Virus record (IMG/VR): IMGVR_UViG_3300038760_000071
Location: 16,260-80,259 of that record
Direction: 5' to 3' (one strand)
Origin: a virus
Length of the DNA: 64,000 bases
The position numbers and the translations under genes are program-made. Each line of letters starts with the position of its first letter. Within the stretch, counting starts at the first letter, position 1. The notes beneath the pieces were generated by a model. That model had not been told where the DNA came from, searched no databases, and saw only the letters and a program-made list of their open reading frames with translations. This document shows, piece after piece, positions 1 through 64,000 of the stretch.

Positions 1-2
1 CC

Positions 3-1550
3 TTCGATATCATCAAAAAACTCATAACCATCTAATAACAGGTTTAGTACAGTATTATTTGTTTTCTCCTCTAAAGGTTTTAGAGGTTGGGCTTTAAATA
101 ATGCATACTCATTACCATATGGATCAAACTGGTATTTGTCTATTATACCCTCTTCATACAAATCTGTAAAATTTAAATTGTAACTTAGCTCATTTAAAAT
201 TGATAACTCATCAGAGTCCCGCTCTTTAGTGTTATATGGCTCAAATGTTGTTGTTTTGTGAGTAATATAGGGGTCACCTGATGCTATACCACTAGATGCA
301 TTTCGAATATTCTTTCTATTATCAATCTTAAATGTAACTGGATAAGCACTTTGCGGATTAACCGTAACATTACCATACAATTCCGGGTCTGGAAAAATAT
401 AAACTTTATTATTTTCTAGATCCTCTACATTAATTGTATATGTATAATTATCTGCATTTAGCTTGAAGAGCCCTATATTATCAGGTTCGAAAAATATACC
501 AACATCTCGCAATAAGCGTATTTCATTACTTTCTACAGTTGCTGTATCTGCAGTTTGTAGGTTTAATAGGTTATTTGTAGGTGTATCTGCTTGTATTAGT
601 AATCCAGAGGTAGGTGGGAATGATGTGGTATCTATATAATAGATGTCAGTACCGATATATTTCTCTAGTAACCTTCTCTTAAGAGCATATATTTTTGATT
701 GACTGCACCCATCTATAGTGTTGTTGTTAATGAGTGTATTAAGTGGATTCTCCGGATTACATATTGGGTCAAATGTATTAATTGTTAGTTTGGGCGGGTT
801 AATACTAAATGATCTTATACTTTCTAGAAAGCTAGTAGATGTTAAAGCATCTATTGCATCCGGGTCTAAAAAATATTTTGATTCAATATCATTAATATTA
901 CTATCATATATCTCTTCGCGAAGACCATCATCTGTTGTTGTTCTCGGTAAATCAAAATAGTTGCTATATACATCAATATATTCTTCTATATCTATATTAA
1001 AATTTGCAGCAATTGTATCTACATCATATGTCTTAGAATGTAATGTATCTTCCGCGGTAATTACAAAGTTATATATGTTGTCAAAAATTGCTTTCTCTAC
1101 ACCAGTTTTACTACCTTTAATTTTATTACGCTCAATTACATATTTGCTTTCATCCCGCTTCTTTTTATAAAACAGAGCTATATCTTTTAGTTTGTTTGCA
1201 AAAAAAGGAATCGCGATGTCTAAATCAGCAGGGTCGTTAAAGTTAATTTTCTGTAAGAATCGTTTTTCGCTCTCAGTAGTATAATTAACTACTATTTCTT
1301 GAATAAACTCCTTATAATAGTTTTTAAATTGCGTGAGTTGCTCTGCCTTAGATCCGCCCTGTTTTGAATACCAGAGTTTTAAATATTTGTTATAGAAGGA
1401 GCTATATTCCTCTGGAGTATAGTCAACACGTGTATATGTAATGAAATCGAGAAATGATAGTGGTGCAATACTATCTCGAATATCATCTTGAGGTGTTGAG
1501 TTAATAATAGAAAACCCAACCTCAACCGTTTTATAATTTTCACCTGCCAT
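3..1550 (-). CDS. Large virion/baseplate structural protein, partial (runs off the window's left end)
   Basis: Minus-strand ATG at 1550 (MAGENYKTVEVGFSIINSTP...) preceded by TAAATA; absent from the ORF track, presumably because no stop falls inside the window; follows the baseplate genes. Confidence 0.55.
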   Translation of the reverse strand, partial: MAGENYKTVEVGFSIINSTPQDDIRDSIAPLSFLDFITYTRVDYTPEEYSSFYNKYLKLWYSKQGGSKAEQLTQFKNYYKEFIQEIVVNYTTESEKRFLQKINFNDPADLDIAIPFFANKLKDIALFYKKKRDESKYVIERNKIKGSKTGVEKAIFDNIYNFVITAEDTLHSKTYDVDTIAANFNIDIEEYIDVYSNYFDLPRTTTDDGLREEIYDSNINDIESKYFLDPDAIDALTSTSFLESIRSFSINPPKLTINTFDPICNPENPLNTLINNNTIDGCSQSKIYALKRRLLEKYIGTDIYYIDTTSFPPTSGLLIQADTPTNNLLNLQTADTATVESNEIRLLRDVGIFFEPDNIGLFKLNADNYTYTINVEDLENNKVYIFPDPELYGNVTVNPQSAYPVTFKIDNRKNIRNASSGIASGDPYITHKTTTFEPYNTKERDSDELSILNELSYNLNFTDLYEEGIIDKYQFDPYGNEYALFKAQPLKPLEEKTNNTVLNLLLDGYEFFDDIE

Positions 1551-1563
1551 TGTTATTATTTAT

Positions 1564-3642
1564 TTAAAATAATTCTAACCCATCATATAAAGCATTAGCT
1601 AATATGTTTGATACAATACCGTTGTCTTTTGACCAATCATTGTAAGAAGTTAAATTACGTGTTAGTGTGTTGTTAGGATCATTAAAGTTGATAACAGAAT
1701 CTACTACCAAACGATCACTAGAAGCCATTTCATAAAAATTATATATATCAAATATGTCTTTACCACCACCAGATAGTAATGGCCAGCCCCAAGTTTCATT
1801 ATAATCACTTAGTATATAGTAGTCTGTGCTAAGGTCAGTTCTAATGGTTGGAGGATTTGAAGCACTAAGGGGCAAATATGTGTTAATCTGAATATACTTA
1901 CCGCTATATTTTTCGAACGCTACTATATTGTTGCCTGGTACAGCACTAGAATTGAGAGTTAGTGTACTACCCAAATTTGTACCGTAGTATTCATTATTTG
2001 CATATCCAAATGTTAAATAATTTTCTTGATTTATATTATACTCACCAAACAAGCGAGATTTACTAATTGAGAGTAGATCAATTAACCTAGACAGTTTTGA
2101 TGGTATAGAGAATTTATTTAAAGATGCTACATCTAGACTTTTTAAGATTGCTGATAGTTGATCAATATTAGCATAGTCAATTATTGTATTATTATTTTGA
2201 AAGTTTTTAATCTTCTCATATGTGCTCTTACCAATACTATCTTGAGCAGAACTCAAATCACCAAATATTGAACCAATAAAATCATTCATTAATATAGTGG
2301 TATCAGTAAAGAGTGGTTGTATAGCAACATCTTTAAAAACATCTGTAAAATCAATATCTTCCCCTTGCTTGGCTATAATATAATAGCTACTAGGATATAC
2401 TGTAAATGTGTTACTAGTACCGGTGATCATGTTACTATCATATAAATAGTTTGCTGACAAATACACATTTTCAAGGGTTGCTGTATTTGTTGTTGTGAAT
2501 GTACCTTTATAAAATCCTCCTATGTCTAGATCGGCTAGATCTAAAAAATTGGATGTGAAAACGGTATTATAATTTGTGGTACCATCTGTTAGCACAATAT
2601 TTAGCGGTGAGCTAGGAACTGCACTTAGAAGCGGCATGTTTTTCTGAGTAAAATACTCACTATCTTTAACTCTCACCACAAATGCAATTTTAGTGTTTGC
2701 AAATTTGGTATCATTTATATTAAAGATGTTAAGTTGTGATCCTTCACCATCTACACCATTAGATGAGAATACCAAGCTATCATATGATGTATTTTCTACA
2801 ATATTTGCAGATATACCATAGGTAGTGGTGTTAGCAGATTCAAATATACTACTCTCTTCAAAACCAAATAATAGATTATATTGTCCAGTTACATCACTCT
2901 TAAAATATGTGGTTGCCAAGCCTGATATTCCGGCAAAAACAGCACCTGAGGCAGTTGCAGAGGTGTGAACTAATTCTTTTGAATCTGTTAATTTAACATA
3001 TATATCTGTATCTACGGTCGTGATAGTATCCACTTGTATAGGCTCAATAATACCATTTGTTGTTAAGTATTGGAAAAAAGTAAAGTTGGGGTATACGTGC
3101 CCGTATGTCTTACCCGCTAACCCCTGGGCAAAGTAACCGTAGTTGTAATCATTACCACTAGATATATAGGGAGTAATGGTGGGCGATGTACCTGTTGATG
3201 TAGTTCTCGCCGAGTTATATCGCTCAATAGTTATTGGGTTCTTGAGTTGACCTGTTTTATGATTTATATCTGCATTTGATGAAATTTGAAGCTTATCTTC
3301 CACGTAATCAAATATATCAATATTGGTAGAAAATATATTATGATAACTAATACCATCACCATCATATAGATAACATGTTACTTTGTATTGACCTGGTTTA
3401 GAGTACGCATGTGTAGCTGAGATTTGCTTTGATATGGTACCATCTCCAAAATCCCACCTCAGAGTTTTATTTGAAATAAACTTCTCAATACCATCATTTA
3501 AGACAGGTTTAAAATAGAGTGGTGTGATAGGTAACGCGTAGCTGCTATAGGCTTGCGTGCCAGTATAATTCTCTACATAGAAAAAGTTATATAATAAACT
3601 AAAATCACCAGAGTTATCTAATTGTATAGCATTGAGTGCCAT
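1564..3642 (-). CDS. PKD-domain baseplate/tail structural protein
   Basis: WDFGDG...HAYSKPGQYKVT PKD signature; next to the gp6-like gene. Confidence 0.6.
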   Translation of the reverse strand: MALNAIQLDNSGDFSLLYNFFYVENYTGTQAYSSYALPITPLYFKPVLNDGIEKFISNKTLRWDFGDGTISKQISATHAYSKPGQYKVTCYLYDGDGISYHNIFSTNIDIFDYVEDKLQISSNADINHKTGQLKNPITIERYNSARTTSTGTSPTITPYISSGNDYNYGYFAQGLAGKTYGHVYPNFTFFQYLTTNGIIEPIQVDTITTVDTDIYVKLTDSKELVHTSATASGAVFAGISGLATTYFKSDVTGQYNLLFGFEESSIFESANTTTYGISANIVENTSYDSLVFSSNGVDGEGSQLNIFNINDTKFANTKIAFVVRVKDSEYFTQKNMPLLSAVPSSPLNIVLTDGTTNYNTVFTSNFLDLADLDIGGFYKGTFTTTNTATLENVYLSANYLYDSNMITGTSNTFTVYPSSYYIIAKQGEDIDFTDVFKDVAIQPLFTDTTILMNDFIGSIFGDLSSAQDSIGKSTYEKIKNFQNNNTIIDYANIDQLSAILKSLDVASLNKFSIPSKLSRLIDLLSISKSRLFGEYNINQENYLTFGYANNEYYGTNLGSTLTLNSSAVPGNNIVAFEKYSGKYIQINTYLPLSASNPPTIRTDLSTDYYILSDYNETWGWPLLSGGGKDIFDIYNFYEMASSDRLVVDSVINFNDPNNTLTRNLTSYNDWSKDNGIVSNILANALYDGLELF

Positions 3643-3658
3643 ATATTAATATTTAATA

Positions 3659-5485
3659 TTACAATCTCTGAATGGTAATTTTATTGGCTATATTTGTAAT
3701 CTCGTAGAAATAAGCAAACTCAAAATCATTTAATTTGTAGTTTCTATTAACAACTATATTATCTTCGCGCCGATAGCTAGGATTCCACACGACAAAGCTT
3801 AAATTCGATACTGACACATTTCCATTGACTGTCTCTATACCTGTAATGCCATCAATCGCAAAAATATCTTGTGCGATACTAGATGTATCAACAACATCAC
3901 CTAGCTCCACATTTGCAAAATATTTTTTAAATATATTCGATATAGATGTTTTAATAGTATAATCATTACTAGCAGTATTAGTATCGATAATTATCTTAAG
4001 ATACGAGTTATTAATAATATTATCAACATTATCAGCTGCTAATGAACTAGTAACACCAAAACTAAAAGCCTTAAATATTGGGTCCGACATCACAACATTA
4101 TGTGTAATATCCTTCTTATCATGACAAAAATCCGCTATCAGTTGTTTTTGCGACGGGTTTAAAAAGTTCGGTAATTGACCATTAATAATGGGTTGATTTG
4201 CTGGTAATGTGTATACATACACATTATTAAAATTAGTTGATGTTGAAAAATCAACCTGACTAGTTAATATCCTACCATTATCATTTGGTGTCTGTAACCC
4301 TATCCGCTTATAGTATGATAGGACCTTGCTAGTATAATCATCATTTGATATAACCTTTACTTTTTTTGTTATATTATTAAAATGTCTATTAATTTGAGCT
4401 GTATAGTCATTAATGGTTACTAACCGATTTTGAGTAGAGAATATCTTAGGCGCATTTAGTCTAATATTATCAACAGTCTCAGCTTTTTTAATCGGAGTCG
4501 ATCCAAAGTTGTTATCAACTAATAAATCACTAAGCTGTTCTGGACCTACCAACCTGGTATTGCTATCATATATATAATTTTTTATCGCGTTAAATACTGG
4601 TGAGGTATAAAGGTTGAACTTCTGGTCTCTAAGTATATTTTTACCAACAACACCCAACTGATTATCAGATACCATATAAAAAATAACTATATTTTGGCCG
4701 GTTGCTAATTGTTTACCGTTATTACCATTACCAAATTTAAACTCGTAATTACCACTTGAGTTAAACTGCTTTTCGTAATAATTGCATCCTGTATCTACGA
4801 GAAATAGTGATGTTGTCTCGATCCATTCTTCCCATGCCCCTGTATCAGCATGTTGTGTATATATACGAAATGCATTATCTGATATAAATTTACGATCATC
4901 AATATTGCTAACACTCTCAACAACTTGTTGTGAGGTATATCGATCAATGAGGGTTAATATCTCATATGGTTCACCGCTAGCAGTAAATGTTGCTTCTTTA
5001 AGTGTGCCTTCAAACAAAATATCAGTATCAATTGATACTGCTTCAGTAGTGGCTACCGTCTTTTGAAAAATAATATCGTCTAAAACATAGTAGTTGACAC
5101 CTGCCACCGGAACATATGAAAACCTAGGTAGGGTGTATAGCTCTTGCGATAAGTTTGCTGCAGATAGGCTAAAGTTAATTATTGACGTTTGATCACCTAG
5201 AGGCTTGTAACCAATATTTGACACAAGCTTGTTCATATTTTCATACAATGTAGCGGTGGTAAATGTTGATTCGTTTGAGGTGGTGTTTAGATAAAACAGC
5301 AAAACATGATACATGTACGCAACTACATCAATAAAGGCACTAAAATTAGATCCCTCGAAGTTTTGATCTGTAAATGTACCGTTTTCATTTAATCTTTCGA
5401 TTATCAGGCTTTTGAGCGACTCCGCATCAAAGCTAAGATAGGCATTTTTCGGTAATTTATAATCTGTTAAATTTTCTAAACTCAT
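3659..5485 (-). CDS. Baseplate wedge subunit, T4 gp6-like
   Basis: FTDQNFEGSNFS, ESTFTTA, FGNG and APKIFSTQNRLVTINDY motifs typical of gp6/baseplate J. Confidence 0.85.
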   Translation of the reverse strand: MSLENLTDYKLPKNAYLSFDAESLKSLIIERLNENGTFTDQNFEGSNFSAFIDVVAYMYHVLLFYLNTTSNESTFTTATLYENMNKLVSNIGYKPLGDQTSIINFSLSAANLSQELYTLPRFSYVPVAGVNYYVLDDIIFQKTVATTEAVSIDTDILFEGTLKEATFTASGEPYEILTLIDRYTSQQVVESVSNIDDRKFISDNAFRIYTQHADTGAWEEWIETTSLFLVDTGCNYYEKQFNSSGNYEFKFGNGNNGKQLATGQNIVIFYMVSDNQLGVVGKNILRDQKFNLYTSPVFNAIKNYIYDSNTRLVGPEQLSDLLVDNNFGSTPIKKAETVDNIRLNAPKIFSTQNRLVTINDYTAQINRHFNNITKKVKVISNDDYTSKVLSYYKRIGLQTPNDNGRILTSQVDFSTSTNFNNVYVYTLPANQPIINGQLPNFLNPSQKQLIADFCHDKKDITHNVVMSDPIFKAFSFGVTSSLAADNVDNIINNSYLKIIIDTNTASNDYTIKTSISNIFKKYFANVELGDVVDTSSIAQDIFAIDGITGIETVNGNVSVSNLSFVVWNPSYRREDNIVVNRNYKLNDFEFAYFYEITNIANKITIQRL

Positions 5486-5574
5486 AGTGAACCTGCTATC
5501 TATATTTATGCCGGAAGTTACTGATTGCCGATAAGGATAGTCTAAAGCATAACCATCTTTATATTAGCTCCTAG

Positions 5575-6060
5575 CTAAACAACAACATACCCTTCTTTAT
5601 TTAGCGTGGCGTTGAACGATAAATTGTAAATATCTAGTGTTGGTATAGAATACTCTATTTCTATTATATACGTATTATCGTCAGGACTACCTTCAATTAA
5701 AACTGATTTTAGTGTTATTCTAGGCTCCTGCTTTCCTAAATTTTCATATATAGCAACAGCGATAAAATATGCCGTTGTTTGTGTTATCGACTCAAATAAA
5801 TAGCTTCGAAGATCTAGCCCAAATAGGGGATTTAATAGTTTTTGTCCGGGAGTGGTTGTTAAAATATTTTTAACAGAGTTAATTACCGCACGACCATCTT
5901 GTAACTCGTTTAAATCTCTAGGCTCTTGTGTTGAATATAGTTCAGGTCTATTAAATTTAGATAAGTTTAAATCAAATTTAATATCCTTATATAGATATCC
6001 CTGCTCTAGAGTTTTTTTCTCTAAAGTGTTTTGCTCGATATTGTCTAATCTTATTGCCAT
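5575..6060 (-). CDS. Baseplate wedge subunit, T4 gp25-like
   Basis: SVKNILTTTPGQKLLNPLFGLDLRSYLFE and QEPRI motifs. Confidence 0.9.
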   Translation of the reverse strand: MAIRLDNIEQNTLEKKTLEQGYLYKDIKFDLNLSKFNRPELYSTQEPRDLNELQDGRAVINSVKNILTTTPGQKLLNPLFGLDLRSYLFESITQTTAYFIAVAIYENLGKQEPRITLKSVLIEGSPDDNTYIIEIEYSIPTLDIYNLSFNATLNKEGYVVV

Positions 6061-6135
6061 TAACTTTGTACCCTTCCATAGTAGTTTTTATAACGTGTAT
6101 GTGGCATATGTATATTTAGTCTGTATACTATATGA

Positions 6136-6399
6136 ATGGAAATAAAAGCGCATAGAACGGAAGAGGTGATGGTCACAGTTAAGCCGACAAATGTAATTAA
6201 ATCCCTACAAATAGAATTCTTTAAAGCGATCAATATCTCATCAGATTCTACTATTGTGGATGGTAGTTGGGTTGTAGAAGAGAGTATCCACCCATCTGGA
6301 AATTGGACACGTGATGTTACAAGTCGTGATGCTACTTCAAATGAGCAGAATATATACAAAAGTTTAAAACAGTTAGAACAAAATTGGTTGAAGCTGTAA
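6136..6399 (+). CDS. Hypothetical protein
   Basis: 87-aa ORF filling the intergenic gap. Confidence 0.5.
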   Translation: MEIKAHRTEEVMVTVKPTNVIKSLQIEFFKAINISSDSTIVDGSWVVEESIHPSGNWTRDVTSRDATSNEQNIYKSLKQLEQNWLKL

Positions 6400-6448
6400 A
6401 ATATGTAATAAATGCTATATAATTTTTTATTATTGTATAAATAATTGT

Positions 6449-7027
6449 ATGGCTAAAAAGAAAAGATTTTTACCTCTACTCGAATCCTACATGCGTAGAT
6501 ACGAACGTGGAGGTTTTTTAGTAGGTGATATTTTTAAATTTAATGGAAACTTTAAATCGAGTGATGATTATAAGCAGTTAGGTCAAAATGTTAAGGATCT
6601 AATTGATCAAATAAATGACTCAGGATTACATATACATGTAGTTAATATTAGGGATGAGAATCCACAACGCTACCCAGCTGGTGATGACGGTGCGTTACTA
6701 CCGATATTAGATATTGCGTTAAGCACTAGTGGTGGGCGTACATCTCACCATGTATCAATCCCCTGTAGCTTAGGTACACCTATTAGCTATGCTCCTAACC
6801 TACCCCCTATCCCCGACTCTCTAAGACGTAAAGATAAAGTTAATATCAAGCCTGAGGAGTTAGAGCAGGATGAAGAGAATTTAGCAAATAAGACAGATAA
6901 GGGTGATGGTGTATTGTCTCAGTCGAGAATATCTTTACCTACTACAAACAGTAGTATACCGTCTGATCCAGCTACACCATCAGCTGATGTACATTCGTAC
7001 ACTAAGGACTATTTGACTGGTCTATAG
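6449..7027 (+). CDS. Hypothetical late protein
   Basis: 192-aa ORF directly after TATAAATA (6436-6443). Confidence 0.6.
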   Translation: MAKKKRFLPLLESYMRRYERGGFLVGDIFKFNGNFKSSDDYKQLGQNVKDLIDQINDSGLHIHVVNIRDENPQRYPAGDDGALLPILDIALSTSGGRTSHHVSIPCSLGTPISYAPNLPPIPDSLRRKDKVNIKPEELEQDEENLANKTDKGDGVLSQSRISLPTTNSSIPSDPATPSADVHSYTKDYLTGL

Positions 7028-7957
7028 AGCTTTCTCTAGATTAATCCAACAGGCAAAGGCGTTAATTTCTTTGTCTAAGACATGCGCAGACTTATATAAA
7101 TGGTCCGCGATGATCGCGATCATCTCCTTCTTCTTAAGATCAGCTATATCTTGTATATAAATGTGATTTAGGAAGTGAGTTAACAGCGTGTCGTAATCAC
7201 CTTGAAACCTACCTTCATTTTCAATTAAGTGTTTTCTAAGACTAAGTGTATCGGTTAACTTAGATAGAATTGTGTCAAGTAGTTCAGTATCTGCTGAACA
7301 GGTATCGATACATAACTCACCATCAATTACACTTTTCTGTAATTCGTTTATAGTTTTTCTAAGATCGGGGAAATATACCTTAACTAACTGAACAAATTTC
7401 TTCTTCTGCTCATCACTAATAATGACATTCTCTTGCTGAAGTATGTTATAGCATCGCTTAACAGCGTTTTCAATAGCCGGTTTAAGTTCTAGAGATTGAC
7501 ATCTAGATTGAAGAGCTGGAATTATTTTATGCTTGTAATTTGCGGTTAATATAAACCTACAATACTTAGCAAATGATTCCATAGTGTTCCGTAGCGCTTG
7601 CTGGGCTTGTGAGGTTAGACCATCTGCTTCATCTAAAATAATTACTTTAACCTTACCATCAAATGATTTGGTCTGCGCAAAATTTGTTATTTTATAACGA
7701 ATAGTATCGATACCAGATTCATCAGATGCATTAAGATACATGTAATTGCATTTGAGAATATCATTTACGATAACTCGAGCAGTAGTTGTCTTACCTGTAC
7801 CGGGCGCCCCGGTAAACAATAAGTTAGGAATCTCGCCTTTTATATTACGCAATACCCTAGACGACTGATCATCTAAAACTAATTCATCTAGATTTGTCGG
7901 GCGGTAAGCTTCACACCAAATCCCCTTAAAGTCTAATTTATTAATTTTATTATCCAT
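7022..7957 (-). CDS. Sliding-clamp loader ATPase subunit (gp44/RFC-like)
   Basis: YRP, GAPGTGKTT Walker A, NASD, DEAD Walker B and LQSRC motifs. Confidence 0.95.
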   Translation of the reverse strand: MDNKINKLDFKGIWCEAYRPTNLDELVLDDQSSRVLRNIKGEIPNLLFTGAPGTGKTTTARVIVNDILKCNYMYLNASDESGIDTIRYKITNFAQTKSFDGKVKVIILDEADGLTSQAQQALRNTMESFAKYCRFILTANYKHKIIPALQSRCQSLELKPAIENAVKRCYNILQQENVIISDEQKKKFVQLVKVYFPDLRKTINELQKSVIDGELCIDTCSADTELLDTILSKLTDTLSLRKHLIENEGRFQGDYDTLLTHFLNHIYIQDIADLKKKEMIAIIADHLYKSAHVLDKEINAFACWINLEKAL

Positions 7958-8001
7958 TGTATATTATATCGAAATTATCGTTTATGTTCCTTTAAATTTA
8001 A

Positions 8002-8424
8002 TTAGTTACCTGAAGAACCAAACCCCTTATCGCCCCTCTCACTATCGCTGATATCACCCTCAATGCAGATCACCGGGTGATTCTGATAAACCACGAACTG
8101 CGCAATTCGATCTCCAGCTGTTATTTGATAATCCGTGTCTGTTAAATTGTATAACTTTACACCTGCATCAGAACGATAACCTTCATCGATAATACCTGGG
8201 TGTGGTAAAATACCATGTTTAAAGCCAAGCCCCGAACGGCCTTCAATCTTAACCCAAAAGCCGGGTTCGATATATGCAAATTTTAGCCCAACATCAACTA
8301 CAGCTGATCCTCGAGCAGGAATTGTAATATCAACGACTGATGTTACATCCAACCCTGTATCATTACTATGGTTTTTTGTTGGAATTACAGCTTTATCGGT
8401 TGTCTTTTTAAATTTAATTACCAT
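8002..8424 (-). CDS. dut: dUTPase
   Basis: GLD, RSGLG, GIIDEGYR, GDRIAQ and RGDKGFGSSG motifs. Confidence 0.95.
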   Translation of the reverse strand: MVIKFKKTTDKAVIPTKNHSNDTGLDVTSVVDITIPARGSAVVDVGLKFAYIEPGFWVKIEGRSGLGFKHGILPHPGIIDEGYRSDAGVKLYNLTDTDYQITAGDRIAQFVVYQNHPVICIEGDISDSERGDKGFGSSGN

Positions 8425-8479
8425 ATGCTATATTATATGATATATTGCCAAAAAATCAATAATAAGATTAAATATATGT

Positions 8480-8926
8480 ATGGCTAGTGAAATTGATACT
8501 GCGGTAAATGATATTATCACACAAATCAAGGATCATAAGAACGCTGCGAATACATCAACAACAGTAGATTCTATACCAGATATTAATAACTTGGAAGAAT
8601 TTATTATACAAAAGACTAGCACGCTTATTAATAGATCAGTTGATATGGTAGAAGATGTTAAAGATTATATATCCTCAGCGCCAGAAAATAGGGATGTTGC
8701 ATCGTTGGCCGAGCTTATAAGAGCTTCATCATCAGCTATTGACACACTATCAAAAATTCATACTTCAAGAGAACAAAATAAAAATAGAATAGAGGTTAAG
8801 GAAATTGATATTAAATCAAAAGAAAGGCTTAATGTTATTGATAATCAAACTAAGGTTCTTTTATCTAGGGATGATGTGTTGCAGGTACTTATGGGTAATG
8901 ATGGTAATATAATTGATATTGATTAA
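8480..8926 (+). CDS. Putative terminase small subunit (gp16-like)
   Basis: 148-aa helical protein whose SAPENRDVASLAELI...TLSKIH and SRDDVLQVL patterns resemble T4-like gp16; TAAATA upstream. Confidence 0.45.
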   Translation: MASEIDTAVNDIITQIKDHKNAANTSTTVDSIPDINNLEEFIIQKTSTLINRSVDMVEDVKDYISSAPENRDVASLAELIRASSSAIDTLSKIHTSREQNKNRIEVKEIDIKSKERLNVIDNQTKVLLSRDDVLQVLMGNDGNIIDID

Positions 8927-10830
8927 TCACTTACACCTACCGGAGTCCGCGGATCCGCCGTCCCTACCGTCCCCGACTCGGCAGTTACACTGTTTAACTG
9001 ATTCTTTATCTGGTTTATATCACCAATACATATTTTAATCTCAATATTACGCTTATCATGAATGGGTACAAGCGCTTCCCACCCAGCGTCCGCAAATATT
9101 TTATCTTGAGCTTTTATTAGTTCAGTCTCCTTGATTTCCGTTTCTCTATCTCTTGCGAAACTTGTCCTTTGTTTCCCACTTATACTACCAAATAAATGTT
9201 TGTGTGCCGCAGGTGTGAAATCAACATTATTTTTTCTTTGTTCGTTGCGATCAACCATTTTAAATAATTTCCAGGCTGCATTATTGTTACCCACTATTCG
9301 TGCCGCTACAAAACTTTTATTTTTTTTACCTAACTCTTTAAAACTACCTCCTATAAATCCAGGGCCTGTTAAACTATCCCACAACCTTCTACTGACCGCT
9401 ACCCCGTCATTAAAGATTTTATCTTGTTGTATTTGCTCAAACGCCTCAGAGCTTAGCTCATGATGATAACCATTTTTAAATTTATTTACAATATATTGAA
9501 CATCTGGAAGCGGTGCACCAGTGTTGTCTAGCGCAGCCGCTAGTCCATTTAACTGATCAGCACTGCTAATAATATCTGATGGACACATTTTAATACTATC
9601 ACCAAAACAACCGGTGCCAGACATTGTTAAATCATCCCCCTCCTTCCCGGTTCTGTCTGTAGTAAGGTTATCAACATAAAATGTCTTTGCTTCTGTATCA
9701 ATGAACCCTGCAAATACTGAATAATTGCCGGCTCCCGTGTTAGATGTAGGTAGAGATAAGGATTCAGATATGAATGTATCGCCTTCTGCTATAATTTTAG
9801 GGTTACTAGGCCTCTGAGAAATGGCATCTTTAAGCCTCTCTTCCCCAGTGGTTGTATTCTCAAATACACCAACAGGATCAGTTTCATACTGTATACCATT
9901 ATACTGGTGGGTTTGAACAGTCATTGGAGAACTCAAATTATCCTCATATGGATTATATCTATAAGAGTGTTGAAACTTATCAAAGCATCCACCCATCTTA
10001 CCCTTAATTTGTGTTAATATAGCGCTACCAGCTGCTGAATAATCATAATAGGATTTTATATCTGGAGTATACCTATACATCTTGCTAGTATCTCTCATTG
10101 AACTACCATTTTGAGCGAGTTTAATAAGTTCTTTAATATCCTTTTTACCTGCTAGTATAGCTTGTGTATTGCCTATTGCTTTTTGAGTTACCTGTGTAAT
10201 ATCTGTTAATGCGTTTTGAAATACTGCTGGTATCTTATTGTAAACAGCTTGATCTAACCCATTAATAATATTTGTAAATGTTCCAGATAGTGTACCAACG
10301 CCGAAGGTGTTTCTATCTGTTTTAGTTGACGCCGGTTGTGATAATCTACCTATACTATCAGAGGTTGCTGAGAAAATATTACAAGGAGAGTTTAAACAAT
10401 CTGCTAACGCGGTATTTAGCTTATTTTGGAACGAATCTCTAAACCCCGATCTACCTGCCACACCAACTGCAATACCCCCTACCGTGTCATCTGCATTACT
10501 TGAAGCATAGTTAGCGGGATTTGCAAACCTATCATGTAATTCCCCTATTACACTACTAAATATAACAGGGATGTTTACCATTTTGTCCACATAAAAATTA
10601 GTAGTGCTCCAATCTATAAACCCACTACTCAGTGTTAATAATTCAGTTACATCATACGCAGCTTGGAGATTACCATTAATTGCTTTATTAAAATTGATAG
10701 CTATATCTAAATCTACCTGTAGGTCCGGATCCTCCACAAATTCACAGAATGGTGTGTTATGCTTTAGATAGTCTTTGCTAATAGCAATACCAAAAAGCTT
10801 TTCATGTAAATTGTTGCCATATATGACCAT
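8923..10830 (-). CDS. Putative baseplate hub/tail-associated protein
   Basis: 635-aa ORF in the tail module after a late promoter; no diagnostic motif recognised. Confidence 0.4.
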   Translation of the reverse strand: MVIYGNNLHEKLFGIAISKDYLKHNTPFCEFVEDPDLQVDLDIAINFNKAINGNLQAAYDVTELLTLSSGFIDWSTTNFYVDKMVNIPVIFSSVIGELHDRFANPANYASSNADDTVGGIAVGVAGRSGFRDSFQNKLNTALADCLNSPCNIFSATSDSIGRLSQPASTKTDRNTFGVGTLSGTFTNIINGLDQAVYNKIPAVFQNALTDITQVTQKAIGNTQAILAGKKDIKELIKLAQNGSSMRDTSKMYRYTPDIKSYYDYSAAGSAILTQIKGKMGGCFDKFQHSYRYNPYEDNLSSPMTVQTHQYNGIQYETDPVGVFENTTTGEERLKDAISQRPSNPKIIAEGDTFISESLSLPTSNTGAGNYSVFAGFIDTEAKTFYVDNLTTDRTGKEGDDLTMSGTGCFGDSIKMCPSDIISSADQLNGLAAALDNTGAPLPDVQYIVNKFKNGYHHELSSEAFEQIQQDKIFNDGVAVSRRLWDSLTGPGFIGGSFKELGKKNKSFVAARIVGNNNAAWKLFKMVDRNEQRKNNVDFTPAAHKHLFGSISGKQRTSFARDRETEIKETELIKAQDKIFADAGWEALVPIHDKRNIEIKICIGDINQIKNQLNSVTAESGTVGTADPRTPVGVSD

Positions 10831-10838
10831 ATTATTAT

Positions 10839-12464
10839 TTATGGGTTATTATTACCGCCTAGTAAAATTGATGATGGTCCACCATCATCAGATGCATCTT
10901 GTACCGGCAAGCCGGCATCATTAGTAGAGGGGGGTAGGGGGGGTAGATCCATTTTAGTCTGGGTTTCCGATTGCTGGGGACCTCGTGTGGCTCCATTACT
11001 AGGCGTAGTGGCTGGAGCTACGTCGTTCCTAGAAGCTGCCACCGGCAAAGCCGGGACAGTGCTTACACTACTTGGCTGTACCTCTCCGCGACCAATTAAG
11101 CGGACAGCTGTTATTTCATTTGTATAATTCCCCCCGGTAAATATATGTTTAACCTCTATTATATACCATATATCACTCAATCGATCTTTTGAACTACCAA
11201 AAGCCTCTCCACCTTTAATTGTTATAAACTTACCAGCTTTTCTATAAATTTTACCTTCCACATTTAATACTATTGTTTCATTTAAGAGGATAAAGCTTTT
11301 GAGCACTTTATTTAGCGCTCGACACTCCATAGTTTTTCGATTACCTGGTTCTGACCCCTCAAATAATTGAACAAACGCTTTTTGCTCTGCTTTAGGTATT
11401 TGAGGTATATTACTAGCAAATCCACCTAGCACGTGCTTACTAAAGTTATCTACATAATATGAATGATATGTAAAATTATGTAGATAACTCGTTAAGTCAG
11501 CTGCCTCATCTCCCACTGTTTTACCGGTAAAGCTATACTTACCCCAAATATTTTGGCGAATTGTTTTATAATCTGGTTTAATTAAATTATACTGCTCTAC
11601 CTTATTATACAAACTACTATTACCACCAGAGTCATCAGCATCAGTAATTATAAATTCTTCTTGATATATGTCTGCATGGTCTTTATCAACATTATTATTA
11701 TAATCCTCAATAAACTCTCGAGCAGCATCATCAATAATAGGTGTTAATGTGAGACGTCTCTCATTGTCTTCATTATTATGGAATTTTAATAGCGGGGGGA
11801 TCGGCGCGTTTACACCACCAAATACGAAACTATTATACAATTTATAAATAACATCGTATATACTATCCTCTATCTGCCATATGTTCGATATTTCTAGTGT
11901 ATTCGAATTGGACAAAATAAATTTATCAGGGTCGTTATTAATAAAATATGCAATGTTCTTCTTCCTAGCCCAAACATTTACAAGAGTTGCTATTAAGAGT
12001 GGAGCTTGTTCTATCTTGTTAATACCTTCTAGTATATCTACAGCGGATGACTTCTTAAGTAGAGCAGGTATAGCCTCTTCAAATTTATAAATACTGCTTT
12101 TATTTGCAACATTTGTTGACATGTCCGCATTTGTCTCGAGCAGGCTTAAAAAACTAATATTACTAACTACCTTGTCATTAACAATATCTTCTAACTGTGA
12201 ATCAGTAATATCAATTGATAGGTACATCGTTTTATCTGCATACTTAGTAATGCCAATTTTATCGAGTATCTGATGATAGTTGTTATATGTCACAACACCT
12301 ACTAGCCCCATATTGATTAACGAATCGGTAATTTCTAGATATCTAATACTATTAAGTTCTAGAGGGAATGGATCACCAACTTCATTACCGCCCTCGTCAG
12401 TAGATACAGCTATAAGATTAATGTCAAAATCTAAAGTTGTACCTTGATTATCAGTCCTGTTCAT
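10839..12464 (-). CDS. Baseplate hub protein (gp27/gpD-like)
   Basis: C-terminal AGKFITI...WYIIEVKHIF...YTNEITAVR hub signature; Pro-rich tail. Confidence 0.6.
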   Translation of the reverse strand: MNRTDNQGTTLDFDINLIAVSTDEGGNEVGDPFPLELNSIRYLEITDSLINMGLVGVVTYNNYHQILDKIGITKYADKTMYLSIDITDSQLEDIVNDKVVSNISFLSLLETNADMSTNVANKSSIYKFEEAIPALLKKSSAVDILEGINKIEQAPLLIATLVNVWARKKNIAYFINNDPDKFILSNSNTLEISNIWQIEDSIYDVIYKLYNSFVFGGVNAPIPPLLKFHNNEDNERRLTLTPIIDDAAREFIEDYNNNVDKDHADIYQEEFIITDADDSGGNSSLYNKVEQYNLIKPDYKTIRQNIWGKYSFTGKTVGDEAADLTSYLHNFTYHSYYVDNFSKHVLGGFASNIPQIPKAEQKAFVQLFEGSEPGNRKTMECRALNKVLKSFILLNETIVLNVEGKIYRKAGKFITIKGGEAFGSSKDRLSDIWYIIEVKHIFTGGNYTNEITAVRLIGRGEVQPSSVSTVPALPVAASRNDVAPATTPSNGATRGPQQSETQTKMDLPPLPPSTNDAGLPVQDASDDGGPSSILLGGNNNP

Positions 12465-12834
12465 TATTATTTAACTTTGATAAAATATTTGATATATACT
12501 CAGGTTTAATAAATTTGTATGATTTACCAGCTTTAGCTTTAAAGATATATTCTGGGTCATTTAATAAAAATATAATCCACCAAAGACTTATAGTTTTATA
12601 AAATCTGTGAGAGAGAGTAGTCCATGGTATATCCACTGCTAATGTCTGTACATCAAATACCTCCTTATTAATATACTCCGGAAAGATAATTTTGTCTAGA
12701 GTGTTATAAAAATAAAAGGATTTATCTTTATTTTCAATTAAATTGACATTAAAAATACTTTCATACAGCTCAGCGCTAAGTTTATTTAACTGCTCTATGT
12801 TATTCTGCTTTTTACCTGTAATTATTGTACTCAT
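12451..12834 (-). CDS. Baseplate wedge protein, gp53-like (LysM-like)
   Basis: WTTLSHRFYKTISLWWIIFLLN pattern. Confidence 0.7.
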   Translation of the reverse strand: MSTIITGKKQNNIEQLNKLSAELYESIFNVNLIENKDKSFYFYNTLDKIIFPEYINKEVFDVQTLAVDIPWTTLSHRFYKTISLWWIIFLLNDPEYIFKAKAGKSYKFIKPEYISNILSKLNNNEQD

Positions 12835-12835
12835 A

Positions 12836-13933
12836 TTACGACCCTAATCTTACACCATTGTTTATCCATTCTGCTGTAAAGTAGTCACTTACCATTAGGT
12901 TAGCATAGTCAGCAAGTAGTGAATTAAATGTTAACGAAACTGTATAAGCATCCGGTATGGGCACTCTAACAGACTTAGCACTAACATCCTCCCCTTTCAA
13001 ATGTGGGAGAAAAACATTTTTGTATCGAACAGTGCCTTTAAAATCTACAGTCATATTACTTATATAAGAATAGGGGAAGGCGCAAATACCAGGTAAATTT
13101 ATTGAATATATTTTAGGTGGAGCAGTTCTAGCGAAACTAGTTTTATATGGCTTGTTTTGAAACGCTAATAACCATAACAGCTCATAGTTAAGTTGATATG
13201 ATTTTAGTGTGCCCCTATCAACAGTATTAAAGAGTGGGAAGTTAATAGTAATGCTTTTACCGGAATCCTCAAATTCATAATACTGTGGCTTCTGTATATA
13301 TACACCTGGCTGAGCTATAAATGCAACATTTGCAATGTCTTCTACCACCTCCATACCTTTACTAATAACACTCTGTAGTCCTGAGTTACTACCTCCTGTA
13401 CTCCAAGTATTTGTAAGACTCGGCATATTATCAAAATGAGGGAAGGCGTATTGAAACCCTGTTTTTTCGGTAAGATATATACCAATTAATGATTTAAGAT
13501 TTGAGTTTGATAAAATACTACCATCTGAACTAGCTTTTATATCCTTAAGAAGACTCTTAACCTTGCTTACCGAATTTTCTATAACATCCAAATTAATACT
13601 TTTCAACAGACTTGTTACGGTTGGTGATACGGTATCAACAGTCCTACTAATAGTAGATATATAGTATATAGCTCCAGATATAATTGAACTGTATTGCTGC
13701 TCTCGCTCAATTATACAGGCTTTAGGAACCCGTTGAAGCGCGCCTGATGTAGCTTTAGCACCAGAATACCAAGCAAAATTATCCACGACATTTATAATCT
13801 TTTTAGGCTTCAAGCGAAGCTGTGGATCTGTATTATGTGTTGTACTGGCTAAGGTTTCATCTCCACCAAAAGAGGCTAAAGCATCATTTGTCTTAACGTT
13901 TGATTTGGTAATATCTATTAACAAGGTACTCAT
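12836..13933 (-). CDS. Baseplate-tail tube cap/initiator (gp48-like)
   Basis: PPKIYSI...YISNMTVDF...PDAYTVSLTF tube-fold C-terminus; synteny. Confidence 0.55.
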   Translation of the reverse strand: MSTLLIDITKSNVKTNDALASFGGDETLASTTHNTDPQLRLKPKKIINVVDNFAWYSGAKATSGALQRVPKACIIEREQQYSSIISGAIYYISTISRTVDTVSPTVTSLLKSINLDVIENSVSKVKSLLKDIKASSDGSILSNSNLKSLIGIYLTEKTGFQYAFPHFDNMPSLTNTWSTGGSNSGLQSVISKGMEVVEDIANVAFIAQPGVYIQKPQYYEFEDSGKSITINFPLFNTVDRGTLKSYQLNYELLWLLAFQNKPYKTSFARTAPPKIYSINLPGICAFPYSYISNMTVDFKGTVRYKNVFLPHLKGEDVSAKSVRVPIPDAYTVSLTFNSLLADYANLMVSDYFTAEWINNGVRLGS

Positions 13934-13934
13934 A

Positions 13935-15767
13935 TTATGATGATGGGGCTAGACTATATGCATTAGTAAAATCGTCTCTAATATCCAAATTACGTACTAT
14001 CGGTGCTGTATTATCCTTAATTTTTGTAGGGCTATTTGAACTATTCTTTAATTCACGTGATGGTTTATTATTAAGATTTGCCTTCCCTATCTCAACCAGT
14101 CTAATTATGTTAGTTGATATAATATTAAGTGTATTAAGCTGTTGTTGATTAATTTCCTTTACTAAATTATTTACCTGCAAATTATCTGTTACTACCGGCT
14201 GTTTCGTGTTCGCAGACGCCTGGTCTTGACGTATTTTGGCTTGCTTCTGCCTCTCTGATGCATCTTTCTTCCGGAGGAACTCATTCCGCTGAGTCAGACC
14301 GTCAGGTGAGAGAATATCATCAGCACCACCATCTAAAAATGGAATAAACTTAGTAACACTATTAATCGCCCAATCTCGTATTTCTTTGATCTTCTTAGGT
14401 ACAATTTCTCTAACTCGTTTCCATACTTTATTAAGAATGTCGCTCCAGCTATCACCAGACCCACCGGTGATGTAATCGCGAACTTTTTCCGCTTTATTAC
14501 TTAACAAGCTTGTTAGTAAGTTAATGCCACCTCCTACAAGGTCACTTAACCCCTTACCACCCACAAATGCCAAAATTGAAGAGCCAAACATCTTCAACCC
14601 ACCAGACAGGTCGCCATTATAAAATAATTTTAATGCCTTGCCCACCTGTATAAGACCCCCAATCACAGGGATATATTCTAATTTTGGGCCCAACGTTGTA
14701 CTAATAGCAGATGCTATATAACTAAGAAAGCCTTGTTTCGGCTGCCCAGTGCCAGCCTTCTTTTCCTCCTTTGCTTTATACATATCATACAACAGTAATC
14801 CACCATCTATAAGGGATGATGCAACCCACCCGGCAGCTGGTATAAAATCTAGTATTGCAGATATTAGCTCAAAAGTTGCAGGTATATAATCTTTATCCTT
14901 AAACCTTTTATAAGCAAATCCTAAACCTATCAACCCACCTATATACGGTACAAATTTTAATTTCTTGAGTAGTGGTCCACCTATACCCCTTAAAGCGCCT
15001 TTCAATACATCGAACAGCCCCGAACCTGCTGCCTTCGCTCCCGTTAATAAACTACCCCCCTTCTTTGCAACCCCTTCCAGTCCCTCTACAAAAGATTTTA
15101 CCAATTTATTTCCGTTTAAAAAGGTACGTATGCCGGCAAACGCGTCTGCAATTGCAGACGTTATCGAGGGTATTATTTTACCTATAGTACGTAACATTAC
15201 ATCTATAGCGGTAAATGCGTTTGTGAACAGGGTTTTAACTGTTTTTAACATGTCACCTAATTTAGGCACCATCTTAGCTATAAACCTACCGACAGGGCCT
15301 AGAGCCTCAAACATTGCCCCAGCAACGGCAACGATGCCGAGTGCACCTAGTGCTAGTGCTAATAGCTTTGGACAAGATGAATTATCAGCTTCCTTAGACT
15401 GAACTTGATTTAATTTACCTACCTCTGCAACTTTACCTACGTTAGATGCTTTGAGGCTATCAGCCTCCGGTCCTTTAGGCATTATAACATCTTTTAAAAT
15501 AGTAAATATTGATCTATACCTCTTCCTATCACTATCTGATAACACTGAGTTGGTATCACCCATAGTTTGTAGCTTATCAGATATCTTATCAAGGGTCACC
15601 TGTTGCCCGGTTAGTAGCGCTATTAGTTGTGTCTCATCACTCCTACCACCATCCGGAATTACACCTTTTGCGGAGTCGTTTACATTGCCACGCTTTTCAC
15701 CCAGACACTCTAGAAAGTTACCTACATATGATTTCTTTGGTGATTTTGATGTACTATCTACGGCCAC
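13935..15767 (-). CDS. Tape-measure/gp29-like tail protein
   Basis: Long Gly/Leu/Ala-rich amphipathic helices with repeated KLKFVPYIGGLI / KLEYIPVIGGLI; position in the tail module. Confidence 0.55.
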   Translation of the reverse strand: MAVDSTSKSPKKSYVGNFLECLGEKRGNVNDSAKGVIPDGGRSDETQLIALLTGQQVTLDKISDKLQTMGDTNSVLSDSDRKRYRSIFTILKDVIMPKGPEADSLKASNVGKVAEVGKLNQVQSKEADNSSCPKLLALALGALGIVAVAGAMFEALGPVGRFIAKMVPKLGDMLKTVKTLFTNAFTAIDVMLRTIGKIIPSITSAIADAFAGIRTFLNGNKLVKSFVEGLEGVAKKGGSLLTGAKAAGSGLFDVLKGALRGIGGPLLKKLKFVPYIGGLIGLGFAYKRFKDKDYIPATFELISAILDFIPAAGWVASSLIDGGLLLYDMYKAKEEKKAGTGQPKQGFLSYIASAISTTLGPKLEYIPVIGGLIQVGKALKLFYNGDLSGGLKMFGSSILAFVGGKGLSDLVGGGINLLTSLLSNKAEKVRDYITGGSGDSWSDILNKVWKRVREIVPKKIKEIRDWAINSVTKFIPFLDGGADDILSPDGLTQRNEFLRKKDASERQKQAKIRQDQASANTKQPVVTDNLQVNNLVKEINQQQLNTLNIISTNIIRLVEIGKANLNNKPSRELKNSSNSPTKIKDNTAPIVRNLDIRDDFTNAYSLAPSS

Positions 15768-15775
15768 ATAAATAT

Positions 15776-16507
15776 TTAGTCACTAGATAAGAGACTAACA
15801 TCTATTTCTACTAGAGCACCATCTTCAAATGTTAGATAATCATTACATTTTGTCTTAACATCAACAATAAAATCAAGTATAATATTATTAAGCTTTAATG
15901 GTAACCTCTCTATAACTGATTTTTTTTCATAAACACTGATATCATTAAAATCTAGCGTTATTTCTCCTATTTCGACAGATTGAACATATTTCATAATCTC
16001 ATATGTTAGCAATAGACTTACCGTATCTGTCTTTTTTTGATCATCAGACAACTTATTTAATTCCGCCACCAATCTTTTGCATATAGAAGTATCTGTTGTG
16101 AGGGTAGGTATTCGTAAATTGCATGTAATATTATCGCTTGTTACAGATTGAGTTTCAGTAAATGAATTGTAATCGATATCTTTCAATTCATTTAAATCAT
16201 ACTGTTTGTCTTTAATTGTAATGTGATCTTTAAGAGATAACTTTCTCAAATTAATAATAATAACCGGCTTATCAACGATATTAAATTCAATAGATTCCTT
16301 ACAATTATTAACTATAAATTCATTATAAAGAATATTACTATTAATAATACCAGTAACACCTTCAAACGCTGTTCTAAGTAATTGCTTTTGCTGATTAACG
16401 TTAAACAGATCAAATTCTATACTCTTATTAATAGATGGTACATGTACTACCGCAACTGTGTTATCACCAGTCTTTTCGAGCTCAGTTAGAAATTCTTTAA
16501 TATCCAC
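15776..16507 (-). CDS. Baseplate hub assembly protein (gp26-like)
   Basis: VPSINKSIEF..FNVNQQKQLL N-terminus and IERLP motif. Confidence 0.6.
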   Translation of the reverse strand: MDIKEFLTELEKTGDNTVAVVHVPSINKSIEFDLFNVNQQKQLLRTAFEGVTGIINSNILYNEFIVNNCKESIEFNIVDKPVIIINLRKLSLKDHITIKDKQYDLNELKDIDYNSFTETQSVTSDNITCNLRIPTLTTDTSICKRLVAELNKLSDDQKKTDTVSLLLTYEIMKYVQSVEIGEITLDFNDISVYEKKSVIERLPLKLNNIILDFIVDVKTKCNDYLTFEDGALVEIDVSLLSSD

Positions 16508-16528
16508 ATTATGTATTTATTAATACAT

Positions 16529-17329
16529 CTAGTTTTTCAACTCTTTATTTTCATTGTGAATCGTCTTATTATGTATGTTTAAAAATATCTTAGACTCTAT
16601 AGGTGATAAATTGTAGAATGTATTTGTACCTGGTAATATTTTCTGGAAGAACATGTATATTAATTCATAATAGGATTTTATATCTACCCTATATATGTTT
16701 GAGATAAATTGCATAACACCATTACCTACTATATCAACCTTTATCTCCTCAATACCAAATTGATCATTTTGCTGTATAATTGTAATATTAAGCAGCTCGT
16801 TAGATATATTATCTAAAAATTTATTAATTATAGTGAATACATTAGCTGGTAGTTTACTCATAACCTGATTTTGTTCAGACACAGTTAAGTCTTTAAATTC
16901 TACTCGCTTATTATTAATAGTAATAAATTTAATAACCGATGTTAATAGATCGTCAATATCCTCGAAGAATGAGCAATTTGGTATACCTAAGCCTATTGTA
17001 AGATTGTCTACCACTATCTCCGTATCTAAATCTTTAAAGTTAGATTCCAGCTTCTCTAAAACTGTATCTAAGCTAATATCCACATTCTTACCATCTTTTG
17101 TTGTGAACGATAATGTCTCGCCAACAAACAACATCCTCACATATATCAACATATAAAATCTATCATAAATATCAAGATCTTTATCTAAATATAACTCCTC
17201 AAATAATTCATTTAACCCAACTAAATCATTATTTTCACAAAACTTTATAATATTTATATATTCCTTATTCTTAAGTTCGCGAACTCGCCGCTTTTTATTA
17301 CTTGGGAGAGTTATTTCTGCTGTAAACAT
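16529..17329 (-). CDS. Baseplate hub assembly protein (gp26/gp51-like)
   Basis: LPSNKK.RVREL, DRFYMLIYVR..FVGETL and MSKLP motifs; resembles the adjacent gene. Confidence 0.55.
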   Translation of the reverse strand: MFTAEITLPSNKKRRVRELKNKEYINIIKFCENNDLVGLNELFEELYLDKDLDIYDRFYMLIYVRMLFVGETLSFTTKDGKNVDISLDTVLEKLESNFKDLDTEIVVDNLTIGLGIPNCSFFEDIDDLLTSVIKFITINNKRVEFKDLTVSEQNQVMSKLPANVFTIINKFLDNISNELLNITIIQQNDQFGIEEIKVDIVGNGVMQFISNIYRVDIKSYYELIYMFFQKILPGTNTFYNLSPIESKIFLNIHNKTIHNENKELKN

Positions 17330-18078
17330 TATGAGGTGCGGCTAACCCCTTCAACTGTTACAGCACCTCTACTAATATCCTTTATTGTGTAATGTGAGAA
17401 GATAAATGATACGGTCTTAACTAGTTCATCGAAGCTTAAATCATTATAACTAATCTTATCAGCCTCAATATTTGTAGGAGCGCAATCTTTAAACGTTAGT
17501 TGCTTGCGAGCTTTATATTCTACTTGTGGTCTAGTTAGTTTTTGCGACGACGCCACCTTATTTTTATAAGATCCCTGTGCGCGTGAGTATAAGGTAGCTA
17601 CTATATTACATTTAATAGGTGCCTCATCATCTTCAATAAGCCCTTTATACGAGCATGCAACTACCCACGGTCGTATAAAGAAATCAATTATATCTCTATT
17701 TGTCTCTAGGAACGATATATCAATCTTATTACTCGAGCCATAATCAGATCGCCTATCACCAACATACCCGGAACCGAATCCACCTGACCCTGGAACTGGC
17801 GCAGTAGTTACACTAAATTCTTCAGCGGGGAAGGATATAGCTTGAGCTAACAAATACCCAACACCGGTTTGATTATCTGTTTGATTATCTATTAACTTAC
17901 TATCAACAGTCCAGACTTGTGGCTCATATAGGTTTACCCAATATGAAATATTGGAACCAAGCTTCGTCATACTAGTACCATCCGTGGTACTAAAGTCTAA
18001 TGTCCATAAAAATTTTAGCGGGATGTCATTATCCCAATCCTGGAATAACTTTAGTCTAGATAGAACTGGCTGTGGCAC
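17329..18078 (-). CDS. Tail tube-like/baseplate tube initiator (gp54-like)
   Basis: Tube-fold pattern ISFLET...FIRPW...FKDCAP...VSFIF; next to the tube gene. Confidence 0.6.
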   Translation of the reverse strand: MPQPVLSRLKLFQDWDNDIPLKFLWTLDFSTTDGTSMTKLGSNISYWVNLYEPQVWTVDSKLIDNQTDNQTGVGYLLAQAISFPAEEFSVTTAPVPGSGGFGSGYVGDRRSDYGSSNKIDISFLETNRDIIDFFIRPWVVACSYKGLIEDDEAPIKCNIVATLYSRAQGSYKNKVASSQKLTRPQVEYKARKQLTFKDCAPTNIEADKISYNDLSFDELVKTVSFIFSHYTIKDISRGAVTVEGVSRTS

Positions 18079-18090
18079 TTAATTATTTAA

Positions 18091-18627
18091 TCACCTAACC
18101 TTGTTATAAAAGTGATAAGCTACTGTAGCTTTAACTTCAACAGTTTCACCGGTACCACCAGATATGTTATATTCTATACCTTCAATGTTACGTAGAGAGG
18201 CTCCAACCAGTTTATATTCAGCAATAGGCTCTAGATCTTTATCAAGTTGCGCTAGGTGGATAAAGAAATCATCATCTGGGGTACCAAACTCCCCTGTAGA
18301 TGTAGTGTCATCAAATAGAGCTCTAGATGCATCCTCAAAGTAATTTCTGAGTTCACTTTTTGCATCTAAGAAGAATGTTAAATTATAACCTTCTGAACCT
18401 GGATACTTAACACTACCTGGTATATTAAAGTCGAGTCCCATATAAGGAGCTGCAACATTTGTAATAGTTCTACCTGGTAATGCTGCAGTCTTAACATATA
18501 CCAACTCATTCTCTGTTAAAGCAGGAACACCCTGTAGTTGCAGCTGCGTTAACCTGAAGAGAAAATCACGACTAAAGTCACGATCTGCGGCAACGCGATA
18601 AAAGTTTTGAATCGATTGATTGACCAT
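18091..18627 (-). CDS. Tail tube protein (gp19-like)
   Basis: KTAALPGRTI...PYMG...IPG pattern; directly downstream of the sheath. Confidence 0.85.
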   Translation of the reverse strand: MVNQSIQNFYRVAADRDFSRDFLFRLTQLQLQGVPALTENELVYVKTAALPGRTITNVAAPYMGLDFNIPGSVKYPGSEGYNLTFFLDAKSELRNYFEDASRALFDDTTSTGEFGTPDDDFFIHLAQLDKDLEPIAEYKLVGASLRNIEGIEYNISGGTGETVEVKATVAYHFYNKVR

Positions 18628-18711
18628 AATAATATTTATGTCCTTCAGCTAAATTTACTGAGATGATGATTACATTTTAGTAAAATATTTTAGTATGAAG
18701 GTCATTACAAT

Positions 18712-18742
18712 AAAAAGCCGTGGCCTTTTAAGGCCACGGCTT
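18712..18742 (-). terminator. Rho-independent terminator/hairpin between sheath and tube genes
   Basis: Perfect 12-bp stem AAGCCGTGGCCT-ttta-AGGCCACGGCTT with a T-run on the minus strand. Confidence 0.75.
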
Positions 18743-18785
18743 GGAGGGAAGAAATTATACACCAATAATAATTTCTTCCGAGGGA

Positions 18786-21137
18786 TTACCCACCGATGAT
18801 CTCCTCAAAGTTTGCATCCGTAGAGGTGGCGTAGAAATTCACCAATATAAATTCTGCTGTACGTACCGGTTTTAGATATATATCTACAACCAACTCATTC
18901 TGGTCAATAACAGTAGGTGTATTGTTACGTTCATCACAAACAATAATATAATCATATAGACCATCATCCGCTTTAACTCTCTCAAAGAATGGAGTTAATG
19001 TATTAACAACACGTGTTCTTGTGAATAGTGTATTATTCTCAAACAAGAAATACTGCATTGTGCGCTTTGTAATCTTTTCCAAGTAGATGAATGTTCTTCG
19101 AACATTGATTCTATCAAACGCACTAGGCTTTCTAAGAAGGGTCTTTTGTCCAAAGAATACATTACCTTGATCTGCGAGAGTTGTAATAGGGTTTAAATTT
19201 GATGTATATAAATCATCTCGCTGTCTCTGGTTTGGTGAGAGTGCAATATCACTAGCATCTGTTATAATACCTCTATTTAAACCAGCCGGCGCACCCCATG
19301 GGCCGATCTGAGCATCTGTACTAGCCATTTTAGCGGAAGCGAAGCCAGACGGTGGTACATACACATATAAACCGGAGTAGTTGTCATACACCTTCATATA
19401 GTTCGCGTAGACAGTTGCATATGAAGTGTTTGCTAGCTCAAACTGATGTCTTAATGCCCAATATGCATGAACATAAAAGTTTTTAGTTTTATCATCTTGA
19501 ATTTTGTTATCCTTACCAGTTACTACGATCTGTCTAATCGGGTCTGCAATATATAGAATATCACCTCTACCACCATCTTTAACAGGTCCACAGAAAGTAG
19601 CAAACTTATTAAAGATTGTAGTATATGCTGTCCTAGCTTTTGTACCTGTAGCATTTAGATCATTTGATGTTCTTAGAGCTTCGATAGATGTAGTTGTACG
19701 AGTATCATCATAACCATACCCGGAGAGCGAAGCACTTGCTGTTTGGTTATATGTCCATATGGAACCAATACCACCCTCAGCAATAATATCAATATTAAAT
19801 TTCCTATCATTCCTGATTCGATCAAGCGCGCGATCCAGTTTCTGTGGAATGTTGCCGGCTACCTTTGTCTCTAAGTTTGTTTCACCATAAGCACCTAACG
19901 CATATATTGAATCAGCCGTCCCAATGGCATTAATCGCGTCGGTCATAAAGGATCCGTCGGCGTATCCAGCACCAACAATCGATGATAAAATATTGCCATT
20001 TGTAAAATTATCAGATAAGGATTGAGTTAAAACTCTCAATTTCGTTCTAGGGGTACCATCAGAATTAAGCTTAACACCACTTATCTGATCAGACAAAAAC
20101 GGGTTAACAATAATATCAATATTTCTAGAGTCATTCTCAACATTTTCTAAGAAGTAGTTAATTGGTGCACCACCATTATCGGAATTACGTTGTCTATAAT
20201 AACCGATTGACCCATTATAACCTTCCTCTAATAGATAATCTAGTCTGTTTGCCTCTTTAGAGAAAACAGATTGTCTAAGCTTAAAGACTCCAATATTGAG
20301 AGCGTCATCAAATTCTCTAGTGGAAATGTCATAACCAGTGATTCGATCCTCCATCACTTGTGAGATGGAGTTTGTCGCCGGGTTATCGCCAAACTCTGGT
20401 GTAGCTGATAGAGCAAATTCCAACCTACTGGTTGGCACTGTTGTATATGAATCAATACCAGATACACTAGCAGACTGTGTTACTGTCTCAACACTTAGGA
20501 TAGACTCAAAAGCACGTGCTGGGTTAATATTAGTATTATCTGCAATACCTAAATAATATCCATTAAACTGACCATCAATAACAGTCTGAGATTTGTTAAC
20601 TACAATTAAAGCTGCACCTGATAAGGCTGTAAGCGTTTTCCAACTGGTAGGGGCGGTGGCTGCTGAACCCCAACCGACAGGAAATAGCTCACCACTTTTA
20701 AGTTGTAAGTATTCCTGCTCTGTAATATTATATTGTTTAGGTGCACCTAAGAAATAAGAGCCTGCGCTTACAGTAAAGTTTTGTGTAGCTACTTCTGCAG
20801 TTCTATCATAACCCTTGGCGGGGTATGCTAAAACACTGTAATAAGAACCAAACCCGTCACCACCGGCCTCACCATATGGTAATCGATTAACTAGCAAACT
20901 ACCTGTAGAGTTTAGTGCTGCTCTAGCAGTATGATAAAAGTATCTCTCAGCCGGTGTTCTCGGTGATCCGTAAATTTGCTCAAATTCAGTAATATTGCTC
21001 ACCCCAACTACTTCATCTGTTGGACCTTGGTTCGCAAACCCGGTAATGTAGGTAGTTGTACCCTGTGAAACAGTTCTTAGGGAGAGATCACTTTCTCGGA
21101 TCTCAACCCCTGGCGATTGTATTGTGCGCTTGGACAT
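18786..21137 (-). CDS. Contractile tail sheath protein (gp18-like)
   Basis: SPGVEIRESD N-terminus; PWGAPAGLNRG, GQKTL, FDRINVRR, VCDERNNTP and KPVRTAEFI motifs. Confidence 0.95.
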   Translation of the reverse strand: MSKRTIQSPGVEIRESDLSLRTVSQGTTTYITGFANQGPTDEVVGVSNITEFEQIYGSPRTPAERYFYHTARAALNSTGSLLVNRLPYGEAGGDGFGSYYSVLAYPAKGYDRTAEVATQNFTVSAGSYFLGAPKQYNITEQEYLQLKSGELFPVGWGSAATAPTSWKTLTALSGAALIVVNKSQTVIDGQFNGYYLGIADNTNINPARAFESILSVETVTQSASVSGIDSYTTVPTSRLEFALSATPEFGDNPATNSISQVMEDRITGYDISTREFDDALNIGVFKLRQSVFSKEANRLDYLLEEGYNGSIGYYRQRNSDNGGAPINYFLENVENDSRNIDIIVNPFLSDQISGVKLNSDGTPRTKLRVLTQSLSDNFTNGNILSSIVGAGYADGSFMTDAINAIGTADSIYALGAYGETNLETKVAGNIPQKLDRALDRIRNDRKFNIDIIAEGGIGSIWTYNQTASASLSGYGYDDTRTTTSIEALRTSNDLNATGTKARTAYTTIFNKFATFCGPVKDGGRGDILYIADPIRQIVVTGKDNKIQDDKTKNFYVHAYWALRHQFELANTSYATVYANYMKVYDNYSGLYVYVPPSGFASAKMASTDAQIGPWGAPAGLNRGIITDASDIALSPNQRQRDDLYTSNLNPITTLADQGNVFFGQKTLLRKPSAFDRINVRRTFIYLEKITKRTMQYFLFENNTLFTRTRVVNTLTPFFERVKADDGLYDYIIVCDERNNTPTVIDQNELVVDIYLKPVRTAEFILVNFYATSTDANFEEIIGG

Positions 21138-21188
21138 AAAATTATTTATGGTATTTTACACAATAATTGCTAGTTTCTAAAACCTTAT

Positions 21189-21764
21189 TTATAAATTAAG
21201 CAATTTAGTATGTAACTGAGAATAAACAAAAGTCATAGAAGTGTTTATTTCGGCTGCGTCTCTGTAATTATACGCAATATTACCCAAAACTGTAGGAAAT
21301 GCTTTAGTGTATGTAAACTGTATTCGTTTGTTTTCATACTCATCAACACCATATATTGTCATATCAGTCTGATAGTTACTATATTCACTACTAACAAGAT
21401 TATCAGCATCATACAGACCCGTTTTATCATCATGCATTAAATCTAACCATTTATATATTACCCAATAGTTATTAAACTCGTTATCAACTGTAAAGTCGAT
21501 AGTAACCGGTGGGTAAGCATCTCTAGCATGTGACGATTGATAGAGGGTATTCCCCGCGTAAGGTATTTTCATAGCAGGTACAACTAGCTCTGGAACAACA
21601 GTACCATAAATTGAAAATTGGAATGAATCTTCAGAAACATTAAATGATGCCCGAGTATCTCTTTTCTGAACTTTACGTAATGCTAGTGGTAGCTGGAAAA
21701 CCATTATAAATTTGTCTATCCGGCCCTTATTGAGTAGGGATTGTTTATTTACATTTGTAGGCAT
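21189..21764 (-). CDS. Tail completion/tube terminator-like protein (gp3-like)
   Basis: FTVDNEFNNYWVIYKWL and YTKAFPT motifs. Confidence 0.6.
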   Translation of the reverse strand: MPTNVNKQSLLNKGRIDKFIMVFQLPLALRKVQKRDTRASFNVSEDSFQFSIYGTVVPELVVPAMKIPYAGNTLYQSSHARDAYPPVTIDFTVDNEFNNYWVIYKWLDLMHDDKTGLYDADNLVSSEYSNYQTDMTIYGVDEYENKRIQFTYTKAFPTVLGNIAYNYRDAAEINTSMTFVYSQLHTKLLNL

Positions 21765-21772
21765 AATAATAT

Positions 21773-23266
21773 TTATGCTAAAGGCTCATATCCAAACATT
21801 GATAGCTCATTCATATCATCTTGAGCTTGATCAGCACCCATACCGAAAACTATAGGCGGTAAGCAAGAATTATTATCACCCACTATTTCATTATCTAAAT
21901 ATAAAGATGTTGCATCTTCAAAATATTGAATACCGAAATCCATTTGTTCAATAGTAGCAGGTTTACCTCGCTCATCTAGTTCCACAATTTCAAAAAATCT
22001 TTCTGTTATTTCTTTCTCTAGAATGAACAGAGCGTATAGCAATGACATCACTCTATCATCATGATGACTTCTCCTAGCCTTCCATGTACCGTTTGGCCAT
22101 CGAACAAAATTCTTAAGCTCAGTTAAAGTTTCTATATCATTAATCTGAACTGCTCGTACATCATTAATAAAATATCGCATGTTTAATACACCCTGATATT
22201 TTGTATTAGTATGAGCAATCATACCTAGCATTATATTTTTCCTATGAGCCGCTTTATTACCATATGATACAATTTTCTCATATCCCATATCATTCGCTAA
22301 CCTATCTACAACTTGTGCACCACAATTATTACGCTCAATTAATGCCAACGGCATGCCGTAGTTACGGAGAACAGAATATACCTTAGTTGCAAATTCAAGA
22401 GGAGGTATTTTATTGCTAGTATAACAAGCAACCTGCCGTATATCTTTAATATCTGTTATATCTAATATTTGTATACATGATGAGTCGGCACCAACACCCT
22501 CCGCTGTATCAACACCAGCAACATAAACACGTGATGGGTCTGCCTCTTCCCATATCTTATAATGACCATCATCTAAAATAATTTTTGGATCTCGAGTCTT
22601 AGAAACCATCTCCTCAAATAAATCATCATCAATTGATGATTCACCTGTTGATAAAAATTCGCAATTAAATTCTTGTCTCCACGCATCATTTGATCCAATT
22701 GCCTGTCTAGTAGATTTAACCCAATCATCATCTCTATCCGGCACTTCATGCCACATAATTTTATCATGCGCCCAGCCATTTTCACCATCCACTGCACCCT
22801 TATATAATGTATGAAATAGATTATCATTACCATTTGCGGTACTACATACAAATACCTTGGATTTCTTCGACGATGTAATTACTGGAAAAACTGACTTCCA
22901 AAACTCCTCAATTAGGTGAGTGTTATGGGAGAGAATACCGTTAGTATAATACTTATGCGTCCTCTCAACCTCAACAAAATCATAAACCTTCTCTTCACGA
23001 CCAATATCAATAATATCAACAACCTCACATAGACCATCTACAGTTTTAATTCTATGACCTATTGAATCACATGCAAGAATAACATCCCCAGCTGCATCAA
23101 TAAACCCATGGTTTTTAGATACGTGTATATAATCACCGTTATCTAAAACAACTTGAAATAGCTTCTTCTTTGAATATTCAGCAATACCCTTAAAGTCTCT
23201 CCAACCCTCATCTGTTTCTATTTCCCATTCATCATTAGGAATGAATCTTTCTATATCTTCTCGCAT
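21773..23266 (-). CDS. terL: Terminase large subunit, C-terminal fragment, with an N-terminal split-intein C part (IntC2, aa 1-115)
   Basis: ...VYDFVEVERTHKYYTNGILSHN|THLIEEFWKSVFPVITS; then STANG, QEFNCEF, GVDTAEG, IERNN and HDDRVMS motifs of gp17. Confidence 0.92.
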   Translation of the reverse strand: MREDIERFIPNDEWEIETDEGWRDFKGIAEYSKKKLFQVVLDNGDYIHVSKNHGFIDAAGDVILACDSIGHRIKTVDGLCEVVDIIDIGREEKVYDFVEVERTHKYYTNGILSHNTHLIEEFWKSVFPVITSSKKSKVFVCSTANGNDNLFHTLYKGAVDGENGWAHDKIMWHEVPDRDDDWVKSTRQAIGSNDAWRQEFNCEFLSTGESSIDDDLFEEMVSKTRDPKIILDDGHYKIWEEADPSRVYVAGVDTAEGVGADSSCIQILDITDIKDIRQVACYTSNKIPPLEFATKVYSVLRNYGMPLALIERNNCGAQVVDRLANDMGYEKIVSYGNKAAHRKNIMLGMIAHTNTKYQGVLNMRYFINDVRAVQINDIETLTELKNFVRWPNGTWKARRSHHDDRVMSLLYALFILEKEITERFFEIVELDERGKPATIEQMDFGIQYFEDATSLYLDNEIVGDNNSCLPPIVFGMGADQAQDDMNELSMFGYEPLA

Positions 23267-24426
23267 AAGTCTTCTTTTGTTATTATCTTAAAAGCATAAT
23301 CATTCTCTCTACACCACAATCGAGCTGCTTCAAACTTCGACTGATTCAAAGGTTGATTTACAAACTCACGTGGCTTTACCTCGTATAATACTTTATTTAC
23401 CTGATCACAAAAATCGACAATGTAAACTCGTTCCTTATTATCATATGTGTAAGGAATTCGAATTAATTCATAATCTAAATGAGGATTATTTTCATGAAAC
23501 ATTACCTCCCAACTACTACGATAATTATTAAGTCCAGTTAACTCTGAATATAACTTTTTATTGGAATATCTGTTGTTTGTATTTGGTGTAAATTCTCCGG
23601 TTAAAATCTTATTCCTCATAACATCGCTCATCTTTTTATATATTCCCCTAGCTCTATTTTTTTTTGTGAGTTTATCTCTCTTATCTTTTGTCCACGTCTT
23701 CTTATTTGACGTAGATATCTTGCTTTTTGTTGTTTCGCTATGATGGTATCCCCTACGAGATTTCACTCTCCGCTCTTTAACATCACCAGATTGCAAATAA
23801 GACAAATCACGATCCTTCCCAATAGTACTCAAAACATCACTAATACATCGCTTCTTACTACACGTTTTATTCAAGAAGAATGTATTCCTATTTTTAAAGC
23901 TGCAATAATCACCACATATACAGTATATTGAATCATTACACATACTTGCAAATTTATATTTAATATCCTCAATACCTTCTGTATGTTTAGATATATTGTG
24001 AATTAAGTCCTTATCATTTAGCAATGATGTATAGGCTGCTCGTTGAACATAGTCAGATAATCGTAGCATCGTCTCATCCGGAGGCATTGATATACCATCT
24101 TCAAAGATACCATCTTTTAATCTATCAATAAAGGATGCAATTGACTTTCCACTAAACGACACACCACCTTTAACATAGCCACGTTTATAGCTAATAAACT
24201 TCAAGTCTGGTAGGTAGTCGACATCATTAACTATATGATATAACTTTTGACCGAGTGGTAGCTCATCTAACGTAGGTGTATCTCTATAATACTCATTTAT
24301 AAAATTATAAACCTTCTCACCATCTTCGTATTTATCATACCATGCTCTATAATATGAGTTTTTATTAAGCTTCTTATCCTCAAAGAAATCAACTATACAT
24401 GACTGCATATAACGTTTATCGATCAT
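23251..24426 (-). CDS. Free-standing homing endonuclease (NUMOD3-like DNA-binding + TnsA-like PD-(D/E)XK domain)
   Basis: HHSETTKSKISTSNK and YRSSWE...YELIRIPY...YIVDF...EVKP motifs; lies between the halves of split intein 2. Confidence 0.7.
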   Translation of the reverse strand: MIDKRYMQSCIVDFFEDKKLNKNSYYRAWYDKYEDGEKVYNFINEYYRDTPTLDELPLGQKLYHIVNDVDYLPDLKFISYKRGYVKGGVSFSGKSIASFIDRLKDGIFEDGISMPPDETMLRLSDYVQRAAYTSLLNDKDLIHNISKHTEGIEDIKYKFASMCNDSIYCICGDYCSFKNRNTFFLNKTCSKKRCISDVLSTIGKDRDLSYLQSGDVKERRVKSRRGYHHSETTKSKISTSNKKTWTKDKRDKLTKKNRARGIYKKMSDVMRNKILTGEFTPNTNNRYSNKKLYSELTGLNNYRSSWEVMFHENNPHLDYELIRIPYTYDNKERVYIVDFCDQVNKVLYEVKPREFVNQPLNQSKFEAARLWCRENDYAFKIITKEDLCEKI

Positions 24427-24434
24427 ATATTTAT

Positions 24435-24902
24435 TTATGTCTTTTGGATAATATTCTCAATACTTCTTGTGACTATCTCCCCTGTATTTTTATTACGTAG
24501 CCTTACTGTAGTATCTTTAGACACACACTCAATGAAAGCCATCTCATCAATCACTAAGCATTGATGACTTAATACACCGTTAGCGTAATATGTATGAGTT
24601 TTCTCAACTTCTAGCAGCTCGTATACTTTACTATCATCAGTGTAAGTGGCAATATCGGTAATTTCAATACCACCATATAATTTATTTTTAATTAAAAGAT
24701 CTTTTGCATAAACGATCTCCTCGTTTTCTGCTAACAGTTTATGTAGAGGTGTACATATTAACTCTTTATCACTAGAGAGTGTGAGTTTAATTTTTGAAGG
24801 GTTACTACCGATTATAAGCCCTTTAAAGTCTCTGAAACCGTCGTTTGTTAGTACTTGATATTTGCTATTTTTAAAGCATTTATATTTTGTTAAGTCTGCC
24901 AT
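24435..24902 (-). CDS. terL: Terminase large subunit middle fragment: IntC1 (114 aa) + 11-aa Walker B extein + IntN2 (30 aa)
   Basis: ...HTYYANGVLSHQ|CLVIDEMAFIE|CVSKDTTVRLRNKNTGEIVTRSIENIIQKT. Confidence 0.9.
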   Translation of the reverse strand: MADLTKYKCFKNSKYQVLTNDGFRDFKGLIIGSNPSKIKLTLSSDKELICTPLHKLLAENEEIVYAKDLLIKNKLYGGIEITDIATYTDDSKVYELLEVEKTHTYYANGVLSHQCLVIDEMAFIECVSKDTTVRLRNKNTGEIVTRSIENIIQKT

Positions 24903-24906
24903 CTTA

Positions 24907-25824
24907 CTATTTTATTTTTGTTTCGAGATTTGTACCTCTTTTTGGGAAGCATTTAGGACAAGCGGGTCTATGACCAATAGATAAATCATGATAAAATCTA
25001 GCGTCACACTCTTGACATACCCATTTATATTTTTTATACAGTGCAACTCCGTTATACGTCTCATCCAACTTAACGTTATAATCTGTCTCAATTTTAGAGA
25101 TTAATTTAACTTGCTTTGTAAAAATGGCGCGCTGCGTAATAGCCTCAGATTGCATTGGGTTATCTACACCATATTTTTCATTCAATGTCTTTCGAGCTTT
25201 ATTTTTATAATCTTCAGTCTGAAAAAAGTGATCAACACCGTATTTTAAGTTATTATGTTTAACTCGTGTTGTCTTAAGCTTAGATATATCGCTACACGTT
25301 TTATTACTCCATGTATTAATCACTTTACTTTTAAAATCCTCGCTCTGCTGGTATATCTCGCTCCCGTATTTCTCCTGGTTGGTTGCCTTACTATGTGATT
25401 GACCGGCTTTTGATTGCAACCAAGACGTTGCACCATATTTCTCTATATTAGTTAATTTAATCTCCTCAACATTATATTTATTACTACATTTACGACAACA
25501 AAACTTACCATACCCGGATTTAAAATCCCGGTATTTGAGAATACTATTACACTGCATGCATGTTGGTGTCTCTGATATATTATGACACACATTATACGCA
25601 TTACGAGCAAATGTTAACTCAGAGTCATATAGTTCATGTTGCTTTATAAATGTCACTTCATCACCGTGGAGATATTTCGGAAAAACCTTAGGTATATTTG
25701 TAAGCGTTAATAGTACACTATTCACATCCATAATAGTATTTATTACCCAATTGGGTAAAGCCACCGGTAAAGGTATTATATTTTTAATTGTCCAGGAATA
25801 TAGGAAGTAACTCCCCACCTTCAA
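24907..25824 (-). CDS. Homing-endonuclease-like protein with EKYG repeats and zinc ribbons, apparently lacking its nuclease domain
   Basis: Repeated EKYG/LKYGV units and CxxC pairs; ends just after CPKCFP; lies between the halves of split intein 1; true start may be downstream (MDVNSV). Confidence 0.55.
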   Translation of the reverse strand: MKVGSYFLYSWTIKNIIPLPVALPNWVINTIMDVNSVLLTLTNIPKVFPKYLHGDEVTFIKQHELYDSELTFARNAYNVCHNISETPTCMQCNSILKYRDFKSGYGKFCCRKCSNKYNVEEIKLTNIEKYGATSWLQSKAGQSHSKATNQEKYGSEIYQQSEDFKSKVINTWSNKTCSDISKLKTTRVKHNNLKYGVDHFFQTEDYKNKARKTLNEKYGVDNPMQSEAITQRAIFTKQVKLISKIETDYNVKLDETYNGVALYKKYKWVCQECDARFYHDLSIGHRPACPKCFPKRGTNLETKIK

Positions 25825-27478
25825 ATTCAGCTGCTAACTCCTCCATGGAGCAATCAAATGTTAACCCAGTTTCTTTATCTTTCAACGTTATTATTGTCTC
25901 CCCGTCGACACAGTTGACGGATTGGCCACGGGCTGCTGACCCGGTCGTAGTAGTAATACCTATACGAGAGCCATTCTCAAGGGTCATGGACGTTTTGGCA
26001 TATTCTTTAACAGGCGGCTTAAGCCAGTTAGGTAGTTCCTCATATGCCATCCGAACTCTTTGAAATATTTCAATCGCAGTAGCTTCTTTGTTAGCTACTA
26101 GCAATATTCGCTGATCTGCATTAAAGCATGCTTGCCAGAGGATATAAATTGTCATCATTGTCGAGTTGTGAGTAGGTATATACTGATTACCTGCGAGAAA
26201 TTGCGAATCTTCACTATCAACAGTTATACACCTAACAGGAACCGATTCAACAAGCTCTATATTCTTTATAAAGTGATACTGCCCCCTTATTTTAAAGTTA
26301 TGCTTCTTCTCTTGATGCTTTATTCTTTTCTGCTTAAACGATAATAGAGCTACATCTTCAATTGGTTTAAATGTTATAGATGAGCATGGCTTACATTCCA
26401 CACCATTAAGTGTCGGTATATAGTCTTTTAATGTAACCTTATACCCTAGACTTTCAGTTAACTGCTTTACCTGTCTAGTGAGATTCTTATTTGTGTTATA
26501 AAACTGACATGTACCTGCTTTATTTATATAGCCATCACTATCAACTAAACCTTGCAGTAACTGTAATCGTTGCTCTCTACTCGCTAACATATAATCAACG
26601 GGTATATGTTTATTATTGAGTAAGTTATTATGTCTTAATAACGAACTAAGACTCTTTGTTTGTATATCAGACTCAACAGTAGGGCGAATAAAATAATTTT
26701 TCGAATTGTAGTTTTTAATAATAAGCTTATCAAATTGCTCTATCTTATCAAATATTTTAATCTGTTCGTCTATATCTCTATGACCAACTGTTATTGTACC
26801 GGTAGCAGATGTACCATCACCTAACCACAAGCCTAGGACATAGGGATGTATAGGTAATTCTTTCTCTATACCCCCAACACCATTAATACATGTTGGTATT
26901 CTGTGATTAGGCTCAGGTCTCTTCTTACCACTATATAGTGTGTCTAAAATATCTCTTGTTGTCTTAACTGACCCACTACACTCCTTTCTACGATCACCCC
27001 TCGTCTGAGTAAACCATAAATGATCACCATCTGCAACTATCTCCTCCCCGTTATCAAATGTTACTTTATAACAGTCACGATCATATAATACATCATGCGC
27101 TTTTAAAACACTACACTGATCACCCTTATTATCGTATATAACATCACCAGATTTAATAGACCCCATATCCATCCACCCGGTTGGTGTTGGTATTGGTGTA
27201 TCTAATGCTAGTGCCTTACCTATCTGTCTACTTGCTAGCTGTATAAAGAATCGATTATCTCTCATCTTACGGATGGCTCGCTTTTGAGCAGGATATAGCT
27301 TAATAGTCTCACGCCCACGATCAAGATTAATAATATAGAAATAATTTTCAGCAAAATAGAGTATATTCTGACTCGCTTTCTTAAGCGCGTTCACTTGCGA
27401 TGTAGTATATTCACCTTTCCAGTTAACATTTGGTAGGTTTTTGTTACCCATGTAGAACATATTACTTTGCTGAGCCAT
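25784..27478 (-). CDS. terL: Terminase large subunit N-terminal fragment with a cis intein and a C-terminal split-intein N part (IntN1, last 42 aa)
   Basis: LYPAQ adenine-binding motif; Walker A SRQIGK|intein|ST; ends RGQSVN|CVDGETIITL... Confidence 0.92.
   Translation of the reverse strand: MAQQSNMFYMGNKNLPNVNWKGEYTTSQVNALKKASQNILYFAENYFYIINLDRGRETIKLYPAQKRAIRKMRDNRFFIQLASRQIGKALALDTPIPTPTGWMDMGSIKSGDVIYDNKGDQCSVLKAHDVLYDRDCYKVTFDNGEEIVADGDHLWFTQTRGDRRKECSGSVKTTRDILDTLYSGKKRPEPNHRIPTCINGVGGIEKELPIHPYVLGLWLGDGTSATGTITVGHRDIDEQIKIFDKIEQFDKLIIKNYNSKNYFIRPTVESDIQTKSLSSLLRHNNLLNNKHIPVDYMLASREQRLQLLQGLVDSDGYINKAGTCQFYNTNKNLTRQVKQLTESLGYKVTLKDYIPTLNGVECKPCSSITFKPIEDVALLSFKQKRIKHQEKKHNFKIRGQYHFIKNIELVESVPVRCITVDSEDSQFLAGNQYIPTHNSTMMTIYILWQACFNADQRILLVANKEATAIEIFQRVRMAYEELPNWLKPPVKEYAKTSMTLENGSRIGITTTTGSAARGQSVNCVDGETIITLKDKETGLTFDCSMEELAAEFEGGELLPIFLDN
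26165..27214 (-). mobile_element. 350-aa class-3 intein with LAGLIDADG endonuclease, inserted in the TerL Walker A motif
   Basis: Starts with Ala (ALALDTPIPTP); HLW in block B, VRCITV in block F, IPTHN|S end; LGLWLGDG and LQGLVDSDG LAGLIDADG motifs. Confidence 0.9.
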
Positions 27479-27511
27479 TGAAAATATTTATACCTAGACA
27501 TAAATAAATAT
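27479..27511. promoter_or_regulatory. Back-to-back T4-type late promoters
   Basis: TATAAATA on the minus strand before terL and CATAAATA on the plus strand before 27512; similar TAAATA boxes 5-8 nt before ATG at 3642, 6449, 10830, 18627, 21137, 21764, 28969, 52674 and 63144. Confidence 0.7.
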
Positions 27512-28513
27512 ATGTCTACAAAAGATTTAATGAATTTAGGTCAGGTATACGGTACAATATTTAACGACTTTAAAAAAACTATTGTCAAAGAAAGTACCGT
27601 GCCTAAAGGTGAAATTGGAAACGCGGATCTCGAGCAGAAAGGTGGTCCTGAAGAGACTGCCGGTTATAGCAGCGATAGAGTTGATATAGAAGATGAAGAT
27701 CAAAAAAGTAATGATTATAACATTAAAGGTCTTTCATACGGTAAGGGTAATAATCCAGGCAATACACAAAGCCCTCAACCAACTACAGGTGATGCTGCTC
27801 TATTAGGTATTGTAGGTGACGGAGACGAGGATGAGGAAGATACTAAAAATGATGAATATCCATATGAATGTGACTGTGGTGAAACGTGGAAGACAAAGGA
27901 CGCTGCATCGCAATGTAGTACTTGCCAGGGGCACAGTAATATACACGATGAGGATGAAGAAATTTTACATGAAACAGAGAAAATTGCGAGGAATGGACTA
28001 AATAATTTTATGAAGCGAAAATCAGTCTTTGATAAACTTTACGATAAGGTCATGGTTAGTGAAAACTTTGGTGAATTAGAACCCAGTGATCTTGACTCCC
28101 TCGGGTTAGATGACGCTGTACCAGATAGTGAACTAGGTGATGAAGGTGAAGATGGTGATGAAATCACCGTTACCCTTGATCGTTCAACAGCCCAAGCTTT
28201 ATGTGATGTATTGCAAGCAGCTATCGGGCATAGTGAAGATGGTGACGAAGATTTTGGTGCCGGTGATAGTGATGATGGGTTTGATGGGTTCGATGGTGAA
28301 GAGGATGAAGAGGGCGCACCAACCGCACTAAACACATCTTATAATGATGGAAAGTCCAATAAAGTTGGATCACTTAAAGCAAAAGGTGGGGCGACATTTA
28401 AAGGTACTAACATAAAGGTAGATACAGGCTCCACCCACTCCGGCAGCTATAATGATGGTAAAAATAACAAGGTTGGTAACCTCAAAACCAATCAATCAGC
28501 TTTCGAGCAGTAA
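27512..28513 (+). CDS. Acidic late protein, possible prohead core/scaffold
   Basis: Very D/E-rich; IVKES, ILHE and MVSE patterns; duplicated YNDGK.NKVG.LK at the C-terminus. Confidence 0.45.
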   Translation: MSTKDLMNLGQVYGTIFNDFKKTIVKESTVPKGEIGNADLEQKGGPEETAGYSSDRVDIEDEDQKSNDYNIKGLSYGKGNNPGNTQSPQPTTGDAALLGIVGDGDEDEEDTKNDEYPYECDCGETWKTKDAASQCSTCQGHSNIHDEDEEILHETEKIARNGLNNFMKRKSVFDKLYDKVMVSENFGELEPSDLDSLGLDDAVPDSELGDEGEDGDEITVTLDRSTAQALCDVLQAAIGHSEDGDEDFGAGDSDDGFDGFDGEEDEEGAPTALNTSYNDGKSNKVGSLKAKGGATFKGTNIKVDTGSTHSGSYNDGKNNKVGNLKTNQSAFEQ

Positions 28514-28534
28514 TACTAACATATAACACATAAT

Positions 28535-28570
28535 AAAAAAGGCCCGCTGGTGTGAATCAGCGGGCCTTTT
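28535..28570 (+). terminator. Rho-independent terminator (possibly bidirectional)
   Basis: AAAAAAGGCCCGCTG...CAGCGGGCCTTTT. Confidence 0.8.
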
Positions 28571-28585
28571 GTATTAAATATATAC

Positions 28586-28912
28586 ATGATTACCTTCCTA
28601 GAATATTTTAAAGGTGATAAATATATGAACCCTATGCAGAGATCTGGTAAGAATCTCTACGGTGGTGTAGATAGAAAGCACCAAAATAATGTAAAGAAGG
28701 AATATAATTCAAAATGCCCCCATGTTAACAACTTACTAAATGGTGGAGCAGCTCAAATAAAACTGATGGGTGCACCTCTTATGCAGACATTATCTTCATA
28801 TAATATGGACTATCAACCAGGTACAGTAAAGGTGCTAGGCAACTCCGGAGTTGAGGTTAAGATGTACGAAGACGGAGAAAGTAATCAATGTGGAATCTTG
28901 ACTAGACGATAA
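28586..28912 (+). CDS. Hypothetical late protein (possible internal head protein)
   Basis: MITFLEYF N-terminus; TAAATA upstream. Confidence 0.5.
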   Translation: MITFLEYFKGDKYMNPMQRSGKNLYGGVDRKHQNNVKKEYNSKCPHVNNLLNGGAAQIKLMGAPLMQTLSSYNMDYQPGTVKVLGNSGVEVKMYEDGESNQCGILTRR

Positions 28913-28968
28913 CATGGTATGCCTTGAATCTAGACTTATAAAGCAAGCCTGTAGCCATAAATAAATGT

Positions 28969-29745
28969 ATGCCTTGCAACTCTGCTCGAATTAATTGCAC
29001 GCCAGCTGAGATTTTTGCAGCTACTGCAATACCAGCATGTGGTAAGCTTGTCAATCCTGAGAATTTACAAGCAGAGCAGCTCATATATGATCAATCATAT
29101 AATGACTTAATTAATAATTTTGGCATTGGGGTACAATATTATATTAACCCATTCAACCTATCAGCAGCTAACCTACTATATGGTGAGGAACCAACAAAGG
29201 TATTTAGGGGTCCGATTGATATCCAAATGTATATAGAGTTAGATGAAAACTCTATTAATCTAAGTAAATTTGGTTTTGATGCTGCTGATGACTTTACAGG
29301 TTACGTACATATTGATACATTCACTACAGCGGCGTCTGCTATTTTTGACTATTCAAGTGTTGGTCAAGATATAGAGCCAAAATCAGGTGACCTTATTGTT
29401 ATGCAGTCGCTTAGCTGTGATAGACCAAACGGCCGAGGACCAAAAATATATGAGATTACTGAGCGAAGAGATGATGATATATCTTCAATTAATCCCATGC
29501 TTGGTCATTATGTGTATAGGTTAAGAGCTAAGCGATATGAATATTCGTTCGAACCTAACGCGCCAAAAGAGCCAGTAAACGATCAGATATATGAAAATGC
29601 ATTTTCTGGTGTACTCTCTACTAACATACCAGGAGATAGTGTATCTGAAAATAAAACATACACATGGGATATAAACGATGAATCTCAAGTTAACATATAT
29701 AACATGGATAACAACGATACAGACATATATGGATCTTACTACTAG
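28969..29745 (+). CDS. Neck/head-closure protein (gp14-like)
   Basis: LLYGEEP, LSKFGF, EPKSGDLI and YVYRLRAKRYEYS motifs. Confidence 0.8.
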   Translation: MPCNSARINCTPAEIFAATAIPACGKLVNPENLQAEQLIYDQSYNDLINNFGIGVQYYINPFNLSAANLLYGEEPTKVFRGPIDIQMYIELDENSINLSKFGFDAADDFTGYVHIDTFTTAASAIFDYSSVGQDIEPKSGDLIVMQSLSCDRPNGRGPKIYEITERRDDDISSINPMLGHYVYRLRAKRYEYSFEPNAPKEPVNDQIYENAFSGVLSTNIPGDSVSENKTYTWDINDESQVNIYNMDNNDTDIYGSYY

Positions 29746-29788
29746 CCTGTGTTTGAAAGAGGTATTATATTCTTAGGTTGAGCTAGCT

Positions 29789-30277
29789 TTAGTAATACTC
29801 ATGATCTTGTGACTTCTTCTGTGCATCTGCTGCTGGTTGTGGAGATGCTGTTGACTGTTTTAAAGGTGTTTTACCCTCTTTAGCCGGTTTTGTAGACATT
29901 TCTATCTGACCAGCATCATTCTTTTTGAATATAACGGGGGATTTAAATTCGACACCATCAGTATCTGTAACGTATACTGACCAGGTACCCGAGCCTGTTT
30001 GGGTGATATCGCCTGGTGATAATCCCCGTTTATCTAAAATATCTACAATTTTACGCTTCTCCGGTGTATTATACTCTTCTATGGAATGTGGGGCTCTAAG
30101 ATCGTTCCTAATATTATCAACTATACTTGCAGCTGTAGGCATTGCTGCTCTAGCTAATCTACTAGTAGCTCCTACACCTACTCTAGTAACTCCTTTAGCA
30201 ACTCCTTTAGCAACTCCTTTTAAAGTTGCAGCAAACCCCTCAGACGTCAACCGTAATAGTTCTTTTTGTGTTAACAT
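29789..30277 (-). CDS. Hypothetical late protein with (KGVA)3 repeat
   Basis: TAAATA upstream; 12-nt tandem repeat near 30190-30222. Confidence 0.55.
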   Translation of the reverse strand: MLTQKELLRLTSEGFAATLKGVAKGVAKGVTRVGVGATSRLARAAMPTAASIVDNIRNDLRAPHSIEEYNTPEKRKIVDILDKRGLSPGDITQTGSGTWSVYVTDTDGVEFKSPVIFKKNDAGQIEMSTKPAKEGKTPLKQSTASPQPAADAQKKSQDHEYY

Positions 30278-30286
30278 ATAGCTTAT

Positions 30287-31195
30287 TTAATCAACCAACG
30301 TATTTAAAATTGTAGCTGCATCATGTATTTCTGCAGATGTACTATACATACATTCATGAGGTAAGCCATTAAAGCTGTAATCATACAAATATGAATCAAC
30401 TGTACCTTCCGGATATTGCTTAGTTGGTACAATATTTGTATGAATATCATACCCAAACACAGCTGGCTGTGTTGCAACCCATGCAACAGTTGAAGGTAAG
30501 TTGAGCGCTGCAGCTGCATGTTGGAGTGAGGAATCGATTAATAATCTCTTGGTCGAAAACAATAATAAGCTGATTAAAATTTTCTTTGGTATAAGCTTAT
30601 CAACTCGCTGTACATGTTGCAGCTGAGGGTGAGCATCATGACATATATGTACTATATGATAATCTTTATGCAATTCATTTACAACCTGCTGAATAACAGT
30701 CGGGTGAATATCTCTCATCCAAGAATATGCATATTGTTGGCTACTCGCGGATGGTGCCGGGCCTCCGAATGGTTGTATAATAAGTATTGGTTTTCCAGCT
30801 GGGTTATTAATAAGCTTTAAAGCATCTTCTTGTTCTCTAAAATTGCATGTAATATCGGTAGTAGCTTCTTCACTCGATACATTAACTAAATTACACCATG
30901 TATTAATTAAATGATCATGCTTACATATATGTGATGTTTCTTTATACGGCTCATGCGCAAATATTTTAATATCTTTATTATAAATATAATCTTTATAAAA
31001 GTGAGGTACATTACCAATTTTAAATATTTTATAAACATCAGGGTTATTTAAGAAAATCTCTGGCCAAGCGCATACAATAATTATATCTCTGTCTTTATTC
31101 TCATGCTTGTAAGCTTTAACTACAGCTGTAGACATTATATGCTTACCGACGCCACCCTCTATATGAAATAGAGTGTATTTTTTATTTTCCATCAT
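30287..31195 (-). CDS. Glycosyltransferase, GT9/heptosyltransferase-like
   Basis: GGVGKHIM, IFLNNPDV and IDSSLQHAAAALNLPS motifs. Confidence 0.75.
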   Translation of the reverse strand: MMENKKYTLFHIEGGVGKHIMSTAVVKAYKHENKDRDIIIVCAWPEIFLNNPDVYKIFKIGNVPHFYKDYIYNKDIKIFAHEPYKETSHICKHDHLINTWCNLVNVSSEEATTDITCNFREQEDALKLINNPAGKPILIIQPFGGPAPSASSQQYAYSWMRDIHPTVIQQVVNELHKDYHIVHICHDAHPQLQHVQRVDKLIPKKILISLLLFSTKRLLIDSSLQHAAAALNLPSTVAWVATQPAVFGYDIHTNIVPTKQYPEGTVDSYLYDYSFNGLPHECMYSTSAEIHDAATILNTLVD

Positions 31196-31226
31196 ATATA
31201 TATATGATTAAATAATATATGGCAAC

Positions 31227-32531
31227 TTAGAGTGAAATTTTTAATGTGCCACCATCATTCCAAACAACTCCTTGTACACCTGGATCCGCCGTCGAGAGTG
31301 CTGCAGCACTTAACCACAATTTATTTGTATGTAACATGTCAGAGTCTGCTGAAGTAATTGTATTACCTATAATAAACGCGCAAGTATGCCATGGATTCAC
31401 AAGGTTATTGCTCCCCGTAACATAAGCTCCAATACCCTGAGCAACGTTGCTACACCCGCCTCCTATAGTAGAATGACTGCCAGTGATTATATTGTTCTCA
31501 CCACCACCAATAAAAGAATAGCACCCACTGGCAATGTTATTATATCCCCCTACTATAGTACTATAAGTATTTGGTGCGTTATTACTAGCTCCTCCACCTA
31601 CATAAGAAAACATCCCGGCAGCGCAATTGCACTCACCACCACCAACTGAACTCTGATCAGCACTCGCCACGTTACAATAGCCCCCAGCGACTGTTGAGTA
31701 ATTCCCATGTGATTGGTTCTTATAGCCTCCACCAATAGACGAATAATAATCCGTAGAGCAGTTTTGATGTCCACCTGCTACAGTAGATCTAAAGCAGGAA
31801 GATACATTATTGTATCCACCACCAACGACGGCACATGCGCCTGTAGCTTGATTAGTACTACCACCACCTACAAATGACTGCTCCCCGCTAGACGTATTGT
31901 TCAATCCACCTGCAATTGTACTGTGCGCACTTAGAGCGGTATTGCAATGACCACCTACAATACTACTAAACTCACCGGCAGCTCTATTATCACAACCCCC
32001 TCCAATAAATACATGCGCATTACAACTGTCATTACAAGTACCTCCTAATATACCCGAAAAATTACCACATTGTATACAATTATCACACCCACCCCCAATA
32101 ATTGAGCAACCACCGGTAAGGTCATTATTATAACCACCACCAACAAATGATGCGTTACCGTTTATATCATTATAATAACCTGCGATTACAGATGAATAAG
32201 TACCAGCATTGGAATTTGAATACCCTCCCTGTATACACGTTACTTGAAGTTCACCTTGAATGGTCTGCAACCCGGTAAATGTATTTGAAACATTTGTTGA
32301 AGCATAGGTTGCAGACCCAGCTGCAAAATTAGTATATGTATTCTCCCAATTACCTGATAAAGCTTCAAGCTCAGACGCTAAAACAAATGAACAACTACCG
32401 CTTGATAAAAAACTTGTGATTGAATTTAATGGAGCTCGTTTGGTTACACCTGATTGAACTACAGCAACTTGCTCACTACCTACAAGAGGTGATGTATACT
32501 GTGGTAAATCAGATATTTTAACTGTGGCCAT
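31227..32531 (-). CDS. Tail fibre/spike-like protein with Gly/Cys-rich 15-aa repeats
   Basis: Start reassigned to MATVKISDLP (32531, after TAAATA); many S-x-[VI]-GGG-xx-N repeats. Confidence 0.65.
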   Translation of the reverse strand: MATVKISDLPQYTSPLVGSEQVAVVQSGVTKRAPLNSITSFLSSGSCSFVLASELEALSGNWENTYTNFAAGSATYASTNVSNTFTGLQTIQGELQVTCIQGGYSNSNAGTYSSVIAGYYNDINGNASFVGGGYNNDLTGGCSIIGGGCDNCIQCGNFSGILGGTCNDSCNAHVFIGGGCDNRAAGEFSSIVGGHCNTALSAHSTIAGGLNNTSSGEQSFVGGGSTNQATGACAVVGGGYNNVSSCFRSTVAGGHQNCSTDYYSSIGGGYKNQSHGNYSTVAGGYCNVASADQSSVGGGECNCAAGMFSYVGGGASNNAPNTYSTIVGGYNNIASGCYSFIGGGENNIITGSHSTIGGGCSNVAQGIGAYVTGSNNLVNPWHTCAFIIGNTITSADSDMLHTNKLWLSAAALSTADPGVQGVVWNDGGTLKISL

Positions 32532-32578
32532 ATAAATATTTAGTTGCAATGTTGCAATTTTTGTATATAATATAATGT

Positions 32579-33295
32579 ATGTTAAAAGAAACAGATGTCC
32601 ATTTTGATGAAGCCTCTCATACCTACACGCACAAGACAGTAGGTAAGTTAACATCGGCAACAACGGTGTTAGGAAAATTTAAAAAACCATTTGATAGATA
32701 TTACCATGCTAGTAGAATTGCACAGAGAGAATGTGTTGCAGTTGAGTATGTTTTAGAGACATGGGAACATGAAAAGAATAAAGCTTGTGATCGGGGCACA
32801 CATATACATAAGCTACTTGAGGATTATATACGCTCCGGTGAAACAGAAGATCATTATAATTGGTTATATAAAGCATATAACAACGTTGTAGAGAGCTCTA
32901 TTGGTTCAATTGATAAAGTGTTATGTGAGAATATCGTACATAGTACTGAATTTAAGGTTGCAGGTATGGCAGATTTGATCTATAATATTAAAGGTGATAA
33001 GTTTATTGTCGGTGATTTCAAGACAAATAAAAAGTTTAATTTTAACTCACTATATGGTGAACACTTATTAGCCCCTGTAGATCATTTACAGAATTGTGAA
33101 TTTAATATTTATGGTCTACAGTTATCTTTATATGCATACATGTATGAAAAAATGACCGGGAAGAGATGCTCCAAATGTGTTATATTTTATCTTAAGGATA
33201 ATAATTTTATACCATACCATGTTAATTATATGAAAGCCGAAGTTGAATTGTTACTATCTAAATTTAACCAGCAGTATAATAACTCAGTAGCTTAA
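32579..33295 (+). CDS. PD-(D/E)XK exonuclease (Cas4/RecB-like)
   Basis: RGTHIH, AGMADL, GDFKT and QLSLYA motifs. Confidence 0.85.
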   Translation: MLKETDVHFDEASHTYTHKTVGKLTSATTVLGKFKKPFDRYYHASRIAQRECVAVEYVLETWEHEKNKACDRGTHIHKLLEDYIRSGETEDHYNWLYKAYNNVVESSIGSIDKVLCENIVHSTEFKVAGMADLIYNIKGDKFIVGDFKTNKKFNFNSLYGEHLLAPVDHLQNCEFNIYGLQLSLYAYMYEKMTGKRCSKCVIFYLKDNNFIPYHVNYMKAEVELLLSKFNQQYNNSVA

Positions 33296-33304
33296 GTAAA
33301 TCAA

Positions 33305-33508
33305 ATGAAAATACTTAACAAATATAATGATTCAATTGAAAACCTATACACTGCCTTAGACAAAGTTAGAGATGTACTAGACGGATTAGAGGATGAAGAG
33401 CTAGACTCTCTAACTGATAGGTTTATTGAACAGGTTGAAGATTGTATCAATGACGGTGAGGTAACATGTCATGAGCTCAAGGATTTTTTAGAAAATTATG
33501 AAGCATAA
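33305..33508 (+). CDS. Small acidic hypothetical protein
   Basis: 67-aa ORF in an operon-like run. Confidence 0.55.
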   Translation: MKILNKYNDSIENLYTALDKVRDVLDGLEDEELDSLTDRFIEQVEDCINDGEVTCHELKDFLENYEA

Positions 33509-34343
33509 CGTACTAATATTAGGAGGCGGGTATATTGGCACCCATTTATATAAAGTGTTAAATGTATCTAATACTGTTACAATATTAACTAAAAAGGATA
33601 TAAATTATAATAATAATTACTTCTTTAAAAAATACCTATCTAATAATAGTTATGACTATGTTATCAACTGTAGTGGATTTTGTGGTAAACCAAATGTAGA
33701 TCAGGCTGAGGTTGAGAAGGAGAAGTGTTGGGAGCTTAATGTAACGGGACCAACATCCGTTAATAGTATATGTCGTGAACTAAGCATACCGTATATCCAT
33801 GTATCCTCAGGATGTATATACACGGGGTATGATAAGCTGTGGACAGAGAAAGACGCACCCAACTTTGGTGTTTTTAATAATATATCTTCGTTTTACTCTA
33901 AATCTAAGCACGCATATGAGCTATCAAATAGTGATTATGGGCTAACTATTCGAATCCGGATGCCGTTTGATAATGATGTTACATGTAACAGATCTATTTT
34001 ATATAAGCTACTAAAATATAATAATATTATTGATTTTAGAAACTCAAAAACATATATACCTGATCTTTGTAGTTTCATTCAATCCTATATACTCCAAAAA
34101 AATAATAATACTGATATAATTAATTTTGTTAATCCGGATGCATTGTTTACTACAGAGGTGGTTGATTTACTAACTGAAGCCGGTAAGATTAATTATAAGT
34201 GGAAATATGTTAGTATGAGTGATCTAGATATTACAGCAGATAGGTCAAATTGTGTATTATCAACTACGAAATTAAAAGAGACATATAATTACACCCCGCT
34301 AACTGAAACAGCAGCTATTAGAAAATCTTTAAATTTACACTAA
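33498..34343 (+). CDS. NAD-dependent sugar epimerase/reductase (RmlD-like)
   Basis: GGGYIG, GKPNVDQAE, SSGCIY and YSKSK SDR motifs. Confidence 0.85.
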   Translation: MKHNVLILGGGYIGTHLYKVLNVSNTVTILTKKDINYNNNYFFKKYLSNNSYDYVINCSGFCGKPNVDQAEVEKEKCWELNVTGPTSVNSICRELSIPYIHVSSGCIYTGYDKLWTEKDAPNFGVFNNISSFYSKSKHAYELSNSDYGLTIRIRMPFDNDVTCNRSILYKLLKYNNIIDFRNSKTYIPDLCSFIQSYILQKNNNTDIINFVNPDALFTTEVVDLLTEAGKINYKWKYVSMSDLDITADRSNCVLSTTKLKETYNYTPLTETAAIRKSLNLH

Positions 34344-34391
34344 AACTAACAAAGTGCTGGCAATCAACAAAAAGTTAATTATATTAATATA

Positions 34392-34928
34392 ATGTATGAC
34401 CATGACCACAGTCTATATTACAGGCAACTTAAAGAGAAGGATCCAGACAAAACTATAGTTGCGTTCACGGGTGGAAACTTTGATTACATTCACTATGGCT
34501 ATGTTGTGACCTTCGAAGAAGCAAAGAGACATTGTGATAAGTTCATTGTTTTCTTGCAGAAAGACCCATCATCAACAAGATATACTAAGTATAAGCCTAT
34601 TGTACCATATTATGAGAGGTACAAAACATTAATGTCAATTAAGCATATTGATGAAGTATATATGTATCAAACTGAGAGTGAGCTGTATGATTTAATTAAA
34701 TTGTTTAAACCTGATATTAGAATACTCGGCGAAGATTATCTCGGTAAATCATTTACTGGAGATGATTTGCCACCTAAAGTAATTTATACCACTAGATCTC
34801 ATGAATGGTCTACAACAAAAATTAAAAATAGGATTGCTGCTATGACGTATGCACAAAATCCAGATATGTTTAAAGGTATAAATATTGATCAAATTAAAAA
34901 TAATAACTTCTCGAGTATAGAACAATAG
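34392..34928 (+). CDS. Cytidylyltransferase (TagD-like)
   Basis: GNFDYIHYGY (HxGH-like), LGEDY and RSHEWSTTKIK motifs. Confidence 0.85.
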   Translation: MYDHDHSLYYRQLKEKDPDKTIVAFTGGNFDYIHYGYVVTFEEAKRHCDKFIVFLQKDPSSTRYTKYKPIVPYYERYKTLMSIKHIDEVYMYQTESELYDLIKLFKPDIRILGEDYLGKSFTGDDLPPKVIYTTRSHEWSTTKIKNRIAAMTYAQNPDMFKGINIDQIKNNNFSSIEQ

Positions 34929-34931
34929 AGT

Positions 34932-35900
34932 ATGAAAAGATATCTAGTAACAGGTGGCTGCGGTTTCATTGGCTCATACGTGGTGGAAAAATTATTAAAA
35001 GATGAAAATAATTTTATCACCGTTATCGATAAAATGGGTATAGGTTCATCACCAGATAATATTATAAATGGGCATCCAAGAGTAAATTATATCTTTAGAG
35101 ATATTGCAACTGGGGATATTGCAGCTGCAATACCATCAGGCAAGATGGATTATGTGATACATCTAGCAGCAGAGTCACATGTTGATCGATCAATTGAAGA
35201 GTCCTCACCGTTTGTGCAAAGTAACGTAGCCGGTACAGTTAATATATTGAATTATGTTAAAGACGTTGGTTCTAGAATGGTTCATGTTTCTACTGACGAG
35301 GTGTATGGTCATCTAAATCTTACTTCACCACCTTTTAGAGAGAGTGACTCCCTCCAGCCAAGATCACCATATGCAGCATCTAAAGCATCCTCTGATTTGT
35401 TTGTTCAATCATACTTTAAAACATATAATATTGATGTATCCATTACAAGGTGTTGTAATAATTATGGTCCACGACAGCATCATGAGAAGCTGATACCTAC
35501 TATTATTAGATCAATTATATCTGGTAAAAAGGTTCCTATATATGGGAATGGTATGAATATACGAGAATGGATCCATGCAAAAGATCATGCTGCAGCAATA
35601 ATAGAGGTACTATATATGAATGCTCCTGGCACAGTTTTTAATATACCAGGATCAAAACACCTAACCAATATTGATATTACTAAAAAAATTATTGAAATAG
35701 TAGAGAAACAATTACCGTCTATAAAGAGAGACGGGGACGATTATATTGAATTTGTAGTAGATAGGCTCGGGCATGATTTTAGATATGCAGTCGCGACACA
35801 ATATAATCTACAAGCAGTTGAATATCAGCAAGAGTTTTGTCTTGAAGATACGGTTGCACATTATCTTAAAAAATATAGTGAATTAAAACAAATACTTTAA
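34932..35900 (+). CDS. rmlB: dTDP-glucose 4,6-dehydratase
   Basis: GGCGFIGS, AAESHVDRS, STDEVYG, YAASK and DRLGHDFRY motifs. Confidence 0.92.
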   Translation: MKRYLVTGGCGFIGSYVVEKLLKDENNFITVIDKMGIGSSPDNIINGHPRVNYIFRDIATGDIAAAIPSGKMDYVIHLAAESHVDRSIEESSPFVQSNVAGTVNILNYVKDVGSRMVHVSTDEVYGHLNLTSPPFRESDSLQPRSPYAASKASSDLFVQSYFKTYNIDVSITRCCNNYGPRQHHEKLIPTIIRSIISGKKVPIYGNGMNIREWIHAKDHAAAIIEVLYMNAPGTVFNIPGSKHLTNIDITKKIIEIVEKQLPSIKRDGDDYIEFVVDRLGHDFRYAVATQYNLQAVEYQQEFCLEDTVAHYLKKYSELKQIL

Positions 35901-36377
35901 GATAAGATCGTCATCAGTTGGCGGGCTATCGCTATCATCTACCTCATCATCACCAACCTCTTGGTCATCTTGATACTCCTCGTAATATGAGTATATATCA
36001 TTCTCACTCCCCTCATCAAATATAGTCGTCGTGTCATCTGATGAGGGTTGATGCACTACATATTTGTCCTTAATGTCTGCAACTATAATTTTCTTAAGGA
36101 GTTTAGATTCGGTATTTTTTTTAGCTCTTGCAAGAAAATCCTTTACCTCGTTACTAGTAAATTTACCTTTAAGCTCAACAACAGGGTCCGTATAAGTTCC
36201 CCAAATATGAGTCGTTATATACTTTTTAGTAAGTGTGGCACAATCTCTAATAACAAAGTATGCCGCTTTCTTTTTAATTTCTACACCAATGTCTGGCTTT
36301 TCACTAGCCCTACACGCGGGGCTATATATTTTAGCAATAGGGTCTGAGCTATTTTCTAGAATTACCTCTTCGAACAT
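35883..36377 (-). CDS. Hypothetical protein with acidic tail
   Basis: 164-aa ORF; TAAATA upstream. Confidence 0.6.
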   Translation of the reverse strand: MFEEVILENSSDPIAKIYSPACRASEKPDIGVEIKKKAAYFVIRDCATLTKKYITTHIWGTYTDPVVELKGKFTSNEVKDFLARAKKNTESKLLKKIIVADIKDKYVVHQPSSDDTTTIFDEGSENDIYSYYEEYQDDQEVGDDEVDDSDSPPTDDDLILKYLF

Positions 36378-36484
36378 GAGTATATTTAGTGTCTAAGGAA
36401 AGGAACTCTGATATAATAGGTAATAGGTGTTGAACTAGCGTGTATGCCCCTTAAACTACGATAAGGAACTCTTATATAATTAAC

Positions 36485-36670
36485 ATGAAGAAAAAATTTC
36501 CACGGAAACCGTTTGAGTATGGGAAGTATCTAGTTGAGTATAGCGAGGATACTGAGGATATTCTCAGATTTCTAAAGGAAAAGTTGGATACTATAGAGGA
36601 AGCAAGATCGGCAAGGGACAAGCTTGTCGTTGAAGGATATTACAAACCAAAAATTAAAAAAGTCGGATGA
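36485..36670 (+). CDS. Hypothetical early protein
   Basis: Starts at a junction motif. Confidence 0.6.
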   Translation: MKKKFPRKPFEYGKYLVEYSEDTEDILRFLKEKLDTIEEARSARDKLVVEGYYKPKIKKVG

Positions 36671-37152
36671 TTATACTAACACCATCACTAGCAATTCAGA
36701 AAGTAACAGGCATTGATTTCGATACTCTAAGTAATATAATTACTTTAGTACTGGAGAAAAATTTCGATAGAGCATTTTACTATCGTGTGAATATTCACAA
36801 ATCACGTGACGTAGAACTCTCATCTGTAATTTTACATATTAATCAGCATTACCAGAGAGATTTTAAGATGTTACTATCACCTTATGATCATTTAAAGTAT
36901 AATGAGAATCTGAAGCATAACATTGGTACAATTCTCCATGAGATTAGACATATCATACAGCACACCCTCTTCCGGTACAAGGTAACTGCAACATTTGAGA
37001 CAAACGCGGAATACCACAATTCTACAGAGGAGGTTGATGCTAGAAATTTTGAAAAGCTTACAACTGTTATAACGAATTCATATAAACTCCTAGCGGAGAA
37101 TGCGCGACAAATATTCGAGAAAAACAACTTAGGAACTCTGATACAATTATAG
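36667..37152 (+). CDS. Putative zinc metallopeptidase
   Basis: ILHEIRHIIQ (HExxH) and EEVDAR motifs. Confidence 0.65.
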   Translation: MIILTPSLAIQKVTGIDFDTLSNIITLVLEKNFDRAFYYRVNIHKSRDVELSSVILHINQHYQRDFKMLLSPYDHLKYNENLKHNIGTILHEIRHIIQHTLFRYKVTATFETNAEYHNSTEEVDARNFEKLTTVITNSYKLLAENARQIFEKNNLGTLIQL

Positions 37153-37202
37153 AGTAGATTAGATAAACATAAACAATACAACTATAAACACAAATATATA
37201 TC

Positions 37203-38030
37203 ATGGGATTTTTTAACCAAATTACATCATTAGACGATATTCCGCAATTCAATGTCAAGAAGGTCAGCTTGTTCGATTCTATGCAAAGAAAAATTCCTGA
37301 CACTTACTCCTTGCAGAGAACAGATGATCACACACATCTAGGAATCGTTAAGGATAAGTACGTGCCTATTCAGCTTGAAGAGATGGTTGACATTATCGGT
37401 CGCGCTTCAGATAAAGTAGGGGATATCAACCACATCGGTTACACTGTTTCACGAGGTGGTAGGAAAGTGTTAATTCAGTCTGAGTTGAAGGAAACCATTA
37501 ACGTTGATGATGATTTGATCAAACCACTCTTTTATACTGTTATTGATAATACCGGGGGTGGTGCAAACAAGACAATCCCATCAACTATTCGTATTGCTTG
37601 TGATAACGCGTTTCATCTAATCAAGCAGAGTGGGGATAATAGTAATAGAGCTTTTCACAACCATTTATTCACCGGGCGAGTTGATCTAATGGCAGATAAT
37701 ATCATTAGTTCAATTAAAACCGCGAGAAATTTTACTTCTATTATAGAAAATTTAAAGGGAGTTAAGTTCTCACGTGATGAGATGGTTAAACTCACACAAC
37801 GATTGATACCAGTCCAGGAAAATGAATCAGTAAAACGAATGCACAAACGTGAGAAACTAGTTTCTCTATACGAGAGTGGTCGTGGAAATGTTGGTGAAAC
37901 AAAGTGGGATGCATTGAATGCAATCACGGAATTTGAAACTCATACAGGTAGGAAATCTCCTGAAAAGCTCATTCGGAATTTAACTATGCCAACTCTTTCG
38001 AAAACCGGTATTGGTATGCTATTGGCATAG
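37203..38030 (+). CDS. DUF932/DUF945-family phage protein
   Basis: LGIV..KYVPIQ, IRIACDNA and TKWDALNAITEFETH motifs. Confidence 0.8.
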   Translation: MGFFNQITSLDDIPQFNVKKVSLFDSMQRKIPDTYSLQRTDDHTHLGIVKDKYVPIQLEEMVDIIGRASDKVGDINHIGYTVSRGGRKVLIQSELKETINVDDDLIKPLFYTVIDNTGGGANKTIPSTIRIACDNAFHLIKQSGDNSNRAFHNHLFTGRVDLMADNIISSIKTARNFTSIIENLKGVKFSRDEMVKLTQRLIPVQENESVKRMHKREKLVSLYESGRGNVGETKWDALNAITEFETHTGRKSPEKLIRNLTMPTLSKTGIGMLLA

Positions 38031-38268
38031 AATGAATAAACATAGAATGTTATTAGCCGACCCAGAAATTCCAGGAGAGGGAGCATGTATAGATATAACA
38101 TGGTATTCAAAAAAACGTGATATAGTAGTTGAAAAAATAGATATATATTTTATAATTAATTATATATTCGGTAATAGTGTAATTGATAATATAGATAATG
38201 TAAGTTACACAATGTTTCTGAATGCAGCACTTAACGAACTTGAAGAAAATAAAAATAAATTAACTTAA
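38011..38268 (+). CDS. Hypothetical protein
   Basis: ORF in a co-directional run. Confidence 0.4.
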   Translation: MVCYWHRMNKHRMLLADPEIPGEGACIDITWYSKKRDIVVEKIDIYFIINYIFGNSVIDNIDNVSYTMFLNAALNELEENKNKLT

Positions 38269-38466
38269 ATAAAAATAATGTACACAGGAAAAATTGGCGA
38301 TCTAGAATTCATTCTAGAAAAAGATAATAAATGTAGAATTTGTGTCTATAATAAAGGTAGTGTTGATCCAATAGCATATATCGAGGTTAGCTCAGCTATC
38401 ACTGAAAAATCTTTTCATTATGAGATTATGGATTTTGTAGCGAAACATACTAGCTGATACCCGGGT

Positions 38467-39549
38467 ATGAAAATAGTAACTTGGATATCTAACAAAATTA
38501 GGAAGGCTGCCCGCTGGCTCCATGGATTCTTTACGAGCCTGTATATCACACCGGTACTCCAGGGATTCTTTACGAGCCTGTATATCACACCAGTCCTAGG
38601 ATCAGGTTCTGGATATCATACGAGTTCTCGGTATAATGATATTAAATTAATTCGTCATAACAATATTATTGGCAACGGCATGCACCGTACAGGTTGGCCT
38701 TGGGTACATGATAATCTCAAAACAATACACTCGAGTGAAGGTATTTTGTTTGACGATTTCTTTGAGCAGAATTTTTGCTATAAAGATAAACCAGACACAT
38801 ATACCGAGCCATGGTCCACAATTATTCATCACCCAGCAAATATACCGTCGTTCGGGAACCATAGAGAGCGTCTCGACATCGCGTTTGAATCTAAGGCCTT
38901 TAAAGATAGTGAACCATATTTAAAACTCGTCTTCGCGCTGTCTGACAGTCTTGCAGATTGGCTTAGAACTAAACTATCTTGTAAGGTCATATCCTTAAAA
39001 CATCCACAATTTTTAGATGTTAAGTCTACCTGGTTACCGGGTGAGGACAAGGAGGTATACCAGCTAGGATTTTATTTGAGAAACACAGCTTTATGTGATC
39101 AGATAAAACTCCCGGATGGGGTTACAGTTAAAAAGTTATGGAATAGTCTACCATGGCTGGAACCATACCATAATAAGGTCCAATCATATTGGGAAGCGAA
39201 GGGTAGAAAAACGCGACGTAATACAGAGTGTGTAAGTTTTGCAACACCGTCCAAGTATGATCAGATATTAAACACAAAAATTATTATTGCTGAATATTTT
39301 GAGGCGTCGGCATCAAATGTGGTGCTGGAATGTATATCTCATCACACCCCCCTTATTGTAAACAGGCTACCAGCATTTGAGCAGTATCTAGGAAAGGAAT
39401 ACCCACTATTTTACGATAACATTAATGAAATCCCGAGACTAATTGAACAAGCAGCTGAAGGCCACTTTTATCTAAAAACACTATCAACACGAGATCTGCA
39501 GATAGATTATTTTCTAAATAAGATTAAAGAAGAAATTTACAATATTTAA
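38467..39549 (+). CDS. Glycosyltransferase-like protein
   Basis: HRTGW, SASNVVLECI...TPLIVNRLPA..YLGKEYPLFY GT-B-like C-terminus; next to the sulfotransferase. Confidence 0.55.
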   Translation: MKIVTWISNKIRKAARWLHGFFTSLYITPVLQGFFTSLYITPVLGSGSGYHTSSRYNDIKLIRHNNIIGNGMHRTGWPWVHDNLKTIHSSEGILFDDFFEQNFCYKDKPDTYTEPWSTIIHHPANIPSFGNHRERLDIAFESKAFKDSEPYLKLVFALSDSLADWLRTKLSCKVISLKHPQFLDVKSTWLPGEDKEVYQLGFYLRNTALCDQIKLPDGVTVKKLWNSLPWLEPYHNKVQSYWEAKGRKTRRNTECVSFATPSKYDQILNTKIIIAEYFEASASNVVLECISHHTPLIVNRLPAFEQYLGKEYPLFYDNINEIPRLIEQAAEGHFYLKTLSTRDLQIDYFLNKIKEEIYNI

Positions 39550-39558
39550 TAAACTACT

Positions 39559-40227
39559 ATGAAATCTAAATATGCTATAGTGTGTGGAAGTAGATCAGGT
39601 TCTTCATATTTATGTGACCTGTTAAAATCAACAAACAGAGCTGGTGATCCAAAAGAATACTTTAACACTGATATAACCTTTGATCATTTAAGAAACGGCA
39701 AAGGTTATATCGATAGCATTGTTAATGGTACTAAAACAGAGAATGATGTTTTTGGAGTTAAGATCGTTGGTAAAAAACAATTGGCAGCATACGCAGAAAG
39801 CTCGTTAGATATTACCCACTGTGTTCTTTTAACACGACACGATACTATTGATCAAGCGATTTCCCGATATAAAGCGTGGAAGACAAATATCTGGCATTTT
39901 AAGGATGGTATGACATCCATTCCAAATATTGAATACTCTTATGGAGATATCAAATGGTGTTTAGATGAGGTTATTGACGAGAATAAATTTTACAAAACTT
40001 TATTAAAGGGCACAAATTACCTAGAAATTGTATATGAAGATGATTTATTAGAAAATCCCTCTCAAACAATTGTTTGTATTTTAGAACACCTAGGAATCTC
40101 TATAGAGGAACTTCCTGAACTAGTGTCAACTCAAATTATTTTTCGAAATGAGCAATCTAAACAGTGGAAGACAAAATTCATTCAAGAACTAAAATATAAA
40201 AAAACAGCTATAGATAATTATAGGTAG
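39559..40227 (+). CDS. Stf0-family sulfotransferase
   Basis: SRSGSSYLCDLL (PAPS loop), PKEYF, R...QAISRYKA and YEDDL motifs. Confidence 0.85.
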   Translation: MKSKYAIVCGSRSGSSYLCDLLKSTNRAGDPKEYFNTDITFDHLRNGKGYIDSIVNGTKTENDVFGVKIVGKKQLAAYAESSLDITHCVLLTRHDTIDQAISRYKAWKTNIWHFKDGMTSIPNIEYSYGDIKWCLDEVIDENKFYKTLLKGTNYLEIVYEDDLLENPSQTIVCILEHLGISIEELPELVSTQIIFRNEQSKQWKTKFIQELKYKKTAIDNYR

Positions 40228-40243
40228 ATAATAAATAGACTAC

Positions 40244-40579
40244 ATGAGTGAAGAATATCAACAACGACGAGCGTATGTTTCTAAAATTAAAAACAATAAA
40301 GCTCGAACATCAGCATCTAAAGAATACTTTCAATTGATCGTCGAAGATGGTGAGGCATATTTTTTCACCACAGTAGATTTTGACAGAGCTAAGAAGCGAG
40401 CAAATAAAAATTTAGAAGATATTATCGCGGTTGATTTTAATACTCAGAAACCAACTATTATTGAGAAGATTGTTAGAGTGACAGTAGCTGAAAAAAGTGT
40501 TGAGGTTGAGAAAGCTGTGAAGGCACGCCGGGATCGGAGAAGATTAACTCTACAGAAATCTTATAAATTAATTAAATAA
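40244..40579 (+). CDS. Hypothetical protein
   Basis: 111-aa ORF after TAAATA. Confidence 0.55.
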   Translation: MSEEYQQRRAYVSKIKNNKARTSASKEYFQLIVEDGEAYFFTTVDFDRAKKRANKNLEDIIAVDFNTQKPTIIEKIVRVTVAEKSVEVEKAVKARRDRRRLTLQKSYKLIK

Positions 40580-40586
40580 CTTTAAC

Positions 40587-40661
40587 GCGGGTGTAGCTCA
40601 GTGGTAGAGCCTCACGTTGCCAACGTGACTGTCATCGGTTCAAATCCGGTCACCCGCTCCA
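40587..40661 (+). tRNA. tRNA-Gly(GCC)
   Basis: GCGGGTG acceptor stem, TTGCCAA anticodon loop, GGTTCAAATCC T-arm, encoded CCA. Confidence 0.92.
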
Positions 40662-40861
40662 TTTAAAATGATATTAAAATATTTAAGAATTGGTTATATT
40701 AAATGTAGTATTAAAATTTTTATACTTAAATTAAGAATTAAGCTTAAATTCAGTCAACTAACAACATATCAAAAAAAACTAATTAAAGACTGTATAACTC
40801 AATATAACAACCTTTTTTAGTTGTAATCTAATTAATTGATGTTATATTATAAATATAACAT

Positions 40862-41635
40862 ATGACAAAACATATTATACTAACATTGTTGGCCGCTATA
40901 GCTACTGCTGCAGCGGGTGTAACTACCGGAAATCAACTATCTGTTGATACCGGTTATATTGAAAATAGTCTTACAGCGCCGAGCATCTCACTAGATGCAG
41001 CATTCACATCTCAAGAACTATGGCGAGGTGTGACTAGGGGGGATGATAGTACTCAAGTCTCCGCGTTTAGTAATATTACCTTTTCAAATAATATTAACAC
41101 ATACGCAGGTGTAACACTACGAAATACAGATGATACAGATTCTGAGTATATATTTACCGGTGGGGTAAGTAAAGACTTTAGTGCTCTAGGGCTTACTGGC
41201 ACCAGTTTAGGAGTAGTTTTTAACTATTACACAGAAGGTACAAGTGTTGTGGGTGATATTACTAGCGAAGTTGGTGTAATACTATCTCAACGATTTGATT
41301 GCTTTCTATTGGATAAAGCAGCTATTACGCAATACTTTACCATGGAAGGTGAAGGTCAGGGGTATGGTGAGCTGCAGCTAGTAAAGACTGTCAATATTTT
41401 AGGTTTAGATGTTGATCTCACTGGGGTTGTTGGTTATCTCGCTGATGAGAGTGAGCTTACTCATTCTCAATTAACAATTAGTACTGACTGTAAAACAGGT
41501 GTTAATGATTTAGTCGTTACACCGTTTGTAACTACTCTGTTCTCTTTAACAGATGACTCAAATGGTGCGCGTGGAATCTATTCAGGCGCAGAGGATGAGG
41601 TTGCAGTCGGATTCCAGATTGGTTATAAGTTTTAA
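40862..41635 (+). CDS. Outer-membrane beta-barrel protein with signal peptide
   Basis: Signal peptide, WRGV motif, alternating beta strands and C-terminal GFQIGYKF. Confidence 0.7.
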   Translation: MTKHIILTLLAAIATAAAGVTTGNQLSVDTGYIENSLTAPSISLDAAFTSQELWRGVTRGDDSTQVSAFSNITFSNNINTYAGVTLRNTDDTDSEYIFTGGVSKDFSALGLTGTSLGVVFNYYTEGTSVVGDITSEVGVILSQRFDCFLLDKAAITQYFTMEGEGQGYGELQLVKTVNILGLDVDLTGVVGYLADESELTHSQLTISTDCKTGVNDLVVTPFVTTLFSLTDDSNGARGIYSGAEDEVAVGFQIGYKF

Positions 41636-41654
41636 TTAAATATAAACCTTAATT

Positions 41655-41691
41655 ACCCCCCGTGTTTATATTATATAAACACGGGGGGTTT
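41655..41691 (+). terminator. Strong hairpin/terminator
   Basis: 16-bp perfect stem ACCCCCCGTGTTTATA-tta-TATAAACACGGGGGGT. Confidence 0.75.
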
Positions 41692-41756
41692 AGTTATTGG
41701 CTATTACATTGCATAATGTAATACTATATTATTTGGAACTTCAATATAATAGTAGT

Positions 41757-42158
41757 ATGGCTATTAACTTTAAGCGATTGGAGAAGATAACGAGAAGTCT
41801 TAAACCAATTTGCCAATCTGGCAAATCCTTTCACGCAACGTTTGTCTATAGAAAAAACAAGCTTGTATGTACCGCGTATAATAATTATAAAAAGCAACAC
41901 CCATATTATAAATTTGGTACTTACAAATCCACAAAACGGGGTAGTGTAAATTATATACCAGGTATACACTCAGAGGTAGCTGCATTACTAAAAATGGGTA
42001 GAGTAGACTGCTCAAATTTAACATTTATAAATGTTCGGATTGATAATTCGAATAATGTAGCGATCTCAAAGCCGTGTCCTAACTGTCAAAGACTGTTAGA
42101 TAGTATAGGTTATAAAAAAATATGGTATTATACTGGTAATAAATATATTTGCTGTTAA
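41757..42158 (+). CDS. Zn-dependent cytidine/dCMP-deaminase-fold protein
   Basis: HSEVAAL and SKPCPNC motifs; start reassigned to the ATG after a junction-motif variant. Confidence 0.75.
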   Translation: MAINFKRLEKITRSLKPICQSGKSFHATFVYRKNKLVCTAYNNYKKQHPYYKFGTYKSTKRGSVNYIPGIHSEVAALLKMGRVDCSNLTFINVRIDNSNNVAISKPCPNCQRLLDSIGYKKIWYYTGNKYICC

Positions 42159-42166
42159 ATATAGGT

Positions 42167-42631
42167 ATGGGTACAAATAATAGATTATCATGGTGGCGCC
42201 GCATCCAACGTTTCTTTAACTGGTATAGGTCACCATCACCGCCGCGATATATATCACCATCACTTACGTCATCATCGACGCAGGTTATATCACCATCATC
42301 GACACCATCATTGACACCATCATTGACACCACCATCATCGACCCCGGTTATATCACCATCATCGACCCCGGTTATATCACCATCATTGACACCACCATCA
42401 TCGACCCCGGTTATATCACCATCAATGGCACACCCAATAGCACCACCATCGACGCCGGTACCGGCGATATCTACACCCATCTCACCAGTATTAGGTGCGT
42501 GTATTAATGAGATTACAAGTAGAACTACGGTAGGTGCATGTGCACATGAATCTGCTAGAGTATCTGTGCTAGGAGTTAATATACATAATTTGTCTAAGCA
42601 AAATACAGCTGGTTATAGTGACTGGTACTAA
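42167..42631 (+). CDS. Ser/Pro/Thr-rich repeat protein
   Basis: TAAATA then MGTNN; repeated SPSSTPVI/SPSLTP units. Confidence 0.45.
   Translation: MGTNNRLSWWRRIQRFFNWYRSPSPPRYISPSLTSSSTQVISPSSTPSLTPSLTPPSSTPVISPSSTPVISPSLTPPSSTPVISPSMAHPIAPPSTPVPAISTPISPVLGACINEITSRTTVGACAHESARVSVLGVNIHNLSKQNTAGYSDWY
42232..42480. repeat. Imperfect 12/24-nt tandem repeat (CACCATCATCGACCCCGGTTATAT)
   Basis: Directly visible repeat units. Confidence 0.85.
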
Positions 42632-42661
42632 CACTTTAATTATAAAATAGTTGATTTAAAC

Positions 42662-43114
42662 ATGGTTAAATGTTATAATTTAACAATGACTAAATTATTA
42701 TATTTTACATTAATTGTAGTAATACTATATACAAACACAGGTTGTGTTGATACAGTATATGCTGCACCACCTGCATCTAACACGCGTGTAGTAAATGCTA
42801 GAATTACATATTACTGTGGCCGTGATAAGTGGGGATCCCGTGTAGCGTGTCCAAAGACGATAAGAGCAAATCGAGGGTTAACTGTAGCGGCACATCCCGA
42901 TTTTAAATTTGGACAGAAAATTTATATCCCAAAGCTCAAGAACATTATTGGGGATGGTTATTTCAATGTACAGGATAGGGGAAGCGCTGTTACGTCCCGG
43001 CTCGCATCAAAAGGTAAGGCATATGTGTTTGATGTATATGTTAGCTCGTATAATGAGCTAAAGCGGAATTCTCGTAAGCTGCCAATGTATATGGACGTGC
43101 ACATCTCTCGATAA
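42662..43114 (+). CDS. 3D-domain (MltA/Stationary-phase-survival-like) cell-wall hydrolase
   Basis: ITYY, TVAAHPDFKFG, VQDRGSAV and FDVYV motifs; N-terminal hydrophobic segment. Confidence 0.75.
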   Translation: MVKCYNLTMTKLLYFTLIVVILYTNTGCVDTVYAAPPASNTRVVNARITYYCGRDKWGSRVACPKTIRANRGLTVAAHPDFKFGQKIYIPKLKNIIGDGYFNVQDRGSAVTSRLASKGKAYVFDVYVSSYNELKRNSRKLPMYMDVHISR

Positions 43115-43137
43115 AGGAACTCTTATATAATAATAAT

Positions 43138-43383
43138 ATGACTTGTAAATGTGGTAGAAAAATTGAACAACCAAGGGTAGAATTTAGTTTGAAGAACTGT
43201 GCTGCATGCGCTCATGCGCAGCCTGATGTTCCCAAGCTTAAAGGTGTTTTAAGATATGCTCATAAGACAGGGGCCGAGATTCAAATTATGTCTGAAGAAT
43301 GTTTTAACTCGCAAAAAATATATTGGACCCCTCAGGGAGCTAGGAGCGCAGTTAAAAACTTCTCTAAGAATATTAGTTGCTAA
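43138..43383 (+). CDS. Zinc-finger protein
   Basis: CKCG...R...CAAC; starts at a junction motif. Confidence 0.6.
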   Translation: MTCKCGRKIEQPRVEFSLKNCAACAHAQPDVPKLKGVLRYAHKTGAEIQIMSEECFNSQKIYWTPQGARSAVKNFSKNISC

Positions 43384-43605
43384 ATTAATACTATACCATT
43401 ATAATAGATATATGAGCGAAATTATTAAATCAATGCCATCAAATAAAGCATGGTTAAGTAACTACGATAGAGCGTTTCTTAAATTGACTCCTAAAGATTG
43501 GGCGAAGTTGGAAGATGTAGAGTGTACAAGTTCATTAACCCGTAAAATGTCTTTTAAAGAGTTTCAAAATCTTATACTAGGGGGTGTTGTATAGATAATT
43601 ACAAT

Positions 43606-44241
43606 ATGGGAATACAAAATAATACAGTCGAACTATTAGGTTATTATGGAAGCGATGAAATTATCGCTTGTAGCGCTTGGACATCAACATCAAGAAAACT
43701 TACCAATGAAAAGAGAGAACGGATTCCTAAACTCATCGATATGCTCTGGCGAGAAGGGCACCACACGCCCTTTGAAAAAGCTACATGTCACTTTCTTGTT
43801 AATTGTGATATTGCTAGTCATATTCATCTACTCAAGCATCGCGTTGCTTCTATTAATGCTGAATCAGCTAGATATAAAGAGTTAAAGGAGGACAAATATT
43901 ACATTCCAACTGACTGGAGCAATAAATGGAGAGAGAAATTAGAACAGTTTAACAAGGATGCAAACAACCTCTACCATGAATGCTTAGAAGAGCTTGAACC
44001 AGAGATTGGTAGGAAAAGATCTAAAGAATCGGCTAGATTTTTTAAACCATATGCATCACAAATACAGGCAGATATTATGTTTAACTTTAGATCGTTTGCA
44101 AACTTTTTAAAGTTACGTAATAATGAACACTCACAACTTGAGATTAGAGAAATTGCTCAACAGATGATAACCCTAGTTGAAAATATTGAAGGTAATCCAT
44201 TTAAACATACAATTACATCATGGAAACAACATTTAAATTAA
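43606..44241 (+). CDS. thyX: Flavin-dependent thymidylate synthase
   Basis: GHHTPFE, LLKHRVASINAESARY and LKLRNNEHSQLEIRE motifs. Confidence 0.92.
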   Translation: MGIQNNTVELLGYYGSDEIIACSAWTSTSRKLTNEKRERIPKLIDMLWREGHHTPFEKATCHFLVNCDIASHIHLLKHRVASINAESARYKELKEDKYYIPTDWSNKWREKLEQFNKDANNLYHECLEELEPEIGRKRSKESARFFKPYASQIQADIMFNFRSFANFLKLRNNEHSQLEIREIAQQMITLVENIEGNPFKHTITSWKQHLN

Positions 44242-44456
44242 AAGGTTATTGTAGGGTAGTATCTGCAGATGATACAGAGAGAAAAAATTGGTTAGATGTT
44301 CCACGTGCACCTGAGTTTGAAACGTATGCAGGTGCACAGCGATATTATATAGAAACTACTGCTAGCGGCGTCGATACTAGACGCTGGGATATGTTTGAAC
44401 AGGTTGCTATATTTGAAGAGAGTGAATCAAGCAAATTTATGGCAACTATATCCTAG
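44220..44456 (+). CDS. Hypothetical protein
   Basis: 78-aa ORF overlapping the end of thyX. Confidence 0.45.
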   Translation: METTFKLKGYCRVVSADDTERKNWLDVPRAPEFETYAGAQRYYIETTASGVDTRRWDMFEQVAIFEESESSKFMATIS

Positions 44457-44508
44457 TACTGACATAAAATAGTTTTACATTCAAAATAATTTTTAATATA
44501 ATAATATT

Positions 44509-45027
44509 ATGCAAGTATATTTTATTGCTGACCCTCATCTGGGTCATACAAATATTAATAAATTTAGATGGATAAATGAGCCCTTCACTAACGATGATCT
44601 TATTCTCCGTCACTGGCGCATGCTGCCTAAAAAGAGTCTAATATATGTTCTCGGGGATGTGGCGTTTAATGATAAATCTCTTTTACAGTTAGTCGACATG
44701 CCCGGTAGAAAAATTCTAATATCAGGCAACCATGATGATATGACATCACAGGGAGCGCAAAGAGAGGTTTTTGAGTCTGTATACGGGTTCTTAAGATATA
44801 AGGGAATGTGGGTGTCTCATGCCCCTGTTCATCCAGATACAATCCTACAGTCGCGATGCTTTGTAAATATTCATGGACATACTCATAAAGATGAGCCGAG
44901 TTCTGATCTCTATTTCTCTGTGGATCCTGAGGTTCTAATGAGCAAAGGATTGAAACCGTTTGTGACTCTTGAGAAAATGCAGGAGCATATAAAGGGGTAT
45001 ATACCAAATACACAAAAGGAACTTTGA
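44509..45027 (+). CDS. Calcineurin-like metallophosphoesterase
   Basis: ADPHLGH, LGDVA, GNHD, SHAP and IHGHTH motifs; stop lies within a junction motif. Confidence 0.9.
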   Translation: MQVYFIADPHLGHTNINKFRWINEPFTNDDLILRHWRMLPKKSLIYVLGDVAFNDKSLLQLVDMPGRKILISGNHDDMTSQGAQREVFESVYGFLRYKGMWVSHAPVHPDTILQSRCFVNIHGHTHKDEPSSDLYFSVDPEVLMSKGLKPFVTLEKMQEHIKGYIPNTQKEL

Positions 45028-45040
45028 TATAATATAGGAG

Positions 45041-45223
45041 ATGAGAGTACAACTAACTAAAGAAGAAAAGGATTATGCAATCCGTAACAATATCTCGTTT
45101 GCAGATATGAGTGATTTCGTCTCAGATAAAGTTATGGAAGATGAAGTTATGAGATCTTGGGAAATTATTAAAAATCGAGATGCATTCGATTATAGCTATA
45201 CACAATTCTTCCCACGCAAGTAA
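45041..45223 (+). CDS. Hypothetical early protein
   Basis: Starts at a junction motif. Confidence 0.55.
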   Translation: MRVQLTKEEKDYAIRNNISFADMSDFVSDKVMEDEVMRSWEIIKNRDAFDYSYTQFFPRK

Positions 45224-45284
45224 CATCGTAGGAAGGAACTCTGTTATAATAAAGAGTAGAAAGAAACCTTAACACATATAACCT

Positions 45285-45647
45285 GTGAATATTCTTCATA
45301 TTATTCTAATTACTAGCTCTACCACACTTACTGTAATGGGTCGACCCCCTAAAAAGGCGTTTAAGCAACCAACCTTGCCTCAGGGAGAGAGATATATCTC
45401 CAGTGCACTGCTTGGTGTTGCATCCGGTGACCCCGGCTTGATAGTAGTTACCGTGTCTCCCACGGAGACGACACGTAGTGCACGTACTAGCACAGCTGTA
45501 GTATTACCGACCCAAACAGCGCTCGCGAGCAGACGCGCACGTGCTAAGGCGAGGTTAGAGCGAGCGTCTAAAATCAATCGAAAAATCATATCTGAGGTAG
45601 GCTGGTCACCAGAAGCAGAATTCCAAAAACTTGATGATGCGCGATGA
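45285..45647 (+). CDS. Hypothetical basic protein
   Basis: Follows a junction motif; start uncertain. Confidence 0.4.
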   Translation: MNILHIILITSSTTLTVMGRPPKKAFKQPTLPQGERYISSALLGVASGDPGLIVVTVSPTETTRSARTSTAVVLPTQTALASRRARAKARLERASKINRKIISEVGWSPEAEFQKLDDAR

Positions 45648-45715
45648 GCGAGTGAATCTCAAAAGGAAATCTGATATAATAATAGAGTAGAAAGAAACAT
45701 TAACAACCTTATAGA

Positions 45716-46621
45716 ATGAACTTAATTGAAGAAAGCACAGCGTTTACTAAAGTTTCAGATATTAACATCCCGTCGACGTTTTATAACCGAATGAAGACCG
45801 GTATTGCGGAATTTGACATGATCTTCGGTGAAGGTATTTTACCTGGATCCTCAGCTACTATGACAGCTCAACCCGGGAGTGGTAAGACTACACTACTACT
45901 TCAATTATTGGAGACTTTAACTAGTCAAGGATACGCTACAGGATACGCTTCCGGAGAAGAAAATATGTATCAGTTAGCTTATACTTGTAAACGATTACAT
46001 GTTGAGAATGTTCAAATTGCAAACGAAACTAATATTGATACCTTAGCAAATGCTATGGAGAACCTCGATATTTTGGTTGTGGATTCATTCCAAGCTCTAA
46101 CAACTACAACAAAGAAGAATTCTCGTGAGCTTGAGAGGTACGCGGTATCAACTCTATGTAAAAGAGCTAAAGAAACAGAGTGTACCTTAATTTTTGTACT
46201 ACACCTTACACAGGCTGGTAAGCTTAAGGGATCAACACTCATTCCTCATTCCGTTGATGTTAATATTCAGATTACACACGACACGGAATCAGAAGATGAG
46301 AACACGAGAATTATTTCTACTTACAAAAATCGATTTGGAGCTACAGTTGATATTGAGGCGACGATTGGTAGTGGTGGATTTACTCTATCCGGGAAGAAAA
46401 AGGTTGAGAAAGGTAAGTCGAAAAAATCTCGTAAGGCTGAACTGCTCGATAATATTCTTAAGCTTGATCCACCGATCATTACTAAGGCTAGTATTATGAA
46501 ACTATTTTCCCTTACTGGGTCACAAGCCTACTTAGCTCTTAAAGAGCTTACTGATAGTGGTAAGTTAATTAAGTATGGTCGCGGTAGTGTCACAACATTT
46601 AAAAAAACATTGATAAGTTAA
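45716..46621 (+). CDS. RadA/Sms-like RecA-family ATPase with a C-terminal HTH-like domain
   Basis: TGIAEFDMIFGEGILPGS, PGSGKTT, SGEE, VVDSFQ and KNRFG motifs. Confidence 0.85.
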   Translation: MNLIEESTAFTKVSDINIPSTFYNRMKTGIAEFDMIFGEGILPGSSATMTAQPGSGKTTLLLQLLETLTSQGYATGYASGEENMYQLAYTCKRLHVENVQIANETNIDTLANAMENLDILVVDSFQALTTTTKKNSRELERYAVSTLCKRAKETECTLIFVLHLTQAGKLKGSTLIPHSVDVNIQITHDTESEDENTRIISTYKNRFGATVDIEATIGSGGFTLSGKKKVEKGKSKKSRKAELLDNILKLDPPIITKASIMKLFSLTGSQAYLALKELTDSGKLIKYGRGSVTTFKKTLIS

Positions 46622-46782
46622 TCAATAACCTATAGTAACTCCTATATAATAATATTATGAACAACCGAGATCGTTTACTATTTTTAGTTGAATTTCTAAT
46701 TACTTGTACTATTATATATGGTGTTATATATATTATGTATGGTGTTATAGCAACCGGCTTGAAGCCTTAATATAATAATAGA

Positions 46783-46947
46783 ATGAAGAAGCCACTTAAG
46801 GTTAAGAGAGTTAAGCGCAACACAATGGAGGTCCGTAATTTGACTAGACATACGGTAACACCACCTACATTTTCATTTAAAGATAAGAAAAAAGCTGCTA
46901 ACAGAAAGGCATGCAGAAAGCGAAATTATGAGAGAGACAGAGATTAG
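46783..46947 (+). CDS. Small basic protein (54 aa)
   Basis: MKKPLKVKRV...PPTFSFKDKKKAANRKACRK; TATAAT just upstream; below the ORF-track cutoff. Confidence 0.5.
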   Translation: MKKPLKVKRVKRNTMEVRNLTRHTVTPPTFSFKDKKKAANRKACRKRNYERDRD

Positions 46948-47203
46948 TCGGGAGTTATTAGAAACAAATCCTTTGCTGTGGATTAAAGAGAAGGATAAAA
47001 TATACTTAAAAGGTACAAATGTACAGGATTTAAATTCAGATGGAGTCGTGCAGAGTATTGTTAGTGAAGATGGTAGCTGGTTTGTTAATGTTGAAACAGA
47101 AGCAGGAGAATCAATTCATGTTAATTTAAGTGATGTTATTAGTGTTAAGATATTTAAAGATACACCTGACGCAAATAGTACAACCGGCACTTTATCTGTC
47201 TAA
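46928..47203 (+). CDS. Hypothetical protein
   Basis: 91-aa ORF. Confidence 0.45.
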   Translation: MRETEISRELLETNPLLWIKEKDKIYLKGTNVQDLNSDGVVQSIVSEDGSWFVNVETEAGESIHVNLSDVISVKIFKDTPDANSTTGTLSV

Positions 47204-47242
47204 TTACCTGAACGCATATTAACCACTAACAAATAAAATAAA

Positions 47243-47944
47243 ATGAAACCCGAAACTATTTCAAATATGTCAATTAAAATTGCTGGTCATGTCCTATTAT
47301 GGTACAGTGTTTGTGTTGTAGTATACTGCTCATGGGCATATATTACAAAAGGTGAACGTGAGGTAAGAGGCAAACAATGGGAGTTAAGACAACTACCAAT
47401 AGCACCAGCTGTATCTCAATCTAGGAGGGATGAGGATGTAGGTGATAATGCATTTAATACAAGCCTGCTCGGGTATAATGAAAATGAGTATTTAGATAGT
47501 CGCCCATTACAGGAAGGGTATAAGCAGGTCGATCTAGAGTGGGGTTGTTCTGAAGATGAACTTAAAGAGCTGTTCCGCGTTATTAAGAAAAATATACCCG
47601 ACCGCAAAACTCAAGCATGGTGCGCGGCAGTAACATATGTGGAATCTCGAGGTCGACCACATCTTATTGGTGATAAGTCGTCTAGCGGATCATATGGTGG
47701 GTGGCAGATTAATAAGAAATATCACCCTGAAATTATTAATGATATGGGTAATGACTGGGATGATTATGAAATGAATCTACTTGGGTTTCTATCTGTTATC
47801 CAGAAACAAGCGCAGTGGCGTGAAGGTCGTGATGATTATCACGGAATGTCTAGCTATTATAATGCGGGTGGGTCATGGGATACAGACGGCAAGGTGTATG
47901 CAGATCTGGTGATGAACGCGATGAGCTCAATTTTAGAGTCATAA
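47243..47944 (+). CDS. Membrane-anchored lytic transglycosylase (SLT-like)
   Basis: N-terminal TM segment; VESRG, SYGGWQIN and YYNAG motifs. Confidence 0.75.
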   Translation: MKPETISNMSIKIAGHVLLWYSVCVVVYCSWAYITKGEREVRGKQWELRQLPIAPAVSQSRRDEDVGDNAFNTSLLGYNENEYLDSRPLQEGYKQVDLEWGCSEDELKELFRVIKKNIPDRKTQAWCAAVTYVESRGRPHLIGDKSSSGSYGGWQINKKYHPEIINDMGNDWDDYEMNLLGFLSVIQKQAQWREGRDDYHGMSSYYNAGGSWDTDGKVYADLVMNAMSSILES

Positions 47945-47980
47945 GTGTAGATAACAAAGGAACTCTGATATAATAATAGT

Positions 47981-48208
47981 ATGATCACCTCATGTAAGCG
48001 ATACAGAACCAAAGTTGAATTCTGTAATAGAGTAGATGCGGTATGTGCATATTTTAACACACAGCAGGAAGCGGTTGATCATCTGCACGCGTGGTCAGAT
48101 AAACAAAAAGGTTATTCCGTTGAGCATATTGAAATAACTACCGTTAATGGTAACTCTTCAAGGCTAGTTTCGGAGTGGTGGAATCGTGATTGCTGCCCGG
48201 GACATTGA
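47981..48208 (+). CDS. Hypothetical early protein
   Basis: Starts at a canonical junction motif. Confidence 0.6.
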   Translation: MITSCKRYRTKVEFCNRVDAVCAYFNTQQEAVDHLHAWSDKQKGYSVEHIEITTVNGNSSRLVSEWWNRDCCPGH

Positions 48209-48221
48209 TTAATAACTAGAT

Positions 48222-48428
48222 ATGGAGTTTGCAGATAGAGCACATATTGTACAATTTAAAAACCATTGCAACGTATGGATAACAGAAACAGTTGAGTTAG
48301 AGCCCGAGCCGGCGTTCCGCCGCGCAAGTTACTTATTACAATTTGAATATAATATAGTGAGAGTTATAACACCAGATGGTATAGTAATTGAAGACGAAGA
48401 TATTGACATGTCAGGCTATATATTTTAA
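48222..48428 (+). CDS. Hypothetical protein
   Basis: Tightly packed co-directional ORF. Confidence 0.5.
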   Translation: MEFADRAHIVQFKNHCNVWITETVELEPEPAFRRASYLLQFEYNIVRVITPDGIVIEDEDIDMSGYIF

Positions 48429-48431
48429 AAA

Positions 48432-48734
48432 ATGAAAAACACATTATATATTTTGAGGGGCCCGGACGAAGATGCTCGGGCCAAATACATTCACAAACGC
48501 AAATTTAAATGTTGCTTTGAGGTAAAGAAAGTTGATGAGGAGATGCAGAGAACGGTTGAAGGTGTGTTAAAGGCAGGTAAAAACAAAACTGTAGTCGTCT
48601 CCAGTACATTTGATCAATTCTATATAATGGCACCCTATCTAGCGCTCGGTAGGAAGTACCAATATGATATCGAGGTGTTAAGACTACCTCATCTAAAAGG
48701 CAACCAATACGGGGGCGAGATATATGTTTGCTAG
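48432..48734 (+). CDS. Degenerate P-loop kinase-like protein
   Basis: LYILRGP and VVVSSTF...MAPYL resemble phage AAA_33 kinases, but the GKS/T motif is missing. Confidence 0.4.
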   Translation: MKNTLYILRGPDEDARAKYIHKRKFKCCFEVKKVDEEMQRTVEGVLKAGKNKTVVVSSTFDQFYIMAPYLALGRKYQYDIEVLRLPHLKGNQYGGEIYVC

Positions 48735-48852
48735 CTACACTGCTACTAGTGTATACAGATGCATGAGTGCTTAAGTTGGGTTGTAAATATAGAGGAAATA
48801 TTACCTGTTAACGAATATAGCTTGCAGGTAAAAAATTAGCAAATTAATTATT

Positions 48853-49065
48853 ATGGCAGATATAGACTGGGGAATGGCGATTGATCAATACGAGCACGGA
48901 TATGGCGAGGAGGGCAGCGGTTCTTACGGGTGGGGCGAGAAGAGATGTAAGTTCTGCGGGAAGGGATTTCTGCACTGGGAGCAGCGAGATGATAGGTGGG
49001 TATTAGTTAATGGTCGTGGGGAGACTCATAAGTGTATTAAACCTCAGGGAACAACATCTCCCTAG
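48853..49065 (+). CDS. Small Zn-ribbon protein
   Basis: CKFCG...W...W...HKC. Confidence 0.55.
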   Translation: MADIDWGMAIDQYEHGYGEEGSGSYGWGEKRCKFCGKGFLHWEQRDDRWVLVNGRGETHKCIKPQGTTSP

Positions 49066-49154
49066 CTAGCTCAATAACATCACATGCATACCAACTTACC
49101 ATATTAATACAGCTAACAGGTAGATTAAATTGTATCTAGGCATATATAGTATTA

Positions 49155-49379
49155 ATGGGGGGCACTGACAATGAATTTACTGAGAAGAGCCGTAAAGCAT
49201 TTCAACAATGGTATGAGGATGATTCACTACCATTGGAACACTCAAATTGGTTCCGGAGAGATGAAGATATGGACTATATAATCAATCACGTTGATGCAGC
49301 ATGGAGAGGGTGGCATGCAGCATATAATCATGTAGTAGATACAGAGTACAATAATTTTAAACAACAAGAAGAGCTTTAA
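49155..49379 (+). CDS. Hypothetical protein
   Basis: FQQW...AWRGW.A pattern seen in phage ORFs. Confidence 0.5.
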   Translation: MGGTDNEFTEKSRKAFQQWYEDDSLPLEHSNWFRRDEDMDYIINHVDAAWRGWHAAYNHVVDTEYNNFKQQEEL

Positions 49380-49603
49380 GGAGACTCATGACAGCACACC
49401 ATAGGCAACAACTACTATTTAGTAATATTTTTCAAGTAGCTAGCAATATAAACGAAATAGTAGCTGGTAGTTTTTCCGGTCACCTCATTTGGTCTGAGAT
49501 TTATAACAACACTACTGATTTAATACCTAGTAGGCTCGTCTCAAACCGGGGTGAAGCGTTTAATATAACACAACCTGAAAGGGAACTCCTATATAATATA
49601 TAT

Positions 49604-49876
49604 ATGAGCGTCGTCGGTTGGATAATCAAATGGACATGTGGGTTAGTGTTGCTGATAACCACTCTCATCTGGATAACAGGCTGGTTAATTTTGATCTGGG
49701 CCACCATCGGCTTGAATCCCATAGAAGTGCGTCCGGATAACTCCCAACCTATACAACACTCTGTAGAGTATAATGCAGAGGTAGAGATAATATCCCCTGT
49801 TATTGTAGGTGCACCTAAGAAAAGCAAAGTATCAAACATTTACAACAACCCTAAACTACCACCAAGAAAGAACTAA
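49604..49876 (+). CDS. Membrane protein
   Basis: ATG after a junction-motif variant; hydrophobic Trp-rich segment. Confidence 0.5.
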   Translation: MSVVGWIIKWTCGLVLLITTLIWITGWLILIWATIGLNPIEVRPDNSQPIQHSVEYNAEVEIISPVIVGAPKKSKVSNIYNNPKLPPRKN

Positions 49877-50066
49877 TATGAAAAATAATATCAAAAAATT
49901 AATTAAACGCTTCCGCAATAAGAGGGAGTCAGTATATGGACCAGCTATATTCCATGTAAGGCCTTGGCTAGATAAAGAAGTTGATGAGCAATTGCACAAA
50001 AGAGCTTTTAAATTGTGGTAGACCGTAGGCCTAGAAACAATTACTGATCTTAGATTTATTCAAGAC

Positions 50067-50255
50067 ATGCAAATCACAGGAGACCATAATATATCCACTA
50101 AACTTAGAAATAGTATCACCGATTTACATTTGCGTGTGGCTGATAAGGTATATGAACATGTTACAGAAGAGGTTTGGTACGATACCCGTTCTAATGTTTG
50201 GCACACTGTACTGGTTAGCGTTCGAGACAGCATACGTGATGTGTTAGACAGATGA
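50067..50255 (+). CDS. Trp/Val tetrad-repeat microprotein (diverged)
   Basis: EEVWYDTRSNVW...SVRDSIRDV. Confidence 0.55.
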   Translation: MQITGDHNISTKLRNSITDLHLRVADKVYEHVTEEVWYDTRSNVWHTVLVSVRDSIRDVLDR

Positions 50256-50494
50256 AAGTAGGGAACATATATAATACAGATATGAAAGTAGGTGATATAT
50301 CTTATGAGATACGTAATAAAATGCAGGGCGAAGTGGGGTTTGAGTTGTGGGATAAGGTATTGTGCGAGGTAGGAGATGATGTATGGGATGAGGTCTGGCA
50401 AGAGGTCTGGCATGAGGTGGGGCGATCGGTGAGGTTTGGGCTAAAGGATGTGATAGATTATAATGTAGGGAACTCTAGCATAATAAGGTTATGA
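50252..50494 (+). CDS. Trp/Val tetrad-repeat microprotein
   Basis: DDVWDEVWQEVWHEV. Confidence 0.65.
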   Translation: MKVGNIYNTDMKVGDISYEIRNKMQGEVGFELWDKVLCEVGDDVWDEVWQEVWHEVGRSVRFGLKDVIDYNVGNSSIIRL

Positions 50495-50679
50495 TTTTAA
50501 AGGAGGTAAGATATAAAGTATGGAACAAAATATGGCGTAAGGTAGAGAATGAGGCTCGGCAAACGATACAGGGTAAGGTAATACACGAGCTTTGGAATGA
50601 AGTAGAGGATGCGGTAGAGTATAGCCACTACATAGCAGATACGGTAGAAGATAAGATAAGAAACTCTACCATAACATAG
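50491..50679 (+). CDS. Trp/Val tetrad-repeat microprotein
   Basis: KVWNKIWRKV; ends in a junction-motif variant (RNSTIT). Confidence 0.65.
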   Translation: MILKEVRYKVWNKIWRKVENEARQTIQGKVIHELWNEVEDAVEYSHYIADTVEDKIRNSTIT

Positions 50680-50681
50680 AT

Positions 50682-50852
50682 ATGAATTTAACTAGTATAT
50701 GGTGTGAGGTAGAGGATGAGGTAGAGGATGGGGTAGAGGAAGAGGTATGGCGTGAGGCATGGCGCGCGGTGGAGCATAAGGTATGGTATGAGGCCACTCA
50801 TGAGATGAGAAGTACGGTAAGAGATAGGGTAAGGAACTCTGATATAATATAG
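50682..50852 (+). pseudogene. Disrupted tetrad-repeat microprotein copy
   Basis: ATGAATTTAACTAG start like its paralogs, but the frame stops early; repeat units continue to the next motif. Confidence 0.5.
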
Positions 50853-50884
50853 ATATGGAATGAGGTAGAAGATGCTGTATAGAT

Positions 50885-51073
50885 ATGAATTTAGAAGAGT
50901 TTAGGTATGAGATAGGGAACAAAATACGGCACAAGTTACAGCATGCGGCTTATTATAAGTTAGTGAGTAGTATAAGGGGTGAAGTAGGGCATGAGATATC
51001 AAGCAAGGTAAGGGTTGAGGTATGGGGCAAGGTATGTAATAAGGTAGAACATGCGGTATGTAATAAGGTATAG
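50885..51073 (+). CDS. Trp/Val tetrad-repeat microprotein
   Basis: MNL start; EVWGKVCNKV. Confidence 0.65.
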   Translation: MNLEEFRYEIGNKIRHKLQHAAYYKLVSSIRGEVGHEISSKVRVEVWGKVCNKVEHAVCNKV

Positions 51074-51105
51074 CATGCGGGTTGGGCGAACAGCTTTAAC
51101 ATAAT

Positions 51106-51330
51106 ATGAGTATGGGAATAGATATGAATTTAGCTGGAGTAAGGAGAGAGTTGGTGGCCAAAGTAAGGCATGAGTTGCGGGGTGAGATAAGGAGTATGGT
51201 GAAGGATGAGGTATGGGGTGAGGTAAGAGATAACATATGGAGTGGGGTAGAGAACGAGATATGGAATGAGGTAAGGCGTAATGTATGGAACAGGGCATGG
51301 AATGAGGTGAGGAGCTCTAATATAATATAG
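51106..51330 (+). CDS. Trp/Val tetrad-repeat microprotein
   Basis: Likely start at MNL (51124); ends RSSNII within the motif. Confidence 0.65.
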   Translation: MSMGIDMNLAGVRRELVAKVRHELRGEIRSMVKDEVWGEVRDNIWSGVENEIWNEVRRNVWNRAWNEVRSSNII

Positions 51331-51332
51331 AT

Positions 51333-51527
51333 ATGAGAGTAGATCAGATATCGTATGAGCTGTGTAGTAAAATGCAGGTAGAGTTAGGGGCTAAGTTATG
51401 GGATAAAGTATTGAGTAGGGTAGAAGATGCTGTATGGAGTGAGGTATGGGTTAAGGTAGAAGATGCTGTATGGGGTGAGGTTTGGGATAAGGTAGAGCGT
51501 AAGGTAAGGAACTCTAATATAATATAG
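51333..51527 (+). CDS. Trp/Val tetrad-repeat microprotein
   Basis: N-terminus paralogous to the 50282 copy; ends RNSNII. Confidence 0.7.
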   Translation: MRVDQISYELCSKMQVELGAKLWDKVLSRVEDAVWSEVWVKVEDAVWGEVWDKVERKVRNSNII

Positions 51528-51529
51528 AT

Positions 51530-51880
51530 ATGAATTTGAATGAGATACAGTGTAAGGTGGAGGATAAGGTATGGGATGAGATCTGGGATAAGGTATGGGA
51601 TGAGATCTGGGATGAGGTAAGGGGTGAGGTAGGGGATAAGGTATGGGGTGAGATATGGGATGAAGTATGGGGTGAGGTAGAGGTTAAGGTAAGGGATGAA
51701 GTATGGGATGAAGTATGGGATGAAGTATGGGATGGGGTATATGATATCATCTGGGGTGAGGTATATGATAACATATTGAATGAGATATGGGATAAGGTAA
51801 GGTGGGGAGTAGAAGATAAGGTAAGGGGTGAGGTATTTGATAAGGTAGGGCGTAAGATAAGGAACTCTAATATAATATAG
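51530..51880 (+). CDS. Trp/Val tetrad-repeat microprotein (longest copy)
   Basis: (V/I)W(D/G)(E/K) units; ends RNSNII. Confidence 0.7.
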   Translation: MNLNEIQCKVEDKVWDEIWDKVWDEIWDEVRGEVGDKVWGEIWDEVWGEVEVKVRDEVWDEVWDEVWDGVYDIIWGEVYDNILNEIWDKVRWGVEDKVRGEVFDKVGRKIRNSNII

Positions 51881-51882
51881 AT

Positions 51883-52119
51883 ATGAATAAGGTATGGGAT
51901 AAGGTAGGGGATGAGATGGAGGATAAGATAAGGGATAAGGTAAGGGATGAGGTATGGGGTGAGGTAGAGCGTAAGGTATGGGGTGAGGTAAGGGATAAGG
52001 TAAGGTATAAAGTAAGGGATGAGGTATGGGGTGAGATAAAGTGTAAAGTATTTAATAAGGTAGAAGATGCTGTATGGGGTGAGATATGGGATGAGGTAAG
52101 GAACTCTGATATAATATAG
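51883..52119 (+). CDS. Trp/Val tetrad-repeat microprotein
   Basis: Ends RNSDII. Confidence 0.7.
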   Translation: MNKVWDKVGDEMEDKIRDKVRDEVWGEVERKVWGEVRDKVRYKVRDEVWGEIKCKVFNKVEDAVWGEIWDEVRNSDII

Positions 52120-52121
52120 AT

Positions 52122-52319
52122 ATGAATTTGAATACGAAGATAGGGTATAAGATATGGAATGAGGTAAGGCGTAATGTATGGAACAGGGCATGGAATGAGG
52201 TATGGTACGAGGTAAGGGATGAGGTAAGAGAAGAAGTATGGGGTAAGGTAAGGTATGAGGTAGGGGGTGAGGTAGGGGGTAAGGTAGAGCGTAAGATAAG
52301 GAACTCTGATATAATGTAG
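52122..52319 (+). CDS. Trp/Val tetrad-repeat microprotein
   Basis: Ends RNSDIM; shares a ~50-nt block with the 51106 copy. Confidence 0.7.
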   Translation: MNLNTKIGYKIWNEVRRNVWNRAWNEVWYEVRDEVREEVWGKVRYEVGGEVGGKVERKIRNSDIM

Positions 52320-52321
52320 AT

Positions 52322-52471
52322 ATGAATTTGAATGAGGTAGGGAGTGAGGTATGGGGTGAGGTAGAGCGTAAGGTAAGGGATAAGGTAGAAGATGCTGTAT
52401 GGGGTGAGATATGGGATAAGGTAAGGGATAAGGTAAGGTATAAGATAGGTAACACTGATATATCGATATAA
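52322..52471 (+). CDS. Trp/Val tetrad-repeat microprotein (49 aa)
   Basis: MNLNEVGSEVWGEVERKVRDKV...; below the ORF-track cutoff. Confidence 0.6.
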   Translation: MNLNEVGSEVWGEVERKVRDKVEDAVWGEIWDKVRDKVRYKIGNTDISI

Positions 52472-52673
52472 ATTTGAATACGAAGATAGGGTATGGGGTA
52501 TGTAATAAGGTAGAGTTTAGTAAAGTTATAGTAAATTTATAAAAACGTATAATAATGGTGGATGGTTAAGAGATGGCTAAGTTATTAACTATAAACATGC
52601 TATAACTAAAAGGTGAGGTGTATAAATGTTTAAATACAGAAATAGTTAGAGATCATCTAAATATAAATAGAGT

Positions 52674-53354
52674 ATGAAAAAATATGTAAGAAGATACCCG
52701 ACAAAATACCGATATAATCAAATGGGATTATCGAAAGAGACAGGCTATTTTAAATACGTGGATGTTAATATATGTGCTGGATGCGCGGTAGCGAGCGCGT
52801 GTCAATCTCTATTAGATGTGCGTGGATACAATGCAATAGGTGACTATGCTCTAGGAATATATGAGCGCGCGAAGAAAGCGATCGGATCTCAGAGAACCGG
52901 TCTTCGAATATATCCCGCAGTGACTGAAGCAATATATACATTCAATGAAGAGAAGCGATATATAGATATTACAGCTACTAAGTTGGCGCCGCGAAGTAAG
53001 TCTCTGAGAGATCATCTACTCAATAATGGCACCGCGGTCGCTGGATTCCGATGGTATGAAGGTATGATGTATCCTACACCTATTATCCCACCAAATACTC
53101 CATGGTATCGTCGTATATGGTACCATCTCAGAGCCCCACGATATGCATCAGCCTCCGGAGACATTGCAGGTTATCATGCAGCAGCCGTGATGGGTGTAGA
53201 TGATCATAAGCAAGCATTTGTAATACAGAACTCATACGGGTTAGGCTACGGTAATAAAGGCAATGTCTATATGAAGTATGATGACTTCGACGCATCATGC
53301 GTCCAAGCTTATGGTTTTGACACTGTGGAGGAAAGAAAAGGAACTCTGATATAA
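52674..53354 (+). CDS. Papain-like (C1) cysteine peptidase
   Basis: CAGCAVA, YHAAAVMG and IQNSYG catalytic motifs; TATAAATA upstream; ends KGTLI within the motif. Confidence 0.8.
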   Translation: MKKYVRRYPTKYRYNQMGLSKETGYFKYVDVNICAGCAVASACQSLLDVRGYNAIGDYALGIYERAKKAIGSQRTGLRIYPAVTEAIYTFNEEKRYIDITATKLAPRSKSLRDHLLNNGTAVAGFRWYEGMMYPTPIIPPNTPWYRRIWYHLRAPRYASASGDIAGYHAAAVMGVDDHKQAFVIQNSYGLGYGNKGNVYMKYDDFDASCVQAYGFDTVEERKGTLI

Positions 53355-53361
53355 TATAGAT

Positions 53362-54039
53362 ATGATGAAACAGAAAGCTCCGATACTAAGCGCGGTTACC
53401 GCGCCGCGGCGATGGGTGACGAGGAATAATCTCAAACTAAATATGAATCGTCTAGCAGTGTTGTTGTTTTTTGCAACATTCGCTAACCAGTGGTCGATCG
53501 GTCAATCAGTTAAACTGGCTTGGGACGCTAGCGAAGATGAACGTGTAACAAGCTACCAAGTGAGGTATGGCACTTCAAGTAGCGTCCATCCATCGATGGT
53601 CGACGTGGGGAAAAACACCACAGCAACCATTACGGGCTTATCCTTCAGTGTTGATTACTACTTTGTGGTGTATGCTCTCACCGCTTCAGGCCTGATAAGC
53701 CTACCGTCTAACGAAGTCTATACCATCGTAGAGCCGCCGCCTTCATCGCGCGCCTATATAGGCTATCATATACGGATTCAGACGTCAGGGGAGTTTGAAC
53801 TCCAGCAGTCTGTAGACATGGTTAACTGGATTACGGTAAAGCAGGCAAGTGACTATTTGGATATAGTGATTCCAACCTCAGGTGTACACCGATCCTTTTA
53901 CCGAGTCACGCCATGGAACGGAGAAACTCTCTTCGAAGGTAGGTCATTTTACATTAACCAAACTAACTCGAGTGTAGACGATCATAAGCAAGCATTTGTA
54001 ATTCAGAACTCATACGGCTTCGACACAAAGGAACTCTGA
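53362..54039 (+). CDS. Secreted fibronectin type III domain protein
   Basis: VKLAWDAS...YQVRYGT...TITGL...YYFVVYA...SLPSNEV. Confidence 0.8.
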   Translation: MMKQKAPILSAVTAPRRWVTRNNLKLNMNRLAVLLFFATFANQWSIGQSVKLAWDASEDERVTSYQVRYGTSSSVHPSMVDVGKNTTATITGLSFSVDYYFVVYALTASGLISLPSNEVYTIVEPPPSSRAYIGYHIRIQTSGEFELQQSVDMVNWITVKQASDYLDIVIPTSGVHRSFYRVTPWNGETLFEGRSFYINQTNSSVDDHKQAFVIQNSYGFDTKEL

Positions 54040-54051
54040 TATAATATAGAT

Positions 54052-54384
54052 ATGAAAGCAACCGGTGCACGTTTTAAAGTACGGCATAAATTATGGAATA
54101 GGGTCAGGGGATCGATACAGAGTGGTGTGTGGGAAGAGGTAAAGAAGGCCGTCCAGGACCTGGTACATAATAGAATACCGAACAAGGTTCAGAACAAGGT
54201 ACAGAATAAAGGCCATAATGAGATATATCATGATGTAGAAGATGATGTATGGAATAAGGTATATAAGAGGGTAGAAGATAAGGTATGGAATAATGTATGG
54301 AATAAGCTACATAATACTGGAATAGCCTCAACGAAAAAGGCACTCAAAAGGAACTCTGATATAATAGATATACAGAAGAGATAA
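54052..54384 (+). CDS. Tetrad-repeat protein (outlying paralog)
   Basis: DDVWNKVYKRVEDKVWNNVWNKL. Confidence 0.6.
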   Translation: MKATGARFKVRHKLWNRVRGSIQSGVWEEVKKAVQDLVHNRIPNKVQNKVQNKGHNEIYHDVEDDVWNKVYKRVEDKVWNNVWNKLHNTGIASTKKALKRNSDIIDIQKR

Positions 54385-54422
54385 TTAGTTGAACAATAGC
54401 AAACTTAGACTATAATATATAT

Positions 54423-54773
54423 ATGAGCAACCAACCTAACAAAACACCTGGCGTTATTCTACACGGTGAAGCAATGATCTTCCAATCTCCCATTCCAGAA
54501 GGAGCTACAGAGATCAAATCATCCTCCACTAATATGCACATCATTGCAGATTCTGAGACTACCGGTAACCACCACGTTATCGATACTGTGCCAGGTACTA
54601 AGTACTTTAAACACGGTGATACAATGTACATGGAGAACACAAATGAGACCCGTGTGAGGTGCGTTCTAGCTGATCGTCACGATGCTATTACACTTGATCC
54701 TGGTACGTGGGAGTTTGGAATTCAAAAAGAATTTGATCATCTAACTCAACAGTTACATAATGTAGCTGACTGA
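54423..54773 (+). CDS. Small beta protein of the QGDV/HGE...TGHxH type
   Basis: LHGEAMI, ADSETTGNHHVI, HDAITLDPGTW..QKEFD and VAD C-terminus. Confidence 0.6.
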   Translation: MSNQPNKTPGVILHGEAMIFQSPIPEGATEIKSSSTNMHIIADSETTGNHHVIDTVPGTKYFKHGDTMYMENTNETRVRCVLADRHDAITLDPGTWEFGIQKEFDHLTQQLHNVAD

Positions 54774-54780
54774 ATTAACC

Positions 54781-54854
54781 GCGGGTATAGCTTAATGGTA
54801 AAGCTGCAGCCTTCCAAGCTGACTATGTGAGTTCGATCCTCTCTACCCGCTCCA
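54781..54854 (+). tRNA. tRNA-Gly(TCC)
   Basis: GCGGGTA acceptor stem, CTTCCAA anticodon loop, GTTCGAT T-loop, CCA. Confidence 0.9.
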
Positions 54855-54873
54855 TTTAAATATATAATACATT

Positions 54874-55254
54874 ATGAGATATATAACCCTCGCGTTCCTG
54901 TTAGCTGTTACATCTATGGTATTAGCTGCCTGGCTCCTCATTGGTGAAGTAGGCTACTACGTAGTTGACATGTCACAATCTAAGTGGCCTAGACTATCAG
55001 ATAAACCAATCACAACTAACGTATTAATACCACTATTTAAGATTCATGTTTTAGGTGATGAAAAGGAAAAGTCCCGGTTTGAGGCTGTACCTGAAAGTAA
55101 GTATGTTACGTTAGGGTTTAATATTAAACCTAATACCATGGCGAATGGTGAGCCGGAGCCGATGGACAATGTTCCGGAGGAGGTTAGCGATAAACTCTCC
55201 TGGAGATATCTCCGCGGAGTGCCCCTACAAACTGACATTTCCCTGTTAAAATAA
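54874..55254 (+). CDS. Membrane-anchored hypothetical protein
   Basis: N-terminal hydrophobic helix. Confidence 0.5.
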   Translation: MRYITLAFLLAVTSMVLAAWLLIGEVGYYVVDMSQSKWPRLSDKPITTNVLIPLFKIHVLGDEKEKSRFEAVPESKYVTLGFNIKPNTMANGEPEPMDNVPEEVSDKLSWRYLRGVPLQTDISLLK

Positions 55255-55352
55255 TTCCCCTTACATAATAATAAATTAACTATAGTAACTATACTCATTA
55301 TCGTGATACATGCGACCCGTTTAGATAATTATCTATTACAATAAATATTAAT

Positions 55353-55640
55353 ATGGATAGCGAACTCGAACTGTGCTACAAGTCAACAACATTCTGTGAT
55401 GGTAATGGAGGTAGGTGTCTAAAGTTTAAAACATGCCCGCTAGCGCTAACAGATGATGTGCGTCAGAAAGCTGACCGCTGGTGGGTGGCTAATGGTGATT
55501 CTATAGATGAAGATGTTCCTTTAGCAATTTTTAATGCTCCGCGGAAGTTGGATTGTTATGAGCCGCCTATTAAAGTGCCGGTGCCGGCACCATCCGATGA
55601 AGCTGATGACTCGAACACTGAGAAAGGAACTCTCATATAA
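55353..55640 (+). CDS. Cys-rich hypothetical protein
   Basis: TAAATA upstream; ends KGTLI within the motif. Confidence 0.55.
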   Translation: MDSELELCYKSTTFCDGNGGRCLKFKTCPLALTDDVRQKADRWWVANGDSIDEDVPLAIFNAPRKLDCYEPPIKVPVPAPSDEADDSNTEKGTLI

Positions 55641-55676
55641 TAAGAGAGTAGAAACAATACTAACCAGATACAAGAG

Positions 55677-56645
55677 ATGAAAAAGATTACTAAAATGACC
55701 GAGGAGGAGCATGCGAAAATGCCTGAGTATGTAGAGAAGTGGATCAAGATCGGGACTGATACTACCCGGCTGGATCCAGCTACCACGGAGAAGATTGTTA
55801 ATAACATTCGAAACCTGATTGATATGGAGCCGGGTGTACCGTGTTTGATTGTCGATAACCCTATTGAGGCTTGGGTAATGTCATACCTATCTCTTAAGCA
55901 AGGTGTGGCTATAGAGGATTTACATTCTGAGATGGTAAGTATCTTTAATGGTAACCCGAAGAAGTACGACGTCCCACGATGTGAACTTCCATGGATGACT
56001 GGATCGTTCTTTGCCTCTACGTTTGCCTTTTACGACTTTATGATTGAAGAGCTTGGTGTAGAGTTAGAGAAAGAGCTCTGGACAAAGTATAAGATATGGG
56101 AAGCTTCGTCCTGTCTTGGGTGTGTATATCCTCTAGATAGTTGTACGATCGTTAGTCAAAAGCCTAAGACCGTCTTCCTACAAGATGGCAAGCTTCATAA
56201 GGACGGTGAGCCAGCTCTAACATATGATGGTTTAGGTGAGTTAGTGATCTGGTCGTTAAATGGTGTTGAGGTACCGGAGTGGCTCGCTAAGACGTCCGCG
56301 CAGGATCTTACACTAGATGATTATAGCAAACTAGATAACGCGGACGTTAAAGCTGAGTTCGTACGTAAGGTTGGTATTGAGCGCTTTATTGATCAGGGTA
56401 AGATAGTCGATTCATTCAACGAGTATGATATTGCTACTCATGAGTGGTGGCACAAGTCTGAGTACGAGCTCGTAGATATGAACTCGTTGTTTAGTACATT
56501 AGACTACGCACCATATCTTAAGATGGTTAATCAGACAACTGGCATTTTCCATATGGAGGGTGTGTCGCCATCATGTCGAACAGTTGGTGAAGCTCTTAAA
56601 GAGCGCTTCGGTGGTAAGGATTTCGTTATCAACTCAATCGCCTAA
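55677..56645 (+). CDS. DUF6745-like protein
   Basis: W...G...AFYDF, CVYPLD...VSQKP...GKLHKDGEPAL.Y...WSLNGVEVP and NADVK..IGIERF motifs. Confidence 0.7.
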   Translation: MKKITKMTEEEHAKMPEYVEKWIKIGTDTTRLDPATTEKIVNNIRNLIDMEPGVPCLIVDNPIEAWVMSYLSLKQGVAIEDLHSEMVSIFNGNPKKYDVPRCELPWMTGSFFASTFAFYDFMIEELGVELEKELWTKYKIWEASSCLGCVYPLDSCTIVSQKPKTVFLQDGKLHKDGEPALTYDGLGELVIWSLNGVEVPEWLAKTSAQDLTLDDYSKLDNADVKAEFVRKVGIERFIDQGKIVDSFNEYDIATHEWWHKSEYELVDMNSLFSTLDYAPYLKMVNQTTGIFHMEGVSPSCRTVGEALKERFGGKDFVINSIA

Positions 56646-56669
56646 AAGGAACTCTGATATAATAATAGT

Positions 56670-56903
56670 ATGACGCAATTAACTATAGACCATGACATTA
56701 CTACTCTCAATAAGCTGCAGCTCGAGCAGTTAGTTGTGAGCTTCCAACAACTCGCCACTGAAGGGTCGGTGGGTATGGTCGAGGAGGGTATTATTCTCCC
56801 AGAGCAAGCTAATATGGTTAGTAACTACTTAGTAGAAGCTATCAATATCGCTGCGCTCGAGCTGCGACGTGATGCTCTAATCGACGCTCTTAATCGCGAT
56901 TAG
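56670..56903 (+). CDS. Hypothetical early protein
   Basis: Starts at a junction motif. Confidence 0.6.
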   Translation: MTQLTIDHDITTLNKLQLEQLVVSFQQLATEGSVGMVEEGIILPEQANMVSNYLVEAINIAALELRRDALIDALNRD

Positions 56904-56973
56904 AGCATATGAGCTAATTAAAATAATTAGTTGCTTTTAATTAAAACTACATTATAATATATAAACAATTTAC

Positions 56974-57049
<76 letters not shown>

Positions 57050-57190
57050 TTTAAATCAAATAAGACACAACTTAATAACGTATTAATATGCAATTATTGA
57101 CTTCAATATTTACCATAATTGGTATAATCAATGTAACGGGGGCCCTTGTAATTGGTATACTCTTTCTTCTAGAATATATTAGTATGAAGG

Positions 57191-57391
57191 GTGAAGAGGG
57201 AGATGAATAGATTATATATCATTAGCATCGTGTTATTATTACCCAGCTGTGCTAGCAATCCACAAAGTCCTTCATTACTGGATCAATACCGAGCAGTGAA
57301 AGACTTACTGGGGCTCTATGATAGAAACATCACACCAGCAGAAGCCACCCCGGACGAGCCTATATGGCTCCCTCGATATGAGACGCCCTAA
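57191..57391 (+). CDS. Putative lipoprotein
   Basis: Hydrophobic signal with LLPSC lipobox-like motif. Confidence 0.5.
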   Translation: MKREMNRLYIISIVLLLPSCASNPQSPSLLDQYRAVKDLLGLYDRNITPAEATPDEPIWLPRYETP

Positions 57392-57458
57392 TAGCTTAAC
57401 TGGATAAAGCATCGTGCTTCTAACGCGATCGATGGGGGTTCGAGTCCCTCTTAGGGTA
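57385..57458 (+). tRNA. tRNA-Arg(TCT)
   Basis: GCCCTAA/TTAGGGT acceptor, TCGTG-CTTCTAA-CGCGA anticodon arm, GGTTCGAGTCC T-arm; no encoded CCA. Confidence 0.85.
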
Positions 57459-57469
57459 TTATAATTTAT

Positions 57470-57658
57470 ATGAAAATTAACTTAGAGCAGGACGAAATTG
57501 ACTTTATTACAGAGTGTATCGAAACACGAATCGTTAACGATGCATCGCGTACAGATGTACCTATAGAGTATATTAATATTATCGAGTCATGGAGGGCTGA
57601 GGGGCAGATGATCTTAGCTAAGCTTGAGAGATGTGAAGACAGTAAAAAGGAACATTGA
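57470..57658 (+). CDS. Hypothetical protein
   Basis: Stop supplied by a motif variant (KEH*). Confidence 0.55.
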   Translation: MKINLEQDEIDFITECIETRIVNDASRTDVPIEYINIIESWRAEGQMILAKLERCEDSKKEH

Positions 57659-57670
57659 TATAATATTGGT

Positions 57671-58030
57671 ATGAAGACATATAGCAATTTAGGAGATCCA
57701 AATGTAGTCGTTATTAACATTACTATTTTGGAGGTATATAAACACCTCGCGGCAGCTCTATTCGATATGGGGGTTGACGGCGGAGGAAGCCTCTTCGGCA
57801 AACATCTAGCAGAATGTTATGAGGGACTTAAGTCGCTACCAGATCTAGAGAACGAGGAGTTGACCGAGGCTAGCGAAAAAGCGAGAGGGCGCGTTCGTAA
57901 GTTGTTTACTGATGGTAATACAATGCTAATGATTCCCAATTGGGATGAGTCGTGTAAAACAGAGCTTCGTATTACTAATTCAAAAGGAGTTTCAGTGTTA
58001 GTATTAGTAGATGGAGAACTTAATTGTTAA
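57671..58030 (+). CDS. Hypothetical early protein
   Basis: Starts at a junction motif. Confidence 0.6.
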   Translation: MKTYSNLGDPNVVVINITILEVYKHLAAALFDMGVDGGGSLFGKHLAECYEGLKSLPDLENEELTEASEKARGRVRKLFTDGNTMLMIPNWDESCKTELRITNSKGVSVLVLVDGELNC

Positions 58031-58322
58031 CATGGATCGCCCTAACGAGATACTCAACCCGATTATCCGAGAGATAGCTGAATATTATGAGATGTCCATC
58101 GGGTGGGATAAGTCTCAAGACTCAGCCTGGTTGAGATGCACCATCACACATGAGGATATGGGTAAGCATTTCTACTGGACTAGTGATGGTAGATGTAGTA
58201 GTAGGAGATCGTTTGAGCTGTTTATGGACAAGCTTCAAGAGTTCTTTATCGAAGTTGGGGAAGAATTCAGCCCCGTGGGGCTGATCAGCCCCGTGCCGAA
58301 AGACACCGGCGCGCCGTGGTAG
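58011..58322 (+). CDS. Hypothetical protein
   Basis: Co-directional ORF. Confidence 0.5.
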   Translation: MENLIVNMDRPNEILNPIIREIAEYYEMSIGWDKSQDSAWLRCTITHEDMGKHFYWTSDGRCSSRRSFELFMDKLQEFFIEVGEEFSPVGLISPVPKDTGAPW

Positions 58323-58350
58323 GGAAAAGGAAACCTGATATAATATTATT

Positions 58351-58512
58351 ATGGAAGAAATTAAAAAAGAATTGTTTGATAAGATGAGTTATGATGTTAG
58401 TAATGGATTTGGAAGGAAGGAGTTGAAGGAATGGTATGGAGAGGAGAATGTTAAGTTGTATTTAGAATATGGGAAGAAGAAGGATTTGTTTGAAGGTGAG
58501 TTGGAGGGGTAG
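58351..58512 (+). CDS. 53-aa early protein encoded without any cytosine
   Basis: MEEIKKELFDKMSYDVSNGFGRKELKEWYGEENVKLYLEYGKKKDLFEGELEG; starts at a junction motif. Confidence 0.7.
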   Translation: MEEIKKELFDKMSYDVSNGFGRKELKEWYGEENVKLYLEYGKKKDLFEGELEG

Positions 58513-58544
58513 GTTTTAAAAAGGAAATCTGATATAATAATAGT

Positions 58545-58811
58545 ATGCAAGTAATTAATAAAGAAAGTAAGATGAAAGAAGTAGTTGTTGTTGGATATGA
58601 GGAGATTGGATTCGAGTTTAGTTTATGTGATGAGTTATATGAAGATGGGTGTGGAAAAGATATTGAAGGTAGGTTTTTAGATGTAGAATTTTTAAAGATT
58701 ATGTTTGACAGTAGGTTGGAGAATGAAGAGGATACATCTAAAATTGATAAGATTGATGATATGTTAGTAAGTATTAAGGATTTGAATAATGAAGTGTTAG
58801 TTGAGTTTTAA
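58545..58811 (+). CDS. Acidic early protein, C-depleted gene
   Basis: Starts at a junction motif; 5 C in 267 nt by manual count. Confidence 0.7.
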   Translation: MQVINKESKMKEVVVVGYEEIGFEFSLCDELYEDGCGKDIEGRFLDVEFLKIMFDSRLENEEDTSKIDKIDDMLVSIKDLNNEVLVEF

Positions 58812-58891
58812 TAAGTAAGGGGGAGGAGTTCCGAAAGGAACGAACCGGGGGGAGTTAGTTAAAAAGGAAACCTGATATAATAAATAATAGT

Positions 58892-59092
58892 ATGAAAGTA
58901 ATTAATAAAGAAAGTAAGATGAAGAGAGAAGAAGTTGTTAAGTTGGTTGAAGATTGTAATAAGAAGTTGAGAGAGTTGCGTAAGTTGTATATGAATGATT
59001 TTTTAGATGATGAAGGAGATGAGATTGTTGAGAACTTTTTTTATGAAGTGAGGGATTTGGTTGAGGAGGATTGGGCTTCAGAGGATTATTAG
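58892..59092 (+). CDS. Acidic early protein, C-depleted gene; paralog of 63144-63389
   Basis: 4 C in 201 nt by manual count; DCNKKLRELRKLYMNDFLDDEGD. Confidence 0.7.
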   Translation: MKVINKESKMKREEVVKLVEDCNKKLRELRKLYMNDFLDDEGDEIVENFFYEVRDLVEEDWASEDY

Positions 59093-59124
59093 GTTTTAAA
59101 AAGGAAACCTGATATAATAATAGT

Positions 59125-59403
59125 ATGAACAAATTAACATATAAGACACCAACAGCAAGAGACGTTAAAGTAGCATTCACCGCACTTGGGCATGATGTTA
59201 CAGATGCGCGCACCTTTAATGATCCTCGGAAATTCGGACGCCGAATCAAGCTTACAACAACTGTAGCATCAGCTGATCTAAACAATGTATCTGAGCTGCT
59301 AGTGAAGATGTTTCCAACATATAAATTTAATGTGAGTGAGTGTACCAATGCAGGATTAAGTTGCTATAACTACACCTCAGTACAGTGCCTTTTAACCAAG
59401 TAG
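59125..59403 (+). CDS. Hypothetical early protein
   Basis: Starts at a junction motif. Confidence 0.6.
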   Translation: MNKLTYKTPTARDVKVAFTALGHDVTDARTFNDPRKFGRRIKLTTTVASADLNNVSELLVKMFPTYKFNVSECTNAGLSCYNYTSVQCLLTK

Positions 59404-59435
59404 GACAAAACCAAAACAAACAAACAAACAAACAT

Positions 59436-59645
59436 ATGAAACGTAATAAAGAATGGCTCGCTAACAAGAACGCAACTAAGAATCCTAAGTTGTTTAACGT
59501 TAACATCTATCGTGATGCATCTGGTGAACTGCACCTTGTCGGTGGAGACACGGAAGTATATGATAAGCGCACTCAGGAATGGATGCCAGTTAACACACGA
59601 GCATTTGGCAATATGATTAATAGCCAAGGGATTCATACAGCATAA
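59436..59645 (+). CDS. Hypothetical protein
   Basis: MKRNKEW start after an A/C-rich leader. Confidence 0.55.
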   Translation: MKRNKEWLANKNATKNPKLFNVNIYRDASGELHLVGGDTEVYDKRTQEWMPVNTRAFGNMINSQGIHTA

Positions 59646-59751
59646 GGTAAGACGTCCTGAGCATGACATAAAACTGCTCCGTGTATAGCCCGGACGCACG
59701 TTAAAGATACCCGGGCACACTTTTAAATTGGAAATCTGATATAATAATAGT

Positions 59752-60003
59752 ATGAGCGATATAAACGAGTTAGTTGAGTTATTTGAAGATGCAGTGTATG
59801 AAAGACCATCAGAAAGAGATAGTGTATGTGAAGTTACTACTGCAATAGGGTATAGTTGTTTAGAGCACTTCCTAGATGATAATCCAGGCGCATGCGAGAA
59901 GATTCTGGAATTTATCACTGATCATTGCAAACTCTATGTTGAGTCGAACGCAGATGAGCCAGCATTCAAAGAGTTTGTAGGTGATGGTGAAGAGAGATAT
60001 TAA
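59752..60003 (+). CDS. Hypothetical acidic early protein
   Basis: Junction motif at start; LEHFLDDNPGACEKILEFI. Confidence 0.65.
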   Translation: MSDINELVELFEDAVYERPSERDSVCEVTTAIGYSCLEHFLDDNPGACEKILEFITDHCKLYVESNADEPAFKEFVGDGEERY

Positions 60004-60025
60004 GGAACTCTGATATAATATTAGT

Positions 60026-60205
60026 ATGAGCAAATTACAAAACGACATGTATCAACGAATTGATGGGCTAGTAAATATCAAATTGGTCGACGAATTTATC
60101 GACCAATTTGCGGCGATCTGCACTGATGTACAGAATGAAGAGCCATTTGAAACTGCAGATGTTATCAAATATCTCACAGCAAGGATGCAAGAAACGGAAC
60201 TCTGA
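60026..60205 (+). CDS. Hypothetical early protein (59 aa)
   Basis: Starts at one junction motif and stops in the next (TEL*). Confidence 0.6.
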   Translation: MSKLQNDMYQRIDGLVNIKLVDEFIDQFAAICTDVQNEEPFETADVIKYLTARMQETEL

Positions 60206-60217
60206 TATAATAATAAT

Positions 60218-60523
60218 ATGAAGATGATCAAATTAGGTAAATTTAAATTAGTGTTTGGCCAAATTGGCAATTGCATTACTAACATCCTCCACGTGAAGCT
60301 GCACAAGCTCATGGCTGGTAAGAAGACTGTTAAGGTTGGATGGCGTGGTAGTGATTGGGATGAGCTCGATGCTAGTATTACACTCAACAAGTGGTACGTA
60401 CCGATCAGCGCTACCTGGAATTCAACAAAACTAGCCAAGCGATTTGGCACACCATTTGAAGCTCCGTTCGGCACGTATCATGTCTGGGACTCAAAACTTC
60501 TCGGAGAACATATCGAACTCTAA
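60218..60523 (+). CDS. Hypothetical early protein
   Basis: Starts at a junction motif. Confidence 0.55.
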   Translation: MKMIKLGKFKLVFGQIGNCITNILHVKLHKLMAGKKTVKVGWRGSDWDELDASITLNKWYVPISATWNSTKLAKRFGTPFEAPFGTYHVWDSKLLGEHIEL

Positions 60524-60543
60524 ACCACAACACATACAACATA

Positions 60544-60858
60544 ATGAACAAAGTCCTATTACTACTAGTATTGTTAATTGTCAACGCGACCGCTGCTGAG
60601 AACGTTGTGAAGTTGGAAGCAGGTATGAACCAGAAAGAGCGGGTCCAGCTCCGCTTAGCTCGAGCGCGCATGCCAGAGATTACCAAGTACTCTCCAGCAT
60701 GGTTTAACGTCACCCGTACTGAAGCTGTATCCATCTCGACCGGGGCACGTGTACGTTGTGCAGTAGTTCGTCTCCGCTCCAATGGAGCTGTATACAAGAC
60801 AATCTTATTCAAGCCCTTCCAAGCGTCGGTGCTAGAGTATTGGAATCCATCCGAATGA
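60544..60858 (+). CDS. Secreted hypothetical protein
   Basis: Signal peptide MNKVLLLLVLLIVNATAA. Confidence 0.55.
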   Translation: MNKVLLLLVLLIVNATAAENVVKLEAGMNQKERVQLRLARARMPEITKYSPAWFNVTRTEAVSISTGARVRCAVVRLRSNGAVYKTILFKPFQASVLEYWNPSE

Positions 60859-61097
60859 CCGGGAGCAACCAACCACACCTCCCCATACTCGTTTTGCTTA
60901 TAGCATTAATGAACTTGGTACTTAGCGCAGCGAATGGAGTTATTGGCGTTTGGTATTCATCTAGCGCGTTGGTAATGGCAACACATATATGTATGTCATT
61001 TATTGGGCTAGGCGGAGTAGCTCTATGCACCTATGCAATTCTTAAGAAGTAAATAAGCGAGCTCAAAAATCAAAAGGAACTCTGATATAATATTAAT

Positions 61098-61274
61098 ATG
61101 AAGATACCAGCATATGAACAAGCAGAAATTGTTAAGCGTCTAGACGCTGATCCGCGATTGAAACGTCTAGTACAGGAGGCGACTGAGAGATGTGGTCACG
61201 AGTTAGGACTAGATGATGTTGTAGATATTCAGAATAGGTTCGAACAACGCTCCCTGATCATGATCAACCAATAG
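61098..61274 (+). CDS. Hypothetical early protein (58 aa)
   Basis: MKIPAYEQAEIV...; starts at a junction motif. Confidence 0.55.
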   Translation: MKIPAYEQAEIVKRLDADPRLKRLVQEATERCGHELGLDDVVDIQNRFEQRSLIMINQ

Positions 61275-61298
61275 AAGGAAACCTGATATAATAATAGT

Positions 61299-61520
61299 AT
61301 GCAGGAAGACAAATTAGAAGTTGGGTGTGAAGTGTTAACATCAGATGGTACCATTCATAGTATTGTATCAGTAGAATTTGGTGAAGCATGGGCTGAGTGG
61401 AAGAATGATGTAAGGCCATACTGGGAGATAGAATGGCCTTATACAGTAGGAATAGTTGGAAGTCCAGAAGTGGTAGCAGTAACTTGGCCACTCCGGAGCC
61501 CAGTATCACGAATCAAATAA
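61299..61520 (+). CDS. Hypothetical early protein
   Basis: Starts at a junction motif. Confidence 0.6.
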   Translation: MQEDKLEVGCEVLTSDGTIHSIVSVEFGEAWAEWKNDVRPYWEIEWPYTVGIVGSPEVVAVTWPLRSPVSRIK

Positions 61521-61563
61521 AATGCCACTAGTATTATAATATGGGAAAATTAAAAACTAACGG

Positions 61564-62466
61564 ATGAGGGTGATATCATCGAAGGAAGAAGCATCTAAAT
61601 ATGGCGCTCTAGATGATCCAGTAAAGATGTATTTCAAGCAGATGGGTAAAGCTCCTCTGCTGAACCGAGAGCAGGAGATTGAGATATCTAAGCGCATCGA
61701 GACAGCAGAGAGTAAGGCCATCATGATGAACGACAGCCCCGAGCGTCATCAGCATTGGATGCAGGAAGCGCAACGAGCCAAGACTGAGATGGTTGAAGCG
61801 AATCTCCGGTTGGTGATCTCCATTGCCAAGAAGTATATGAATCGTGGTCTACCGTTCCTCGATTTGATCCAGGAAGGTAACCTAGGGTTGATGAAGGCTG
61901 TGCGCAAGTTTGAGTATCGCCGCGGGTACAAATTCTCAACCTACGCCACGTGGTGGATTCGTCAGGCGATCACTAGCTCAATTGCCGACCAGTCAAGAAC
62001 GATTCGTATACCGATGCACGTGCTAGAGCTGATTAACAAACTTAGGCGCGTGGAGAAGCAGCTCGTACAGGAGTATGGTTACGAGCCAACCACTGAAGAG
62101 ATTGCTGCAGAGGTTCATCTACCAGTTGGGCGTGTACGTTCTGTCATGACAATGGCTCAACAGACCATCTCCCTTGAAGCACCCGTTGGTGGGAGTACTA
62201 CCACGTTTGGTGATTTCATTGAAGGTCATGCCGCTGAAGAGTCGGCAGAAGAGAATAGCTTATCACACCTCCATGATACAGTCCAACATGTGCTGAACAC
62301 TCTGACAGAGCGTGAGCGCGAGATCATAGTTCTTCGCTCCGGGTTGATCGATGGTCGCAGCTCCACCCTCGAGGAGGTAGGGAGACAATTTCAAGTCACG
62401 CGTGAGCGCATTCGTCAAATCGAAGCGAAGGCTCTCCGGAAGATGCGCGCGGTTATGCCACGCTAG
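61564..62466 (+). CDS. rpoD: RpoD-like group 1/2 sigma-70 factor
   Basis: [12 protein letters not shown] (region 1.2), [43 protein letters not shown] (region 2), [24 protein letters not shown] (region 4.2). Confidence 0.93.
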
Positions 62467-62494
62467 CAAAAAGGAAATCTGATATAATAATAGT

Positions 62495-62704
62495 ATGACG
62501 GAAGACAAATTAGCTCGATTGGTTAAAGAATATTTCAACGATGAACTCGAATGTGCCAAGGCAATGGCCAAGGACGAGGAGAAGGTCATTACCGATGATG
62601 CAAACTTCAAGCGAGATATCTATATAGATGCGATTGAAATGCTCATCGCTGACATCGATTCGATCCAACGCTGTGAAGAAGATTTCGAATATGTAACTAG
62701 CTAG
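62495..62704 (+). CDS. Hypothetical acidic early protein
   Basis: Starts at a junction motif. Confidence 0.6.
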   Translation: MTEDKLARLVKEYFNDELECAKAMAKDEEKVITDDANFKRDIYIDAIEMLIADIDSIQRCEEDFEYVTS

Positions 62705-62727
62705 AGGAACTCTGATATAATAATAGT

Positions 62728-62952
62728 ATGACCGATAAAGAAAAGAAGACACGTTTCATCTTAACACGCCGCCCAGAGTTGCTAGCTAAGATGACCAAAG
62801 AACAGCTCATCGCAGCACGTGAGCATGTACAAGAGATGGACAGTACAGCACTGTGGGAGTGTTGGGCAACACATTTCAAACCTCTGTATGAACATAAAGT
62901 AACTGGCGCACGTTTGTCCAGACCTATTGCAGACAAACGTACTAGTCTCTAA
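62728..62952 (+). CDS. Hypothetical early protein
   Basis: Starts at the last junction motif. Confidence 0.6.
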   Translation: MTDKEKKTRFILTRRPELLAKMTKEQLIAAREHVQEMDSTALWECWATHFKPLYEHKVTGARLSRPIADKRTSL

Positions 62953-63143
62953 CACACCCCCCTCAGAAAAGATGATGGCTCTCTCTACCACACCCTTCTC
63001 TGAGAGAGCGGGGTCTATAGACAACGGCGTTCGAGATTGCTGTATATATGAGAAGGGGGAAAAGTACCTGCACCCCATGGCTCCACAACCGATTTTTTTC
63101 GCGGAAACTTCTAAATATCGGTTAACCTTTTATAAATAATATT

Positions 63144-63389
63144 ATGAGAAACAAAGATCGGCTGATTTGGGAAGCATTTCAATCTAATAGTACGAGTAAG
63201 TTAAATAAAGAACAAACTAAAGAGTTGGTTAACGATTGTTATAAAAAGTTCAGAGAGTTAAATAGGTTGTATAAGCAAGATTTTTTAGATGAAGCCGGTG
63301 ATAACGTTGTTGAGGAGTTTTTATATGATTTGCATGCTTCGATTGAGTTGGATCTTGGCATTGCCACTCGGCCCCATCAACGCGGGTAG
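63144..63389 (+). CDS. Late protein, paralog of 58892-59092
   Basis: TATAAATA upstream; DCYKKFRELNRLYKQDFLDEAGD. Confidence 0.65.
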   Translation: MRNKDRLIWEAFQSNSTSKLNKEQTKELVNDCYKKFRELNRLYKQDFLDEAGDNVVEEFLYDLHASIELDLGIATRPHQRG

Positions 63390-63574
63390 GTTTAAAAGGT
63401 AAATCTGAATACCTGAAAACACTACCTAGGTAGTAAACAGAATTACAGTTAACTATAAACAATTAGGGTTGGGAGATCTAAAGGAGAGCGCACGTCACAT
63501 AGGTATTTCAGAAGTCTCGATGCCACACCATTTTTTCGCGAAATATCTTACCCCTACTATAAATAAATTTATAC

Positions 63575-63838
63575 ATGAGCGCAAAAGATTTACAGTACAT
63601 TAAAGAGGCCTGGGAAGGTATGAACTCGACGTCGAGTTCAAACTCGACCCCGGCTGAAACTGCCCACCAAGCAGCAGATAAGAGTGTTATTAATATCGAT
63701 GGGTGGGCCGAAGAGCTGGCTGATTCTCTGGGTGATGATTCTCTAGAATATTTTATTAACAACTTCGAGCTAGTTTCAGGTACCCTTATGGAAGCGTTAA
63801 AAGACGAGCATCAGTACCGGACTAGTCCGAGAGACTAA
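63575..63838 (+). CDS. Hypothetical late protein
   Basis: TATAAATA upstream; DLQYIKEAW N-terminus. Confidence 0.6.
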   Translation: MSAKDLQYIKEAWEGMNSTSSSNSTPAETAHQAADKSVINIDGWAEELADSLGDDSLEYFINNFELVSGTLMEALKDEHQYRTSPRD

Positions 63839-64000
63839 CTAACAAGACCCCGGATATTCTATTACCAGTGTAACCGGATATCCGGGTTGCTGATCTCTAG
63901 AGCTTCCGAATTTGGTAGATATCTTTATAACACTCGGGAAGAGGTAGTGCACTGGGAGCAATCGGAGTTTAGGGGTACCGGTGCATGAGGAGGCCGGGGC

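Follow-up and report, generated by a model that had tools for sequence, protein, structure and literature searches.

Here we describe a phage gene pair, encoding a DUF6745-like protein and a small conserved partner, in which the DUF6745-like protein has no internal tract of tetrapeptide repeats and the same type of repeat is encoded instead by 12 separate mini-genes nearby. We lean, with a little better than even confidence, towards reading this arrangement as a module that is widespread in phages but is split here: detached mini-proteins would serve the DUF6745-like protein (the core) and its partner in trans, in place of the tract that relatives carry built in. The window, that is, the whole 64,000-nucleotide stretch of DNA that was analysed, comes from a marine tailed phage. 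The two constant genes and the features between them are as follows.

54423–54773, plus strand: conserved partner protein (116 amino acids), predicted to be all-beta, from homolog alignment and predicted fold
54781–54854, plus strand: tRNA-Gly (tcc), between the partner and core genes
54874–55254 and 55353–55640: two small ORFs, also between the partner and core genes
55677–56645, plus strand: repeat-less DUF6745-like core protein (322 amino acids), from the ORF list and homology searches

An earlier, sequence-only reading of this DNA had placed these two genes and the free repeat ORFs at the positions that we confirm here, and had assigned the core to DUF6745 on its motifs. A Pfam search upheld that assignment by way of relatives. 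The core protein itself gave no match to PF20530 by hmmscan even at E ≤ 10 and did not reach the gathering cut-off of 27 bits, but its homologs at 50–87% identity match the family at 1e-6 to 2.5e-11. Some of these fall short of the cut-off and others reach it, among them P0001, which is 87% identical to the core (28.5 bits), and P0018 and P0046 (42–44 bits). Using L112 as the canonical DUF6745 reference (PF20530 E value of 4.8e-66), BLASTP aligned residues 109–238 of the core at 8e-7 and residues 2–42 at 1e-4, and a profile of 34 core homologs matched L112 (7.5e-17) on either side of its repeat tract, as two pieces. The same profile matched L134 and L071 (with L112, all at about 1e-17), and the core protein matched phrog_31813 at 1.6e-12. 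Because its own sequence falls below the Pfam cut-off and those of some relatives lie above it, we call the core DUF6745-like and treat it as a divergent subfamily. As had been noticed from the letters alone, only a short, non-repetitive stretch of about 40 residues separates 'DNPIEAW' from 'WMTGSF', and a period-4 tract is absent from the core and from all 34 aligned homologs. Searching with the single core sequence returned no longer relatives; the repeat-bearing ones surfaced only with the profile.

The expectation that DUF6745 proteins often carry tetrad repeats at this internal position proved correct: 51 of the 150 best representatives have a period-4 x-[V/I/L]-x-x tract there, as do genes in loci L029 and L033–L038. 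Homolog alignment places the insert between 'SPL/NPI..AW' and 'GSF...FYDF'; the built-in tract, 7 to about 73 tetrads of the form [polar]-[V/I/L]-[W/R/G/E...]-[D/N/S...], lies between two parts of the DUF6745 protein. Tract-bearing DUF6745 proteins (PF20530; phrog_31813), including those of L112 (6305–7624, minus strand), L134 (1949–3661), L035, L036 and P0226, share with the window homologous N- and C-terminal parts, the partner gene, the repeat type [polar]-[V/I/L]-x-x and the insertion site. They differ in that their tract is within the core, whereas in the window phage it is absent and 12 mini-genes stand apart. No protein in the window's clade (24 rows, support 99) bears the repeat, and elsewhere on the tree split forms adjoin repeat-bearing relatives.

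The partner is also conserved. In 37 of 40 other fetched phage loci its homolog sits beside the DUF6745 gene, which bears out the expectation that the two families occur together. In the window the genes are near each other and on the same strand, with the partner 904 bp upstream of the core, but they are not adjacent. The partner had been described as a QGDV/HGE-type protein with a TGHxH motif; an LHGE motif is present, together with SETTGNHH, but neither 'QGDV' nor 'TGHxH' occurs in 54423–54773. The partner family as a whole is recognized by HGE or QGDV, then TGNHH or TGHxH, then RH, EYD and V.D. Invariant across homologs are H14, G15, E16, P25, S44, G48, N49, H51, C80, R85, H86, E103, D105, V114 and D116. 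Core and partner diverge in step, with identities of 78.8% and 78.2% in one pair of genomes and 63.0% and 62.7% in another.

Upstream of this pair lie the free-standing repeats, which occupy 12 plus-strand mini-ORFs of 49–116 amino acids at 50067–52471 and 54052–54384 and contain about 176 tetrads.

50067–50255, plus strand: mini-ORF 1 (62 amino acids), the first of the array, with a degenerate tetrad repeat
50252–50494, plus strand: mini-ORF 2 (80 amino acids), its start overlapping the stop of mini-ORF 1
50491–50679, plus strand: mini-ORF 3 (62 amino acids), its start overlapping the stop of mini-ORF 2
50682–50852, plus strand: mini-ORF 4 (56 amino acids), acidic
50885–51073, plus strand: mini-ORF 5 (62 amino acids)
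51106–51330, plus strand: mini-ORF 6 (74 amino acids)
51333–51527, plus strand: mini-ORF 7 (64 amino acids)
51530–51880, plus strand: mini-ORF 8 (116 amino acids, 27 tetrads, net charge −18), in which the E/K-V-W-D repeat is at its most regular
51883–52119, plus strand: mini-ORF 9 (78 amino acids)
52122–52319, plus strand: mini-ORF 10 (65 amino acids)
52322–52471, plus strand: mini-ORF 11 (49 amino acids)
52455–52560, plus strand: decayed 13th unit, in which the start of mini-ORF 10 is copied with ATA instead of ATG
54052–54384, plus strand: outlying tetrad mini-ORF 12 (110 amino acids, net charge +12), immediately before the partner gene

The 12 mini-ORFs are genuine open frames, as the sequence-only reading had held; they have a 12-bp period and look protein-coding. 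All 12 are placed 1.3–5.6 kb upstream of the core, and the locus counts as a split module, defined by at least two free tetrad mini-ORFs on the strand of, and no more than 10 kb from, a repeat-less core and its partner. The main array is 3–5 kb from the core, separated from it by a peptidase-like gene, an fn3 gene, the tRNA and small ORFs. The repeat has dialects, E/K-V-W-D here and S-V-W-D, Q-V-W-N or Q-L-x-x in other phages, and its amino-acid pattern is constant across phages despite different codons: position 2 of the tetrad is constant and positions 3 and 4 vary. ORF limits are maintained too, by separate promoter-like elements here and by overlaps of 4–11 nt in L020 and L026. In the ESM Atlas the largest mini-protein falls among viral hypothetical proteins, and one weak structural neighbour, which we take as a lead only, is a DUF6745 cluster.

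The window's layout is striking in the recurrence of a −10-only element, GGAACTCTGATATAAT, whose 32 copies, every one on the plus strand, put a start codon at the expected transcription start. The copies and promoter-like sites relevant here are listed below.

50833, 51311, 51508, 51861, 52100 and 52300, plus strand: copies of GGAACTCTGATATAAT in the array, with further copies at 54030 and 54350
51508–51523, plus strand: example copy of GGAACTCTGATATAAT
54389–54416, plus strand: sigma-70-like site (TTGAAC, 16 nt, TATAAT), ending 6 nt before the partner ATG
55626–55641, plus strand: GGAACTCTGATATAAT-like copy with one mismatch, 35 nt upstream of the core ATG

Array copies have TATAAT 6 nt ahead of the ATG and double as coding sequence for '-RNSDII' tails; at least 7 of the 12 mini-ORFs start 6 nt after the conserved element. 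The element has no −35 box and was not picked up by a two-hexamer promoter scan, which returned fewer sites than expected by chance. We infer from sequence that it acts as a promoter and, since a −10-type element puts the ATG at the expected transcription start, that the mini-genes may be made as separate, near-leaderless messages.

Arrays evolve faster than the core, and copies from one genome resemble each other more than they resemble those of another. Assemblies break within the array. One seawater sample shows a back-joint from 52273 to 51515 as well as 12 bp inserted in frame behind 52507, in the decayed unit. A TARA scaffold (L161) that is syntenic with the window from 54347 onwards stops at the edge of the array, which precluded a comparison of arrays among close relatives. 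A more distant relative, X5, gave no cover over most of the array. Apparent joints from 53365 to 56646 were set aside, their sides being shorter than 30 nt and lying on the repeated −10-like element.

How closely are such arrays tied to the gene pair? Among 38 distinct repeat-less cores, 21 have a free same-strand array no more than 10 kb away, as against 0 of 7 cores that bear the repeat (Fisher p = 0.010), a complementary distribution that is suggestive rather than proven because it comprises only two or three phylogenetically independent contrasts. Starting from the repeat, one clear free array, L101, shares its locus with core and partner, and when the whole records of three clear free arrays were searched, two also held a DUF6745 homolog. 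A search of five large 'bare' records for a V-type period-4 tract, which is blind to I/L-type tracts, found none in four of the five; many pattern matches in one 'bare' record were discarded as a different, GT-rich hexanucleotide repeat. The earlier proposal that the repeat module had been moved out of the core is borne out in part: repeat-less core, partner and free array recur together in many phages with differing gene orders and dialects, but an action of the mini-proteins on the core in trans, as exchangeable subunits for specificity or as decoys, and a dependence of the arrays on DUF6745 are conjectural.

In an alternative reading that we consider rather unlikely, the mini-proteins would be an independent simple-repeat family, such as self-associating helices or anti-defence decoys, that has only its repeat type in common with the DUF6745 tract and sits near the core because the region is plastic and collects accessory genes, rather than because it works with the core. 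The tetrad repeat is indeed not exclusive to DUF6745, because the same kind of tract occurs inside a second, unrelated protein family. Furthermore, the DNA fetched for 17 of the 38 repeat-less cores contains no array, the third array-bearing record, which is only 23% complete, yielded no DUF6745 homolog, unrelated genes intervene between array and core in the window, and the independent contrasts are too few for significance. Against this, many phages that otherwise differ in gene order have arrays directly next to the core or partner gene (starting within tens of bases in L003, L012, L016, L021 and L024), and none was seen beside a repeat-bearing core. The lead-in of a free copy ('MNIFKTIEKQ' in L001) also resembles those of internal tracts ('SIFKNKK', 'NYFKTN'), a likeness judged by eye and unscored.

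Two other readings do not treat the array as a set of working proteins. In orphan or silent cassette arrays, such as polymorphic-toxin orphan modules and pilS, a constant gene is accompanied by a nearby library of its diversified variable part, and the cassettes, most of which lack a promoter, are put to use through recombination. A store of this kind, donating recombination material to a tract elsewhere as silent pilin cassettes do, would fit the recombinogenic 12-bp repeats, with their assembly breaks, back-joint and 12-bp indel, and the homogenization of copies within a genome. We nevertheless judge it very unlikely here: the window phage's DUF6745 gene has no acceptor tract to receive cassettes, most units come with a start and a stop of their own and with a −10-like element or coupled overlap, and the 80-kb record, which is only 38% complete, showed no further tetrad tract. 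Still more improbable is that the region is a non-coding satellite, G-rich and C-poor, whose 12-bp repeats are interrupted by promoter-like units and whose open frames are by-products of composition. GC skew does reach +0.64, and composition alone accounts for an opposite-strand open frame of 313 amino acids (51514–52455); yet the protein pattern and ORF architecture recur in phages that have other nucleotide repeats and no skewed satellite, the tract belongs to bona fide proteins in fused relatives, and frame, starts and stops are regular. Short in-frame DNA repeats that change quickly in copy number and alter a protein segment are familiar from contingency loci and Borg tandem repeats; the window differs in that its repeat is also split into many genes and tied to one conserved gene pair.

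Under the split-module reading, the constant parts would be the DUF6745-like protein and the small all-beta partner, with its invariant His, Glu, Cys and Asp residues. In the window phage's clade the core lacks the tract, and the repeat is encoded by 12 free-standing mini-genes, which diverge much faster than core and partner and would multiply, shrink and homogenize within the genome through recombination and slippage on the 12-bp repeat. The mini-proteins may be helical and may associate in trans with the core–partner complex where the built-in tract would sit, by which one core would gain many alternative variable surfaces. More tentatively, and with clear doubt, we suggest that the two-protein core takes, one at a time, any mini-protein from a fast-evolving helical library, giving combinatorial surfaces that perhaps recognize or evade variable host factors in the replication phase, and that lineages switch repeatedly between built-in and detached forms. 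If true, repeated switching between a built-in hypervariable tract and a detached mini-gene library would be an unusual route to diversify a protein complex. It would also open the family's function to concrete tests, through the surface that varies and its binding target. DUF6745 and its partner are among the larger uncharacterized phage gene families, with 5,935 clusters at 50% identity matching the profile.

Structural and annotation searches offered few leads to this function. In its predicted fold the core has a helical part at the N terminus and an alpha/beta domain at the C terminus. A PDB sequence-profile search found nothing for the core and, for the partner, a single insignificant row (Rab-18, E value of 0.21), Foldseek found no match for either model at E ≤ 0.001, and the best Z scores in a wide VIA-align search (4.3 for the core and 3.1 for the partner) are within noise, which is not proof of new folds. 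Neither protein matched PADLOC or NCBIfam; the few rows listed there (best E value of 4.3e-06) fall on the repeat tracts of L134 and mini-ORF 8, and none had a significant matched stretch. Pfam matches on 24 partner sequences were scattered and attributed to chance, and an internal tract weakly resembled the beta-helix repeats at the C terminus of T4 gp5 (Pfam 4.4e-6, below the cut-off), a match dismissed as low-complexity. In the literature library that was searched, nothing relevant turned up on DUF6745, PF20530 or phage proteins with tetrapeptide repeats.

The constant pair is also present in a cultured phage, Ma-LMM01 of Microcystis, in which gp174 matches the core profile (E value of 8.5e-21) and the adjacent gp175 is the partner (E value of 6e-10), with the QGDV and TGHKH motifs. 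Both genes are transcribed, and a supplementary table assigns them to subclass B5, alongside the genes for uracil-DNA glycosylase and DNA polymerase; these replication and repair companions are described as middle, replication-phase genes (PMC5780444). The module probably acts within the infected cell during the replication phase and not in the virion. Experiments are feasible because the pair can be studied in this cultured phage, where it is classed with the middle genes. Unlike the window core, gp174 carries a non-tetrad insert at the tract site.

The best-supported reading of this region is a split DUF6745 module, in which the variable tract of period-4 repeats (tetrads) built into many DUF6745 (PF20530) proteins would have broken away into a small library of mini-proteins, each expressed on its own. 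The features concerned are the following.

50067–52471 and 54052–54384, plus strand: twelve free-standing tetrad-repeat ORFs (mini-ORFs) of 49–116 aa, with about 176 tetrads
about 52455–52560, plus strand: decayed thirteenth unit, in which ATA replaces ATG
54423–54773, plus strand: small conserved partner protein, 116 aa, modelled as all-beta with 12 strands
55677–56645, plus strand: DUF6745-like core protein, 322 aa

The core sequence itself has no Pfam match by hmmscan, even at E ≤ 10, but rescanned homologs that are 50–87% identical to it match DUF6745 at 1e-6 to 2.5e-11 (their residues ~143–242), and several results place the protein in this family, as the sequence-only reading had proposed. 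We found 309 homologs of similar length, and most of those listed carry a precomputed PF20530 match. BLASTP aligns the core with L112, a canonical repeat-bearing member taken as reference (PF20530 E 4.8e-66, entire model covered), over residues 109–238 (8e-7) and 2–42 (1e-4). A profile of 34 core homologs matches L112, L134 and L071 at ~1e-17, in two pieces either side of their repeat tracts, and phrog_31813 matches the core at 1.6e-12. On these grounds we call the core DUF6745-like and place it in a divergent, repeat-less subfamily. The absence of a tract, noted earlier from the sequence, extends to all 34 aligned homologs (308–356 aa), which share a ~40-residue non-repetitive link from ‘DNPIEAW’ to ‘LPWxTGSF’. 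AlphaFold models the core with confidence (pLDDT 92, pTM 0.79); Foldseek found no PDB relative of the model at E ≤ 0.001, and the best VIA-align Z was 4.3. The short link in place of the tract (residues 79–90) is predicted as a single helix with hydrophobics at i, i+4 and i+8 (L82, M86 and the invariant F90), possibly a remnant of three tetrads.

A profile search of 1.84 billion representatives returned 5,935 relatives at E ≤ 0.001. Among the best 150, in which tracts were scored, 51 have a built-in period-4 tract, 7 to about 73 tetrads long, which bears out the sequence-only reading that DUF6745 proteins often carry tetrads at this position. In all 51 the tract follows the N-terminal part and precedes the ‘GSF...FYDF’ motif, and the genes of loci L029 and L033–L038 have the same tract site. 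Built-in tetrads take forms such as S/D-Q-V-x, D-S-V-x and x-N-L/I-x, with W, R, G or E often in third place; the mini-ORF consensus is [E/K]-[V/I/L]-[W/R/E/G]-[D/N/G], with place 2 constant and places 3 and 4 varying most.

On a FastTree phylogeny of 179 rows with the tract masked, the tract appears or disappears at least 19 times across well-supported branches. The 24-row clade around the window core (support 99) contains no repeat-bearing member, and elsewhere split forms stand beside repeat-bearing relatives (L028/L032 by L029, L179 by P0249, and L021/L024 near P0128). At L148, a 194-aa ORF (6580–7164, plus strand) consisting almost entirely of D/E-R-V-x tetrads stops 10 nt short of a repeat-less DUF6745 gene (7174–8037, plus strand); the split may lie at the junction itself, or a stop may have interrupted a fused gene.

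Of 38 distinct repeat-less cores, 21 have free same-strand arrays within 10 kb, often abutting the core or partner gene, versus 0 of 7 repeat-bearing ones (Fisher p 0.010). The other 17 have no array in the fetched DNA, and the pattern comprises only 2–3 independent phylogenetic contrasts, too few for a test. A V-type tract was absent from anywhere in four of five large array-less records. Apparent free-array matches in L038 were rejected as alternative frames of another repeat protein. Searching IMG/VR from the repeat side (V-W-x-x-V-W-x-x-V-W) found real tetrads in four settings: DUF6745 proteins; free arrays by a repeat-less core, as at L101; arrays on short loci, for which two of three whole records also carry a DUF6745 homolog and the third is 23% complete; and a second, unrelated family. 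An unrelated simple-repeat family merely co-located with DUF6745 fits these observations less well than a split module does.

The second family (phage proteins of about 240–290 aa; L061, L067, L073, L083, L091 at 4318–5166 on the minus strand, L126, L129, L130 and L138) has no Pfam match and carries an S-V-W-D type tract between an N-terminal domain starting ‘MCKFFSF...DSHTSIA’ and a C-terminal domain ‘PFQ..LW..G.VPSFDGK.WRLH.G’. L038 also encodes a 234-aa protein (6052–6756, plus strand) with an alanine-rich period-4 tract (A-A-x-x type), ~2.5 kb from its repeat-bearing DUF6745 gene. Hundreds of GT-every-12 pattern matches in the L027 record (G009, 230 kb) come from long GT-rich hexanucleotide repeats of the GTAACT/GTTGGT type, found at several genomic sites; these are not tetrads and form a separate repeat system.

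We think that the mini-ORFs are genes, because the tetrad protein pattern recurs in other phages with very different codons (S-V-W-D, Q-V-W-N, Q-L-x-x) and in another layout (L020 and L026, with 4–11-nt overlaps typical of translational coupling), and because the tract lies within real proteins of the repeat-bearing relatives. The array's minus strand also holds a 313-aa open frame, and its GC skew is +0.64, both owing to repeat composition. Mini-ORFs diverge faster than core and partner: the best mini-ORF match between two genomes does not exceed 60% identity in the pair whose core and partner are 79% identical, nor 39% in the pair at 63%. Copies are closer within a genome than to any copy of the other. 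One seawater sample has an in-frame 12-bp insertion in the array region, and another contig has a back-joint within the array, which agrees with slippage and recombination acting on the 12-bp unit. A DNA-level cassette store or a non-coding satellite accounts less well for the array than detached coding tracts.

The window contains 32 copies of the -10-like element GGAACTCTGATATAAT (0.11 expected by chance), all on the plus strand between 36402 and 62721; an ATG follows the TATAAT after 6–9 nt in most copies and after 6 nt in array copies. A copy precedes 7 of the 12 mini-ORFs; in the array's older 5′ part the copies are degenerate or stop and start codons overlap. The element resembles an extended -10 (TGnTATAAT) and has no -35. 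It looks like a -10-only promoter class that would drive near-leaderless transcription of most small genes of 36402–62721. Since the shared ‘-RNSDII’ tails are in-frame translation of GGAACTCTGATATAAT itself, we rejected them as a peptide tag and regard them as a side effect of the signal. Upstream of the partner gene is a separate TTGAAC-16-TATAAT site, which likewise ends 6 nt before the ATG. VDDHKQAFVIQNSYG occurs near the ends of both a peptidase-like gene (52674–53354) and the next, fn3 gene (53362–54039), in each case with a copy of the -10-like element directly after it, which suggests that gene ends bearing the element were duplicated or recombined with each other.

The partner family accompanies the core, as the sequence-only reading proposed: a profile built from the partner finds a homolog in 37 of the 40 phage loci retrieved with the core protein (two of the other three stop just past the core gene), nearly always immediately adjoining the core gene; in the window, however, tRNA-Gly(tcc) and two small ORFs separate them. 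The two proteins diverge in parallel (78.8/78.2% and 63.0/62.7% identity for core/partner in two genome pairs). Fifteen partner positions are invariant, among them H14, E16, H51, C80, H86, E103, D105 and D116, and look like a metal or active site. Its model (pLDDT 89.5) has no PDB relative and its sequence no Pfam family; Pfam, PHROGs, NCBIfam, PADLOC and PDB gave no name for either protein, and the literature searched held no paper mentioning DUF6745 or PF20530. In Ma-LMM01, a cultured phage of Microcystis, the core profile matches gp174 (E 8.5e-21), and the adjoining gp175 is the partner, with QGDV and TGHKH motifs of the kind named in the sequence-only reading. During infection gp174 and gp175 transcripts rise together, and the published supplementary table assigns both to subclass B5 (PMC5780444). 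That subclass also includes DNA polymerase (gp178) and uracil-DNA glycosylase (gp173), the latter among the middle, replication-phase genes in the text (PMC5780444). This shared subclass points to a role for the module inside the infected cell, not in the virion.

The window covers bases 16260–80259 of an 80-kb IMG/VR virus record, which is an estimated 38% complete (CheckV). Seawater metagenomes contain the window sequence at ≥99% identity, and a TARA scaffold is syntenic from 54347 onwards at 85–96%. Tail sheath, baseplate wedge and terminase on the minus-strand half identify the phage as a myovirus; the plus strand from ~36 kb is densely filled with small ORFs and four tRNAs. The large terminase is apparently split (21773–23266 and 25784–27478, minus strand), one ORF matching terminase profiles in their N-terminal ATPase region, the other in their C-terminal region, with three ORFs (23251–25824) between them.

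Follow-up and report, generated by a model that had tools for sequence, protein, structure and literature searches.

What pressure would lead a virus to write three consecutive early genes almost without cytosine? The question is raised by a locus on an 80,259-bp IMG/VR virus contig (estimated to be 38% complete), bases 16260–80259 of which, 64,000 nucleotides in all, form the window analysed here. Judged by its baseplate, tail sheath and terminase matches, the contig is that of an uncultured marine T4-like myovirus whose kinship to T4 is only distant: the best isolates share 30–43% identity, in tail sheath and terminase only, and no isolated phage was matched by DNA or by the orfB protein. 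The locus itself is present in seawater metagenomes of several independent studies. From approximately 34 kb to the window end, small genes are encoded on the plus strand, most of them with a conserved junction motif upstream, and the C-poor block lies among these, with the following features:

58323..58350, plus strand: junction (AAAAGGAAACC-TGATATAAT) with the early promoter of orfA, 6 nt ahead of its ATG
58336..58528, plus strand: the window's longest stretch without C (193 nt), taking in the -10 element, the whole of orfA and the following spacer as far as the next promoter's C
58351..58512, plus strand: orfA, 53 aa, no C, without A, P, T, H or Q
58545..58811, plus strand: orfB, 88 aa, five C, a small alpha/beta protein
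58812..58871, plus strand: spacer with C, containing a 5-bp GNRA hairpin and differing among populations
58892..59092, plus strand: orfC, 66 aa, four C, early copy of a domain that is also encoded late by a C-normal gene
59093..59124, plus strand: junction motif and promoter of the next, C-normal gene, 3' boundary of the C-poor block
63144..63389, plus strand: paralogue of orfC with a T4-type late promoter box (TATAAATA) in front, 31 of its 246 nt being C

The 193-nt run and the C counts reported for the three genes in the first-pass annotation proved exact on recount (0 of 162 nt in orfA, 5 of 267 in orfB and 4 of 201 in orfC); the final C upstream of the run is at 58335, and C-free runs of this length are expected approximately 6e-13 times per 64 kb. 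Its statement that neighbouring genes behind the same motif have normal C content holds as well, with 15.3% C in the gene at 57671, 20.8% at 59125, 17.8% at 60026 and 13–23% in flanking genes overall. Near-total avoidance of Ala, Pro, Thr, His and Gln was likewise borne out: orfA has none of these residues, orfB two and orfC one, i.e. 3 of 207 residues where the remaining early genes would lead one to expect 45 of 207 (P = 4e-18). Where a residue does have a C-free codon, C-containing codons were used in 6 of 204 cases, whereas codon usage in the remaining early genes predicts 54 (P = 1e-19), so that C is depleted at the synonymous level too and the depletion is not explained by protein composition. 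The five and four C that orfB and orfC retain in the window point to a constraint somewhat relaxed here. The depletion ends at the cassette junctions, and the 60-nt spacer at 58812–58871 has C; a replication or terminus skew was therefore rejected, and the spread of the bias through flanking non-coding DNA, named at the outset as an observation that would speak against selection, was not found. A search of Rfam returned no family other than tRNAs, and a known RNA family was rejected as an explanation. Two further compositional oddities were recorded. A late gene on the minus strand (window 17117–17266) has a 150-nt C-poor sense stretch, which is an unrelated AT-rich patch. Upstream of the window, a 984-aa protein (L009 2414–5368, minus strand) has long (T/S)P(T/S)(I/V)TP repeats and a sense strand nearly G-free over 825 nt; by its sequence, this G-poor region is of low complexity and bears no relation to the C-free cassettes.

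We consider orfA, orfB and orfC to be real protein-coding early genes, because all three ORFs stay open although stop codons are C-free, dN/dS for orfB is 0.31 in the C-free clade of its alleles and 0.11 in the C-normal clade, and the structural model of orfB is confident (predicted fold beta-alpha-beta-alpha-alpha-beta, pLDDT 84), with a disordered leader of nine residues shared with orfC. This leader corresponds to near-identical in-frame segments of 27 nt (58545–58571 and 58892–58918, plus strand), encoding MQVINKESK in orfB and MKVINKESK in orfC, ahead of a second ATG; many homologues lack this leader, for which disorder is predicted, and either the second ATG may be the true start of both genes, or the leader may be part of the recombining junction. 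None of the three proteins belongs to a Pfam or PHROG family. Searches with Foldseek and VIA gave no convincing fold match (best Foldseek E-value 0.66, best VIA Z 5.2, both to unrelated proteins); a resemblance of the predicted orfB model to acidic anti-restriction DNA mimics (Ocr, ArdA, DMP12 and the like) is a weak lead, DMP12 ranking 23rd with Foldseek (E 3.1) and having an atlas score of 0.83. An anti-defence role, as suggested in the first-pass annotation, would be a candidate function to which no family or fold match points. The early orfC with its 4 C and the late paralogue with its 31 C provide a control within one genome: where the late copy uses a C-containing codon, orfC mostly has GAA, GAG or GAT. 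The first-pass description of the proteins as non-repetitive is correct; their acidity is partly a by-product of C removal, in which GAN codons stand in place of Ala, Thr and Gln codons.

The architecture of the locus bears on what the unit of this bias is. The conserved junction, AAAGGAAnnC-TGATATAAT with an ATG 6 nt further on, occurs in approximately 25 copies in the window, near variants included; exact matches to CTGATATAAT on the plus strand number 22 as against 0.6 expected, and the distance from junction to ATG is 6 nt in 20 copies, 7 in one and 10 in one. An extended -10 element so near to the ATG suggests leaderless mRNAs. No intrinsic terminator was found on the plus strand between 57300 and 60400, and the sole hairpin (58828–58841, 5 bp) is predicted to be no more stable than shuffled sequences are (z-score 0.34). 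Other marine populations miss single cassettes, with joints at 58278>58518 (without orfA) and 58858>59096 (without orfC), and C-free and C-normal alleles of orfB have the same promoter type, some of them behind an identical end of the upstream gene. Since both the boundaries and the presence/absence joints fall at junction motifs, the unit is, from comparison of these sequences, a swappable promoter-to-promoter cassette. The window also encodes a sigma-70-family factor of 300 aa with regions 1.2, 2, 3 and 4 (61564–62466, plus strand), a protein that might be a candidate reader of the TGATATAAT promoters. Among cellular proteins, primary sigma factors of Verrucomicrobiota are closest to it (65–76% in the best segment), those of Chlamydiota coming next, and this similarity hints at a host from the PVC group.

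Is the absence of C a peculiarity of one genome, or is it kept in homologues? Protein relatives were found for orfB (61), orfC (24) and orfA (23), all in marine metagenomes and nearly all without A, P, T, H and Q; each of the 23 orfA homologues has 0–1 of these residues. A profile search of 1.84 billion representatives yielded only 18 clusters, in which members of less than 50% identity still lack the five residues. Homologous DNA was drawn from 81 metagenome loci, and more than 17 copies of orfA in these loci all have 0 C. For orfB, two states were observed: 27 distinct alleles have 0–2 C per 237 nt, and 13 alleles have 16–38 C. The latter form one clade in the protein tree (support 100/99, in a tree possibly influenced by composition), so that one switch would suffice to account for them. 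The proposal that homologues should also be C-free is thus upheld for all except this one orfB clade, which is C-normal while sharing the promoter type and genomic position.

Variation among these alleles argues for selection on the nucleotide itself. The 27 alleles of the C-free orfB clade diverge to as little as 67% nucleotide identity, and 123 of their 237 columns are variable, A/G segregating in 59 columns and C/T in one, as compared to 26 columns with C/T in the C-normal clade. At four-fold sites of orfB, C was seen in 0 of 424 cases in the C-free and in 53 of 317 in the C-normal clade. Positions with C in C-normal alleles correspond to T, G and A in C-free alleles in proportions of approximately 45:27:27; we therefore rejected strand-specific C-to-T deamination, as G and A serve as replacements too and T is not enriched, in agreement with the initial argument against a general transcription-linked C-to-T bias. 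Among ten consensus differences of other marine populations inside the block, none creates a C, whereas the flanks show five C gains (four T>C, one A>C). Codons of the NNY type end in C in 63 of 3738 cases (1.7%) in C-free cassettes and in 2356 of 5875 (40%) in C-normal ones; as NNC and NNU codons are decoded by the same tRNAs, tRNA supply is not the cause, and selection at the tRNA level was rejected. We are highly confident that a cassette class is under nucleotide-level selection for a C-free sense strand, in line with the selection on mRNAs proposed in the first-pass annotation, and that purifying selection maintains this state in homologues. Judged from the alleles, it purges every cytosine, at both the amino-acid and the synonymous level and often from spacer and junction motif too. 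With a C-free coding strand, the message consists of A, G and U only, and the template is without G.

A second and larger C-poor block, overlooked in the first-pass annotation, and an outlying relative of its genes are located elsewhere in the window:

50252..52471, plus strand: array of ten tandem microgenes with tetrad repeats (V-W-D-E), the second C-poor block, most with the same promoter motif
54052..54384, plus strand: outlying member of the tetrad-repeat family, partly C-poor, with a C-free run at 54230–54306

The array has 2–4% C over 1.2 kb (51.4 to 52.5 kb), with a GC skew of up to 0.95. An eleventh tetrad-repeat copy just upstream (50067–50255) is C-normal. The array is made of amplified C-free 12-nt units, and its C-poverty is therefore partly inherited from the unit. 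The approximately twelve microgenes (50067–52471 and 54052–54384, plus strand) consist of 12-nt units encoding (V/I)-(W/R/G)-(D/G/N)-(E/K) and gave no family match; mostly they have their own promoter, the preceding ORF ending within the junction motif (RNSDII).

C-free cassettes form a class across relatives. The C content of 459 distinct ORFs behind the junction motif, taken from the relatives' loci and the window (a biased sample, the loci having been chosen for orfB), is bimodal, with 141 ORFs at 0–2%, a trough at 8–10% and a broad mode at 10–26%; exactly zero C was counted in 78 of them. Counts of families are rough, as single-linkage clustering put most C-free ORFs together, partly via the shared 9-residue leader. 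Over 258 kb of relatives' loci, C-free zones of the coding strand add up to 53.6 kb and G-free zones to 0 kb. In one relative, nine C-free cassettes follow one another with a total of 3 C over 2009 nt, and the cassettes to either side are C-normal. Within this nine-gene block (L024 2057–4074) the junction motif reads GGAAATnTAATATAAT, both Cs and the TG of the extended -10 having been lost, so that promoter variant and cassette state change together. ACA-specific cleavage by MazF, one of the pressures suggested in the first-pass annotation, is insufficient alone and was rejected as the sole cause: C is lost in all contexts, and those Cs that do remain in nearly C-free cassette ORFs often stand in ACA (39 of 236).

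Among IMG/VR homologues, orfB was found on one contig and orfA on none; a contig of 184.8 kb also has an orfB homologue. All contigs with closely related tail sheaths are 46 kb or less. Five larger T4-like contigs, retrieved via a conserved terminase segment and up to 93% complete, are without C-free runs of 120 nt (a single 80-nt run occurs in one of them), orfB homologues or TGT, and they probably belong to a different group.

Several other genes of the window are worth recording. The large terminase is spread over several genes (21773–27478, minus strand), the first part having an insertion of approximately 350 aa; in relatives without it, residues 1–524 are matched within 522 nt, a pattern consistent with inteins. 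Four phage tRNAs on the plus strand (40587–40661, 54781–54854, 56974–57049 and 57385–57458; Gly-GCC, Gly-UCC, Met-CAU and Arg-UCU) all decode codons still available to C-free genes (GGN, AUG, AGR), Arg-UCU decoding the sole Arg codons possible in them; this match may be coincidental, the phage being AT-rich. A cluster of sugar-nucleotide enzymes (33498–35900 and 39559–40227, plus strand) comprises an RmlD-like reductase, a cytidylyltransferase-like protein and an epimerase of the GDP-mannose-dehydratase type, together with a Stf0-type sulfotransferase, and its role could lie in the metabolism of surface sugars or in DNA hypermodification. A weak dCMP-deaminase-like protein and a ThyX thymidylate synthase (41697–42158 and 43606–44241, plus strand) are the usual thymidylate supply of phages and do not indicate cytosine replacement.

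What, then, could the selection act on? That it reaches down to the last C argues for a cost attached to each C rather than to a bulk property, and the restriction of the constraint to early promoters (orfC as compared to its late paralogue) points to the first minutes of infection. We propose that in this period each C would be a small, roughly constant cost to the transcript. A C-free message would be synthesised without CTP, would not be terminated by a chain-terminating C analogue such as ddhCTP, and would offer no target to a C-dependent RNA-binding or RNA-cleaving activity; a subset of early proteins would thereby still be made while C-containing messages, of host or phage, are not. Such a block on C might be a defence of the host, or else the phage's own means of shutting the host off. 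That the cost falls on the transcript and not on DNA as such is, in our estimation, slightly favoured; a transcript-level cost per C as the full explanation is possible but falls somewhat short of even chances, and independence from CTP or a C analogue specifically is doubtful. A tentative extension would make the C-free cassettes an expression class of their own, a three-letter 'safe mode': theirs would be the only messages completed and intact while all C-containing transcripts are blocked or destroyed, be it through CTP depletion, a chain-terminating C analogue or a nuclease directed at C, and the cassettes would encode proteins acting in, or ending, that period. A cost per C fits four models, namely CTP-free or terminator-proof synthesis, a C-directed RNA activity, a liability of template G, and a sequence-reading attack on DNA. 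The strand on which C is missing is a weak argument among them, because the coding strand needs ATG and GNN codons and cannot be G-free; for the same coding needs, causes at the DNA level would likewise leave the coding strand as the one without C. C-normal early genes with the same promoter and the C-normal orfB clade show that the constraint is neither universal nor tied to the protein family. In long blocks, junction motifs and spacers past the stop codons are also C-free, which a strictly per-gene transcript model does not require. A viperin-type host defence should affect other phage groups too, and we know of no C-free genes in these, which counts against a host defence as the cause.

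The least demanding alternative, that there is no selection on C and its lack is a by-product of deamination in highly transcribed DNA, of odd amino-acid composition or of repeat amplification, could draw on the array at 50.2–52.5 kb with its amplified units; we consider it very improbable, given that orfA, orfB and orfC are non-repetitive, that T is not enriched and G is markedly raised in both blocks of the window (over all C-free cassettes G rises by 9 points and T by 6.6), and in view of the mixed replacement of C, the synonymous exclusion, the normal composition of same-promoter neighbours and the missing C/T polymorphism beside abundant A/G polymorphism. Bulk composition might instead be what is selected, a C-poor, G-rich message being without YC-rich loading sites for Rho, or forming stable R-loops, or being nearly structure-free, so that read-through transcripts are completed and translated. 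Rho requires C-rich, G-poor RNA and silences foreign DNA; C-free cassettes have 0.17 YC dinucleotides per 100 nt as compared to 7.25 in C-normal ones, with predicted folding energies of -0.084 and -0.218 kcal/mol per nt, respectively, and the modest rise of G at synonymous sites, the lack of an intrinsic terminator on the plus strand at 57.3–60.4 kb and contiguous C-free cassettes of up to 2 kb all agree with this possibility. However, 2–5% C would already evade Rho and structure, yet 78 ORFs have exactly zero, there is no general drive towards G at four-fold sites, and the 13–23% C of same-promoter neighbours is left unexplained; we regard selection on bulk composition as unlikely.

About equally unlikely, in our view, is that modified G in the template, e.g. 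a 7-deazaguanine derivative, hinders host RNA polymerase or draws a host enzyme, with the genes read first being kept free of template G. Such a modification gives a cost per G, fits the early-only pattern of orfC and its late paralogue, would account for confinement to certain phage lineages and leaves G free to increase on the non-template strand. Nonetheless, TGT/DpdA (PF01702) was not found in the 80-kb contig (approximately 38% complete) or in a 49-kb relative carrying orfB, both of them fragments, in a search whose positive controls were matched in 14 of 14 genomes; the remaining 60% of the genome could encode it. It is absent from the five terminase-matched contigs as well, which are weak controls, as they are without orfB and long C-free runs. 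Among approximately 20 early and middle proteins compared with Pfam, there was no queuosine-pathway or recognisable base-modification enzyme, known 7-deazaguanine DNAs are transcribed normally, and template Gs are normal in most early genes of this phage. Avoidance at the DNA level, finally, would mean that a duplex with G confined to one strand, and C to its complement, can form no motif needing both, nearly all palindromic restriction sites among them, and that a mobile cassette is immune to sequence-specific attack. It is in its favour that the whole cassette, including spacer and junction motif, is the unit, that cassettes are mobile among genomes, that coding constraints suffice to put the C-free side on the sense strand, and that each C added among many Gs can form a new motif; the first-step-transfer DNA of T5, which is without EcoRI sites, is a precedent. 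We nevertheless hold it quite improbable, for the remaining genome is of normal composition and cuts there would still be lethal to the phage, the domain's late paralogue does contain C, and stepwise DNA entry is not indicated for T4-like phages.

The organisation of the locus, as distinct from its composition, has a counterpart. In the T4-type phages RB49 and phi1, PeSL (promoter-early stem-loop) cassettes are small, mostly orphan early genes in a hyperplastic region, each with a strong sigma70-like promoter, and are gained, lost and exchanged via recombination between repeated regulatory motifs (Arbiol et al. 2010, PMC2839356). Base composition is not discussed there (PMC2839356), and what is new here is that one base is excluded. 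A repeated, predicted sigma70-like early promoter before each small gene and the modular gain, loss and exchange at a repeated motif (joints 58278>58518 and 58858>59096) are shared with the PeSL cassettes; unlike in these, there is no terminator stem-loop, and the promoter lies 6 nt before the ATG in a leaderless-looking arrangement.

Selection of nucleotides for the sake of escape has precedents. Phages avoid restriction sites, and ACA-less mRNAs resist MazF; in both, as here, nucleotide selection beats codon preference and a sequence-reading activity is escaped. Those cases drop a word of 3 to 8 nt with composition nearly unchanged, whereas here a whole base and five amino acids are dropped in every context, and the residual Cs, in contrast to those of MazF-resistant messages, show no particular avoidance of ACA. 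Synthetic G-less and C-less cassettes are non-protein-coding laboratory constructs for in vitro transcription; they share with the present cassettes that the unit can be transcribed with three NTPs, but the latter are natural protein-coding genes under purifying selection. The first-step-transfer (pre-early) region of T5 encodes pre-early takeover functions and offers a parallel in that an early gene set is kept free of a vulnerability carried by the remaining genome; T5, however, avoids one site in the DNA that enters first, while the loss described here is strand-specific and takes in one base totally, and we know of no stepwise DNA entry in T4-like phages. Full-text literature searches returned nothing on cytosine-free phage genes, and, as far as these searches show, natural protein-coding genes that exclude one base and five amino acids have not been described before. 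The present analysis adds a lineage without a detectable guanine-modification gene (in a contig approximately 38% complete), a two-state gene family, a pair of early and late paralogues, and evidence at the population level.

A pattern that is sharp, selected, heritable and mobile reports a strong pressure in early infection, exerted by a reader of C in RNA, of G in the template, or of the CTP pool, and naming that pressure could reveal a new mechanism of defence or shut-off. The C-free and C-normal alleles of orfB, together with the early and late paralogues of orfC, are ready-made reagents for testing it, and, with the pressure named, the C-free signature would provide a simple means, readable from sequence, of finding those phage genes that act first.
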